From Macrostomum lignano (taxonomy: Eukaryota): a DNA stretch of 64,000 nucleotides. The notes under the pieces were generated by a model, which saw nothing but the letters and a program-made list of their open reading frames with translations, did not search any database and had not been told where the DNA came from. Below are positions 1 through 64,000 of the stretch, one piece after another. The stretch covers positions 163,433-227,432 of the forward strand of contig NIVC01001052.1 in assembly GCA_002269645.1 (NCBI GenBank), in the 5' to 3' direction. Each line of letters begins with the position of its first letter. Position 1 is the stretch's first letter. Both the position numbers and the translations under genes were made by a program.

Positions 1-2540
1 GGCCGCCCCCCACGCCCCTGGCATTAGTTAGTCTAGTGGTATAGTGGGGGGCTGGCCACCCCCACGCCCCTGGCATTAGTTAGTCTAGTGGTATAGTGGG
101 GGCTGGCCGCCCCCCACGCCCCTGGCATTTATTAGTCTAGTGGTATAGTGGGGGCTCGCCGCCCCCCACGCCCCTGGCATTAGTTAGTCTAAGTGGTATA
201 GTGGGGGCTGGCCGCCCCCCACGCCCCTGGCATTAGTTAGTCTAGTGGTATAGTGGTATAGTGGGGGCTGGCCGCCCCCCACACCCTGGCATTAGTTAGT
301 CTAGTGGTATAGTAGGGGGCTGGCCGCCCCCCACGCCCCTGGCATTAGTTAGTCTAGTGGTATAGTGGGGGCTGGCCGCCCCCACGCCCCTGGCATTAGT
401 TAGTCTAGTGGTATAGTGGGGGGCTGGCCGCCCCCACGCCCCTGGCATTAGTTAGTCTAAGTGGTATAGTGGGGGGCTTGCCGCCCCCCACGCCCCTGGC
501 ATTAGTTAGTCTAGTGGTATAGTGGGGGGCTGGCCACCCCCCACGCCCCTGGCATTAGTTAGTCTAGTGGTATAGTGGGGGGCTGGCCGCCCCCCACGCC
601 CCTGGCATTAGTTAGTCTAGTGGTATAGTGGGGGGCTGGCCGCCCCCACGCCCCTGGCATTAGTTAGTCTAGTGGTATAGTGGGGGGCTGGCCGCCCCCA
701 CGCCCCTGGCATTAGTTAGTCTAAGTGGTATAGTGGGGGGCTGCCGCCCCCACGCCCCTGGCATTAGTTAGTCTAGTGGTATAGTGGGGGCTGGCCGCCC
801 CCCACGCCCCTGGCATTAGTTAGTCTAGTGGTATAGTGGTATAGTGGGGGGCTAGCCGCCCCCACGCCCCTGGCATTAGTTAGTCTAGTGGTATAGTAGG
901 GGGCTGGCCGCCCCCCACGCCCCTGGCATTAGTTAGTCTAGTGGTATAGTAGGGGGCTGGCCGCCCCCACGCCCCTGGCATTTATTAGTCTAGTGGTATA
1001 GTGGGGGGCTAGCCGCCCCCACGCCCCTGGCATTAGTTAGTCTAGTGGTATAGTGGGGGGCTGGCCGCCCCCACGCCCCTGGCATTAGTTAGTCTAGTGG
1101 TATAGTGGGGGGCTGGCCACCCCCACGCCCCTGGCATTAGTTAGTCTAGTGGTATAGTGGGGGGCTGGCCACCCCCCACGCCCCTGGCATTAGTTAGTCT
1201 AGTGGTATAGTGGGGGCTGGCCGCCCCCCACGCCCCTGGCATTAGTTAGTCTAGTGGTATAGTGGGGGGCTGGCCGCCCCCCACGCCCCTGGCATTAGTT
1301 AGTCTAGTGGTATAGTGGGGGGCTGGCCGCCCCCACGCCCCTGGCATTAGTTAGTCTAAGTGGTATAGTGGGGGGCTGGCCGCCCCCCACGCCCCTGGCA
1401 TTAGTTAGTCTAGTGGTATAGTGGGGGCTGGCCGCCCCCCACGCCCCTGGCATTAGTTAGTCTAGTGGTATAGTGGGGGGCTGGCCGCCCCCACGCCCCT
1501 GGCATTAGTTAGTCTAAGTGGTATAGTGGGGGGCTGGCCGCCCCCCACGCCCCTGGCATTAGTTAGTCTAGTGGTATAGTGGGGGCTGGCCACCCCCACG
1601 CCCCTGGCATTAGTTAGTCTAGTGGTATAGTGGGGGGCTGGCCGCCCCCACGCCCCTGGCATTTATTAGTCTAGTGGTATAGTGGGGGCTCGCCGCCCCC
1701 CACGCCCCTGGCATTAGTTAGTCTAAGTGGTATAGTGGGGGGCTGGCCGCCCCCCACGCCCCTGGCATTAGTTAGTCTAGTGGTATAGTGGTATAGTGGG
1801 GGGCTGGCCGCCCCCCACACACCTGGCATTAGTTAGTCTAGTGGTATAGTAGGGGGCTGGCCGCCCCCACGCCCCTGGCATTAGTTAGTCTAGTGGTATA
1901 GTGGGGGGCTGGCCGCCCCCCACGCCCCTGGCATTAGTTAGTCTAGTGGTATAGTGGGGGGCTGGCCGCCCCCACGCCCCTGGCATTAGTTAGTCTAAGT
2001 GGTATAGTGGGGGGCTGGCCGCCCCCCACGCCCCTGGCATTAGTTAGTCTAGTGGTATAGTGGGGGCTGGCCACCCCCCACGCCCCTGGCATTAGTTAGT
2101 CTAGTGGTATAGTGGGGGCTGGCCGCCCCCCACGCCCCTGGCATTAGTTAGTCTAGTGGTATAGTGGGGGGCTGGCCGCCCCCACGCCCCTGGCATTAGT
2201 TAGTCTAGTGTATAGTAGGGGGCTGGCCGCCCCCCACGCCCCTGGCATTTATTAGTCTAGTGGTATAGTGGGGTCTGGCCGCCCCCCACGCCCCTGGCAT
2301 TAGTTTCTCTAGTGGTATAGTGGGGGGCTGGCCGCCCCCCACGCCCCTGGCATTAGTTAGTCTAGTGGTATAGTGGGGGGCTGGCCGCCCCCACGCCACT
2401 GGCATTAGTTAGTCTAGTGGTATAGTGGGGGGCTGGCCGCCCCCCACACCCCTGGCATTAGTTTCTCTAGTGGTATAGTGGGGAGTTGGCCGCCCCACGC
2501 CCCTGGCATTAGTTTGTCTAGTGGTATAGTGGAGGGCTGG
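1..2540. repeat. ~52-54 bp tandem satellite (GGCATTAGTTAGTCTAGTGGTATAGTGGGGGGCTGGCCGCCCCCCACGCCCCT)n, runs off the window start
   Basis: Directly visible tandem units varying mainly in G/C homopolymer length. Each unit holds a GTGGGGGG-CTGGCCG-CCCCCCAC hairpin and a CTAGT. Confidence 0.97.
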
Positions 2541-2850
2541 CCGCCCCCACACCCCCGCTCCCCCACCCCTCCCGCGCGTTGTTGTTGGGGAGGGTGGTTG
2601 TTGTTGTGGGGTTTGCGTAACGTGGGGGCTGCCGCCCCCACACCCCCGCTCCCCACCCCTCCCGCGCGTTGTTGTTGGGGAGGGTGGTTGTTGTTGTGGG
2701 GTTTGCGTAACGTGGGGGCTGCCGCCCCCACACCCCCGCTCCCCCACCCCTCCCGCACATTGTTGTTGGGGAGGGTGGTTGTTGTTGTGGGGTTTGCGTA
2801 ACGTGGGGCTGCCGCCCCCACACCCCCGCTCCCCCACCCCACCCCTCCGC
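2540..2850. repeat. ~98 bp unit x3 sharing the same GC hairpin as the upstream satellite
   Basis: GTTGTTGGGGAGGGTGGTTGTTGTTGTGGGGTTTGCGTAACGTGGGGGCTGCCGCCCCCAC is repeated three times. Confidence 0.9.
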
Positions 2851-5800
2851 AACTTTTCCCACCTCTAACTCATCTTTTTAGCATGCTAAAACTGCTTGTA
2901 AGCCTTTGGCGACCGCGCAACACATGATACTTGCCGATATGTATCGTAATATTCTTTCTGCACTAACAAATCATCTGTGCCGCACTTTCAGCTTCACTCT
3001 TACTCTTTAATAAGGTATAGAAGGAAAGGAAAATTAAACAATCAATATTAAATTATATTCAAGTGAAAGAGAATTGAAAATACTAATAAATCCGTTCCTG
3101 CTAAAAAATTAAATATAAAAAAAACTTGGCCCACTTGGGATTCGAACCCGTGTTTAGGCCATTTACAAAGCAACTGCCTTCGGCCCCGATCCATCTCTTA
3201 CTTAAGCGAAGCTCTACAGTGCACGCCGTTTATATCGAATATTCCCTATGGTAGCCACTTTTACGATTTTTGCTGCTTTTTCATACATTTCTGCTCGCTG
3301 CATCGCAGCGCCTTCATCTAAAAATGCGAGTCGCATGTCGTTACAGAGATAACATCAAGGCGCATTCATCTAATGCATTTTTAAAGTATGTCAACAAATT
3401 TTACGCCTCCTAGGCGCCAAATTGTGCATTTTCACCTGTTCTGACAGGTATTCAAACAGGTATTAAGACCTATTAACTTAAGAATCAGTTTTCAAAACTA
3501 ATTTAGTTGCACAGTGCATCCATAGTGCTGTTTTTAGACACCAAAATTGAGTCTCTAGGCCTTGCCAATGCAGAGTTATTAGCAAAAGTATGCTCAAAAT
3601 TTGCCCAAAAATAGCCTTCTCAAAATTCGGAGCCAATTTTCTCAAAAATACGAATTTTCCAGCCATATTGGCGTATGACCGGTGTAACTTCATCTATTCG
3701 ACTAAACAATATTGAAAATGCAGAAAAATCGGTGCGCAAAATTTCTTATTTTTCCACTTCAAAGTTTGTACCCCAAAATGGGCCGTTTTTCACTTAACAG
3801 GTAAAAAGTACCTGTTAACAGGGGTTTTTTCAGGAGTGTCTTATGTCATTCAAAAGGGCATCCGATGGGCTACAATTTGACGCCATACTCGAAAAACTTT
3901 GCCCCATTTTAAAAAAATTTCCTTAACAACGTCTGATTTTCTGCAGTGCCCCCGGCCTCTTTTTTCCCTGGTTTTCGGGTCACTGCTCAGCACAGGTAGG
4001 TCCAAATGCTTAGAAAATTTAGGAAAACAAATTTCCATATGTTTGACACATCGTGTTAAAGTCTCACCACTGTAGCATAAAACACTTTTTCAAGTTTGAG
4101 GACTACTTTTTTAAAACGTGACCCAATTTTTTGAAAATGTCGTTTTTAGGCACTCTTTGGCACCTGGGCAGGTTATTGATGGCCCAATAAGCCAAATCTC
4201 GATGTTTCCGAATAGAAGACATCTATTTGAGTAATTTGGTGTAGAAATATTAAAAAATAAAGTTTTTAATCTCGACGAGATAGGCCTCACAAAAGTGCAC
4301 TAAAAATTTGTACTTTTAAAGTGCAGATAGGCAGCCATGTGAAAAGTACATTTTAGCCCTAAAAACTATAGCGCATCAAACAGCCCCAGGTGTTATTGAC
4401 GCTATGAGGCAGCTCAAAGGCCGCGCTATCGCGCGTCCTTTTCGCTGCGGTGAGGCAAAGTTGGAAAAAATGCCAATTTTTCGACCTCAAAAAACACGTT
4501 TTTTGTACTTTTAGCCTAGACGTTAAAGTACAATAAAAAAATCCATTTCTGATCATTGTAGCGTTCGAATGCCCGCGTTTACTGAGCCAGCCCGCTAAGC
4601 GCTGCCATATTCTCAATCCTTATTTTTTGAGATCAAAGTTTTTGACAAAGTCGAAAAAACGCAGTTTTTGGTTGCCATGGCAACCAAAACGCATTGCCAT
4701 GGCAACCAACTATTGTGCATCCGATAGCGCTAGGTCTTTGACACATTTTGGCAAAAACCGTTTGTAAATTGGTCGTACCGTTTTTTATTGGCAGCGTTTA
4801 AAAGTTGAAAAACGTCATTTTTAGTGTGTGCAACCACGTTACATCTTATCAGGGACGATTTCGCAAAAGTAAGCACCATAGAAAAAAATTCTCGCTTCGC
4901 TCGCCTTTTTTTCTATACTACTTACTGGCTCATCGTCCCACAACTAGTGATTGTATGATATAAATGCGTTGATTAAAAAGATTTTAAAAGGTTTTCCCCA
5001 TTTTCTTCCCTAACCTCCCAGCTATCCCCTTGACAAATGACAATTCCTACACTCCCCTTTTTCTGTTGTGCCCTGAAGAATTGCTTCCCCATTGTTACTT
5101 TTTTAGGGTGCAATTGCAATATATTTTATGTGAATTTTATAAAACAAAATACTTGACTCTGCTATAGCTTTCTTATTGTCATGCTATCTATCATTTATCA
5201 AAGTATCTTAGCTGGAAAGACTGGGTGGTAATACATCCTACATTATTTGCTTCCCTGGTGGCAAAATTATCATTTTGGAAACCTTCAATGTGAATGACAT
5301 CATGGAATGATCAAGCTTCATAGCAGTAAAGTCTCTTGTCTCAATGTGAAATTTTTGAAAAAATATTATAACTTGTTATGCAATTGCCTTATAGTGAATT
5401 GCAGTTTAACTTATAACTACTATTTTATCCCTATTTTATTTACCATATTTGTTGTGCTTCATTGTCTAATTACTTTCAATACTAATTATTTCACACATTC
5501 ATAGCAAGTATTTTCTAGCTCAGTCAATGATAGTGAAACAAAGGAACTATCTATTGATAAACTACACTTGGTAGGTCTAAGTAAATTAATAACATGTTCC
5601 TCAAAGCAAGCTTAATTGTATATTAGTGTTTCAGTTTCATGTATCCTAATATTATCTATGCCATCTTTGGCTTGCATTGTCTATTCAGTATAGAAACCAA
5701 GCAATGCTTTTTGTTGCCCTGCATGCTCAGATGCTAATGTTTCTCATTTGCAGCTTGCATTTGAGCAATGCACTAACAATCTTTGTAACAATAAAACTAA

Positions 5801-6984
5801 ATTTGCTAGAAAGTTGGGGGGAATGACAAAGAGGATAGGGGAGTAAGGGAAGGGCAAGGAGGATGGGGAAAGAGGGGAATGGTAGCCTAGGAAGTGTGGG
5901 AAGATTAGCAAAGAAGATGCATAAAGAAAAAAGAATAGAAAGAAAATAGAAAGATAGCAAGAAGAATAGAAGAGGAGAGGAATGGCTAGCAAGAATGATA
6001 GGGAAGAGGAATAGTAGGAAGGGTAGAAAAGAGAAATAGCAAAGAGAATGGGACCATAGTTTGGAACAGTTGATGTGTACCCAGGAAAAAATGACCGATT
6101 TTTTTGTGTATGCTGATGTACATGTACACTAAATACATTACTTTATGCAAAGCTTCAAATTGTCAATTTTGTAATGGTAAAGTTAAAAACAAAGAATAAT
6201 TTTTATTTTTATATATTTGCCTAATTTTTCATATATATTAAGATAAAAAATTGTGAATTTTTGTAAAAATATCAATTTGTTACCTTGTAAAAAAGGGAAA
6301 TCAGTTTTGCATTAAATGGTTATCAAATTTTACAATTATAATACATAGACAACTATTGTGACTATTATTGAAATATAATTTTCTACATTTTTAGTGTATG
6401 TCACATACCAAAATATTAAATATGTACACCAAATGGCAAAAGCCCAAACTCACTTTTTGTATGCCAATATATACGCCAAATTTTTTGGGTGTACCTTGGA
6501 AATTTCCAGCATACATGCCTTCTTCTGGACTATGGGAATGGGAGTAGAATGGCAAAGTCTAAGGATAGGTAAGAAAATGTTAGAATGTGGGAGAAGAGAA
6601 GAATGATAATAAATAAAGGTGGGAAAATGGCAGAAAAAGGGAATGAAAAAGAGTGGCATAGATCATAAATAAAAGGAGAATAGTTATATAGAACAAGCTG
6701 TTGAAACCCGTGGATTTTGAACCCGGGGAATTCCAATCCCCGGAAATATTTGTGCATGTGCTTTGAGATCTGAGGCCATACTCAAACAAAAACTTGTTAA
6801 TAGTTAGTAGTATAGAGTAAACATAAAATGGAGTACATTCGTGTAAAATTAGGATTTGAGGCAAACATTTGATATTGTTGGCTGGGGTAGTTGGCTGCGC
6901 AGAATGTCGGGCAATGTCTGTCTGACTCTAAAACATGTATTGGCAAACTCTGGCCTCTGCCTCTGACTCTCCCTACGTACCTTG

Positions 6985-7275
6985 GATCGATTGCAATTTG
7001 TATCTTCTTTTCTGTTTCCTCTCTTCTCTCTCGTCCCTCGTCTCTCCTTTCTTCTCTTTCTCCTCTCCTCTCTCCCCCTTTTCTTTCGTCTCTTCCTTCT
7101 CCTCTCTACTCTTTATTATCTCTCTTTCCACTCAGCTCTTTTCTTGTTTTATCTCTCCTCTCTCCCCTCGTCTCTCGTCTCTTCCCTCACCTCTCTCGTC
7201 TGCTCTCTCATCTCTCCTTTCTCTTCTTTTATCTTTTCTCTCTTATCTCTTCTCGTTTCTCTCTGCTCTGCTCTG

Positions 7276-7330
<55 letters not shown>

Positions 7331-8440
7331 CCTCTTTCTCTCTCTTTTATCTCTCCTCTCCCATCTCTCTTCTCCTCTCTACTCTCTCCCCTCTTCATTC
7401 TCCTCTTTCCTCTTCTCTCTCCTCACTCCTTCTCTCTCCCTGTCTCTCCTCTCTCCTCTAGTCTCTGTAATCTCTTCCCTCTTCTCTCTCCTCTGTTCTC
7501 TCTACTCTCCCATCTCTCGTCTTTTTACCCTCATCTCTGCTCTCTCATCTGTCATCTTTACTCTCTTATACGTTCTCTCACTTATCTCCTCTGTACTCTT
7601 CTCTTTCACCTCTTCTGACTCCTCTCTTTCCTTTTTCCTTTCTCCTCTTCTCTTCCCTCTTCTATACTGTCTCCCTCTCTTGCCTTCTCTCTTCTCTCTC
7701 TCCACTCTCTCCTCCTTTATCTCTCTCATCTCACTTCTCATCTCTCCTTCGTCTGATCACTCTCATCTTTGCTCTCTCATCCCCCTCGCTCTTCTGTCAT
7801 CTTTACTCTCCTCTTTCCTGTGTACTCTTCTCTTTCCCCTCTTCTGACTCCTCTCTTTCCTTACTCCTCTTTTCTTTTCTCTTCCCTCTTCTGTACTCTC
7901 TCTCCTCTAGTATCTTCTCTCGTCTCTCTGCACTCTCCAGTCTCCTCTCACCTTTTTAATCTCTCATCTTTACTCTCTCATCTCTCCTTTTATTTGTCTC
8001 ATCTCTACAATCTCATCTCTTTTCTCTCTCCTCCTCTTCCCTTTGCTCTCTCATCTCTCCTTTCTCCCCTATTCTTTCACCACTCTCTTATCTCTATCTC
8101 TTCTCTTCTCACTCCTCTCTCCCCCTCTTTTCTCCTCTCTTCTCTATCCTTTCTACTCTCTCCTCTCTAATCTCTCCTCTCCTCTTGACCCTCTGTCATC
8201 TTCTTTCTGCTCTCTCGTCTCTACTCTCTTCTCAATCTTCTCTACTCTCCTCTCTCATCGATCATCTGTCTCATCTCTCCCCTCTTCTCACCTTTACTCT
8301 TTCCTCTCCCTCCTTTCTCCCCTACTCTCGCTTCTTCCTCCCTTCTTCTTTGCTCTCTCCTCACCACTTGTATCTCCTCTTATCTTCCATGTTTTTTCTT
8401 ACCCCTCTCGATCGCCTCTCCTTCCTCTCTTCTAATAGTC
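6985..8440. repeat. Polypyrimidine (CT-rich) low-complexity block including a (CT)n microsatellite near 7282-7328
   Basis: The + strand is almost entirely C/T. The Leu/Ser-rich ORFs here are compositional artefacts. Confidence 0.95.
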
Positions 8441-9619
8441 TATTCCTTCTCCTTTCCACCGTTCCACTCTCATCTGGCCCGCACATAAGCTGGATTCTTT
8501 ATCTGGCTTTTGAAGTAAAAGTCTACCGATCCCTGCTTCGAAAGCCAGTTTGTGGGACGTACTACTCTCATCGTTGTTCTCATGCTTTGATCATGTTATC
8601 TTTCTTGCCAATTTGCAGTCCTGAAAGGAATTTGTGTATCTTCAGCTCCACTGCAGTCTGCATCAGTCTAACAACCAAGGAAATACGCATTTCTTAGGAG
8701 GCCATTTAAATTTAAAAGTACCTTTAAGAGAAACTTAAAATTTTCATGGTGTGACTAATTTAGTAGGGTTCAATCGCATTGCATCGCCTTTTCATAAATC
8801 TTCCGCTTTTACAAACCAGCATGCTGGATTACCTTGATTTGCCAATTGCCATCCACTGTTAAACTGCTGCAGAGCTTGCCTATACAGAGGACAATGCTAC
8901 TCACTAAGCTGTTATGGATGGCTAAACGTAGCCTCTCCACGGGGGTGCAGAGAAGGCTATAAAAAATGTATTCCAAAACACTGTACATTCGCTATGTATT
9001 GTACATTGAGCCCTATCGCCTGACCCTTCGTCTGGGCTGGGGGAATGAGTGAGTTGAGCGCCACAAACAACAGAAAAAGCAGACAAACTTCACATGCTTA
9101 CAGTTTCTTTTTTGGTTGAGTTACAGAGTTGAAAATTTACATTTAGATAGAGAATGAGTCAATGAAGAATTGTGTTAAGTTTGAAGTCAATCGCTTTACG
9201 TGGAGCAAACTTATGGCAGCTGAAAGTTAGTCAATTTTGAAACCCCTTTTACACATCTGGGCCCAGATCGGGAAAGAGAGGCGGGCGGAGGTTGGGGTGG
9301 TTGCTACGCTGAAAAAAACAGCCTAATTTTAAAAGTGCACAGCACCGCTCAGGATTAACTTTGAGACTCGAAATTTTACATAATTGTGCCACAATAGTCG
9401 AAGATTGTTTGTGTCAAATTTGAAGAGAATCGGTAAAAGTGGAGCGGCGCTATGGAGGATTTAGTGAAAAATCGCGTATTTTGAGCAGTTTTTTGTACTT
9501 TTAGGTAGGAAGACATGAGTCTAGGAAATTTAAAGGTAGCCTAAGACATTCTCCGTAGTAAGTTTAGGGTGGGTGTAAAGTTTGGTGTCATTTGGTTGTG
9601 CGGTTTGGGAGTCCATAGC

Positions 9620-9692
9620 GAACGAAATTGTCCACACACAGACAGACACACACACAGACACACAGAGTTTTGATTTTTATAGGTAGAGATAG
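9620..9692 (+). mobile_element. Possible end of a non-autonomous Helitron/Helentron-type element (CA/GACA microsatellite followed by TTTTATAGGTAGAGAT)
   Basis: CACACACAGACAGACACACACACAGACACACAGAG precedes an AT-rich terminus, an architecture known for such elements. The other end was not identified. Confidence 0.3.
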
Positions 9693-9795
9693 GTAAAGGA
9701 AAAATGATAAGAAAGATAAGGGGATACAAGAAAGGCTAGCTATCCTTTCCTTAGATGGCTAACCTATTGCAATTTTTTATCTATAAGAAATTTCG

Positions 9796-10378
9796 CAACT
9801 ACTGTTAGCGACAATTTGGATATACCAGCTAAGATGACCACAAGTTACAAGTGAAATTGCTAGTACCATCATCAAGCAACAAGCTCAAATTAATAAATGA
9901 AGTATATAATAACCAATTTTTGCCAACTTGTTTTTGCCAGCAATATTTTGATAAATGCACCTTCAACTTCTAATAATAAGTACTAATAAACTAACTGTCT
10001 GATGTTAAATACTTTGTTATTTGCCAGCTCTACTGTTTTTATGCTGCCTAAAATAGCTAATTATTGTTTTTTCTTCCCATATAGAATATTTAGATATCCA
10101 ATAGAAAGTTGGACATCTTTGATATGTAACTTTTTTGGTTGCAGGAATGTCCCTAATACATATCCAATTTTTATGATCTTCTAAAGAAGCTTGTTTCTAC
10201 AAAAATTGTGAACAGATAATACGTGTATTATTATTTTTTTATTCCACCATTTTTGTAGAAACAAGCTTCTTTTAGAGGATGATAAAATTGGATACATATC
10301 AATAAGGACGTTCTTACAACTAAAAAAATTATGCATCAGAGATGTCTAATTTTCTATTGGATATGTAATTTTGCTATG
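9796..10378. repeat. Dispersed repeat copy A ending in a ~300 bp foldback (arms ~10081-10211 and ~10245-10378)
   Basis: AAAGAAGCTTGTTTCTACAAAAAT and its exact reverse complement flank a ~35 nt loop. 9796-10235 aligns with 13428-13875. Confidence 0.85.
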
Positions 10379-13300
10379 TGGGCTTATTGCTTAAAATATA
10401 TCAAAATTATTAATTATTAATTCATTTGTCTATGGTAATTTGTTGTAATTTAATGTCTTCAATGTGATCTTTCTCTCATTCTTACTTACTACTGATGATA
10501 TCTTATAGAGCCACTGAGCTAGATATTCTTCTTTCCTTTTTCAAAGAAATAAAGGTTTCTCTTCCATTTAGCAAATTGACTGCAAAAACTCAACTAGCAT
10601 CTAATACACCATTTTCCATTCAATTTAAACAAAACTTGCATTCTATTTTAGCAAGCTGACATTCAATTTCATCATTCTATATTTAGACCCTACCTATTTC
10701 AACATAATTCCAATTTATTAAGGACCCAATAAATTTTATCAAGCAGCATTCAATTTTGGTAATCCTATATTTTATTTTGTATCAAAGTAAGAGCATTCAT
10801 TTTGTCTATGGACAAAACTTGCTCTTGCATGCAGATTTCCTATTCAATTTTGGCATGCAGCATTCAATTTCAATATAACATTTTGGTTGGTGCAATTTTT
10901 TAGTATATACTGTATCAATCTTCAGAAGCCCCTTTCAAGCTAAGAACAAATACTATAGCTGTTTGAGGCTTTCTATAGTATCCCTCTTTAAACTTAGTGC
11001 TCTCTTTTAAGTTTGCTTTTAGAAAACAATTTTGTTTAATATATGAGCATGCACTAAATTCATTTTGAAAAGATATTACTGTACAAAAAAGAAGAATGAG
11101 TCAGAATGACAAGGAAATGTTTGAAGAAGCAGGATATAAAAAAAAATTGGTGACAAAGATAATGATGTTGAACCTGGGGTCCATTATAAAAGAGTCCGAT
11201 AGAGATAGAACCTACCTTCTTAATGTGCTTGAAAAAGGATAAGATTATGTCCATCTGGTATAAATTATAAAGTTGCTTTTGCCTCTACTCTCATATTTTC
11301 ATATTGAAAATGAATGCACCATATCAAAATTGAATAAGAAATCTGCATGTAAAAACAAGTTGGAATACAAAAAGGTTTAAGCCTAGTTGCCTATATAATT
11401 CCCAACAATCTAAAGCCCAAAGGCAAAACCTTCTTGAACCCCTAGTCAGTCAGCCAATTAACTGTCTTAGAAATAGCTATAGATTTGCATTTTATTAAGC
11501 AGTGCTAAAATCAATGCATGTTAAACCAATTAATAAGCTCTACTCAACAATCTAAAAGACAATAGGCCTACTATAATATTTGACCTACCAATGAAGGTCA
11601 GATGAAAAGGCTTTCTAAATAAAAGGCAACAATTGTTGACCTAGTATAATATATCATATACCCTATGAATATACCCTAGGCCTGGTATAATTCTATTGCT
11701 AGACTAGGTCCTAGGTTATCATGTGAATGTGCATTTAAATTGAGAGCTTATTTCCTATCCAGTGTATAAGTATATGTTCTACATTAAAAGTGGCAAATTA
11801 GGCCTACCTAGCTACAACCATATGTGAAGGCTTTAGCTTTGTAAGCCACAATGGTATTGGTAGATTAAGTTTATGGTTTTAGACTTTGATAAATGATCAT
11901 AGTCACAAGTGGCAAAGCCATGAGTAATTACTAATCATTATTATATTCAAAAAAATAGAAATATATTATTATAGACCTTATACACTATCATTTTTGGTTG
12001 ATCATTAAGAAATACCATTAAGTCACACCATTAAGGAACAGCATTATTATTTTGTGCCATAGATATACATAGTAGGTTTAATAGGACACTAAGCTCTCTT
12101 GTGTCAGGAAGATAGCCTTTTTCATGGAAAATTCCAATGCAAGACAGTTAGACATACAACATGCCAGTGCATTCCAGCACAACAGCAGGCAAGGGAGAAA
12201 AATCTAGCACAGTACATTGCAAGACAAAAAATGGCACAATTTGGTACAAGACAAAAGCTTCCAATTAGACAATATTTTCTCTGATAGAAAATTAGCATAT
12301 AATTTCTTTTTATTAGCACTTTTGTTTGCCACAAATTGCTGGTGTATTGATACCTTTTTTAATTAATTTAATTAACAGGTCATTGGTCAGATTGTTGACC
12401 ACATTCCATTTTGTCATATTGGATGATAAAGTGACCAGAAGCAAAGTAGCTTTGAAAAATAATATGATGAAGTGACCAAATATTTTGTTATGCTGGATAC
12501 TTTGTCATCAACCAATCAATCTATGAGATTTGAGTTAGTATAAAACTATTTTTTGTTTTTATTAACTATAAGCATAGTAAGCAAAACCAATCAATCGAGA
12601 GGTTTTATCAATTGAGATGACAAAATGACTGGGATCATTAGGATTCCAAGTAAATATGTTTAATTGCCATATTAATTCACTCGGAAGTTGGAACTAATAT
12701 AATTGGTGGATAACAAAATGACTCTATTAAGGTAGTGCATGCTAATTAAGATGACAAACTGACCCTAGTCAAAGTGAGCACCCCAGACACCCCAGATGAT
12801 GAAATGGCAGATGACAGAATGACTAGGAACCCATTTACATTGCATTTTCTATGAAACAGATTCAAATACAAGTTTTACCAGTATTTTTCAAATGGAAAAT
12901 TATTGATTTTTTGTTTTCTTTCAAAAAGTTGTGGTACACAGTGCAAGCAAACTTTTTTGATAAGAATAGTTCTGGCACATGGCCCAAACAAACTTTTTTA
13001 ATAGGATTTATTCTGGCGAATGGCGCAATCAAACTTTTTTAATAGGATTCATTCTGGTGCAGGCATGCCATGATCCTGACTATGGCTCTTATGGAGTTTT
13101 AGACAAAGCCTAAAGACTAGTCTAAAGTCTGCAAGGAGAGAAGGTTGATAAATAGTCACTGACTGTCTTGTTTAAGTAATTAAAGAACTAGGCATAAGAA
13201 GTGACTAAGAGAAATAAAAAAAATTAAGTGAAAATGCTTTTAATCAACTGGAAGAATCTACCAGACAATAGTTTAGATGGTGTCTTATTGGCTGAACTAA

Positions 13301-13427
13301 ACTTTCTGAATAAACTAAGCTCTGTGAACTATAGTTCCAATAAAATTATAGAGAATATTATTAAATTTCTAACTACACTTGAGACTGCAGGCTGAAGTGT
13401 GATACTGATAAGACCCTAAAGAATTCT

Positions 13428-13875
13428 GCAACTACTATTGTATTAGCAACAATTTGGATATACCAACCAACTAAGATGACCACAAGTTACAAATGAAATT
13501 GCTAGTACCATCATCAAGTAGCAAGCTTAAATTAATATATGAAGTATATAATAGGCCTAGGCCCTAACCAATGTTTGCCAACTAATATTTTGATGAATGC
13601 ACCTTCAACTTCTAATAATAAGTACTAATAAAATAATTGTCTAATGCTAAATACTTTGTTATTTGTCAGCTTTATTGTTTTTATGCTGCTTAATATAGCT
13701 AATTATTGTTTTTTCTTCCTATATAGCAAAAATTACATATCCAATAGAAAGTTGGATATCTCCAATATAACTTTTTGGTTGCAGGAATGTCCCTGATATA
13801 TATCCATTTTATGATCTTCTAAAAGAAGCTTGTTTCTACAAAAATTGTGAATAGATAATATTTATATTATTCATT
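13428..13875. repeat. Dispersed repeat copy B (diverged duplicate of 9796-10235, left arm of the foldback only)
   Basis: Colinear alignment by eye. Differences are mostly C/T and G/A transitions plus a 13-bp AGGCCTAGGCCCT insertion. Confidence 0.85.
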
Positions 13876-14162
13876 TTTAGTTTGACCTTAAATATTTAGT
13901 TATAGGCCTAGACTATAATTTAACTAGGGCCTAGGACTAGAAATGGTCAACAAAATGAAAAAAATTAAATTGTGGGTTGATGGTCATTTTGTCTGCTGCC
14001 AGTTTGTCTGGCCTTCTTTTGTCTACAAAAATACAAGGCAGTTGTTATTTGTCCAGTGACCGGACAAATAGCCTTTTTGCTATTTGTCCGGTTAAATTGC
14101 TAACACAAGTATCATTTGTTTCACTAGGCCCTATTTGATTCACTATGATGTCATGCAAAACA

Positions 14163-14194
<32 letters not shown>

Positions 14195-14612
14195 AGTTGG
14201 CTCAGGCAAGAAGCCTGTTTGGCCAATATATTTCTATGTATTTAAGATTGCTTCAGGAATAGGAGACAATATTTTAGCACTAGTTATTTAATTATGATTA
14301 GTACGAGTTTTGCAAAATGGTATTTGAAAGAACGCGGAAAAGTTATTAACGATACTTGGACGACTAACGAAGCGAAAGAAAAAGCAAGGAGTTAAAAAAA
14401 GTATTGCAGTTAATAAAAGTAAAAACGAAAGAAAAATGAACAAAAACGAACTTCGAAGGGACTTTACGTTAAGCGAATGACGACGATTTAAATAGGTATT
14501 AGATAGGAAACTAATTAAATACTAATTAAGTGCTAATTAAGTAGGAAATTAAAAATGGGAAAGGCGGATTTATTTCACTGCTGATATGTCTGTTTCAGTT
14601 TGCATAACTGTT

Positions 14613-17600
14613 TTAGCTATTCATGACTTCATATATTTTAGCTACACCAGTGAGCTCTTTTCTGACTCTTTTTTCATTTGTAGCATATCCTAACTTGTGT
14701 ACTTGCTTGTCATTTAGGAGGTACTGACAGAAGTATTTTTTTCTGAACTTTTCGGTTTGTGGACATTCGGTCAAGTAGTGTAGGATATCGGAACCATTTC
14801 TCGCTCCACACAGTCTACATGGTTCATGAGAGAAAATGTTGGGTGTAATTTCGCATTTCAGTTTTAGGAGGGTTGTTAGGAATTTTTTGTTTCTAAAAGT
14901 GCATGGAAAGTAATCTGAAAGGTCAGGCCTGCAGATTTTTTTGTAGAGATAGGCGTTTTTATAGAGTTTAATATGTTGCTGATTCTCTAGCTTTTGGCTA
15001 AGTTCTCTTTCTCTGTGTATCTTGAGGTGCTTTTTCACTAGGTATTTCTCGTTATTAAAGCTTTGGGAAAGTTTATCTTCAGTTAGTGCTTTTAAGTCTA
15101 TACTTTCCAGTTTCTTTAGTATATTTGTTTTCCATGGATTTTTTTGGCTGGTGTTTGAGTAGAAAATTTCTAGTGTCGTTTGGCAAAGTTTTTGATGTCT
15201 AATCTTCAGCCAGTAGGTAAGATAGGTTTTAGCAATTCGTTGGGAGATTGGAGTAAGCTCAAGTTCTGATGATATCACACTGTTGCTAGCAAATTTTGGT
15301 AGATTGAGGAGATATTTGTAGAATTTCAGCTGAATGTTATCAATAGCTTTTGTTTCAGAAATGGTAGCCAGAGGGCCCCAGAGCTCACAGCCGTACGTGA
15401 TAACGGGGGTGACAAGCGCGTCGAATAGTCTGCGAATGAGTGTGATGTCCAGGGACGTATTTTTTACCTTGTGGAGTAGGGAAAACATAGCTGAATAACC
15501 CTGCTTAGTTTGATGTTCAATACATTTTTTAAAGCTGTTTTTTGGTTCAAAAATAATTCCCAGGTATTTAAATTCATTTACTTCCTCTATTTCTTGGTTG
15601 TCGTAGATTATTTTTGTAGCAAAACTTTCTGTGTCATTTTTTTGTCTGGTACTGCCCTGCATAAACTTTGTTTTGCTTGCATTAACTTTCAAGTAGTTTT
15701 GCTTGCAGTAATTTTCCATAGTTGTAAATGTGTCTTGAAGTTCATCTTTGTTTTTAGCTAGAATGGCTTGATCGTCCGCAAAGAGCAGGATGAGTGGGAA
15801 AGCAGATCTCGTAAGAGAGCGCCTAGCGCTAGAGAGTTCAAGATATTCAACAATGTCGTCAATATATAGTTCAAAAAGGATGGTAGAGAGAGGGTTACCT
15901 TGAAGAACACCTTTAGATATTGGGATTGGCTGGGTTTCATCATCATCATCATCTTTCTTTAGAATGAAACAGGCATTTTTATGCATGTTCTTGATAAGTT
16001 CTGTCATTTGACCTTTAATACCTTGGTTATCCGTTTTGTGCCAAAGGGTCGGTTGATTTAAGCTATCGAAGGCTTTTTCATAGTCAACAAAACCGATAAA
16101 GAGTTCATTTTTGTTGTAGATGGACTGGTTTATAATGTTGTAAAGATTAAAACATTGGTCGATTGTGCTGTGATTGGGCTTGAAACCGTATTGGTATTTT
16201 GATATAAGATTGTTAGCATATGCTAGGTTTTCAAGTCTGGATTTAATAATTTGGCAAAAGAGCTTGCCAAAAATTGGTTGAATGCAGATTCCTCTGTAAT
16301 TGTTGGGGTCGGCACTGCTGCCTTTGTTTTTATAAATCGGATGAAGAGTATTTGTAATCCAACTAGTTGGAAAGGTTCCTTGTTTGAGTGCTTCGTTGAA
16401 AAGTGAGCATAGGAGGTCAGTAAGTTCGTTTTCAAGGTATTTGAGTGTTTCTACATATACTTTATCATGCCCAGGTGCTTTGTCGGTTTTGAGCTTTTTA
16501 ATATGTTTTATAACTTCTTCTTTGGTGAATGGGGCATTGAAATCCTCTAAATTAGTCAGAATAGGGTTGTCAAGGTGAAGATTGTATGCTAGTCTAATGC
16601 TGCTGTCTTGTTCAGTTACAAGATTTTGAAAGTGTATGACAAATTTTTCGTCAATTGCTGCATTGTTATTGGGGCGGTTATGTGGTTTCAGTAATTGCCA
16701 AAGCTGTCTTGTATCATTTTGAATATAAGCCTGGTTGATCATGTTTTCTGCACACAGTATTGATTCATGTTTCCAAGAAATCAAGCTTTTTTCATATGTT
16801 TTTTTAAGCTGTATTTTGGATGCGAGGTTGCTACTTGTGGGGAACATCTTATATCTTCTGCTGGCATGCCTGGTGGCATTTCTCAGGTCTTTAAGAAATT
16901 GTGGCAATGCTGAACAGAGAGGGTTTTTTGTTTCTACTGTGATTTTACTTTGGATTTGCTGAACTTTCTTGCTTAAATTATGGATGAAAGCTGGGTTTTG
17001 CATGTCGAGATTTGGGATTTTATTCTCCAGATCCTTTAGATCATCTGAGAAGCAATTGATATGTTTTTCTTGTTGTGGGGTGGGTTTATCTAGTTTTCTT
17101 AATATCCGGAATTTTGTTCTTTGGTTATTGGTTGCTTGTTTTGTTTCTGTAATCTCTGCTGTGAATTTACATGATAATGAGAGTATAATTTGATTGTGGT
17201 CACTAAGGTAAGTATGGTTTCTTACTTTAAAGTCTTCAAAGTGCTCAAGTAAGTTGCTAGAGACAAAACAGAGGTCAATTACAGATGAACCAGTTTTGGA
17301 GATAAAGGTAAGTGTTCCAGTTGCATCAGATAGGGATCTACCATTGATTATATGCAAGTTATATGAGTTTGTGATTTGGTTTAATAATCTACCACTTTTA
17401 CAGGTTTTTTTGTCTTGGCTTTGCCTATAGAGTGAGATATTTTTTGCCTTTAAAGTGCTTATTCTATGCAAATCTATATGATCAGTATTGTAAGTATGTG
17501 CATTAAAATCTCCCACCAGGATTATGTTTTCTTCAGAATGATGTGCATCAAGTATTAGTGCTAACTGTTCCCAAGACTCTTCTTCATAGTATTTTGAAGA

Positions 17601-18197
17601 TGTTGGTGGTATGTAAGAGTTGATAACAGTGAAATTTTTGCTTTTGTCCTTTTTGTTTTTAAAGTTTAATGTCAAAAAATTGTTGTAATTATTGAATGAC
17701 TCAGTCACATTGAAATGTGTTTCTAGTGATTTTTTATAAGCAGTCAGTAGGCCGCCAGATGCCCTACCAGTAGAACTGCTTCCTTTTTTGTTTGCAGACT
17801 TTTGGAAAATTGTGTAGTTGTCACGCAATTTGTCAGTGCTGAGAAGCCTATCATTGCTTTTTGTGTCAATTATCCAAGTTTCTTGAAGGCAGAAAATATC
17901 ATGCTTAAAAATTGGTTCAGCTTCTAACAATTCAAGCTTGGGAATCATCACTGAGTCTTTTATAGTATAAAGTCCTGTAATATTCCAACTGCTAATTGTG
18001 AAATTTTGTTTAATCTTTTTAATATTGAGTTCAGAGAGTTTTGATTTAGTGTTTTGAGATATTTTTATGTTCCTATGAGTGATACTATTATTAATCAAGA
18101 TAAGATAATCTCTAGTGTACTGAATCCGCTTCTTTTTAGTCCTATTAGCATCAGTAGATTTATTAATACATCTAGTATCAAAAAGGTCGGAAGTCAA
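14613..18197 (-). CDS. LINE ORF2: APE endonuclease + reverse transcriptase + C-terminal CCHC-like finger (1194 aa open frame)
   Basis: SWNITGL, CLQETW, LVGDFNAH, SVIDLCF, SDHNQI (APE). QYGFKP, FVDYEKAFDS, GVLQGNPLS, LLFADD, FKYLGI (RT). CRLCGARNGSDILHYLTECP at the C-terminus. Confidence 0.96.
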   Translation of the reverse strand: MTSDLFDTRCINKSTDANRTKKKRIQYTRDYLILINNSITHRNIKISQNTKSKLSELNIKKIKQNFTISSWNITGLYTIKDSVMIPKLELLEAEPIFKHDIFCLQETWIIDTKSNDRLLSTDKLRDNYTIFQKSANKKGSSSTGRASGGLLTAYKKSLETHFNVTESFNNYNNFLTLNFKNKKDKSKNFTVINSYIPPTSSKYYEEESWEQLALILDAHHSEENIILVGDFNAHTYNTDHIDLHRISTLKAKNISLYRQSQDKKTCKSGRLLNQITNSYNLHIINGRSLSDATGTLTFISKTGSSVIDLCFVSSNLLEHFEDFKVRNHTYLSDHNQIILSLSCKFTAEITETKQATNNQRTKFRILRKLDKPTPQQEKHINCFSDDLKDLENKIPNLDMQNPAFIHNLSKKVQQIQSKITVETKNPLCSALPQFLKDLRNATRHASRRYKMFPTSSNLASKIQLKKTYEKSLISWKHESILCAENMINQAYIQNDTRQLWQLLKPHNRPNNNAAIDEKFVIHFQNLVTEQDSSIRLAYNLHLDNPILTNLEDFNAPFTKEEVIKHIKKLKTDKAPGHDKVYVETLKYLENELTDLLCSLFNEALKQGTFPTSWITNTLHPIYKNKGSSADPNNYRGICIQPIFGKLFCQIIKSRLENLAYANNLISKYQYGFKPNHSTIDQCFNLYNIINQSIYNKNELFIGFVDYEKAFDSLNQPTLWHKTDNQGIKGQMTELIKNMHKNACFILKKDDDDDETQPIPISKGVLQGNPLSTILFELYIDDIVEYLELSSARRSLTRSAFPLILLFADDQAILAKNKDELQDTFTTMENYCKQNYLKVNASKTKFMQGSTRQKNDTESFATKIIYDNQEIEEVNEFKYLGIIFEPKNSFKKCIEHQTKQGYSAMFSLLHKVKNTSLDITLIRRLFDALVTPVITYGCELWGPLATISETKAIDNIQLKFYKYLLNLPKFASNSVISSELELTPISQRIAKTYLTYWLKIRHQKLCQTTLEIFYSNTSQKNPWKTNILKKLESIDLKALTEDKLSQSFNNEKYLVKKHLKIHRERELSQKLENQQHIKLYKNAYLYKKICRPDLSDYFPCTFRNKKFLTTLLKLKCEITPNIFSHEPCRLCGARNGSDILHYLTECPQTEKFRKKYFCQYLLNDKQVHKLGYATNEKRVRKELTGVAKIYEVMNS

Positions 18198-18245
18198 TGA
18201 AGTTCAAAAAGCTTTGATGAAGGGGACTCCCTTCTTATATGCAAT

Positions 18246-19088
18246 TCAAATGTTTTTCTCACCATCTTCTTTCCGTTTTTTCAGCTCTTTGATGACCTTC
18301 TGCTTGTACGTACGTTCCTTCTCTGTTAGGTCGTTCTCTATTCTGACTCTTTGATAGGCAGAACCAGTTTCCCGCAGGTTTTTTAGGTTGCCGAAGAAAG
18401 CTGCTTTGTCACTTTCGTTTGCAAGGCGAACAACCAGGGGCCTCGGCCGGTTGCTAAAAGGTTGCTCACGGCCAAGTCGTTTGGTGGCGATAATTGGCAC
18501 TGTTGATGGGGTGATCTTCAGTCCATCTCGTAGCAAGTTCTCAAGCTCCTCCGTCTCTTGCAATCCGAAAATTATTATATTATTTTTTTTAACATTTCGC
18601 AGATTCACTTCTTCTACAATCTCATCGAAGCTTATGTCGTACGTTATTGTTTGTTTGCCATTTTCGATTGACTCGAGCTCGGCGATGCGTTCCTCCAGGG
18701 CGTCCAGTTTAGTATTGATGGCTTTTAATTGCTCTATGTTGTTGATGAGCGCACGCGCGTGCACCTTACAGTCGCGACAGGTCCAGATGAGCCCATTGTT
18801 GCTGGGGCCATTAGCGATTGCGGTAAACACAGGCTTGGCTAGTCCAGAGCAGGCCTGGTGGCACCAGCGGTGACAGCTCTCGCACTCGATGCCCTCGTGG
18901 ACTTCAACGTTGCAAGCAAGGCAGCTACTGTCCTCGGTCTCTCGTCGGGATTTGGATCGCGGCGGAAGGGATGCACCTGTTGGTGAAACATCGTGGACTT
19001 CCGTGTCATTTTTTCGTTTGCCTTTTTGCGACATGTCGTTCTCGGATTGTGCGTTTTCATTTGACATTTGAAACATCCAATGAAACAT
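18246..19088 (-). CDS. LINE ORF1: PHD finger + coiled coil + RRM-like domain
   Basis: CLAC..IECESCHRWCHQAC..WTCRDC (PHD), then a heptad-rich helix, then NIIIFGLQE..RLGR..RPRPLVVRL..RIENDLT, typical of LINE ORF1 proteins. Confidence 0.92.
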   Translation of the reverse strand: MFHWMFQMSNENAQSENDMSQKGKRKNDTEVHDVSPTGASLPPRSKSRRETEDSSCLACNVEVHEGIECESCHRWCHQACSGLAKPVFTAIANGPSNNGLIWTCRDCKVHARALINNIEQLKAINTKLDALEERIAELESIENGKQTITYDISFDEIVEEVNLRNVKKNNIIIFGLQETEELENLLRDGLKITPSTVPIIATKRLGREQPFSNRPRPLVVRLANESDKAAFFGNLKNLRETGSAYQRVRIENDLTEKERTYKQKVIKELKKRKEDGEKNI

Positions 19089-20439
19089 TTTTCATTGGAT
19101 GTTTAAATTAAATATAATACTTCTTTGAAATGTTGCAACAAACAAAACTACGCATACAAAAGAGACATCTCACAATGACTCTTTGCAGGACTTGCAATAT
19201 CTTATTATAAAAAGTAGACTAACTAGTTATGTAGCTATATTTTACTTTTTCTTTTTGAAAAAGTCGTTTTGTCTGCCGGCCAACAAGAAGGCGGTAGACG
19301 AAATGATGACCAAAAGAAATTTCTTGATAAAAAATTTACCTGACAAAATAACATTCACTATTTCACACACCCTAGGCTTATTCGAATTAGTTGCTTTATA
19401 TTTATAAATAAGTCGACGAAATGAGGAATTGAAGCTCGATTAAAATAAAAGATGTCACATTTTTTAAAGACCTGACCCAATGTCAATGAAGTGCTATACA
19501 GGCTATTTATAGGCCTAAAAGCCTAGGCCTAAAAAGCTTTTTATGAAGATTGGTTCTAGAACCTGGTCGAACCAGAATAATTCCAATTACCAATTCCAGA
19601 ACTAGGGGCCTAGAATTGGCAGGAAAATGATAGGCCTAAGCTTCAAACCCATTTTTCTTTGTCATTCTTTATAATTTAATTTTGTCTTTCTTTGTCTTTG
19701 GCTTTATCTTGGATAGCCTATAACAAAAAACAGAGTTCTAAAAATATATCAATCATAAAAATTGAAGATTTCAAATATATATTGTAGGCTAGGCCCTACT
19801 GTTAAAATGTAAACATAATAATGGTCATGGATAGATCAATAAAATTTCTCAATCTCAAACTAAATTCTAGAACTGGATCACATCATCACGATCACAGTTC
19901 TGGATCTAGAACCAATTCTGAAAATGGAATAGAGTTTAATAGATAATGTGAAAAGCTTAGAACCAATTCTTAGGCCTAGGGCCTATTCTAAAATAGCCCA
20001 GGTAATATGAAAAGTCATTTTAAGCTTAGGTAGGCCTAACTTAGGCCTAGACCTAGTCTTGACCTAAGTATACATAAAGTCAAATACAACTTAGTTATAA
20101 TATATGGATAAGGGCTATCAAGTTAGTTGCTATTATATTTAATTGGTAAAAAAATACTAATTGCTGGAATAGTTATTTATTTGCTTTTTATTTTTCTATA
20201 CTCTATCTGCTAAGTTAAAAAAAAGAAATGGGATCACAGTTGCTAGCAATGACAGGTATTTTTTAGATGAAATGTTCCATGAATATGTTTTTGTCAACTA
20301 GGCCTATTTAGACAGAAACATCTTTATGGTCTGCTAGTACAATCAAAGAAGGCAGCAAGGCCATTGATAAGGCCTACTAGAGCTTGGCAGCTAGATGGCT
20401 CTATGAGTAGGCCCCTATCTATCATATATACGCAACCTT

Positions 20440-20572
20440 GGAAATCACTCAGCCATTTCTATTGGCAAAATACACATGTAAGTCACTATTGGTTAAGAGA
20501 AGTCACATGACTATTATTCTGTCCAATAGTGATTTACATGTGTGTTGCCAATAGAAATGGCTAGGTGAATCC
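20440..20572. repeat. ~130 bp imperfect palindrome directly left of the Merlin element
   Basis: GCCATTTCTATTGGCAAAATACACATGTAAGTCACTATTGG ... CCAATAGTGATTTACATGTGTGTTGCCAATAGAAATGGC. Confidence 0.8.
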
Positions 20573-20623
20573 TTAGGTTATGCCCAAGCCTAATCATGGT
20601 ATGCATGGCATGGTAGCATTTAT

Positions 20624-21697
20624 GGCATAACTATGGTTTTGTTTGTTATATTATTTCTTATTTCAAATTTGTTCCAGCGCACATAGAAATGGCACATTAT
20701 ATTATTTTAAGTTCAAAAAAGATGACCCACCACCAAAAAAGTTCAAATTAGAGTTCGAACTTACGAGAAAGATAATTAGACGGGATAATAGTGTGACACC
20801 CAGTAGAGAAAGTTGCCAAACACATTCCGTGGATATAGACGGTGCCACAGAAATTCCTGCAGATAAGTTTCAAATAGACCATCACTCGTCCCATACATGT
20901 TGCGAAACTTTGCCATTTGCCTTGTAATGCGCCCATGTTTCCTCAATAATGTTTGTATATACCGTTGGGTCCTAGGGTCCACAAAATGGAGCCAGTAGTT
21001 TACAGACGCATGATTTGGCAGTGCATTGTATGCAGCCCAACCATCTGCGATGATTCGTCATAGCCTTCAATGGCCTTCACGGTAGGCTCCAACATGATAT
21101 TTGCGATGAAAAAACTTGGACTTGTCTACTTCGACTTCTTGGCCAGGGCCGCCCAGCTCAACAGGGTGATCTAGCAGGTACTGGGCACAAATGTCTCGAC
21201 AGAAGTTACCCCAGTTGGCAACAGCATTGGGCGACAAGATGCAACACTGGCATTGGATTTCGTCGAACTGGACTCTCACAGACCACCAGTAGATATAGTC
21301 AACAATTTGCTGCAGGGTCAAATGTCTGGCTTCAAAAAAAGATCCCTTCCTTATAGAAACTTGGGCACGACAGTCTTTGCAGGCCTAGGCCAAGTTATCA
21401 ATAAACCGGGCACCTTCTCAGCGTTGCAAACGCATTTGAGCACCCGGCTTGCATCCACACTGCTGTTCATTGGCAAGCAGCCTGTAGGTGGCCAACCAAC
21501 GAAAGTAGCCAGCGTATCTGTTGTCACGGCTGCCAGGTCCCTTATTGTGAGGTCCAGTTGGCACAGCTTTGCAGGTGGATGCAAATTGCCTACCGGAATG
21601 ATCGTCGTAGGAGCTGATGGTCGTCTAGCCATTTCTATGTGCACTGGAATGAATTTGAAACAAGAAATAATATAACAAAGGAAACCATAGTTATGCC
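20624..21697 (-). mobile_element. Merlin (IS1595/ISXO2-like) DNA transposon, internally deleted, transposase pseudogene
   Basis: ~46-bp TIR GGCATAACTATGGTTT.. with 3 mismatches. 8-bp TSD GCATTTAT (20616-20623) / GCATTTAC (21698-21705). Fragments: LLANEQQCGCK..MRL, SIRKGSFFE, LGGPGQEVEVDKSKFFHRKYHVG, HFVDP, YLQEFLW, with frameshifts and stops. Confidence 0.9.
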
Positions 21698-22712
21698 GCA
21701 TTTACCTCGTATCTTGGTCTCTATGGTCTTAATGGAGCTAACTGCACTGATATAAGCATTATAACTTTCCTAAGGTCAGGCATTAACATAGTAGCATTGG
21801 CCTTGGCAACCTTGCTAGGGCCTAGATTATACACTTCAAGCTGAGTGGCTTTTGGGATGCCTTCTGCCTGAGGCTAAGAAATGTTACTTTTATATAAGAT
21901 GTCTCTGAGCCCTTAGCAGCTTATTCCCAGGTGCAATGGGCTAGAAACTGTGCTTGTCAGGCTATTAGACCAAAATCTAGCTATAGTTGGGTTTGTTGCT
22001 TGCTAGCAAATAGCCCCTAATTGAAGAAATGGCACATCTATGAGGGTAAGTCATGGGAGAGGTCTATAATAACAAGGCAATGACAATGTTGCTGGCCCTA
22101 CAAGAAAAGTAGGCCAGATAGACAATGAACCAAGAGTAGGCTAAGCAGAAAGGCAAGAACACTAAAAAAGCAAGAACATAGCAAAAAGGGAAAGGCAAGG
22201 AAGAGAACAGAGGCAGCCAAAAGGAGAAAAAAAGGAAAGAGAGAGAAAGAGGGAGAGCTGCAATTAGTAGCAGTCAGTAGCCCAAGAAGGCATGGAAACT
22301 GCTAACTAAAGTGGGGCATCTAATTATATAAACTAATAGTAAAAGAAGCACTTTTGCACATAACTGAAAAAAATTTGGCATGAATAGAAGTTGAAAATTT
22401 GATATAATATAAATCTATAAAAATTCTACTAGGGATTCTTTTGTAAAACTAATTTTGACTATACTTTTTATAATTCTATAAGCCAATACCCTATATATTA
22501 TGTTTTATATATAACCACTAGATCTAAGACTGCATAAATCCTTATACCAGAGCATATAGATGCTTAATACCTTAGAGTTGTAAGTCTAGATAACCAATCT
22601 GATTAGACTTTTGAATGCTGATTGAAGTGATCATTTGTAGCCTTTTATAGGCTTTTGCCACTTTTTTTATAAATGCTATATATAAAACTTCTGTATGCTA
22701 GATGGTATATGA

Positions 22713-23424
22713 TAGAGCTGTCAAAATTAGAGATTTTATTCAAGACGAGATTCGAGACGAGAAAGGCTTATAAGTCAAGAATTTCGAGACGAGACAAGTC
22801 AAAGTAAATCTAAAAAATATATTTCAGAATTGCATCTTGTCTTGCTCTTATCTTGTCTTATCTTGTCTTAAATTTCTTGATAAGATACTATTCTAAAGTA
22901 TATTTTTTAGATTTTCCAGAATACTTTCTTAATTCTAGTTTTAATTCTTTGCTATTTAGTATTTATTTATAAGCATTTATGCTTGTAGCGTATAGGCCCT
23001 TGGCTTTGGCCCTACTATGTCTATTACTAATTTGTCAAAAGACCTATGTAGATTGTCTTCGAGTCTGCTGTGATACACCTTGCCGCAGAACTGAATAAAT
23101 AACTAAAAGAGCGCATATGCAATGCAAACTCGTATATAACAACGTTCGTTAAATAACTAATATTGCTCGACATTGGCTAGACTTTATCATTTTACCATTT
23201 GAAAATTGCCCTATCAAGCGTGTTACAACAAACAGTTTTATTTATATGAAAATTTGCTACCCTTTTTATATCTTATCACTTAAAAGCTTTTGAAAAAAAG
23301 GTATCAGAAAAATTCTTGAATCTTGTCTCGAATTTCTTGACAAAATTCGAGATTTCTAGAGACGAGAAAAAATGTCGAGATCTTGTTTTGAATCTTGTCT
23401 CATTGAGATCTCGTGACAGCTCTA
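22713..23424. mobile_element. Non-autonomous hAT element (712 bp)
   Basis: 11-bp TIR TAGAGCTGTCA/TGACAGCTCTA. Perfect 8-bp TSD GTATATGA (22705-22712, 23425-23432). Subterminal GAGACGAG repeats at both ends. Confidence 0.92.
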
Positions 23425-24928
23425 GTATATGATAGTATATATAGAATCAAAAATAATTAAAAGTCAAATTGTTTCAAATGGAAAATTATATAACTTATAT
23501 ATCTAAGATTTTTGAAAGTTTGTGCACTTTGTTATATTGACGAAATTGTCAATAATTCAAATTATTCATTTCCTTGACCTAAGGCCATAATAGTATAGAG
23601 ATTCATATAACTTACTATCTCTCAGGCCAATTCCTTTGTTATAGCAAATACCAATTGGATTTGGCACTCATAAATGCAAACATAGGCATGAAATATAGGC
23701 ATGACAAAATGGTATAAATGTGCAATAATCTATAGAAATGTTTTTGATCTTATAGGAAAAATCAAAGGAATTGATTATAAAATGACAACTAGTATTCACA
23801 TAGGTTTAGATTGGGACTGTTAGGGGCTCTGCCAAATCATGGTGACAGAGGAAATCCTAAAAGAGTTGTGCAACATGCAGTTGAGCATTGTCCTGTTAGG
23901 CTCTAGCTTTGACTGCACTTTTCCTAGGCTCATTGCATGCCCTATAGACACTCAATGGTTTTAAGACTGACTTTGAATGAGTTTTTCTTGTAGCAAGCCA
24001 GTTTTTTAGTAGCTGTTTTTTATGGCCATTTTTGATTTAAGTGAAAAATTATGGAATAATAGCTTTTTTAGCAGAGTTATAGATTAAACGACAAGAATTT
24101 TGCTCCACCCAAAGTATTAAATGTAGCCAATCTAGAACAGCATATTGTTTTTTTCTCTAATTACTCTATTTCAAAGGGTTGTCCAAAAAAGGTTACTTTT
24201 TCTTATAACTCAAACAATATTCATGAGGCCATAGGCTCAAAGTCAAATTTAATATTTTTATAAAGTAAAAGTAGGCCTATCATTATTATTGAATGAACAA
24301 ATATAACAATGTTGGCAAAATCTACAAAGTAGACAAAATGTCAAAACATTATTATATATCAAAAGTTAAGGTCAAAGCATAAACTCAATTGCTAGCATTC
24401 CAATTGTCACAATGGCCATTTGCAAGCTTAGTAGGATGTCCCATAGCCAAAGAATGCATTTAGAAATTGGTATATATTGACCTAAAGAAAAGTATATAGT
24501 TATAAATGGTATGCCTTGTAGATATTAATAAAAAATCAGACTATTGTCATAATTGAATATATTCGACAATAACAAATAAAGACAAATAAACAAACTAAAT
24601 AAATTTCAATATGTATTTTTGTATACTCCTTTATATTTGACTTTATATTTGAGTCTTGTGCAGCTAAAGAGCCTTGCAAATTGAAAAAGTAAAGCATTTT
24701 TAACTATTTCTAAATTGATTCATTTAGTAGCATAAGATAGATAGAAGTTGCCTTTGGCTTATATGCTTTCTTTGAGATAATTTGCATATATTAGTAATCC
24801 AGGTATAAACATTGGTCAAAGGACTCAAAGGCATAATCATAGAAATAGAAATGCATTTGAAAAATTAGACTATAGTATTAATCTCCTTAATTGTAACAGT
24901 AATACTGGACAATAAAATATAGTGTCTT

Positions 24929-25750
24929 ACAACAACAAAAACAACAAGGTACTTCTCTTGCCAGCCACGCAGTAGCCAGAAAGGGGGAAGGGGCAGTCAG
25001 AAAGCGCGTCTCTGGGCCATTGCCCTCAGGAAGCATACATGCGCAACCTCCAAAATTCGGTCGGCCATGCGACTTAGTTTTAACAAAAATGCGACGTAGT
25101 TTTTGGCCAAAAATGCGACTTACATGTAATAAAAACTGTAAAGCAAAATTAATGCAACTTTGGGTAAACGGCAGGAGTAACTATAACTGTTTTATTAGGG
25201 CAAAATGCCTCGTCAGCTACTTAGTAATACTACTTAGGTTTTTTTGGGTGGGCATTTTTGCGACTTCCTTGATTGGCTGCCAAATCGGTCGGCCGGATCG
25301 GCCGACTCGGCCGACTGTTGCGCATGTATGTCAGGAAGTCGCATCCCCCTGCTTGGTCTGGGGTGCCAGCATCACTCAGAAGTCGGTCAGGGTATCGCAC
25401 CGTTCACCCTTGGCCTTGCCTCTGCAGTCCCTGCAGCTTGAGCAGTAGCACGTCGTGTAGCAGCTCAGGACAGCGGGCCTCCGACTGGATGATGTGGCCA
25501 GCCAGTTGAAGTCGCTGCCCATATAGCAGGTTAGAAGGCTGCATCAGGCGCGCCCTAGTGTAGAGCGTGGCATTGGTCTCGCTGCCTGGGCCGCTGCGCA
25601 CTCCGAAAGCCGCACGCAGCATTGCCGCATGTGCAGCATCCAGCTGCCTCTCCAAGGCGTCCGTCAGGGTTCAAGTCTCGGCGTTGTACAACAGGACAGT
25701 CTTGACAACTGCCTGAAACAGCCGAGCCTTGAGCCCGTCGTCCAACTGCA
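24929..25750 (-). mobile_element. 5'-truncated RTE-clade LINE 3' fragment, interrupted by a hAT MITE
   Basis: KARLFQAVVKTVLLYNAET*TLT..LDAAHAAMLR..RLQLAGHII, the RTE C-terminal region. (TTG)n-like tail at 24929-24947. Confidence 0.8.
25034..25330. mobile_element. 297-bp hAT MITE, same family as the 29934-36339 element
   Basis: 14-bp TIR CATACATGCGCAAC/GTTGCGCATGTATG. Perfect 8-bp TSD TCAGGAAG (25026-25033, 25331-25338). Confidence 0.95.
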
Positions 25751-27479
25751 ATAAACTAGAATTAAAACTATTTTAGCAATGCTTCAATGAAGATCAATTT
25801 AAAACATATCTTCTTCTATGATATAGATAACATCTTCAAAAGAAGAGACTTTACTTTTATATAAACAAACTAGTTAGTAAAAACAATCAATATTCTACTT
25901 GTTCAGAGTTGTGACCTTGAATTGGCAAAGAACTTATTAAGCAACTGGGACTAATATTATTCTATCTAAGCCAATCATTTATTTTTTAAAGGTACAGAAA
26001 AGGGTGCCTAAATACTTTGGAATTGCAATTATTGGTTTAAAATCTTTATAGATATATCCCACAAATTAAATTTAGAATTAAATTGATAGCCATATTTGGA
26101 AATTTAGGCTATTTAAATAAATACTAATAAAAACAGTGGATTTAACTCCTCAACTGAATGAAAAGTTAATGCAAAAGTTGATTGGCTAGGCCTATTTCAC
26201 TTACATTAGTAAGGTTGAAATTCTGCTAGCAATAAAATCTTTTAGCTACTTAGCATAATTTGTATAAACCATAGCATTATTGCAGCTCATAAAAAGAATT
26301 GAATAGTGCCTTTCAATTTTTTACTAGCTTTTAAAGCTATTATCACAATGTCTTTTATGTTGTAAGGCCAATTAAATAATTCTATTTGGTAGATATTTGC
26401 CTATACAATATTTGCTACTTTCAGCCTTTTTTATATTGTAATTATTGTCATCATCTCAGCCACTGTTCTTGTTAGTAATAAAAACAAATGAACTTGTTTA
26501 TAATATAATACTTAAAAATACACAAAAGAAAGAATGCAATATTCTGATATTTGTTTTTTTCTAGAATTAGCATTGAGTAATATTCAAATATATTCTCCCT
26601 TGATCAAATCTATTTGGGTAACATTTTCATTCTTCATCATAAAAAACATTTGTTGTCCTTTGTCACTTATGTATAATACATTGCTTTATTTTCCAAGTTG
26701 GCCTACAATTGAGGATTGTGTCATTTAGAATATTATCTAACAGTGGAAAACAAATATTATCTAACAGTTGAAAACAAAATAAATAAACTAAAAAAAATAA
26801 ATAAATAAATAAATGATCAACATGAATAAGATCTATATCGTTTATTTGAATTTTACAATTTATTTTAAGTATTGAATGGTTGAACAAAGCTAATGCATAT
26901 ATCTCAAGATAATAATTATCAAAAAGTGACTTTGGTAGTTTAAAACCTGGAGTACATATTGATTGAGTATTGACAACAATTTTGATTGGGTAGGATAATG
27001 CACTTTTCATAGTTTCATTCCTATTTAGTTGTTGATAAATACCAATTAAAATATTCTAAGTTGATGCTTGCTTCATTCATTATATGCTGGTTATTTAATG
27101 TTGGTTGTTTTGCTTAAATGTAGAAGGCTTATTCCTTCTTGCAAAAGTCTATAGTGTTAATTCAAATTGGGAGTGTCCAAAAACATGCAATATTTTTGTG
27201 TAACCCTTAAAAATTGGCAAACCTTTTTTGCCAATGCATTTCATCCTAAGTGGATATCATCAGAGCAACTGCTAATGGTTCACCATGGATTACAAATATT
27301 TATTGATAAATATTGAAGCAAGAATTAAAACAATATGTAAACAGTTCTTAAGTCCAAAAGTACAAAAGTCCAAAAGTACAAAAGTACATAGTCCAAGTAC
27401 AGGTCATGTCAGTCCAGCCAGTGTAAAGAAGGCAAATACACCATCAGAGCACTCTGAGCTCATGCTCTATCTCCCCTCT

Positions 27480-27930
27480 GCTCATCAGCTGCACATTAGT
27501 CATGGGCTCAAACACTTTGATGTATAACACTTTGAGCAGTTTAAGTTTAGACTCATTTTACAGGCATTTACAATATTTTAAACCTTTTTATCATTTCGGT
27601 GTCACAGCACATTTGACAATTTGAGAGGTGGTTTTGGACAGCAGAAGTTTTTAGTCTGTGCTCCTTAGCTCTAGTATGCAGATGCTGTTTGGTCTTTCCA
27701 ATATAGGAAACATTCTGATCAACAGAACAGCAAAATTGGTAGATAACACCTGCCTTAAGAGCCAGAGAAATAACTGACTTAGGCAAGTTACTAGGGTAGC
27801 CATTTAACTTAAAAATTTTAGTCAAGGACGCCACGTCTTGGTGAAAAAGGAACCACAAAGTAAAATTAAGCATCAGACCAGTGTATCATAGGTTTACAAT
27901 ACACTTTCAAACATGAAACATTTCTAGAAC
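27480..27930 (-). pseudogene. Penelope-like element relic: RT C-terminus + GIY-YIG endonuclease
   Basis: FHQDVASLTKIFKLNGYP, VIYQFCC..SYIGKTKQHLHTRAKEH..SAVQNHL, then LKLLKVLYIK..P..NVQ past a stop codon. Confidence 0.8.
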
Positions 27931-28321
27931 AGTGAACTTCCATGTCTAAAAAAGGGATTTTCTTATCTCCACATTCAATAGTGAATATGATATTAGGGTA
28001 AGTGGAATTGATCACTTTCATGTTTCATGTTGCAGTTTAGCAAATGTTTGTAAATAACCATTTTTCAGACAGTGCTTTCTGACCCTTGTGTACAAGGTTA
28101 TTTAGTTTTTTTAATATAAGAAATGCTTTGGTCCTCAGAGCAATTGACTTTTATCCACTGATTGGTAATTATTTTTTATTGACAGTTATTGGACTAGGCA
28201 AGGCACAGTGGCACTAATAGTGATACATAAATACATATCTAAATATTCCTATATTCTTATAGTAATATTAAAAAATAACAATAATTTATCCTAAATTATT
28301 TTCAATTACTTCAGCTATCCC

Positions 28322-31300
28322 ATGCCTGTTGAACTAAGAGCTGAGCTAACTCAAGGCAGCATATTTCTAGCTGGAGAGCCATTAGTATGCAAGATATGCA
28401 TTTCAAATTGTGACCAGACTTATGAGTAAGTTTGTAATAAATTACTTATAATAAATTTACAAAAGTCTGCTTTTTTAACTGACTAGGATAGCAAGAATGC
28501 AAAATAGAATTCTCCTAGATGAAGCATTTTTATTTAGAAGTGAGAAAAATTCAGCATTTTCCTACGAGCTTTGAGAATTCAGCAATTCCTTCATGAGCCT
28601 TGACAATTCAGCCATTCCCCATGAGCCTTGACAATTCAGCAATTCCTTCATGAGCCTTGACAATTCAACAATTCCTTCATGAGCCTTGACAACTCAGCAA
28701 TTCCCCATGAGCCTTGACAATTCAGCCATTCCCATGAGCCTTGACAATTCAGCAATTCCTTAATGAGCCTTGACAATTCAGCAATTCCTTCATGAGCCTT
28801 GACAATTCAGCAATTCCTTCATGAGCCTTGACAACTCAGCAATTCCCCATGAGCCTTGACAATTCAGCCATTCCCATGAGCCTTGACAATTCAGCAATTC
28901 CTTAATGAGCCTTGACAATTTAGCAATTCCTTCATGAGCCTTGACAATTCAGCAATTCCTTCATGAGCCTTGACAACTCAGCAATTCCCCATGAGCCTTG
29001 ACAATTCAGCCATTCCCATGAGCCTTGACAATTCAGCAATTCCTTCATGAGCCTTGACAGTTCAGCAATTCCCATGAGCCTTGACAATTCAGCAATTCCC
29101 ATGAGCCTTGACAATTCAGCAATTCCCATGAGCCTTGACAATTCAGCAATTCCCATGAGCCTTGACAATTCAGCAATTCCCATGAGCCTTGACAATTCAG
29201 CAATTCCCCATGAGCCTTGCCATTCCCATGAGCCTTGACAATTCAGCAATTCCCCATGAGCCTTGCCATTCCCATGAGCCTTGACAATTCAGCAATTCCC
29301 ATGAGCCTTGACAATTCAGCAATTCCTTCATGAGCCTTGAAAGTTCAGCAATTCCCATGAGCCTTGACAATTCAGCAATTCCCATGAGCCTTGACAATTC
29401 AGCAATTCTCATGAGCCTTGACAATTCAGCAATTCCCCATGAGCCTTGACAATTCAGCCATTCCCCATGAGCCTTGACAATTCAGCAATTTCCCATGAGC
29501 CTTGACAATTCACCCATTTCCCATGAGCCTTGACAATTCAGCAATTCCTTCATGAGCCTTGACAATTCAGCAATTCCCATGAGCCTTGACAATTCAGCCA
29601 TTCCCCATGAGCCTTGACAATTCAGCAATTCCCATGAGCCTTGACAATTCAGCCATTCCCCATGAGCCTTGACAATTCAGCAATTCCCCATGAGCCTTGA
29701 CAATTCAGCCATTTCCCATGAGCCTTGACAATTCAGCAATTCCCATGAGCCTTGACAATTCAGCCATTCCCCATGAGCCTTGACAATTCAGCCATTCCCC
29801 ATGAGCCTTGACAATTCAGCAATTCCCATGAGCATGAGCCTTGACAATTCAGCAATTCCCATGAGCCTTGACAATTCAGCAATTCCTTTATGAGCCTTGA
29901 CAATTCAGCGATTCCCCATGAGTCTGTTCCCCACATACATGCGCAACAGTCGGCCGAGTCGGCCGATCCGGCCGACCGATTTGGCGGCCAACCAAGTAAG
30001 TCGCAAAATTGATTAACCGCCAAAAAAAACGAAAAAACAAAAGACGAAAAAGGGGAAAGGAAAAGGAAAAAAACGAGAAAAAGGGAGCAAAGAGAAAGAG
30101 AAAAACACAAAAAGAGTTGTAAGTGCTGTAAGTTGCAGCACTGAAGACAAGGTAAGTCGCACCGAGGGCGAGCTAAGTCGCACCGAGGGCAAGCTAAGTC
30201 GCAGCAGGACCGAGCTAAGTCGCATCGAGGGCGAACTAAGTCGCACCGAGCGAGAGCTAAGTCGCACTAAGGGCGAGCTAAGTCGCACCGAGGGCAAAAT
30301 AAGTCGCACCGAGCGAGAGCTAAGTCGCACTAAGTCGCAGCAGGACCGAGCTAAGTCGCACCGAGGGCGAGCTAAGTCGCAGCAGGACCGAGCTAAGTCG
30401 CACCGAGGGCGAACTAAGTCGCACCGAGCGAGAGCTAAGTCGCACTAAGTCGCAGCAGGACCAAGCTAAGTCGCACCGAGGGCGAGCTAAGTTGCAGCAG
30501 GACCGAGCTAAGTCGCACCGAGGGCGAACTAAGTCGCACCGAGCGAGAGCTAAGTCGCACTAAGTCGCAGCAGGACCGAGCTAAGTCGCACCGAGGGCGA
30601 ACTAAGTCGCACCGAGCGAGAGCTAAGTCGCACTAAGTCGCAGCAGGACCAAGCTAAGTCGCACCGAGGGCGAGCTAAGTTGCAGCAGGACCGAGCTAAG
30701 TCGCACCGAGGGCGAACTAAGTCGCACCGAGCGAGAGCTAAGTCGCACTGAGGGCGAGCTAAGTCGCAGCAGGACCGAGCTAAGTCGCACCGAGGGCGAG
30801 CTAAGTTGCAGCAGGACCGAGCTAAGTCGCACCGAGGGCAAAATAAGTCGCACCGAGCGAGAGCTAAGTCGCACTGAGGGCGAGCTATGTCGCAGCAGGA
30901 CCGAGCTAAGTCGCACCGAGGGCGAACTAAGTCGCACCGAGCGAGAGCTAAGTCGCACTAAGTCGCAGCAGGACCGAGCTAAGTCGCACCGAGGGCGAGC
31001 TAAGTCGCACCGAGCGAGAGCTAAGTCGCACCGAGGGCGAGCTAAGTCGCAGCAGGACCGAGTAAGTCGCAGCAGGGCCGAGGCAAGTCGCAGCAGGACT
31101 GAGTTAAGTCGCAGAGCATCTTTAGGATTATTAGGATAGGATTAGTTTAGGATGAATTTAATGTATCACTTACTAGGGTGTAGGCTACGTGTGCATTAAC
31201 GCATCAATTTGAAAAATTAAGAATTACGAAGCCAGAAATGGCTAAGGAATAGAAATAGGGATAGAATAACTTATAAGCAGTAATTTTTCAGCCCTATTAC

Positions 31301-34300
31301 AATTGCAAATCATACTTTTAATAATATTTAATTAGCAAATTAAAACTGCAAGATTCTAACGGTCTTATATATGAACTTAGAAGAACTGTAGTCTTAATTA
31401 TTATGCATGTACCATTGTAATAATTGATTAAAATTGTAGCAGATTAAAACTGATAAAAAACTTTCAAAATAGTCCACTTAGCAAATCAGAATCAGAATCT
31501 TTATTTTCCTCGTCTACGTTGGATTCTTTTTGCCGTTGACCTCCAGGAGCATCAGAACGCCAGTGTTTTTTCAGCCAATCATTGACATAAATATCCGGCT
31601 TAAATTTCATCAGCGGAGGCCCATTTATTCGAATCCGTAGTAGATGCTCCAATGTTTTTGGTGCCAAGCGTGTTCTCCTGTCATAGGCAATGTGCTTATA
31701 GATAGAAAACCCTCTTTCAGCCTCAGCTGATGATATTGGCAAAGTTAACACAACCATAATTAGATTCTTTATTCTGGGCAGCCATTCAACAGTTCTTGTC
31801 TCTAGAAAGTGACTCCAAAATTTCACCGGACCTTTGCCTTTGTAGGCACAGAAGTCAACACTATGCGAAGTGATCAAACTTTTTAGGAGTAGACCGAACT
31901 GACCAGAGATTGTCCTTTCTGTAGCGCGTTCTGAAGCATCTGCATCTCTAGAGTCTGAATCAGAAAGATGGTCCTCTGTTTCAGATTCAGAGCTGTCATC
32001 TTCCATTCCAAACCGTCTAGCAAGAGGTATGATTCTCGAACTGTATGTAAAGACAGTATGTAATGTTTCAGCATTAGGCAATAACACTGGGTTGAGCACA
32101 TTAAATATTGAGTAGTCATCCTCAGGAAAATAATTACGCAGCTGATCAATTATGCTATCAATGATTCGACTGCGAATCTCATCCAGTGCTGGATAAGCTC
32201 CCATGTCAACAACACTGCCACGTCCACTAGCATCAAATAATCTATTTCTTAGAGATCTGTCTGCAGCAGAACCTGGTTGCTTCAACTCAAACCTCTCTGT
32301 TGGATCGCTGCTTCCAGGGCCGGAAGGACAAGCAAAGTTAGAATAAGATAGGTCTCTTGTGTGACATCCTGAATGGTATTCCAGCTGCGGATATCCATCT
32401 GCAGTTCCCAAAACTCGACGACACTTGCAGGAAGCCAAAAAGTCCACAATGCGAGGACCATTGTTCGTTTTTAAGGTTTCTAGTGAATGTATAAGGTTAG
32501 TGTGGCGTTCTTGCAAGCCAATAAATGTACCCTTGGCTCTTTGAAACTGCAAGGACTCAAATTCCAGTAATTTTAGAATGTCCATGAGAAATAGATGTAA
32601 TGAATAATACCGGACATTTTGCAATGTTTTCAATAATCCAGAGGCAGTTGCTTTACTTTCGTCATCAAAGCCTGAGGAAGGTGATTTGATATTTTCTAAA
32701 TTTGTCAGAAGCAAGTAATACGACTTTCGAATCACATCAAGAGCAGACACTTCCGATGCAACCCACCTGATGCGATATATTCTTTTTAATTCATAGAAAA
32801 CCAAGTTGAGTGCTTCCGAAGTTTGTGCCAAAGATGCCTTACGTTTAACAGCGTGGCTCATATAAAATTTGTGTAGAGAATTTATATTCTTATCGAGATG
32901 TTGCATAAATGGGAAGATTTCAAAGGCATGATAGATTGAAAGTTCTAACTTATGCGCTGCACAATGGTGCTGAAAAAATTGTTTGCTAGCCCAAGGCCTC
33001 AGTTGACTTATTAATCCCACTCGACTTCCTGTCATTACGGATGCACCATCAGTTGTCACCCCCATAGCCTTCGTTTGATTTCATCTTCTAGCTTGTCATC
33101 CGAAAATAAACGGATGAGAAGTTCATAAATGCTTCGTCCAGTCTCTACTTCAGTCAGACGTTTAAACCGATAAAAAAACATCAAAGGTTGGCTGTTTTCA
33201 AGAACTCTGAAGTATATCATGACGTAGCTGTTTGAATGAATATCAGACGTTGTATCTAGTACAATAGAAATCGGAAGATTGTCAGCACTTTTAATGTAAT
33301 TCACAAATGTCCGATGCATTGTATTACTGATTGATTCCACCATTGCTGCGGCACTTTTGCGATGCTTATGATGGCTCCCCATATCCAACCCATTTTTTAC
33401 TTGTAAATCAATTATATTTGGATGAGCACTGAATGGAATATTAGATTTGACTTCGGCATAAACTGTTGTCAAAACTCGGGCTGTTATTTCATCTCGTTTA
33501 GTTTTAGCTAGTCTAGCGGCCTCATTCATCTGTTTGAGTTGCTTTGCAAGAACTGAAGTATGTTTTTCCTTCATCCACTTTATGGCGTCACTGTGAAGTG
33601 TATTTGATGAATGTTCCTGTAGTTTTCTTCGTACGCTATCTTTTGCATGACCTTTGGGAATGTAGCCTTGTTCTGTTGCAAAAGCTATCTTACGTTGGCT
33701 CTCTAGATTTGTCTCCTTTTTCTTATGTGCACTCAAAAATTTTCTGCAGATCCGACATTGTATTCCAGATCTTGATAGATCTTCGGTGTTTTGAACATAT
33801 TGAAACCATGTCTTCATTTCTTGTGACACAAATTTTCTTGAAAATGATCTGCAATGGTCAAATTAGAGAATATTTTGGGATTTGGACTATTTGTGAGTAT
33901 CTAAAAGCAATATGCTAATAAGTGCAATACACAGTACACTATACATTAATTTACAGTTCGTCAGTTTCCATTTACTTACTGTGACTGGTGCATCTCCAAA
34001 GAATGTAACCACTCCTCTCGAAAACCAGATGTATCCTCCCAGTCCTTTTTAGGGAAAACTTCAATATTTTCGCCCATCATAGAGGAAGACGAGGGCTTTG
34101 ATGCTGAAGTGGCTAGACATGCGTCTGCAGATGTGCTTATGCATGGTATTTTTCTTTGCGATGGCCCTGCTTCTGCAGTATTTACTTGTACTATTTCAAC
34201 ATCACCTGAACCCCTTGAGTCGCTCAAATCTAAATCAACAATAGGACTTTGGCAAAGTGATCGTTTCGTTGATTGTCTTTGAATATTTACTTGCCTAATA

Positions 34301-37300
34301 ATTTCCACTTGTAGTTTGCTTGTTTGCTGGTCATTCTCCAACAACTCTCTTCTTTCCTGTACATTTGCAGCAGAGCAAAAATTAGAAGTTTCTGCAGCAG
34401 CAGTTTGAACAGCATGATCTCGATTAGCTGCTATTTGCTCTGAAAATTCATAGGACCTGGCCAATTCACTACGGTGTGAGCTTTCAGAACATGGAGCTGG
34501 AGCAGGAGCTAGTCGCATTTCGATTCTTTCTGTTGCTGATGAAGCAGATGCTAATGCTGAGTCTGCCAATGTACCTGCTTCTCTTGAAGGTGTATTTATG
34601 ATGGCTTCAATATTGTCCTCTAAAATCCAATGAGCACCTGAGCAGTCATTTTCTCTACCTGGAGTCAACTGTCCAAGTTTCCACCTTGTAAAAAGCAAAG
34701 GCTTTCGTAACTCACTGCTGGATTCAGGGCACCGGTTTATTGAATAGTCCTCATGACCAAGTTCATCCCATTCTCTTGCTGGCTTTAAGATGTAGTTGGG
34801 CTTGTCTCTTAGCCTACGATAAATGGACTCAAAAAATGTGCACCTGTTATTTTGTGTACTTCGTGCATAGATGATCATGTCATGCACATTGTTCCTAATA
34901 ATTTCAGCTAATGAGTTATCAATGATAATTTTATCTTCATAAACAGGTCTTCTTTGTGTTGCATGCATTTTAGCTAGTCGCAGTTTTCCAATGCTACTGG
35001 CAGTTGTGGAACTTGAACTGTCTGATTCTGATCTAGAAAAGTCTCGTTGATACAAGAGAATAATGGCCATAGCACTTTTACCATTCCCATTCTTTAATGC
35101 ATTTGGTTCTGTTGGAATTGTCTTACTAGCAGACTTGAAAAAATCAATGATGGATGACTGCGATGATCCACTAGGAGCGGAACTTGGCAGCCCATGTCTA
35201 GTTTTTCCCTGATACCCAATATATGTATCGGTAAAAAACATATCTGCTGCTTCCTGCTTCTCTTTTGATGCAATAACAAAGAAACTGCTGTCCGTTTTGA
35301 AGCCCGAGGACCGATAGAAGTCAGCAGAAAATGAAACCACAGGTCGTCTAAAATCGCCGCTATATTCTTGAACTCCAATCAGAAGAAAATCACGGAGTCT
35401 CACTGGCACTGATCCTAATAGCATTGCAGTTGTGGAACAAACTTTCTTCAGCTCAATGAACTCTGAAAATTCTTGAGATCCAATATTAGGCTCATCAGTA
35501 TTTAACTCATTTATAACAATTGAGCACTCACTCTCAGCTAGAATACCATTGATAGCTAGGATGCCACTTAGAATCAGTAGGCAAAGACAACTAAGGCTGT
35601 ACATCATTCTGTGAAAGATTAAGTCGAGTATATGATTTTGGTGATAAAATAAAATTGATTTATGAGTATTACTATATAAATAAAACATTTAAAAGCCCTT
35701 ACCTTTACCAATTCATGTACAGAAAGTAAGTGTAAATACAACCAATTGCCTTGGTAGTTTAGTTATATGCTCGTATCAGATGCAGGCAGACAGCATAGGC
35801 TGCCAAGGTGCTATAAGTTAAGGTTAACTTTCACTATTTGGCTTTACAGACTGCTTTTATCGCTGCATGCATTGACTTAGCCTTAGCTTGTGCCATCCTG
35901 TGCCATACAGCTATATATACATATGTATCTCTGCCACTCCCCACTTTTGCAACCTTACACTGTACAATCATGCCTAAAACACTCCGTGTCAAGTGTACTG
36001 TTCTAGTGCCACATGGGGTACAAATACGATTAGGAATGACAAGAGTCAAAACCATACATGCACAATAGTTGGCCGATATGGACGACTGATTTGGCGGCCA
36101 ACCAAGGTAAGTTGCAAAAATGCCCACCCAAATAAATACCAAAGTAGTATTAAGTAGCTGACGAAGCATTTTGCCTTAATAAAGACAGTCATAGTTACTC
36201 CTGCCGTTTACCCAAAGTTGCGTTAATTTTGCTTTCAGGTTTTTTTCATGTAAGTCGCATTTTTGGCCGAAAACTACGTCGCATTTTTGTTAAAACTAAG
36301 TCGCACGGCCGACCAAATTTTGGAGGTTGCGCATGTATGGTTCCCCATAAGCCATATGTTATCAAATTCCCTAGGAGTCTCGTGGGCTGAACTCTAACCC
36401 GATAATCCAATGACAAATGACAGGAGTCCAATGCTGGCATGGGCCAGTGTACAGCTTATTTGCATGTGCTCAATAACTAAAGCGCCTGCAAAAGCATCTC
36501 AAGCAGTTAATGGCGAGACCTCATTCATAGCTAATCGTGGCGAAACAGGCTTTACTTACATATCAACTAAGCCAAGCATACTGTTCTGCAATTTGGTGCT
36601 GCGGCCCGGCGAGTCAAAGTTCTGTAAGTACTATGGTGCAATCCAGTGGTAACTGGTACTTTTATATTATCTATCTGTATGCTGCTAGAGCCATGCTGAT
36701 CTTGTTATTTGTGCTTTGCAAACATAATCAACTCTACATATAACTACAAGTAGTCTAGAGCAGTTATCATATTGATCTGATTAATTATTGGAAAAGCTCT
36801 GTTTGAGTTAACAGGCTTGTAGCCTAGTGGTAAGAGCGTCGGACTCATGACTGAAAGGTCGGAGGTTCGATTCTCGACTCACTCGGAACAATTTGTGCCC
36901 TTGGGCAAGACACTTAACTCTGCATTGCTTCAGTTCACCCAGCTGTAAATTTGGTACAAGCATTAGCTGGGGTAATTGAGGGTGTGTGTGTGTGTGTGTG
37001 GCGACACCCCTGCCATTCTTTGGACTAAATAGTCGTAGGCAGCTGCGGCTGAGCTGTTGGTTGTACATCTGTTGCCCATTTAGTACAGACACAAGTTTTA
37101 TAATTAGACGCTGAAGTGTCTGGCTTTCCCGCTAATGTATAAACGTTTTTAACGACTGAAACGACTGTTGAGTCACGAGCGCATCACGAGTCAGAGTTGT
37201 AGAATCGTAAAATAGTTGTGAAAAAATCGTCCATGAGTCGTTGTGATAGCGCTAAACTTTCTACTAACTCGAGTAAACTAAATAGAGTTGTTATAAACGC

Positions 37301-38453
37301 AAAATGCGATTCTAATTCATAAAGTGACGCGGATGCACTTAAGACGCAACGTAAGTGACTCTGGGAACGCTTCTTGGCTGCTAGGTACCGCTTCATAAAA
37401 GCTCTGGGGCCGGCGGAAGAGGCGTGACTTTTCACTTGATCACCTCTTCACGCCCCCCCCCTCGCAGACGAATACGAGGAGTCGCTGCCCTGGGACGCTC
37501 CGCCCAGCCATCGAGGCGCGGGAATTCGCTACTCCTACAAGCTGGTGTTGGGCGTGAGCTCGTTGCTAGGCAAAACCCAGCTGCTCCGGCTGCCATTTCG
37601 TGTACTGTCTGTGCACGGAATCAAACGGATTGACCAAACCCTGAGCACTGGCGATGATGGAGCCGCCGCGTCTCAGGCTAATAAAGCCAATCCGTTTGTT
37701 GATTGGCATCCAGCCAATACTGATGAAGCATCTCAGGTGCGTTTAATTGTCACTTGATCTTTAATAGTTGTTGTTATTTAGCATTTATTAGTGCTATGGT
37801 GTCCAGATACAGTAGTCATAAAGTTAATTTAACTACCCGCACTACCCATCGCGCAGGAGGAGACCATTCTTGCCCAGATATCTGCCATCACAGGCTCCAA
37901 GTGCCTGAGCGGCTACAACATTTGCAACTCGCAGGGCGACCGTGTCACCCGGTTTAGCCTATTCAAAACCGCTTATAAGCTTGGCGAAAACGTACTGGGC
38001 GTATTCGACTTTGCCGACTGTACAGCCCAGTGCCTGGACGTGAAAGTGTCGCTACAGAGTGTGGAAACTGTGTACCAGACTGAGGACAGCGGAGAACGCA
38101 AACCGGTTGCCTATCATACCTGTACTCACGCTGTTGAACAGCTGGCCGCATTGGATCTGCAAGCTGCTCAGTTATTGTTGCATCTCAAGCCCAGTCTAAC
38201 CCCCAGTTTTGCTACTAGGCACGCTGATTTAGCCTGGAAGCTGGCATTCGAATTTGCCACCCTACGTCAGCCAATCAATGATCGGCCGGTCCCGCTGCAG
38301 CCGTTGGCAACTCTATGGCAACCGCCAGCCACTGTGGCCACCGAGCACTTTGAATGGGAATTGTCTATCACTGTGTACGCTTGCAGTCCTCAGGCTATCA
38401 CTGCCTCTAGCGTGTCTGCCTACGCCCCCAGCTGTTCCATTGTGCTGGCTTGA
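28322..38453 (+). CDS. RGP1: RGP1-like (RIC1-RGP1 RAB6 GEF subunit). Exons 28322-28425, 36424-36623, 37468-37736, 37857-38453; 389 aa
   Basis: MPVELRAELTQGSIFLAGEPL, LAWASVQL, STKPSILFCNLVLRPGESK, LPWDAPPSHRG..IRYSYKL, LLRLPFRVL, FKTAYKLGENVLG, TPSF..LAWKLAFEF, FEWELSITV match recalled RGP1 motifs. All introns are GT-AG with consistent phases (2,1,0), and the 1170 nt total is in frame. Confidence 0.92.
28565..29925. repeat. 28-29 bp minisatellite (CATGAGCCTTGACAATTCAGCAATTCCC)n in RGP1 intron 1
   Basis: Directly visible tandem array. The hAT element is inserted at its right edge. Confidence 0.96.
30152..31113. repeat. ~20-21 bp tandem array built on the subterminal motif AAGTCGCA (roughly 45 units)
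   Basis: GCTAAGTCGCACCGAGGGCGA and GCTAAGTCGCAGCAGGACCGA variants. The same AAGTCGCA/TGCGACTT motif recurs in both element ends. Confidence 0.93.
31464..33848 (-). CDS. hAT transposase (ZNF862/TTF-zinc-finger type), broken by one frameshift in a G5 run at 33059-33063
   Basis: CRICRKF..EHSSNTLH (zinc finger), SIVLDTTSD (D1), TTDGASVM (D2), HHCAAHKLEL (CxxH), LPISSAEAERGFS (E, dimerisation domain). Confidence 0.93.
33976..35607 (-). CDS. Signal peptide + lamin-tail-domain-like ORF inside the hAT element; probable first coding exon of a fusion with the transposase
   Basis: 543-codon open frame from ATG 35607. Hydrophobic MMYSLSCLCLLILSGILAINGILA, then IVINELNTDEP..EFIEL and INRC..LTPGRENDC. 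A 94-nt 5'UTR intron (35702-35609) ends one base before the ATG. GTAAGT donor at 33979. Confidence 0.75.
   Translation of the reverse strand: MMYSLSCLCLLILSGILAINGILAESECSIVINELNTDEPNIGSQEFSEFIELKKVCSTTAMLLGSVPVRLRDFLLIGVQEYSGDFRRPVVSFSADFYRSSGFKTDSSFFVIASKEKQEAADMFFTDTYIGYQGKTRHGLPSSAPSGSSQSSIIDFFKSASKTIPTEPNALKNGNGKSAMAIILLYQRDFSRSESDSSSSTTASSIGKLRLAKMHATQRRPVYEDKIIIDNSLAEIIRNNVHDMIIYARSTQNNRCTFFESIYRRLRDKPNYILKPAREWDELGHEDYSINRCPESSSELRKPLLFTRWKLGQLTPGRENDCSGAHWILEDNIEAIINTPSREAGTLADSALASASSATERIEMRLAPAPAPCSESSHRSELARSYEFSEQIAANRDHAVQTAAAETSNFCSAANVQERRELLENDQQTSKLQVEIIRQVNIQRQSTKRSLCQSPIVDLDLSDSRGSGDVEIVQVNTAEAGPSQRKIPCISTSADACLATSASKPSSSSMMGENIEVFPKKDWEDTSGFREEWLHSLEMHQSQ
36053..36339. 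mobile_element. MITE-equivalent module forming the right end of the large hAT element (decayed internal TIR CATACATGCACAAT at 36053)
   Basis: Colinear, in inverted orientation, with the whole of 25034-25330. Confidence 0.88.
36814..37100 (+). mobile_element. tRNA-derived CORE-like SINE copy 1 (RGP1 intron 2)
   Basis: A box TAGCCTAGTGG, B box GGTTCGATTC, CORE-like TGTGCCCTTGGGCAAGACACTTAAC..CTGTAAAT. The tail is partly deleted. Confidence 0.88.
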
Positions 38454-38527
38454 AACTGTCCATGTCTCACGGCTGCAGATTTTTTATCGGGGTATCCTTG
38501 ACATGACTCACTCTTCTAAAGTTGAGG

Positions 38528-39305
38528 TCACTCACTACTCTGGGGCAGAGATCCCTCACTATTCTGGGGTAGAGATCCCTCACTAATCTGGGGTGGAGAT
38601 CCCTCACTATTCTGGGGCAGAGATCCCTCACTAATCTGGGGTGGAGATCCCTCACTATTCTGGGGCAGAGATCCCTCACTATTCTGGGGTAGAGATCTCT
38701 CACTAATCTGGGGTGGAGATCCCTCACTAATCTGGGGTGGAGATCCCTCACTATTCTGGGGCAGAGATCCCTCACTATTCTGGGGTAGAGATCCCTCACT
38801 AATCTGGGGTGGAGATCCCTCACTATTCTGGGGCAGAGATCCCTCACTATTCTGGGGTAGAGATCTCTCACTAATCTGGGGTGGAGATCCCTCACTAATC
38901 TGGGGTGGAGATCCCTCACTATTCTGGGGCAGAGATCCCTCACTAATCTGGGGTGGAGATCCCTCACTATTCTGGGGCAGAGATCCCTCACTACTCTGGG
39001 GCAGAGATCCCTCACTATTCTGGGGTAGAGATCCCTCACTATTCTGGGGTAGAGATCCCTCACTACTCTGGGGTAGAGATCCCTCACTATTCTGGGGCAG
39101 AGATCCCTCACTATTCTGGGGTAGAGATCCCTCACTATTCTGGGGTAGAGATCCCTCACTACTCTGGGGTAGAGATCCCTCACTATTCTGGGGCAGAGAT
39201 CCCTCACTATTCTGGGGTAGAGATCCCTCACTACTCTGGGGTAGAGATCCCTCACTACTCTGGGGTAGGGATCCCTCACTACTCTGGGGTAGGGATCCCT
39301 CACTA
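38528..39305. repeat. 24-bp minisatellite (AGATCCCTCACTATTCTGGGGTAG)n immediately after the RGP1 stop codon
   Basis: Direct tandem units. The 8-aa-periodic ORFs are artefacts. Confidence 0.96.
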
Positions 39306-39894
39306 TTCTTCCAATATCCATATCCTAAAATAGTTTGTATGTATTTAGCTATGTGATAGATTTTAGCTGTCCAGATTTTAGTAGTCCAGATGCCATCCAC
39401 TTCTGCCTTAAAAGCATGCTATGTTTCTCTTATAATTTGCTTTTTTTCTAGTCTGATGTTTAATATTTGGGAAATTGTCGACTATTATTAATTTATTCAA
39501 TATTTAGGATGCTTAAACATTCTGTAGTGCACTGGATTATGTCAGCTAATGTCTGTTAAGCTACTCTTTATTGCCAAATTAATAATTAACTTAACTCAGT
39601 CGATCACCAGCATAGAGCTTTATTTAATTTCAATATACTCCTCTCAAATGTATATAGCTAATTTGAACGTTTTTTTGCTTACTTGTTGTTAAGCTTGGTG
39701 AATGGAAGCATGAAATATTGACTACTTGTAGTAGCCCAATAAGCCGTTGATTTACCTGTATTTGACCAAATTGAACAAATAAAGACTAATTCTGTGTTAC
39801 TGTTTTCCAGCAGAAGCTTTCGATTCTTATTTTTAAAGACCCATACACAGTTCGGGAATATGCATGTAACCTAGCCATGCAGTGGACTAGAATT

Positions 39895-40305
39895 AACCCG
39901 CAGTCATCAGACTGCATATGACCTATATAGACTGTCACACTGCATGACCCGCAGTCATCAGACTGCATATGACCCATATAGACTGTCACACTGCATGACC
40001 CGCCGTCATCAGACTGCATATGACCCATATAGACTGTCACACTGCATGACCCACAGTCATTAGACTGCATATGACCCATATAGACTGCCACACTGCATGA
40101 CCCGCCGTCATCAGACTGCATATGACCCATATAGACTGTCACACTGCATGACCCACAGTCATTAGACTGCATATGACCCATATAGACTGCCACACTGCAT
40201 GACCCGCCGTCATCAGACTGCATATGACCCATATAGACTGCCACACTGCATGACCCGCAGTCATCAGATTGCATATGACCCACATAGACTGCCACACTGC
40301 ATGAC
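39895..40305. repeat. 51-bp minisatellite, about 8 units
   Basis: CAGTCATCAGACTGCATATGACCCATATAGACTGTCACACTGCATGACCCG repeated. Confidence 0.95.
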
Positions 40306-40427
40306 CGACAGGGGATCTATATCTATTGTAATGTTAGTCTTCAGTTTGACAGATTTCAATCATAAAGTACTTTTGCCACTGTTAATTTATCGAAAATTTT
40401 AACTTCAGGCTTCTTCCTCTCTATCAG

Positions 40428-42038
40428 CTGAGAGTCTTGACCGCGAGGAGGACAGCAGCGACATTCCGGCGACTGTCCTGACGGTGGCCAATCGGCCTGA
40501 TGCTGCTGGTGCTGGCGGTGCCCAGCCAACAGGTTCAGTGAGGCTCCGCAGTCCAGCTGTGTCAGCCATGTACCAGAGGCACTCCAGCGCCGACCTGCTG
40601 CTGGGAGCATCGGCTCCTGGCGGCGCCAGCTGTCAGCAGCTGCCACTGTTCGGCGGCGCCACCCGTCGTCGGGATCATTCAACGTCGCCTTGCCGACCTC
40701 AGCACCAGCCGCTGCAGCAGCAGCAGCAGCAACAGCATCGCAGACTGAAATTCAACTCCGGCTGCAGTCAGCAGCAGCAACAGCAACAGTTGTTGCATCT
40801 AAAAGCCAAGCGCAGAATTCGCGGTGATCATCACCATCACCATCATAACAGGCGTGTAGCCATGCGCTGTGCGTCACCTTTGGCGGCGACGCAGAGCACT
40901 GCCGTGTAAGTCAATTTGCCTCGGAAGGGAATTTCTTAGTCAGGTGAAAGTCTCACGGGGAATTTCTCGGTCAGATAAGTCTCATGGGAATTTGTCGGCC
41001 AGGTAAAAGTCTCACGGAGAATTTCTCGGTCAGATAAATTTCACGGGGGAATTCGACGGTCAAATAAGTCCCACAGTGAATTCGTCGGTCAAATAAGTCT
41101 CACAGGGAATTTCTAGGCCAGATAAGTCTCATGGGGAATTTCTCGGCCAGGTAAAAGTCTCGCAGAAAATTTCCCGGTCAGCTAAGTCTCACGGGGGAAT
41201 TTGTCGGTCAGATAAGTCTCACGGGGAATTTTTCGGTCAAGTAAGTCTCACGGGGAATTTGTCGGTCAGATAAGTCTCACGGGGAATTTTTCGGTCAAGT
41301 AAGTCTCACGGGGAATTTGTTGGTCAGATAAGTTTCACGGGGAATTTTTCGGTCAAGTAAGTCTCACAGGGAATTTGTTGGTCAGATAAGTCTCATGGAG
41401 AATTTCTCGGTCAGATATGTCTCACAGGGAATTTCTCAGCCAATAAAAGTCTAGAAGGGGAATTTGCACGCGCACTCAGGTGCACGCGAGTGCCCAGAAG
41501 CTGCATCTGAGCTCATATTTCGCACCTGACAATATTCTGCATCAACAGCAGCAACGGCTCCGCCAGGCTGCCACCCCGCCGGCCGCCCAGCCAATCCGAT
41601 CCAGACGGCGCCGACTGCGAGGACAACCGCGACTGCGACGACGATGATGATGACGAAGAGGACGAAGAAGACTGCGATGAAGCAGACGAGGATGTCGACT
41701 GCGGCTTCGGCCTGGTGCGACATTCGTCGGAGCCGCCGCCGCCGCCGTCGTCAGACGATCGCGACGACGAGAACGCAGCAGCGGCAACAGTCAAGACTGG
41801 CGACTCTGCGGCAGCGGCGGTCGACGAGGCCGAGGCGATGGGCGAATGCGGCTGCTGCTGCCATCATCATCATCTGCGTCGGAGACGCCTGCGGCGGAGG
41901 CCGGGCGGCGGCGGCGGCGGATTCAGCGGCAGTGTGGAGCTGGTGTGGCGACTGCGGCAGATGGTGACAGACCGGGACAGGCGAATCAGATCGTTGGAAC
42001 GCCAGCTGAGCGAGCTGAGGGCACTCGCTGATGGGTGA
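40428..42038 (+). CDS. Unknown low-complexity protein with a C-terminal coiled coil; candidate exons 40428-40905 and 41549-42038; 5' end unresolved
   Basis: Pyrimidine-rich acceptor at 40427, GTAAGT donor at 40906, and a phase-compatible CAGCAG acceptor at 41548 with an upstream CTGAC. PolyQ, polyH and acidic tracts, then VELVWRLRQMVTDRDRRIRSLERQLSEL. Confidence 0.6.
40921..41450. repeat. 29-bp minisatellite (AGTCTCACGGGGAATTTCTCGGTCAGATA)n filling an intron
   Basis: Direct tandem units. The reverse complement resembles the 28565-29925 unit. Confidence 0.92.
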
Positions 42039-42049
42039 TTTTGATCACA

Positions 42050-42920
42050 TTCACAAACCCTAAGCTTCATCACAAACCATAAGCTTTATCGCAAACCATA
42101 AGCTTTATCACAAGCTCTAAGCTTTATCACAAGCTCTAAGCTTTATCACAAGCCCTAAGCTTCATCACAAACACAGCTTCACCACAAACCATAAGCTTCA
42201 TCGAAACCCTGAGCTTCATTATAAAAGCTAAGCTTCATGACACCAGCTTCATCTCAAAAATCCAAGCTTCATCACAAATCCTAGTCATCATCACCAATCC
42301 TAATCATCATCGCCAATCCTAAGCTTCATCACAAATCTAATCATCATCGCCAATCCTAATCATCATCGCCAATCCTAATCATCATCGCCAATCCTAATCA
42401 TCATCACCAATCCTAATCATCATCACCAATCCTAATCATCATCGCCAATCCTAATCATCATCACCAATCCTAATCATCATCACCAATCCTAATCATTATC
42501 ACCAATCCTAATCATTATCACCAATCCTAATCATTATCACCAATCCTAATCATCATCACCAATCCTAATCATCATCACCAATCCTAATCATCATCACCAA
42601 TCCTAATCATCATCGCCAATCCTAATCATCATCACCAATCCTAATCATCATCACCAATCCTAATCATCATCACCAATCCTAATCATCACAAATCCTAATC
42701 ATCATCGCCAATCCTAATCATCATCGCCAATCCTAATCATCATCACCAATCCTAATCATCATCACCAATCCTAATCATCATCGCCAATCCTAAGCATCAT
42801 CACCAATCCTAATCATCATCACAAATCCTAATCTTCATCACAAACCCCAAGTTGCATCACAAATCCTAAGCTTCATCACAAACCTTAAGCTTCATCACAA
42901 ACCCCAAGTTGCATCACAAA
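42050..42920. repeat. 19-bp minisatellite grading from TAAGCTTCATCACAAACCC to CACCAATCCTAATCATCAT
   Basis: Direct tandem units with degenerate edges and a homogeneous centre. Confidence 0.94.
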
Positions 42921-44441
42921 TTAAGTTTTGTATCTCGATTACACTTTTGGCGGTATTCGCCACATCAGTTATTACGAGCTATTTCAATTTGTTGGTTTGC
43001 TTAACATTCTCTGGCCATTATTAAGTTTATATTGTATTATTTCCGGTAAAACTATTTAACATGCTGATATTCTGTATTGGTTTTTATACTGCTTTATTTG
43101 CACAGAGCTGCTACTTTGTGAACATATTACTTACTAAGTAGTCTCAGTGCACTCACTTATAGTTTTAGATTTTTTGTTTTATTTTGAATTTATTTCGCAT
43201 TTATTACTTCAACTTAAAATCGTCTTAAATAACAGCTTTGTAACGTGTTAATTTGCTTCAATCTTTATGCACACTGCGATACACATTGAATTTATATAAG
43301 TTTATTAGTCATATTTTTCTATTCATTAGATGCTATATTTTATTAGTAACTGTTCCACTAATAGATCAGTGTATATTCATTGCAGACTATTTTATTCTTC
43401 ACTAAATCCAATAAAAGAGATTATGCAATATTCATGAATATATCACGCATATCTTGTAGCTTGAATAGCATAATAATATTCCTGTTCTGCAATTTGCTGG
43501 CTGCATAGCATATTGTTGTTGTCAAGCATAACGCTGGCAAGTTGTTTCACTTGCTTGCACTTCAATGTGCCGTGACAGTCAAGTTGTCATCAAAATGCTT
43601 GATATATTTTACATAATATATTAAAATTACACGATTTTATTTACCTAAGAGTACACACATTTTATACAATTATAAATAACTGATACTATTGGTTTTTCTT
43701 CTGTTATTCAACTTTAAATTGTGTATAATTTCTCGGAGAAAGAACCTTATAACACCTACAGAACTTACCTCTATTATCCTTGGCTATAAGCTGTAGCCTC
43801 GAACTGAGTGAGTCCGTGATTAGCCTCTAAAAGTAAATGTAAGTGTTGTAAATGCATATGTTCATGTGTATGTACATCAGCAATGTGTAAATGAGATGTA
43901 CTGAGGTGTACATGTATACATGTACATCTAATATCGATACGGCATACATGTAATGTGGTCTGTAACACACTTCGCAGTTTTGACGCCGCTTTCTTATCCT
44001 GTCGTTATTTTGAATAGGTAGGCTAGAATGGTTCTAAAGATGTAGTTATTTTAAGTTTATAGGTTGGAACTATTAGAAATAAAATAAATCAGACAGACCG
44101 CACAGCTCGTTGGAACAATTTAGATTTGTAGGACCATTTGTCTCCGTTAAGGTCCTGAAAGTAAGCAAATTGAAATCCTAAAGTTACGCTTACTTTAAAA
44201 TATTTTTATTTTCCTTTTTTTCTGAGACTAGTCTCGATTTTCAACCTAGGTATATACAAACTTTTTTATACTACATAAAATTTAGATTTTTAAATGTACA
44301 ATTTTCTTCGAAAAGCTTTCACGATTTCACGTCTTCACTCAAGAGTGCAAGACTCAAAAAGTGCATTGACGATACAAAGCCTTTTCATAAATTGTATAAG
44401 CTTTATTGCTAGTTAGTTTTCAGTTGTCCTGCTGCTAAAAC

Positions 44442-47400
44442 ATGTCTTCAAGCGTAAAGTAAGTGCCGATGAATCTTATCTTTTCTCTGGCCCTAATCTA
44501 TTGACTAATTTAGTAAAAATTATTTCGATGCAGGTGTCCCAGGCCAATCCCTATAGACTACAGTATCAGCTAGTTCTCAAAATCACTTTACTTTTTTTCT
44601 CTCGTCTTACAGTTGAAAACACATATTTCGTTATCCGATAATTATACTGCAATCCTAATGATTAGGTAGGTTGTTGTCACTTGTCATCACTTTGCCCTTT
44701 GGATAGAGATAGTCCTAGGCTAAACCTTGGGCTTAGCTCACTTAACTCTTGAGCCTCAAATCTGACTATAAAAGTTGGATTTTGGTCTATAACCAAAATG
44801 AACTTGGTTATAGTTCATAAAGCAGTTGAGCCTTTTGCCCTTTTAATTGAAATAGCAAATCTAAAGCCAAAACTTATCTTTTTTGTTACATGGTTTCTAT
44901 CAAAATTAAATTAATTTGCCCCCCTATTCTATGTATTTTGTTTGAGCTAATATAATGTTTATAAAATAAAATATATATCTTCTGCATGGGAAGTTACCAG
45001 ATGAAAAGCTTTTTAACAAAAAAAATATATTTATTTATTTATTTATTTATATTTATAAGAACATACCATTCTTCTTTATCACTCTTCTCCTCTTGTCTCT
45101 AGGTGTCTAGGCCACTCAATGACTTGGAAGACTTAAGAACTGAAAGGCCAATGTCAATTGGAGCTATTGATTTGATAAATAAGGAAGAATAGTAAAAATT
45201 AATGATAAATAAATGTTATTAGTTTCAAAGCTTTTATTCAAAGAGCTCTAAGTCCCTAGGCTTAGGCACTTGAACAACAAATAATTGTAATGTAATAAGC
45301 CTATAGTATAGATAGTTAAGTTAATATTAAAAATATTTTCAATGTGAATAGAGCTTTTAGGTCCCTAGGATTGGGAGACTTAAATAATAGAGATTTTTTA
45401 TGCTTGACATGATGGGCCTCCTATCTTCTCTGCTCTATCTTCAATTGCTTAAATGTTGCCCTATTCTATTTGGCAGTTGAGATAGTGTTGACCTATGGCT
45501 AAAAGCTATTCCTATGATTACCATTTGTGAGACAAGCTTAGAAACTTGCCATTGCAACTTCCTATGCAATACTTTGGGGTATTTGGTTCCCCAAGCATTT
45601 AAGCAATGCCAAGCTAGCAACCCAAACCTGTGTGCCACCTCTGGTTTATACTCATATATGCCTAACACCTAGCTATATCACTCTAACTAATATGTTTCTT
45701 ATAGTCTATAGGCTTTACCCCTCAGTCTATAGTTAGGCTCAAGCTCAACTTGGCTAGCTATTTTCCAACAGTAGGTGCCTTGCTGACCCTCTGTGCCAGT
45801 ACCTGTTTAATAATAATAATGCCATATATATTAAGATGCTGGGGCTATAATTTAACTAATTAAAGCCTATGTCAATTATCTACCATTTGCTACCATAAAA
45901 GAATTCTAGATTGTAAACAATTTAAGAGGCTTTTGTTATCCAATCTTCTTAGAAACCAACTTATAAGCAGGCTATCACTTTCACACAAGGTCAATAAAAA
46001 CAAGAGATTTTACTAGGCCTACTTAAGTAACTTAAAAATGATGAGAAGAGAGAAGAAAAAGAAAGGAAAGATAAAAGAAAGGAAAAGAGAGAAAAAAGAA
46101 AAGGAAAAGATGGGAGAGAGGAGAAAGGAGATAGAACAGTCAAGTTAATAGGCATTGAGCATCACAGATACATTTTGCACTGCCTGCAGAACACATTTTT
46201 TGTTGCATTCCTACAGCTATAACAGCTATAACAACCATCAGCAAGAGTTCACAATGCTCTATGACATTGTTGCCAAATATCACTAGCTGGTAATATAGTG
46301 CAACCATTGTAAGAATTTATAGGAAGTTATAGAAAATTAATTAGCTTTGGAAAGAGATATGGATATAATTTAGGGATATTAAAATTAATATATAGCTTCA
46401 GATATAAGAAACTTTTGGTTATGACAGAACTCTAATAAAAGTATATCATTTATAACCATGTAAAAAGCACTAACTTTTCAGACCTTTAGCAAGAAATAAA
46501 TAAGATATTTGCTTAGAAGTAATATTTGAAAACAAGGAAACTAAACATGCATATAAAATCTCTAATATTATACTAGTTATGCAACTTTGTTTTGCAGCTT
46601 AACTTAAAAACAAAATAAAAATGGTCAAATTTATTAAAAATCAATTTAAAAAGTATTAATTGAGTTCTGAAGTTTACCCTTGGGCTACTCAAATTTATGC
46701 CAGCTAAATTGGATATGTCAGCTTGTTAAACATCTATTACATACAAAAAAGATACCCAATTTAAAAAAAATAAAGTTTTGCTTGATGATGGGTTTATTTA
46801 GTATTCCTCAGTTAGATCTTTTGTTTATATTAAGTGTAATATTTTCAGGTGTTTATCTATTTTAATTTTCCTAAGTAAGCTTTAGCAAATATCACTTGAT
46901 AATTTTCCATATAGTAGGTTCATGGGTTGGTTATGGCTATGGTCTGTAGAAATTCGTCAATATTCGTACACTCCAAGTGCTTCAATTTTCTCTATTTCTC
47001 CCTGTTATTTGCTAGGAAGCTGGCCGGCAAAACGCTCTTCATCACAGGAGCCAGCCGTGGAATCGGGCTCGCGATCGCCCTGCGCGCAGCCCGCGACGGT
47101 GCCAACATAGTTGTGGCCGCCAAGACTGCCACCGCTCATCCCAAACTGCCTGGCACAATTTACACTGCCGCTGAGGAGATTGAAAAAGCTGGTGGCAAGG
47201 CGCTGCCATGCATTGTTGACATCAGGCAAGCTGCTTACCTGCGCTTAACCGATCCCTTGCCACCAACTTTTCACCTTTATTTTTAGCCAACATTCCTAAC
47301 TTAAGTCTCTAATCACTCAAATATCCTCAATTTAGTCCTTAATCCCACCCCAGATCCTCAAGTGTTTCTGATCTTCTCCCCAGATCCCCAAGTGTTTCTG

Positions 47401-48468
47401 ATCTTCTCCCCAGATCCCCAAGTGTTTCTGATCTTCTCCCCAGATCCCCAAGTGTTTCTGATCTTCTCCCCAGATCCCCAAGTGTTTCTGATCTTCTCCC
47501 CAGATCCCCAAGTGTTTCTGATCTTCTCCCCAGATCCCCAAGTGTTTCTGATCTTCTCCCCAGATACCCAAGTGTTTCTGATCTTCTCCCCAGATCCCCA
47601 AGTGTTTCTGATCTCCTCAGGGCCCCAATGTATTCCATACCTGTAATTCTTCCCCATATCCCGAAGATAGTCCCTAATCCCTACTCCAAGTATAGTCCCT
47701 AAAATCCCTACTCCAAATATAGTCCCTAATCCCTACTCCAAATGTAATCCCTAATCCCACCCAAATCCTCAATAAAATCACTAATCCCACCCCAGATCCC
47801 AATGAAGTCCCAAATTCCACCCTAATCTCCAATATAGTTTCTTAATCCCACCCCAGATTCCAATATACATGTAGTCCCTAATCCCACCCAGATCCCCAAT
47901 ATAGTCCCTAATCCCTCCTCCCAATAAAGTCCATAATCCCTCCCCAGATCCCCAAGTGTGTCTAATCCCAATAGCCTCCCACTCCAGAATGGAGGACCAG
48001 GTGCAGAAGGCGGTGAACGAGGCCGTAGCTCAGTTCGGCGGCATTGACATCCTGGTGAACAACGCATCCGCAATCAACCTGGTGAACACGGAGACCCTGA
48101 CTATGAAGTCCTTCGATCTGATGCACGGCATTAACTCTCGCGGCACCTTCCTGTGCTCCAAGCTGTGCATTCCCTACCTGTCCAAGTCTGCTAATCCGCA
48201 TATACTCAATATTAGCCCGCCACTGTCCATGCGGCAGCGCTGGTTCAAGGACCACGTTGGCTACACCATGGCCAAGTACGGCATGAGCATGTGCGTCCTG
48301 GGCATGTCTCCCGAGCTTGCCAAGTACGGCATCGCTGTCAATGCCCTGTGGCCAAGGACCGCCATTCTCACTGCCGCGATGAAGATGCTGGCTGGAGGCG
48401 ATGAGGTAACTTTGCTGTGTTACTACAACAATAACAACTACTACTACTAATACTACTACTACTACTAT

Positions 48469-48553
<85 letters not shown>

Positions 48554-48593
48554 TACTACTACTACTACTACTATACTACTACTACTACTACTA

Positions 48594-48659
<66 letters not shown>

Positions 48660-49985
48660 ATTCCAGGTGGCCTCCCAGTGCCGCAAGCCGGAGATTATGG
48701 CTGACGCTGCCTACCTGGTACTCACTAAAGATTCGCGCACCTTCTCCGGCCAGTTCTGCATCGACGACGACGTGCTGCGCCGCGAAGGTGGCCTTACCGA
48801 CAAGGACCTTGAGCAGTACAGCTGCGTGCCCGGCGGCCAGCTGCTGCCTGATTTTTTCCTTGACGAGCCGGACGCAGCCAAGCGTGAGTGCTGTCATGGA
48901 CTTTTGTTTGCTGCGGCTTCTGGATTGGAAACTAGGCTTAATGGTCGATAGGAGGCTATGCTCAATAGCCATGGAACCCATGAGGCTCGATGACCATGGA
49001 ATCCATAAGGCTGAATGACCATGGAATCCATAAGGCTGAATGACCATGGAACCCATGAGGCTCAGTGAGCGGTAGGGAAGCCAGGAAGCTGAATGACCGG
49101 TAGGGAAGCCGGGAGGCGCAATGACCGGTAGGGAAGCCGGGAGGCGCAATGACCGGTAGGGAAGCCAGGAGGCTCAATGGCCGGTAGGGAAGCCAGGAAG
49201 CTGAATGACCGGTAGGGAAGCCGGGAGACGCAATGACCGGTAGGGAAGCCGGGAGGCGCAATGACCGGTAGGGAAGCCAGGAGGCGCAATGACCGGTAGG
49301 GAAGCCAGGAAGCTGAATGACCGGTAGGGAAGCCGGGAGGCGCAATGACCGGTAGGGAAGCCAGGAAGCTGAATGACCGGTAGGGAAGCCGGGAGGCGCA
49401 ATGACCGATAGGGAAGCCAGGAGGCACAATGACCGGTAGGGAAGCCAGGAAGCTGAATGACCGGTAGGGAATCCAGGAGGCGCAATGACCGGTAGGGAAG
49501 CCGGGAGGCGCAATGACCGGTAGGGAAGCCAGGAGGTGCAATAAACGGCAAACGCTGTATCCGTAATTGCAGCAGCCCCAACCAGCGCCAGTTCGGGAGC
49601 CCAGAGCGGCCAGCAGCAGCCTGGCGCAGACGTTGAAGCCTCCATGAAGCACCTGGCCACAGCCATAGACGTGGAGGCGGTGGGTCTGGTCAAAGGCCTG
49701 GTTGAGCTTCAGCTCACGGACCTGAACCGCAGTTGGCTGCTGAATCTGAAATCCATGCCTGGCGGTCTGTCCGAAATTCGTCCGGGCGACAGCGGCTCGA
49801 CAGAGAAGCCGGACACTTGCATGACAATGAAATCGGCAGACTTGCAGCAGCTGGTGTCCGGCAAGCTGTCCGCCACTGGCGCCTTCATGGCTGGCAAGCT
49901 GCGCATCACAGGCAACATGGGCGTAGCTATGAAGCTGGAGAAGGTCTTTCGCAAAGCTGTGGCTGCCTCATCTGCCAAGCTCTGA
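44442..49985 (+). CDS. HSDL2: Hydroxysteroid dehydrogenase-like 2 (SDR + SCP2). Exons 44442-44458, 47016-47225, 47988-48405, 48667-48883, 49573-49985; 424 aa
   Basis: FITGASRGIG, AAKTATAHPKLPGTIYTAAEEIE, GGIDILVNNASAI, YTMAKYGMS (YxxxK), NALWPRTAI, PDFFLDE, and a C-terminal SCP2 domain (AFMAGKLRITGNMGVAMKL). Phases are consistent (1275 nt). The 17-nt exon 1 is inferred from ATG + GTAAGT and is the least certain part. Confidence 0.95.
47340..47945. repeat. 30-bp minisatellite (CCCCAGATCCCCAAGTGTTTCTGATCTTCT)n followed by degenerate AGTCCCTAATCCC repeats, HSDL2 intron 2
   Basis: Direct tandem units. Confidence 0.93.
48421..48660. repeat. (ACT)n microsatellite making up most of HSDL2 intron 3
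   Basis: Direct. Confidence 0.97.
48960..49540. repeat. 25-bp then 28-bp minisatellite (ATGACCGGTAGGGAAGCCGGGAGGCGCA)n, HSDL2 intron 4
   Basis: Direct tandem units. Confidence 0.94.
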
Positions 49986-50171
49986 GCAGTGCGAACCTGG
50001 CGGGGAAGCTGGGACTGGCGTGTTGACTTCTTGATTTGCATTAGATCTACGCTCGTACATATGCATAGTGTCCATTCGATTTTTGAAATAATTGACAGTT
50101 GACAGTATCTGCGTTTGCTTTCGCAGAATCATACATGAACTGCCAGTTGACTGCTCTAACCTGCCTTCATT

Positions 50172-51760
50172 AATAACCCTAACCTAAACCCCATAAACCT
50201 CACCTTAACCCTAACCTAAACCCCATAAACCTCACCTTAACCCTAACCTAAACCCCATAAACCTCACCTTAACCCTACCCTTAAACCCCATAAACCTCAC
50301 CTTAACCCTACCCTTAAACCCCATAAACCTCACCTTAACCCTACCCTTAAACCCCATAAACTTCACCTTAACCCTACCCTTAAACCCCATAAACCTCACC
50401 TTAATCCTACCCTTAAACCCCATAAAACCTCACCTTAACACTACCCTAAACCTCACATTACCCCTAACCTAAATTTCACCTAAACCCTAATTTAAACCTC
50501 ACGTTAACCCTAACCTAAACCTCACCTTAACCCTACCCTTAAACCCCATAAACTTCACCTTAACCCTACCCTTAAACCCCATAAACCTCACCTTAATCCT
50601 ACCCTTAAACCCCATAAAACCTCACCTTAACACTACCCTAAACCTCACATTACCCCTAACCTAAATTTCACCTAAACCCTAATTTAAACCTCACGTTAAC
50701 CCTAACCTAAACCTCACCTTAACCCTACCCTTAAACCCCATAAACCTCACCTTAACCCTACCCTTAAACCCCATAAACCTCACCTTAATCCTACCCTTAA
50801 ACCCCATAAAACCTCACCTTAACACTACCCTAAACCTCACCTTACCCCTAACCTAAATTTCACCTAAACCCTAATTTAAACCTCACGTTAACCCTAACCT
50901 AAACCTCACCTTAACCCTACCCTTAAACCCCATAAACCTCACCTTAACCCTACCCTTAAACCCCATAAACCTCACCTTAATCCTACCCTTAAACCCCATA
51001 AAACCTCACCTTAACACTACCCTAAACCTCACCTTACCCCTAACCTAAATTTCACCTAAACCCTAATCTAAACCTCACCTTAACCCTACCCTTAAACCCC
51101 ATAAACCTCACCTTAACCCTACCCTTAAACCCCATAAACCTCACCTTAACCCTACCCTTAAACCCCATAAACTTCACCTTAACCCTACCCTTAAACCCCA
51201 TAAACCTCACCTTAATCCTACCCTTAAACCCCATAAAACCTCACCTTAACACTACCCTAAACCTCACCTTACCCCTAACCTAAATTTCACCTAAACCCTA
51301 ATCTAAACCTCACCTTAACCCTACCCTTAAACCCCATAAACCTCACCTTAACCCTACCCTTAAACCCCATAAACCTCACCTTAACCCTACCCTTAAACCC
51401 CATAAACCTCACCTTAACCCTACCCTTAAACCCCATAAACCTCACCTTAACCCTACCCTTAAACCCCATAAACCTCACCTTAATCCTACCCTTAAACCCC
51501 ATAAAACCTCACCTTAACACTACCCTAAACCTCACATTACCCCTAACCTAAATTTCACCTAAACCCTAATTTAAACCTCACGTTAACCCTAACCTAAACC
51601 TCACCTTAACCCTAACCTAAACCCGTTTAAACCTCATGTTAGCCCGAACCTGAACCTGTTTAAACCTCTTCTTTACCCCACGCTAAACCCCATAAATCTC
51701 ACCTAAATCCCATAAAGCTCACCTAAACCCCTTTAGCCCTAAGCTGGACCCTAGACCTAT
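50172..51760. repeat. Telomere-like 33-bp satellite (AACCCTACCCTTAAACCCCATAAACCTCACCTT)n with higher-order blocks
   Basis: Nearly G-free + strand with CCCTAA variants. A marker variant recurs at 50421, 50613, 50805, 50997, 51232 and 51500. Confidence 0.93.
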
Positions 51761-52338
51761 CAAGCTATCAATGTTTTTCAAGTGTCTAAAGTGGCTTTAA
51801 TTGACTTTAGTTAAAATTGAATACCATTGCGCGTTTTAGAACGGTCCCTTACATATTGGTATACCATTGATAGATCTGCAGTCATCCACAGGGCGACCAT
51901 ATACAGTAGGCTCTGTTAATTAATTAGGCTACTATTGGTTAATTTAGCAAATAATTTTAATACTCTACAGTTTCCTAATTTGCTTTTTATGATTCTTTGG
52001 AGATAGCGAATAATAAGTTAGTTGTTTACAGCGACTGTCCATTTCTTTATTAATTTTTGGCTAATGTTTGAATTATATTACTGAATAAAAGTAGCACCGT
52101 TTGCCTTGTTATTGTTTCTTTGATTTTTCTGTGGCAACCGATTGTAGATTTGAAAATTTTCGACGGTGCTTTTGTTTATTTGTGATATGTAATTTTTAAG
52201 GTCATTTATGTGTGTACATACAAATTATTGCCACTAGAATATTTTGGTTGACTTTTAAGTATTGAAAAGTGGGGGCATGTTGGGATTTAATTACTAAAGT
52301 ACATTGATATCTTACTAAGATTAATTTAGGGCCGAAGT

Positions 52339-52858
52339 GTCACTACTGTGGGTTTATGGTAGTGCCGACTGGGGCTGAGTTGTCACTACTGTGGGTTTAT
52401 GGTAGTGCCGACTGGGGCTGAGTTGTCACTACTGTGGGTTTATGGTAGTGCCGACTGGGGCTGAGTTGTCACTACTGTGGGTTTATGGTAGTGCCGACTG
52501 GGGCTGAGTTGTCACTACTGTGGGTTTATGGTAGTGCCGACTGGGGCTGAGTTGTCACTACTGTGGGTTTATGGTAGTGCCGACTGGAGCTGAGTTGTCA
52601 CTACTGTGGGTTTATGGTAGTGCCGACTGGGGCTGAGTTGTCACTACTGTGGGTTTATGGTAGTGCCGACTGGGGCTGAGTTGTCACTACTGTGGGTTTA
52701 TGGTAGTGCCGACTGGGGCTGAGTTGTCACTACTGTGGGTTTATGGTAGTGCCGACTGGGGCTGAGGTGTCACTGCTGTGGGTTTATGGTAGTGCCGACT
52801 GGGGCTGAGGTGTCACTGCTGTGGGTTTATGGTAGTGCCGACTGGGGCTGAGGTGTCA
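52339..52858. repeat. 43-bp minisatellite, about 12 near-identical units
   Basis: GTCACTACTGTGGGTTTATGGTAGTGCCGACTGGGGCTGAGTT repeated with no spacers. Confidence 0.96.
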
Positions 52859-52991
52859 GGGGAGATAGCTAGCCTACTATAAAAGCTAGTCTGTCTGCCT
52901 AGTCAAATAAAATAAGCACATGTAAATTTCGAATCTTCGAATCTTTTGTAACTACAATCCATCTGCCTGTGCAGTAGAATGAATGATTTGC

Positions 52992-53332
52992 TCAAAACTC
53001 CGGGGCCCCATCCGGTTCGATCTGTGCGTTGAGCTTGCTAGCTGCCTCATCTGCTGTACTCGCAGCCGACTGCAGTACTTTGATAGGCGAAGTCGACTCG
53101 CTTGCCTGCCAGCTGTGGCTGGCGAAGGCCGCTTCAAAGTCGTTGTCAACCAAATCGGTCAGTTCCAGGTTGTTGGCTTGCGTCGAGTTTTGGCTGGCAG
53201 AGAAGCGCGAGAACTCCAGCTCCACGCTGAACAGCTGCTGCAGGGAAGCCACCCCGCCCTGTCGACCGGCTGCGGAGGCATCGCAGGCGGTCATGCGCAT
53301 CGACTGGGCGCTGCGGGGGCTCTGCCTCTTGA
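52992..53332 (-). CDS. Candidate terminal exon of an unknown gene (possibly the 2-TM gene upstream)
   Basis: Acceptor ACCCACAG at 53333, then a GC-rich Ser/Ala-rich open frame to TGA. Phase-compatible with a GTGAGC donor at 55163. Confidence 0.45.
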
Positions 53333-53389
53333 CTGTGGGTAATATAGAGATAAAAATTGCTCCGAGTTTAGGCTCATTCACACTGTAGT

Positions 53390-53650
53390 GGGGTTGTAGT
53401 GTATTGGTTAGTGCAGTGCGTTGAATTCAAGGTCGGGGGTTCGATTCTCGACCCATGTGTCCTTGAGCAAGACATTTAAGGCATGGGGTACCAGCATTAG
53501 CTGGGGTAATTGAGGGTGTGTGGCGAGCCCCCAGTCCTTGGAATGAACAGCCGTACGCAGCCTTCAGATGCACCGCGCAACAGCTGCGGCTGAGCTGTCG
53601 GTTGCACATCTGCCCGTTAGGACAGTTGTAATCAGTTATTTTATATTGTT
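53390..53650 (+). mobile_element. tRNA-derived CORE-like SINE copy 2 (internal deletion)
   Basis: GGGGTTGTAG head, GGTTCGATTC B box, GTGTCCTTGAGCAAGACA, and the shared tail GCAGCCTTCAGATG..GGTTGCACATCTGCCC. Confidence 0.88.
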
Positions 53651-55056
53651 ATTACATTACAGAGAATGCGCCTCTATAGAGAAGTCCCAATTGTGTCGGC
53701 GCGAGAGTTTGGTGTTGCACCCACCCTCCTCCCCCAAGTCAGTCTATAGACCTGCTGGCTTAGCCAATCGCGTCTAACCCTTTTTGATGCCTCAGCTTGA
53801 GCCGCGGTCGCTATGATTGGCCAGTCGCCGGTCAAGGGTCAGTAGACGAGCCCGAGGACCCTCTAATTCACGGGCCCGCGGTGTTAGGCTTTGCAATCTC
53901 CGTGCGCTTGCAGTCTCCGGCCGGAGATCGCAAGACAAATATGACTGCTTTGCTATCTCCAGTCCCTGACAACGCAAGGCATAACATAAAGTGTGTTTTG
54001 AGTTTTCTTTGATTTGAGATCTATAACGGGGGTAAAAATGTACATGAGCGCGGTGTACAGCCATGGGGCTAAACCTCTGCCAAATAATTATTGGTTGCAT
54101 GTGCAGGAACTCACATGGCCTTTATATGCAACCAGCTAATATATCTGTACCTAGCAGGGGTGAGCTCTAGATGAATTGTCAGTGTAATTGCGCAATGTAT
54201 ACTTAAGTCTCACTGATGCTCAGTGTATTTTAAAACCTATTTAATTAAGAATTGGAGACAGACATGGCAAAGGCGAGTCCAAACAAGCGTTCTTTTACGA
54301 GCTCGTATTGGACGAGGACGTCGAAATTCCCGGAGACTTTCTGGCCATGAGTGCAAGGGACAATTTGAAGCGCAAAATTCGAGAGAAAAGTAAAGCCTTT
54401 TCTTTCAAGACGGTCAATTGTTGTAAAAAGTGAGAAACCGGAACTGCGGCAAGAAAAGGCGCCCAGAACAGCAGCGGCATGTGCTCCTTACGGAGGATGG
54501 AGTAGGAAAAAGAGCAAAACACTGCACGTCGAGACATTTTAAATGAAGAGCATCATTGGCCCCAGGCCTCTCATTGGCATGGGGGTCTATTAAAGATTAG
54601 GTATATAAAATTTTTGTGAATCGAAGGGGGTGACAAACTAAAGGACAATTGACCAAAAACCAGGGCATTTCATTCACGAAATTAAATATAGTATTTAAAA
54701 ACATTTAAAAGTTTTCCTAACTCAGTAATTTTACATCCTTGAAACACTTTCACTTCGTCTTTTTGTTTTAAAAAGCATTTTTAATACATTATCGTTCTTT
54801 GACCCGGACATCACCAATCCGGATATCTCAAACCCTCCCGTTCCTTTGGAATTTCACAATAGCAATCCGGCCCGCTACAATGCACGAAGTACGCATGGAG
54901 CTAAGATAGCGTCTCACTAACTTTGGCTACATTTGATGGCGACCGTACCTCGATGTACAATATTTCACCAAGTCGGGACTTGTCAAACAAGCGAACATCC
55001 TTTCCTTTTTTAAAGTAAAGTCTTTCGCGTTTTTTGAACTTTTTACTTTCTAAGGT

Positions 55057-56378
55057 TTACGATACTTTAAGGTTCTTTAGTGGGATTTGATGCACTGGTC
55101 CCCCCAGGCCCAATGTAAATTCCTGAGCACGGCCCGCTGCACCAATCTCTGCCGGGAGCTCACATGCTGCAGTCTCGTCCGAAGCATCGAAAGCCTCGTT
55201 GGCTCGCCAGGTGGGTCTCAGTAGTCCAGACCCCTGCTGCTCCTGTTGCTTAGGAGCCTTGGAATCTTCGCCCTCCCTCTTTGGCGACTCAGCTGTTTGA
55301 AGCATCGAGTTGGCTCTCGAACGGTGCTGCTGCTGCAGCTGGATGCTGCTGGCCCCAGCAACGGCATCATCAACTGCTGCAACTGGCAACCGTCTTGAGC
55401 ATGAGCTGCCCCGTCTCGATCTAGAGTAGCCGCTCCTGCTACTGCCATTGTCGTGATTCTCCTCCACGTCTTCGCTGTCATGCCACAGGAACCGCAGGCC
55501 GCGAAGAATGTCAGCGTACAGCCGTCGGCGCCCGATCGTCCGGGCGTCCTCGCTTGGACGCCGCTGCCGGCGCAGGTGCTGGCGATACTCGGTGCCCAGC
55601 ACAGCCAGCACAATCAGCAGGAACAGGCCAACGCCCAGCAGTAGGCCGCCCAGCCTGCCGTACAGCATGAGGCTCACCTGAGCTCGAATTGATTGATTTG
55701 GTGGAATTGAGTTGCTCAGCTACAGTGTTACACACGGAGTTATTGAACTCTATTTTTCCATTTGTACTGTAGGATTTGACTGTAGGATTGGGTGCTGTCG
55801 GCTGTGCGATGTACATGTAACAGTGTGTATATACTGCCTGACCACGAGAAAGTCAGTGCCGATGTAAACCCTGTGTGAGATTGTGACTGAGTATGCTTCC
55901 GTGTGTGCATTTGACTGCTTGCCTCCTTGCTGGCTACGGGTTGACAATACGGATAAGCCCATTAGTTAGCGAGCTTTCTAACGAAGAAAGAAGGCTGTCA
56001 TCGTCAAGGATCGGGTGCTGTCCATACATGTAGGGTCGTCTATACCACATTGTGGAAGGGTTTCACCCATGAAAACAATAGAGATATGATTTGATGACCA
56101 ACCTTCGCAGCCACCGCCTCCTCTTTTGTGAGGCTGATCATCTCCCTCTGCAGTCGGTCGGCAGTGGGCAAGCCATAGACTATTAGTCCAGCTCCGATGC
56201 AGCTCACAGCGGCTCCAATCGCTCCCAGAATCACGGCCGCAACGAATTGGCACCTATAGTCCCTGTCCCAGTCTCTGCGCGGTTGCTGCTGCTTCCGCAG
56301 TTTCCGCTCCTTGCGCTGTTGCTTCTTTTGCCAGGATTGCAGCGAGGACGCTGTCTGGACTGACTCTCGGCACGACAT
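55057..56378 (-). CDS. Putative two-transmembrane protein (TMEM200/PIRT-like topology); candidate exons 56378-56103 and 55677-55164 (or open to 55057)
   Basis: TM1 FVAAVILGAIGAAVSCIGAGLIVYGL and TM2 LGGLLLGVGLFLLIVLAVLG followed by a basic stretch. A phase-0 junction joins them, though the donor GTTGGT is weak. The family label is inference only. Confidence 0.55.
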
Positions 56379-56887
56379 GGCACTGCAGACTGCCTCCCGC
56401 CTTCAACTGCTAACATCGATGATGCGGCCGCATGAAGTCCAAGTCCTGGGGCCTGAGTCGACTCTTAAATAATTTATTCTTGGCAGGCAGTTGTGTGCGC
56501 GGAATGCGCCTCAATGTTTGCGCAGGGGAGCAGCGAGCGCTCCAGTGCTGCGCTTCTGCCAAGTTATTGACCTGATCGCCTCCCCTCTAGCCAGCGGAGA
56601 TTGGGTATGGCGACAGGTTTTCCCTTAGTAGAGGCGATTTGCCCGCCAACCACTTTTGCTTTCTTTGCTCCCGCACTCTTCTTTTGTGAACTACGGCCTA
56701 TTGGATTTCTCGCTGCCCTATGCCTCAGCCAATGGCTGGTGACATTCTGTATTCCTGTATTGAGCAGTGCTCACCCGGCACCCTTCATCATCGATTGATT
56801 CGTCGCAAAAGACACCAAAGAAAAATTCTTAATTTAATTTTCAACTCTTGTCATGCATTGATTTCATCGTTTTGCTCTTGTAGCTTT

Positions 56888-57172
56888 TTACAGATTTGGG
56901 TCCAGATGTAGCGTCTGATCAGGCAATCCAATTGTCGGCGAGGTCACGTGATTCAAGCTCCCGACGGTGTGTACATTCCTGACAATGGGAAAGTCAGGGT
57001 CGCTGTTATACCCGATGTGAGCGTGTGCCTGCTCAGGGTTCATCAGGATGGGGACGACTGCGGGTCGTTCCTTAGTTTCTGACCGATCGATAAACCGGTG
57101 CACACTGCTCGAACCCGATGAGGAACCGCCCTTTCTTCCCGTTGGTGCATGAAGCATTGCGCTCGATTTGAC
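56888..57172 (-). CDS. Candidate terminal exon of an unidentified gene
   Basis: TTTTATGCAG acceptor then a 94-codon open frame. No recognisable domain, and upstream exons are unresolved. Confidence 0.3.
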   Translation of the reverse strand, partial: VKSSAMLHAPTGRKGGSSSGSSSVHRFIDRSETKERPAVVPILMNPEQAHAHIGYNSDPDFPIVRNVHTVGSLNHVTSPTIGLPDQTLHLDPNL

Positions 57173-57634
57173 CTGCATAAAAGTGGGCGGAGCCTCGTGC
57201 AGCAGCTATTCGCCTTGAGCAGCGTCTTCTTGACAATAGTGAAAATTGTATAGCTCCTAATGCCTCTACGTATGAGGCATACAATTTTATTATGCACTTC
57301 TCAGAGTTCCAGTCAACAAAAGACAGTCGCGGCTCTTTAGCTCGTCTTCTTCTTCAATCTCCGCCCGGACCTAATTTCATTTGGCTTCTGATTTGCAACA
57401 GGTGACCGCACCTGCTTCCGCTGTGTTGCCAGGGCTGTCCGCATAGCTACTGAGTAGAAAGCAGGCAAGAAATCCCTTTGTGTAGAAATATTTCATGCTG
57501 TTTCAATGTGCATAGCGAAAGCAAAAAGTTTCAAAATATATTTTTACTAGTGCTACTTATAGTAGCAATCAGTGCATATTAAATGTTTTTTATAACAAAG
57601 CATAAAATTTCATCATGGATTTTCGACGAAAATT

Positions 57635-58300
57635 AACGGTGCCCGCATTGGGGTGAATGGCACATTCTCCAGGTGCCCGCATTGGGGTTAATGGCACATT
57701 CTCCAGGTGCCCGCATTGGGGTGAATGGCACATTCTCCAGGTGCCCGCATTGGGGTGAATGGCACATTCTCCAGATGCCCGCATTGGGGTGAATGGCACA
57801 TTCTCCAGGTGCCTGTATTGGGGTGAATGGCACATTCTCCAGATGCTCGCATTGGGGTGAATGGCACATTCTCCAGGTGCCTGTATTGGGGTGAATGGCA
57901 CATTCTCCAGGTGCCTGTATTGGGGTGAATGGCACATTCTCCAGATGCCCGCATTGGGGTGAATGGCACATTCTCCAGATGCCCGCATTGGGGTGAATGG
58001 CACGTTCTCCAGGTGCCTGCATTGGGGTGAATGGCACATTCTCCAGATGCCTGTATTGGGGTGAATGGCACATTCTCCAGGTGTCTGCATTGGGGTGAAT
58101 GGCACATTCTCCAGGTGCCTGCATTGGGGTTAATGGCACATTCTCCAGATGCCTGTATTGGGGTGAATGGTACATTCTCCAGATGCCCGCATTGGGGTGA
58201 ATGGCACATTCTCCAGGTGTCTGCATTGGGGTGAATGGCACATTCTCCAGGTGTCTGCATTGGGGTGAATGGCACATTCTCCAGGTGCCTGCATTGGGGT
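57635..58300. repeat. 34-bp minisatellite (GGTGCCCGCATTGGGGTGAATGGCACATTCTCCA)n
   Basis: Direct tandem units. Confidence 0.96.
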
Positions 58301-58385
58301 TTGAATGTTTTGAATACCTTTCATTTTTACAGTACGTGAACATTTTGTGACCATCTTTTATGTTACAAATTTGTTAACTAATTTA

Positions 58386-58686
58386 GGGGTTGTAGCCTAG
58401 TGGTTAGAGCGTCGGACTCACGACTTGAAGGTTGGAGGTTCGATTCCCGATCCCACTGAAACAATTTGTGTCCTTGAGCAAGACACCTAACTCTACATTG
58501 CTTCAGTTAACCCAGCTGTAAAAATGGGTGCCAGCATTAGCTGAGGTAATTGAGGCTGTGTGGCGACCCCAGTCCTTGGACTGAACAGCCGTACGCAGCC
58601 TTCAGATGCGCCGCGCAATAGCTGCGGCTGAGCTGTCGGTTGCACATCTGCCCGTTAGGCAGGTGTAATCAGTCGTTATTATTATT
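58386..58686 (+). mobile_element. tRNA-derived CORE-like SINE copy 3 (full length, (ATT)n-like tail)
   Basis: A and B boxes, CORE-like segment TGTGTCCTTGAGCAAGACACCTAAC..CTGTAAAAATGGGT, and tail. Confidence 0.92.
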
Positions 58687-59098
58687 GGTAGCCAAGGAAA
58701 ACAGGACAAAATAGGAAATTCGATTGTTTCAATTTAACGAAATGTTCAGGTGCCAATTTTAGAAAAACCCTGCTATATCCCCCAAGCTTGTAACCATGAC
58801 GATTTCCCGAACTAGCCAGTACACATGCATACATACAGTACAAGATAAGTAGCGTTGAGCATTGCTAGTCTGCCTAAATGCTTAATGGAATTTATCACCT
58901 ATCCCCCCCTGCGAATGAATGTGAGCAAACAGCAGCTGTCCCAGCTAAAGAGCTCAAAGGTAAGAAAAACTGCATCAGGCATTGCCTGTTCGCCTGGGTG
59001 AGCCTCCATTATCCAGCTATGCACAAATGCTGTAGTGCCGACTGAATTTTATAATCCTCCTATTTTTCAGCGAGCTGCATTTCAATGCTGGTATTGAG

Positions 59099-59102
<4 letters not shown>

Positions 59103-59142
<40 letters not shown>
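59103..59142. repeat. (GA)n microsatellite
   Basis: Direct. Confidence 0.97.
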
Positions 59143-59144
<2 letters not shown>

Positions 59145-60539
59145 ATAGCCAGCGTTCATCATCAAATGCAAACACATCACCAAGCAGTGAATGGCAACTT
59201 TTCATCCGTATAGCCCCCCCCCCTGCTTTCCTGCATGCTTTGCCGTGGCGCGGGCCTCCGCTCCATTTCCTTCAACGCGTTAATCCCTTGTTCAAGACAT
59301 GTGGACAGAAAAGCCCCACTCCTTCCCAGACTTGGCTCGCCTGAGACGCATGATCCATGAGACCGGGGGGGGGGGGCTCGGTCATAGCTTGCGGCCTTTC
59401 AGCTGAATAATTCAGCAGATAATGTAGGAAATTTGTGCCCGAAGAGTTGTGAGCAGCTAACGGCGTATACTGAGTGCTCAACCAGCCACTTTGTACGCCA
59501 TGCATTAAAGATTTGGGAAGGAATATGGGACGCATGCTCAACCTATGCTCTAAACACTTTCTCAGCCTCTTAGCCAGAGAAACCCGAGCAAATGAAGGTC
59601 TCGAAGCATTGCTTGCCTGTTGGGCGCAACTTGCCACCTCTTCACTACTGGCGGAGCATTTCGATGTATGTAGACGTTCGGTTGGGGGCAGTTCTCATTG
59701 CAGATATGAGTTAGTCTGTATATGCTCAGAAGTCAACAAAATGAACAGAATTTCCTACTCTCTCCGGAATCAGCACTGTCCTCCTTATTTGAAAAATCTT
59801 CTAATCATGAGCATGGTAGTAAAGCGTTTGCAATTTAACTCAATTCGGATTGCATCATAGAGTTTCAAACTAGTTAAAGCAGCTGTCTGATTGCACTGTT
59901 AGAAGTGGATACTCGAATAAAAACTGCTGGCCAGACGAGTATAATCAGAATGGGAATCGAAAAATTGCAGACAAGTTTTCAGTCTGAGTATGCACTCCCG
60001 CTGGAATTAATGCGAAATCCTAACGCCTGCATCCCAGCTCTTCCAGTTGCAGTTGCCATTGGCTCAATGAGAGATCCAATAGTAAGAAGGCAACAGTAGA
60101 TGAGGCATAGGATTCCGATATCAGCATCAGCTAGGCAAGATGCTGATGATACTGATAAGGGAAGAGAACTATCGAACTCAAACCCCACCAAATCTGCTCG
60201 AAAACTGATCGGAAAAGTTACAAGTCAATTGAGGTAAGAAGTGATATTCTGTTTTTGTGCCGACAATGCACCAGAGGTAGTTCGCACTTTCTTCCAAATT
60301 TCAGTCTCAAATAAACTGAACGTTTAAATCGTGCTGTCGCAACGTATTATTGAGGCCCAGCCACGAATGCATTGAATGGAAGAGGGTCCTTACTATCGGG
60401 ACATCGACCACCGCACAGCCAGAGGTCCAAGGCGTTCTTTTTCAAGGTACGGTCATTTGAAAATGCTTTGGTTTGTTTTAGCAATGTCTGAACTGAACAC
60501 TTTACAATAGTTTATTTGACGATACGCAGAACACCGGAT

Positions 60540-61020
60540 ATGCACTCAGCAACATTTAAAAGTGCCCACCCTTGCGCCAAGGGTCCATGGGCAGCACGAT
60601 CGATGGTTTCGCCAATTGGTTTTGGGCCATAGAAAAATAGGTAAAAAAGGGCAGGAAAGTAAAGACCGATATCTGGTGTCACAGGGAAAAGCGTTACAGT
60701 AACGAGTGTACAGGAGTTAACTGGAGGCATCTGGACGCGGGTGACAACGATAGTCCGCCAAATGACTGATTGGCGCACTTTGCGTTGGCCGTCCAGATCA
60801 CCGGATATGAACTCGATTGAGCACGTGTGGGATTTCCTGAAGCGCACGATTCGGTGCAACAAACTCTATCCCCCCAGAACATGGTCCAGCTGCGCAATGC
60901 GCTTTCAGTCGCGTGGCAACAGCTTCCACAAGACTTTCTGCGGCGCCTTGCTCGGGAATTACTCGACGAGTGAGCGGTCTGTTTGACGCTCGTGGTTGCT
61001 ATCTATACCTGTTACTGACT
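60540..61020 (+). pseudogene. Tc1-type transposase C-terminal relic
   Basis: WPSRSPDMNSIEHVWDFLKRTI is the Tc1 WPxxSPDLNPIE motif. It is followed by a frameshifted DARG-like end. Confidence 0.8.
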
Positions 61021-61285
61021 GTGTTTTAGACATGTACACAGCGTGGAAATGGGTATGGACTTGTTTCGTTGATCCTTCTTTGCTGCCTTATTTTGATTGT
61101 CTATGGCCTAAACATAGTTGAAAAACTTTTCAATCCCTAATCGGACAAGAACGGAAAGATTCTACACGGACAAACCATAGAAAGCCATAGACAGCAGAAA
61201 CCTATTTGGGCCACACAGCTGGAAGGCATGGGTAAGAGTAAAGAATGGCGCAGAGTGGACCATTTCCGTGTGTACAAGTTTAGTA

Positions 61286-62026
61286 TAGCTTTTGGCAGCC
61301 TATTTGGGCTTACGCGCATTTAATTTAATCCAAGATAGGTTTGCCAATGTAATGGAGCTTTGTCTATGGTAGCAAGGCTACCGCAGCGGCATTTAATTTG
61401 GTCTAACAAGCACCAATTTGGTCCAAATGCTTGTGAGCCAATGGCAAACTCTTGCCTTCTTGCAACTGCCTAAGGGAATGTCAGCGTCTGTACCAGCAAT
61501 TTCCAGTCGCTTTCCAGAGCTCTGCTGATAGTCCAAATCTGATAACCAACTGGAACTGTTCCTTCAACTGCTGCTGCATTTTCTGCAACGTCAACAAAGG
61601 GTTCGTCTCAATTGCATTAAGTAGCAGTTGGACCTGAGTCTCTAGCAACTTGCCTTGGCGATTGCCACCTTACCACAGGCGACCTATGCCAGAAGTGGTT
61701 TCAACACGCTGATGGATTGCTGTAAACCATCTTTCTTCTATATTCAGCAGCCTTGCAATGTCCTTTGGGTGTTCACCTCTGTTGAGTGCTTTGATGACAA
61801 GCCAGTGGCACACGTTCGACAACCTAGCATGGTTCACAATTCTGGGGCTGGTGTTGCTCCTCCGCAACAGTTGAAAATGAAGCTATGGACCAAATTGATG
61901 CTTGTTGGACCAAATTAAATGGCGCTGTGGCAGTCTTGCTACCATAGACAAAAGCTCTGTTGTATTGGCAAACGTATCTTGGATTGAATTAAATGCGCGT
62001 AAGCCCAAATAGGCTGCCAAAAGCTA
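61286..62026 (-). mobile_element. Internally deleted IS630/Tc1/mariner-superfamily element with ~150-bp TIRs
   Basis: TAGCTTTTGGCAGCCTATTTGGGCTTACGCGC.. is inverted at both ends and flanked by TA. The interior encodes an HTH-like N-terminus (VIKALNRGEHPKDIARLLNI..GGNRQGKL..NPLLTLQKMQQQL) with stops. Confidence 0.82.
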
Positions 62027-62421
62027 TAGTAAACAATCTATTGGGCATTCTTGTGAGTTTCGCTTCCTATAAGGAGCGAAGCGAGCATTAGGGCTTCCCT
62101 GACAATACGTTAATATCAGTCTCGGGACAAAGAGAGGACAGTGAACGCATACGTGACTTTGTCGTTTGGAGTTTGATTGTCCATGAAAAAGTCAAATTGC
62201 TTGGCGATTTCAGCTCTTAGTCTGTGGGGAATATGAACTCTGCTGGGCTCTTTGCAACATCAAATTGGACGCAGTGAACACCAAGTAGGCAACAAAAAAG
62301 ATATTTTGCGCGCCGAAGCTCTCCAGCTTTTTTCAAATTTTGTTGAACAACTTGTGAAACAAACCAGAGGAAATAGGCATGCTTTAATTTGATAATTAAA
62401 AGTTCAACAAGAAAGCATAAT

Positions 62422-62719
62422 ATAATAATTAATAATTGATTACACCTGCCCCAATTGGGCCAGATGTGCAACCGACTGCTCAGCCGCAGCTATTGCGCGG
62501 CGCATCTGAAGGCTGCGTACAGTCCAAGGACTGGGGGGTCGCCACACGCACCCTCAATTACCCCAGCTAATGCTGGCGCCCATTTTACAGCTGGGTGAAC
62601 TGAAGCAGTGTAGAGTTAAGTGTCTTGCTTAAGAACACAAATTGTTCCAGTGGGATCGGGAATCGAACCCCCAACCTTCAAGTCGTAAGTTCGACGCTCT
62701 AATCACTAGTCTACAACCG
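62422..62719 (-). mobile_element. tRNA-derived CORE-like SINE copy 4 (full length)
   Basis: Reverse complement matches 58386-58686 throughout. Confidence 0.92.
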
Positions 62720-63351
62720 CCTTCAAGAAGGGGGAACACCCTTCTACAAACCCCCTTCCTTGTGCTTCATTGTGCCTAACATTGTGCTTCAAAAAGAAAG
62801 CATTAGGTGTAAAAAATACTTCAACAATATCACATAATATTCTATTTATATTCTCCCTCATCGAACAGCTGTTGAGGCGCGGACTCGGGCTAAACTCAAT
62901 TTTGGGGGTTCAAATCAGTTCGGCCTTACCGATCCGAACCAACAAGCCCAAGCCGTTCAGGCGGTGTTCCCGCGGCCACTAAATTGGGGCTAATTCAATT
63001 CTGCCTCCTCGTATAGAGCGATACCCTAGGCCAGCTTTTGGCAGGGTCTGAACTCTGCAATCTTTTGTTTTTCTTGCGCTCGGTTCCGATTTGGGCGGAG
63101 ACAGTGGATTAAGGCAGTCCGGCCTTGCAAAGTTTACAGAAAGAAACATCTGAAGCGACAAACAAAGTACAAAGTGTGCAAGCAAACATGTCAAGTTCAA
63201 TGGCGAGCATAAGAATTCCACGGCTTTACACAAGAAACACAGGGCTGAGTACAAGGGCGTCGCCGTGGATTTTATTGTGGGGGGACAAAGCTGAGAATTC
63301 AACATGTACATGACTAAATTCCTAAATTTCCATTATTTTGAGAAATTTGCT

Positions 63352-63602
63352 GTCAGACTCAGCACTCATTTTAGCGCCGCAGCAGGCACTCATTTTAGCG
63401 CCGCAGCAGGCACTCATTTTGGCGCCGCAGGCACTCATTTTGGCACCGCTGGCACTCCTTTTAGCGCCGCAGGCACTCATTTTGGCACCGCAAGCATTCA
63501 TTTTGGCGCCGCAAGCACTCATTTTGGCGCCGCAGGCTCTCATTTTAGCGCCGCAGGCACTCATTTTGGCGCCACAGGCACTCATTTTAGAGCCGTAGGC
63601 AC
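63352..63602. repeat. 21/24-bp minisatellite (GCAGGCACTCATTTTGGCGCC)n
   Basis: Direct tandem units. Confidence 0.93.
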
Positions 63603-63799
63603 CATTATGGCGCCGAAGGCGCTATATTTTGGTGCCCTGAAGAAAAATTATTGATTATCACGAGTCACAAGGTGGGTGGGGGGACAAAGCATTGGCATTT
63701 CCCCATAGCTTTTACTGAGGGCCGAGGGGACATCTCCCCCTTGTCCCCCCCCCGGTGGCGACGCGCCTGGCTGAGTACGTGCGGCTCACCTGCAGTCAC

Positions 63800-64000
63800 A
63801 GCTCATGACTTAGCAATCAGCGATCCAAGAGTCACAGAATTTCAGTAATTCTCCTCCCAGTTTGACATCTCAGCAACTTTCCTATGAGCCTTGATTTCTC
63901 AGCAATTTTCCAAATGATTAACACCTTGACATCTCATCGATTCCCCTGTAAGTCATGACATCTCATAAATTCCCCCATGAAACCTTGACATCAAATGACA
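63800..64000. repeat. Degenerate edge of another 28-29 bp family array, continuing off the window
   Basis: TTGACATCTCAGCAACTTTCCTATGAGCCTTGA resembles the 28565-29925 unit. Confidence 0.6.

Follow-up and report, generated by a model that had tools for sequence, protein, structure and literature searches.

The hAT superfamily of DNA transposons includes Ac, hobo and Hermes, as well as a Buster-like group near ZNF862/KIAA1586/FAM200/ZBED5. The element described here lies in a 64,000-nucleotide stretch of Macrostomum lignano DNA (hereafter the window). It shares with this superfamily 8-bp TSDs, short TIRs and short subterminal repeats, a lone gene for a transposase with a putative zinc finger near its N-terminus, an RNase-H-like core (PF27073) and a C-terminal hAT dimerisation domain (PF05699), and internally deleted non-autonomous derivatives. 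A central TA has been reported in the TSDs of Buster elements, but is absent from the TSDs found in this analysis. Compared with other hATs, the window transposase is also about 540 aa longer at its N-terminus, where it carries a signal-peptide-like leader, a lamin-tail domain (LTD) homologue and a linker. Extra non-transposase coding segments within TIRs are likewise found in PIF/Harbinger elements (a second ORF) and Pack-MULEs (transduplication). Unlike a PIF/Harbinger accessory gene or a Pack-MULE fragment, however, the segment in the window is in frame with the transposase, occurs family-wide, is under purifying selection and is contiguous with the transposase in intronless members. A literature search found no hAT or other cut-and-paste transposase with a leader-LTD module, and to our knowledge none has been described.

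The element spans 6,406 bp on the minus strand of the window (29934-36339; Table 1). Its two ends are perfect 14-bp TIRs (CATACATGCGCAAC / GTTGCGCATGTATG), and the identical 8-mer TGGGGAAC lies directly outside both; a TIR/TSD-bounded hAT had been proposed for this locus in a first-pass annotation that did not place the termini. Four further insertions share these termini but have 8-bp TSDs of their own. The TSD is CTTGGGTT in the copy L007, TAACATCC and TCCAGAAA in insertions of the 70%-identical subfamily L008, and TCAGGAAG (25026-25033 and 25331-25338) around a derivative within the window at 25034-25330, in which ~270 bp of the element's 5' end are fused to ~95 bp of its 3' end. Such recurrence of termini with differing TSDs is far beyond chance, and the TIR CATACATGCGCAAC is identical in the window subfamily and in L008. 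L007 is 97.9% identical over 5.7 kb and sits between unrelated flanks, with similarity stopping exactly at the TIRs. Deletion derivatives of ~297 bp with their own TSDs are present at other loci, and one 90% cluster comprises 18 annotated M. lignano proteins. The subterminal motif TGCGAC(T/G)TA has 51 matches in the window, all within element copies (0.39 expected). The 9-mer TGCGACTTA of the 3' array units is the same as that of the 5' subterminal repeats, and the array also occurs, diverged, in the 70% subfamily. The 5' subterminal repeats are putative transposase-binding sites. Individually, L007 is defective (a 40-nt deletion and a 2-nt insertion), as is the window copy (a frameshift in a G5 run). 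Taken together, 29934-36339 is very probably an autonomous, near-intact copy of an M. lignano hAT DNA transposon that was active recently.

The named proteins nearest to the transposase core are ZNF862-like and KIAA1586-like, and no TIRs or TSD were found for a distant member in L009. Both observations would suit a host gene of the ZNF862/KIAA1586/ZBED type that derives from a hAT but has been domesticated and no longer moves. We reject this for M. lignano and consider it very improbable as an account of the locus, given that the species has perfect TIRs, five insertions that each have their own 8-bp TSD, copies of 97.9% identity at loci with unrelated flanks, deletion derivatives and the 18-protein cluster. 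As no such termini were found for the L009 member, the evidence for mobility comes from M. lignano only, and some distant members may be domesticated.

Table 1. Positions of the element's features and of its internally deleted derivative in the window.
Feature	Position	Strand	Basis
TSD, 5' side, 8 bp, TGGGGAAC (minus-strand reading)	36340..36347	.	Same 8-mer at other end
5' TIR, CATACATGCGCAAC	36326..36339	-	L007 similarity begins exactly there; perfect reverse complement of 3' end
5' subterminal repeats, three TGCGAC(T/G)TA, 22-24 bp spacing	36251..36305	-	Motif search
Putative 5'UTR intron, 94 nt, GT..AG, or trans-splice acceptor one base 5' of ATG	35609..35702	-	Sites present; donor conserved
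ATG and leader (aa 1-26, hydrophobic, signal-peptide-like), MMYSLSCLCLLILSGILAINGILAES	35530..35607	-	Hydropathy, family conservation
LTD homologue with insertions, aa 27-322	34642..35529	-	hhalign, AF2 model, dN/dS, cysteines
Linker, aa 323-543: low complexity, weak basic cluster QRKIPC, conserved KDWEDTSGFREEWLHSLEMHQ at exon end	33980..34641	-	Alignment A2
Phase-2 intron, 131 nt, GTAAGT..TTGCAG, in-frame TAA in donor	33849..33979	-	In-frame junction; conserved donor
Exon 2: putative zinc-finger region, RNase-H-like DDE core, hAT dimerisation domain; stop 31466-31464	31464..33848	-	Pfam and motifs read
G5 run, 1-nt deletion, sole frameshift of window copy	33059..33063	-	L007 = G6
3' internal array, ~45 units of 21 bp, each with TGCGACTTA	30153..31113	-	TRF and motif search
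3' TIR, GTTGCGCATGTATG	29934..29947	-	Reverse complement of 5' end
TSD, 3' side, 8 bp, TGGGGAAC (minus-strand reading)	29926..29933	.	Same 8-mer at other end
297-bp internally deleted MITE-like derivative, TSD TCAGGAAG	25034..25330	+	blastn to L007 and termini read

A single gene with two coding exons lies within the element. Exon 1 is a 543-codon ORF (minus strand; ATG 35607-35605, TAA 33978-33976) whose protein begins MMYSLSCLCLLILSGILAINGILAESECSIVINELNTDEP..EFIEL and includes INRC..TPGRENDC. The TAA falls within a GTAAGT donor that starts at 33979. Splicing to the TTGCAG acceptor that ends at 33849 joins 33980 to 33848, removing 131 nt, and stays in frame (..MHQSQ followed by SFSRKFVSQEMKTWFQY..). 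The transposase frame is then broken only at GGGGG 33059-33063 (..RRLWG / VTTDGASVMTG..), and MGVTTDG, by the frameshift site, is also where several of the cluster's annotated 533-aa proteins begin. All these coordinates, checked on the minus strand, agree with the first-pass annotation, as does its repair of the frame by one G; L007 has this extra G and its protein reads RRLWGVTTDGAS, with P0003 and P0040 also reading through. Once repaired, the spliced product has 543 + 794 = 1,337 aa, in the order leader, LTD (~300 aa), linker, putative zinc finger, RNase-H-like core and hAT dimerisation domain. A 5'UTR intron had also been suggested. Its sites are present (GT at 35702; AG at 35610-35609, with a single base between it and the ATG) and the donor AAAGGTAAG is kept in L007, L001 and L008; the intron itself is putative. 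Relative to the ORF, sequence on the 5' side of the ATG is poorly conserved.

In exon 2, the hAT dimerisation domain (~31632-31781) matches Pfam Dimer_Tnp_hAT (PF05699; E 3.6e-7, 30.3 bits, cut-off 21.4), and both PF27073 and PF05699 are on record for P0003, which is 100% identical to the window transposase. By eye, we read the core motifs IVLDTTSD, TTDGASVM, HCAAHKLEL, RIRWVASE and SSAEAERGFS, giving an RNase-H-like DDE core that includes the CxxH and RW motifs and is predicted to be catalytic. The zf-BED match is under the cut-off (E 0.76), and a C..C....H..H-like region (IQCRICRKF...HSSNTLH) is found there.

Fusion of the two parts by splicing, as first proposed from the window alone, is supported in this copy by homology and by a paralogue's annotation. 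The sister subfamily L008 has an annotated, transcript-based fusion protein of 1,313 aa (PAA51197.1; P0046), whose gene is interrupted by a 104-nt intron at the codon that is split by the 131-nt intron of the window. The donor of the latter is conserved in L001-L004, and is still found in a homologue of 53% identity. In P0127 both parts lie in a single unbroken ORF of 1,086 aa, and P0006 is likewise intronless. Among the top 150 distant representatives, 37 have both parts in one polypeptide, many of them intronless, and 6/8 long homologues match Pfam hATC (PF05699). The M. lignano annotation behind PAA51197.1 was built from RNA-seq-guided transcripts, and many transcripts of this flatworm are trans-spliced (PMC5730564). 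Such very common trans-splicing would suit a different outcome, in which the fusion is rare or absent and the gene makes a secreted 543-aa LTD protein by intron retention, plus a 784-aa transposase that starts at exon 2's first ATG, for instance following SL trans-splicing to TTGCAG. Consistent with this, all four lineages have the TAA right in the donor, and annotated proteins of 784 aa and 680 aa (P0040, P0033) start exactly at MKTWFQY. However, a phase-2 intron with a GTAAG donor always creates a TAA, so selection is not needed to account for it and it does not argue for a 543-aa product kept by selection. Unspliced or defective transcripts would also yield 784-aa models under longest-ORF calling, the 1,313-aa fusion is held in the same annotation, and the intronless homologues can make only the fusion. 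We therefore regard two separate products as unlikely and favour the spliced fusion.

The exon 1 leader, which had been called hydrophobic, appears signal-peptide-like, judging by hydropathy and by n/h/c regions read by eye. Its best 10-aa Kyte-Doolittle mean is 2.93, and a comparable leader (mean >=2.0) is conserved in 60/80 family members, against 4.6% of control windows. Many of the family leaders have a textbook n/h/c layout, with the h-region and then small residues directly before the mature domain.

The domain that follows the leader (CSIVINELN..EFIEL..FFVIAS..NGNGKSAMAIILL..HDMIIYARS..SINRC..TPGRENDC) had been described as LTD-like. Pfam is silent here, the window protein giving no LTD match (PF00932) even with E values as high as 1, and only 1/20 family members reaching E 0.012. 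Profile-profile comparison nevertheless matches: alignment A3 aligns with the eight Pfam-LTD repeats of P0177, the Branchiostoma floridae protein LOC118427361 (XP_035693005.1; Pfam LTD, E 7.5e-95), over the full template (hhalign 99.5%, E 8.4e-23, columns 1-182). The amphioxus repeats have the same motif order (INELN-D-P, EFIEL, FFVIGS, NG..A..L, VD..vYs, S.sRC, TPG..N.C), and both proteins have a leader at the N-terminus. They also differ: the transposon LTD is ~300 aa long with large insertions (vs ~180 aa per amphioxus repeat), has one or two additional conserved cysteines, is below the Pfam threshold, and is single and fused to an enzyme, whereas LOC118427361 is a repeat array anchored by a TM segment. 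An AF2 model of the LTD region is beta-rich (pLDDT 80, pTM 0.82). A Foldseek search of the PDB with this model returned no LTD entry (best matches Ig V domains, E >=0.013, TM <0.2 over the query), and a PDB sequence-profile search with the region gave no matches. C256, C293 and C322 are conserved in 128/134, 132/135 and 130/130 sequences, respectively. On the strength of the profile match, we think it highly likely that the leader-LTD module and the repeats of this metazoan cell-surface protein are homologous.

How widespread is this module? The N-terminal profile matches 186 representatives at E<1e-3, and the LTD is present in L007, L001-L004, L006 and L008. The refuting case named in the first-pass annotation, lack of the N-terminal ORF in further copies of the family, did not hold: the ORF occurs in all lineages examined. 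dN/dS for this ORF is ~0.2 (0.21 vs L001, 0.24 vs L004; 0.16 in the LTD part and 0.32 in the linker), indicating purifying selection on the N-terminal module. When compared with the window core, 14/17 LTD-bearing cores score 243-420 bits and the other three 125-173, while LTD-less hAT relatives, none of which has an LTD, score <=170 bits. The LTD is thus, in all probability, an ancestral N-terminal module of this transposase clade, co-inherited with the core. The first-pass annotation had also considered a captured host gene, and a one-off capture or transduplication of a host secreted-protein gene fragment, or chance splice-like sites, was an initial impression from a single copy. With the module found in these lineages and in 186 representatives, dN/dS of ~0.2 and a conserved intron position, we reject this reading as scarcely credible. 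Its suggestion of an unrecognised cargo-bearing hAT family holds for the family, but not for the cargo, since the LTD is part of the transposase itself. The clade carrying leader, LTD and transposase is large and apparently undescribed.

What might such a module do? An NLS-like cluster (RRKRRL, RKRKIS, KKKMKK and similar) sits 14-18 aa before the WE(T/D)T..F motif in the family, with at least four K/R in six residues in 23/50 members; it is weak in the window copy (QRKIP vs RKRP in P0001 and P0046). FGF3 and PTHrP likewise have an N-terminal signal peptide and a downstream basic NLS cluster, and their fate is set by signal strength or alternative initiation. These proteins are unrelated in sequence to the transposase, and the likeness, a signal peptide and a basic cluster in one polypeptide, is a functional analogy only. 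We propose that a single acquisition brought in both the leader and the LTD, from a gene for a secreted or cell-surface LTD protein, and that targeting signals would compete in the resulting protein: an ER signal peptide and a disulfide-type LTD at the N-terminus against the NLS-like cluster ahead of the DNA-binding and catalytic part. Only the fraction evading ER targeting would enter the nucleus and move the element; M. lignano isoforms without exon 1 might do so too. The module would then limit or route the dose of transposase from within the protein itself. A cleavable signal peptide should, however, carry a full-length protein that has no stop-transfer sequence wholly into the ER lumen, and the idea would thus require either a leader of low efficiency or alternative isoforms. 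That competing secretory and nuclear targeting limits the nuclear dose is a tentative proposal, as is the self-limiting mislocalisation raised in the first-pass annotation, and for the role of the leader and LTD this dose-limiting reading is a best guess only.

Alternatively, the LTD may act in the nucleus, as a DNA-, chromatin- or lamina-binding accessory (for example in target choice or tethering to the nuclear periphery), with the hydrophobic N-terminus anchoring the protein in a membrane or belonging to the fold, rather than being a working secretion signal. In lamins the Ig-fold tail binds DNA and partners in chromatin, and in bacteria LTDs are often found alongside nucleases and phosphoesterases. 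The conserved NLS-like cluster would also fit, as would a module that shares its polypeptide with the transposase in at least 37 representatives and is co-inherited with the core. However, outside transposons the module's closest relatives are repeats on the extracellular side of a protein with a leader and a TM segment; the dispersed, near-invariant cysteines have no CxxC spacing and look like disulfides rather than zinc ligands; and short h-regions followed by small residues suggest cleavable signal peptides, not anchors. We see a nuclear role as possible but doubtful. Whichever role the module plays, a recently mobile hAT here appears to join a secretion-type leader and a cell-surface-type LTD to a transposase, an odd combination that is conserved across the clade.

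The transposase part of the element at window 29934-36339 matches an annotated protein of Macrostomum lignano, PAA56523.1 (P0003), at 100% identity. The locus of that protein (L007, in assembly GCA_002269645.1) matches window 36339-30634 at 97.9% identity and then runs on through a satellite to 29934; the flanks outside the element are unrelated. The termini form a perfect 14-bp inverted repeat (CATACATGCGCAAC / GTTGCGCATGTATG), missed by a generic inverted-repeat search and recovered by comparing copy with copy, and the target site duplication (TSD) is TGGGGAAC for the window element, while L007 has CTTGGGTT. A second subfamily (L008, 70% amino acid identity) has the same terminal inverted repeat (TIR), with a full element bounded by the TSD TAACATCC, and small derivatives exist in both subfamilies (see table). 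Because of these TIRs, the differing TSDs, the near-identical copy with unrelated flanks and the derivatives, window 29934-36339 is a genuine hAT element that has recently been mobile. Around the distant member P0127 (contig L009), no TIR or TSD was found in a flanking scan that did recover its controls.

The window has 51 matches to the 9-mer TGCGAC(T/G)TA where 0.39 would be expected, always inside element copies: three times near the 5' end, about 45 times in a 3' array of 21-bp units and three times in the small derivative. The array (30153-31113, about one 9-mer per unit) carries the same 9-mer, TGCGACTTA, as 36251-36305, and its copies and the three 5' subterminal repeats share a single orientation. 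Array length varies among copies, with 472 indel columns in the comparison to L007; a diverged array is found in the 70% subfamily. We regard these as putative transposase-binding repeats.

The window as a whole is very rich in repeats, and its GC skew makes strong local excursions at 50-52 kb. Directly adjoining the 3' end of the element, at 28548-29922, is a satellite of about 50 units of 27 bp (consensus AATTCAGCAATTCCCATGAGCCTTGAC); since the element's TSD resembles part of this satellite, the insertion probably took place at the satellite edge. Three further stretches (6693-9696, 10075-10382 and 13723-13858) are 79-89% identical to the flank of a paralogous hAT locus, L006, and represent a separate family of dispersed repeats that has no relation to the hAT element; 6891-7847 is low-complexity and serine/leucine-rich. 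Tandem-repeat arrays at 38467-39400, 48571-49693 and 57633-58343 translate into long repetitive ORFs, with units such as VRDLYPRI and GFPTGHSASWLPYRSL. By eye, a non-LTR retrotransposon with long open frames lies at 14613-19088 on the minus strand.

Table. Coordinates of annotated features (window positions, unless a locus is named).
Feature	Position	Strand	Description
N-terminal ORF	ATG 35607 to TAA 33978-33976	minus	543 codons, read from sequence
Intron	GTAAGT start 33979, TTGCAG end 33849	minus	131 nt; TAA within donor
Internally deleted MITE-like derivative	25034-25330	plus	297 bp, own 8-bp TSD TCAGGAAG
Small derivative of second subfamily	L008:11122-11418		similar to the window's 297-bp derivative; TSD TCCAGAAA
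Retrotransposon ORF1	18246-19088	minus	280 aa
Retrotransposon ORF2	14613-18197	minus	1,194 aa; endonuclease- and reverse-transcriptase-like sequence by eye
Counterparts of the dispersed repeat stretches	L006:13872-16754 and 4044-4288		

The first-pass annotation had described a hAT transposase apparently spliced to a lamin-tail-like protein with a signal peptide, and on re-reading the minus strand its positions for the ORF, leader, motifs, splice sites and junction were all exact. The ORF begins with a hydrophobic stretch, MMYSLSCLCLLILSGILAINGILAES, and contains the strings IVINELNTDEP..EFIEL and INRC..TPGRENDC. Joining 33980 to 33848 takes out 131 nt and leads in frame (..EMHQSQ/SFSRKFVSQEMKTWFQY..) into the zinc-finger/transposase frame, which ends in a Pfam Dimer_Tnp_hAT domain (E 3.6e-7). 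The sole break in that frame is GGGGG at 33059-33063 (..RRLWG / VTTDGASVMTG..). Restoring one G is justified because L007 has six Gs here, against five in the window, and annotated proteins read RRLWGVTTDGAS at this point; the product is then 543 + 794 = 1,337 aa, bearing out the length originally estimated for the repaired protein. L007 has its own defects: its N-terminal ORF has lost 39+1 nt and its zinc-finger region has gained 2 nt. As these differ from the window's five-G run, each copy is broken at a different site. The 90% cluster of P0003 includes four annotated M. lignano proteins that are exactly 533 aa long and begin with MGVTTDG, and the five-G state is therefore common to several annotated loci. 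It could be either a real mutation or a homopolymer error, and its presence at several loci could come from subgenome duplication, from trans-mobilisation of defective copies or from a homopolymer error that recurs.

We infer that the intron is spliced in the window copy. Four lines of evidence bear on the proposed splice fusion: an annotated spliced relative, a conserved donor, an intronless relative with both parts in one ORF, and a profile search that found the two parts together in many more proteins. The annotated M. lignano protein PAA51197.1 (P0046; 1,313 aa) is colinear with the predicted fusion, carrying the leader, INELN..EFIEL and NRC..TPGKENDC followed by ..THQSA/YFSRKFVTNEMKTWFQY.., and its gene has a single 104-nt GT..AG intron at the same codon as the window intron. 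The annotation that includes this protein was made from RNA-seq-guided transcripts (PMC5730564). The ORF also ends in GTAAG in a 92%-identical lineage (L001-L003), in a 53%-identical lineage (L004) and in the 70% subfamily (L008). The Logan contigs for L001-L004 stop within or just past the intron and are uninformative on linkage to the transposase. In P0006, a relative with 36% identity on contig L005 of an ENA assembly, both parts lie in one intronless ORF, with the leader and INEVN..EFIEL just upstream, beyond a frameshift; P0127 is a single uninterrupted ORF of 1,086 aa. The L005 contig also holds a Tc1/mariner-like transposase remnant (735-1328, minus strand). Many matches to the N-terminal part only end alike, at ..RRKRRLS..DYSEE.EWETTKYF, as would be expected of the first exon of a gene split in the same manner, and not of a protein that stands alone. 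The stop codon within the donor might be taken for a selected device, but a phase-2 intron with a GTAAG donor creates TAA automatically, so we rejected this idea and do not count the TAA as evidence for a selected short product.

A Pfam search of the 543-aa ORF gave no family match. In AlphaFold2 (AF2) modelling of the N-terminal domain, an alignment of three sequences gave a pLDDT of 31, and one of 20 diverse sequences (alignment A3) gave a confident, beta-rich model (pLDDT 80, pTM 0.82). A Foldseek search of this model against the PDB returned nothing significant, with weak immunoglobulin V-domain similarity at most, and a sequence-profile search of the PDB returned chance-level matches only; the assignment to the lamin tail domain (LTD) thus rests on hhalign. 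The profile search had matched an amphioxus protein (Branchiostoma floridae LOC118427361, P0177) consisting of a leader, eight Pfam LTD repeats (PF00932, E 7.5e-95), a transmembrane segment and a short tail. Aligned to these eight repeats, A3 scored a probability of 99.5% (E 8.4e-23) with the whole repeat covered, and the motifs come in identical order: INELN-D-P, EFIEL, FFVIGS, NG..A..L, VD..vYs, S.sRC and TPG..N.C. From this alignment and motif order we conclude that the N-terminal domain is homologous to LTDs of the extracellular type and differs by large insertions. The lamin-tail-like call made at first reading is thus upheld by the amphioxus repeats, though the transposon domain falls below the threshold of Pfam's own PF00932 model.

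An exhaustive HMMER search of 1.84 billion cluster representatives with the N-terminal profile gave 186 matches (E<1e-3). Word-indexed searches found only 2 proteins with the ORF and 9 with the profile, and it was HMMER that made the family visible. The two parts stay together in other members of the family: the transposase is also present in 37 of the best 150 N-terminal matches, and 6/8 long matches carry a Pfam hATC domain. The clade comprises at least 186 representatives at 50% clustering, nearly all without annotation. The transposase cores of LTD-bearing proteins mostly score 243-420 bits against the window core (14/17; the other three, 125-173), whereas hAT relatives that all lack the LTD score 170 bits or less; this split suggests that the LTD was acquired once, long ago, and has been inherited together with the core since then. 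The N-terminal ORF is under purifying constraint in its dN/dS (0.21 against L001 and 0.24 against L004; 0.16 for the LTD and 0.32 for the linker). A captured host gene had been among the first suggestions; as a one-off event this is refuted for M. lignano, since the module is family-wide with a dN/dS of about 0.2. Domestication is likewise refuted for M. lignano.

Four cysteines are conserved (C256 in 128/134, C293 in 132/135, C322 in 130/130 and C28 in 67/89). Where at least 10 residues precede the conserved C-x-VINE motif, 60/80 members have a 10-residue window of strong hydrophobicity in that region; the figure for control windows is 4.6%. Many leaders follow the classic n/h/c arrangement. 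Some 14-18 residues ahead of a conserved WE(T/D)T..F motif comes a basic cluster, such as RRKRRL, RKRKIS or KKKMKK; 23/50 members have at least four K/R in six residues, and the cluster is weak in the window copy (QRKIP).

The analysis shows the predicted product of the sole gene of this autonomous element to run from leader through LTD, linker, zinc finger and RNase-H-like core to hATC. The module would derive, together with its leader, from an LTD gene whose product is secreted or sits at the cell surface, and the fusion would bear two opposed addresses: an ER signal with a disulfide-type domain, and an NLS-like cluster ahead of the part that acts in the nucleus. Competing signals might then leave only a fraction of the product nuclear, a built-in brake on transposase dose, which is the mechanism that we tentatively prefer; FGF3 and PTHrP are precedents for competing secretion and nuclear signals. 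The main rival, which we rate as no more and no less probable, is that the LTD is instead a nuclear accessory binding DNA, chromatin or the lamina, with a leader that is no working signal. The M. lignano intron may also uncouple the products, giving a 543-aa leader-LTD protein where the intron is retained and a 784-aa transposase where translation begins at the first exon 2 ATG; an annotated protein (P0040) corresponds to this transposase. Trans-splicing is common in M. lignano (PMC5730564). A further reading, which we consider very improbable, is that the clade's transposases enter the secretory pathway, where the leader is cleaved and disulfide bonds form in the LTD, as a part of the element's life cycle beyond mere dose control. 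The protein or a protein-DNA complex might be exported and taken up elsewhere (from soma to germline, or between organisms), or might be routed via the ER and nuclear-envelope lumen; we know of no cut-and-paste transposase that does either.

The element shares its TSD, TIRs, hATC domain, RNase-H-like core and mobility with the hAT superfamily, its core being nearest to the ZNF862/KIAA1586/FAM200/ZBED5-like group, and is set apart from known hATs by an N-terminal module of about 540 aa. Searches of 8.3 million papers gave nothing relevant on an LTD with a transposase or on a hAT transposase with a signal peptide, and literature searches on hATm were equally unproductive; the clade may already be in Repbase or Dfam as a consensus with a different name. 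In UniProt and NCBI the M. lignano proteins are labelled with hAT dimerisation or DUF4371 alone, and our results correct this annotation.

Cut-and-paste transposases are regarded as nuclear enzymes of DNA-binding and catalytic domains, and for such an enzyme the architecture is solid and surprising. It offers a clean case of a transposon capturing a host extracellular module at the exon level. M. lignano, a flatworm in use for transgenesis, is also shown to have an endogenous DNA transposon of recent activity, with its TIRs defined and with MITE-like derivatives. A diverse hAT clade keeps a secretion-type leader, a cell-surface-type LTD, a transposase and an NLS-like cluster on one polypeptide, under selection. 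A working leader would mean that a mobile element has a new means of controlling or redirecting the enzyme it encodes; should the leader not work, the LTD would be a new accessory module of the transposase.
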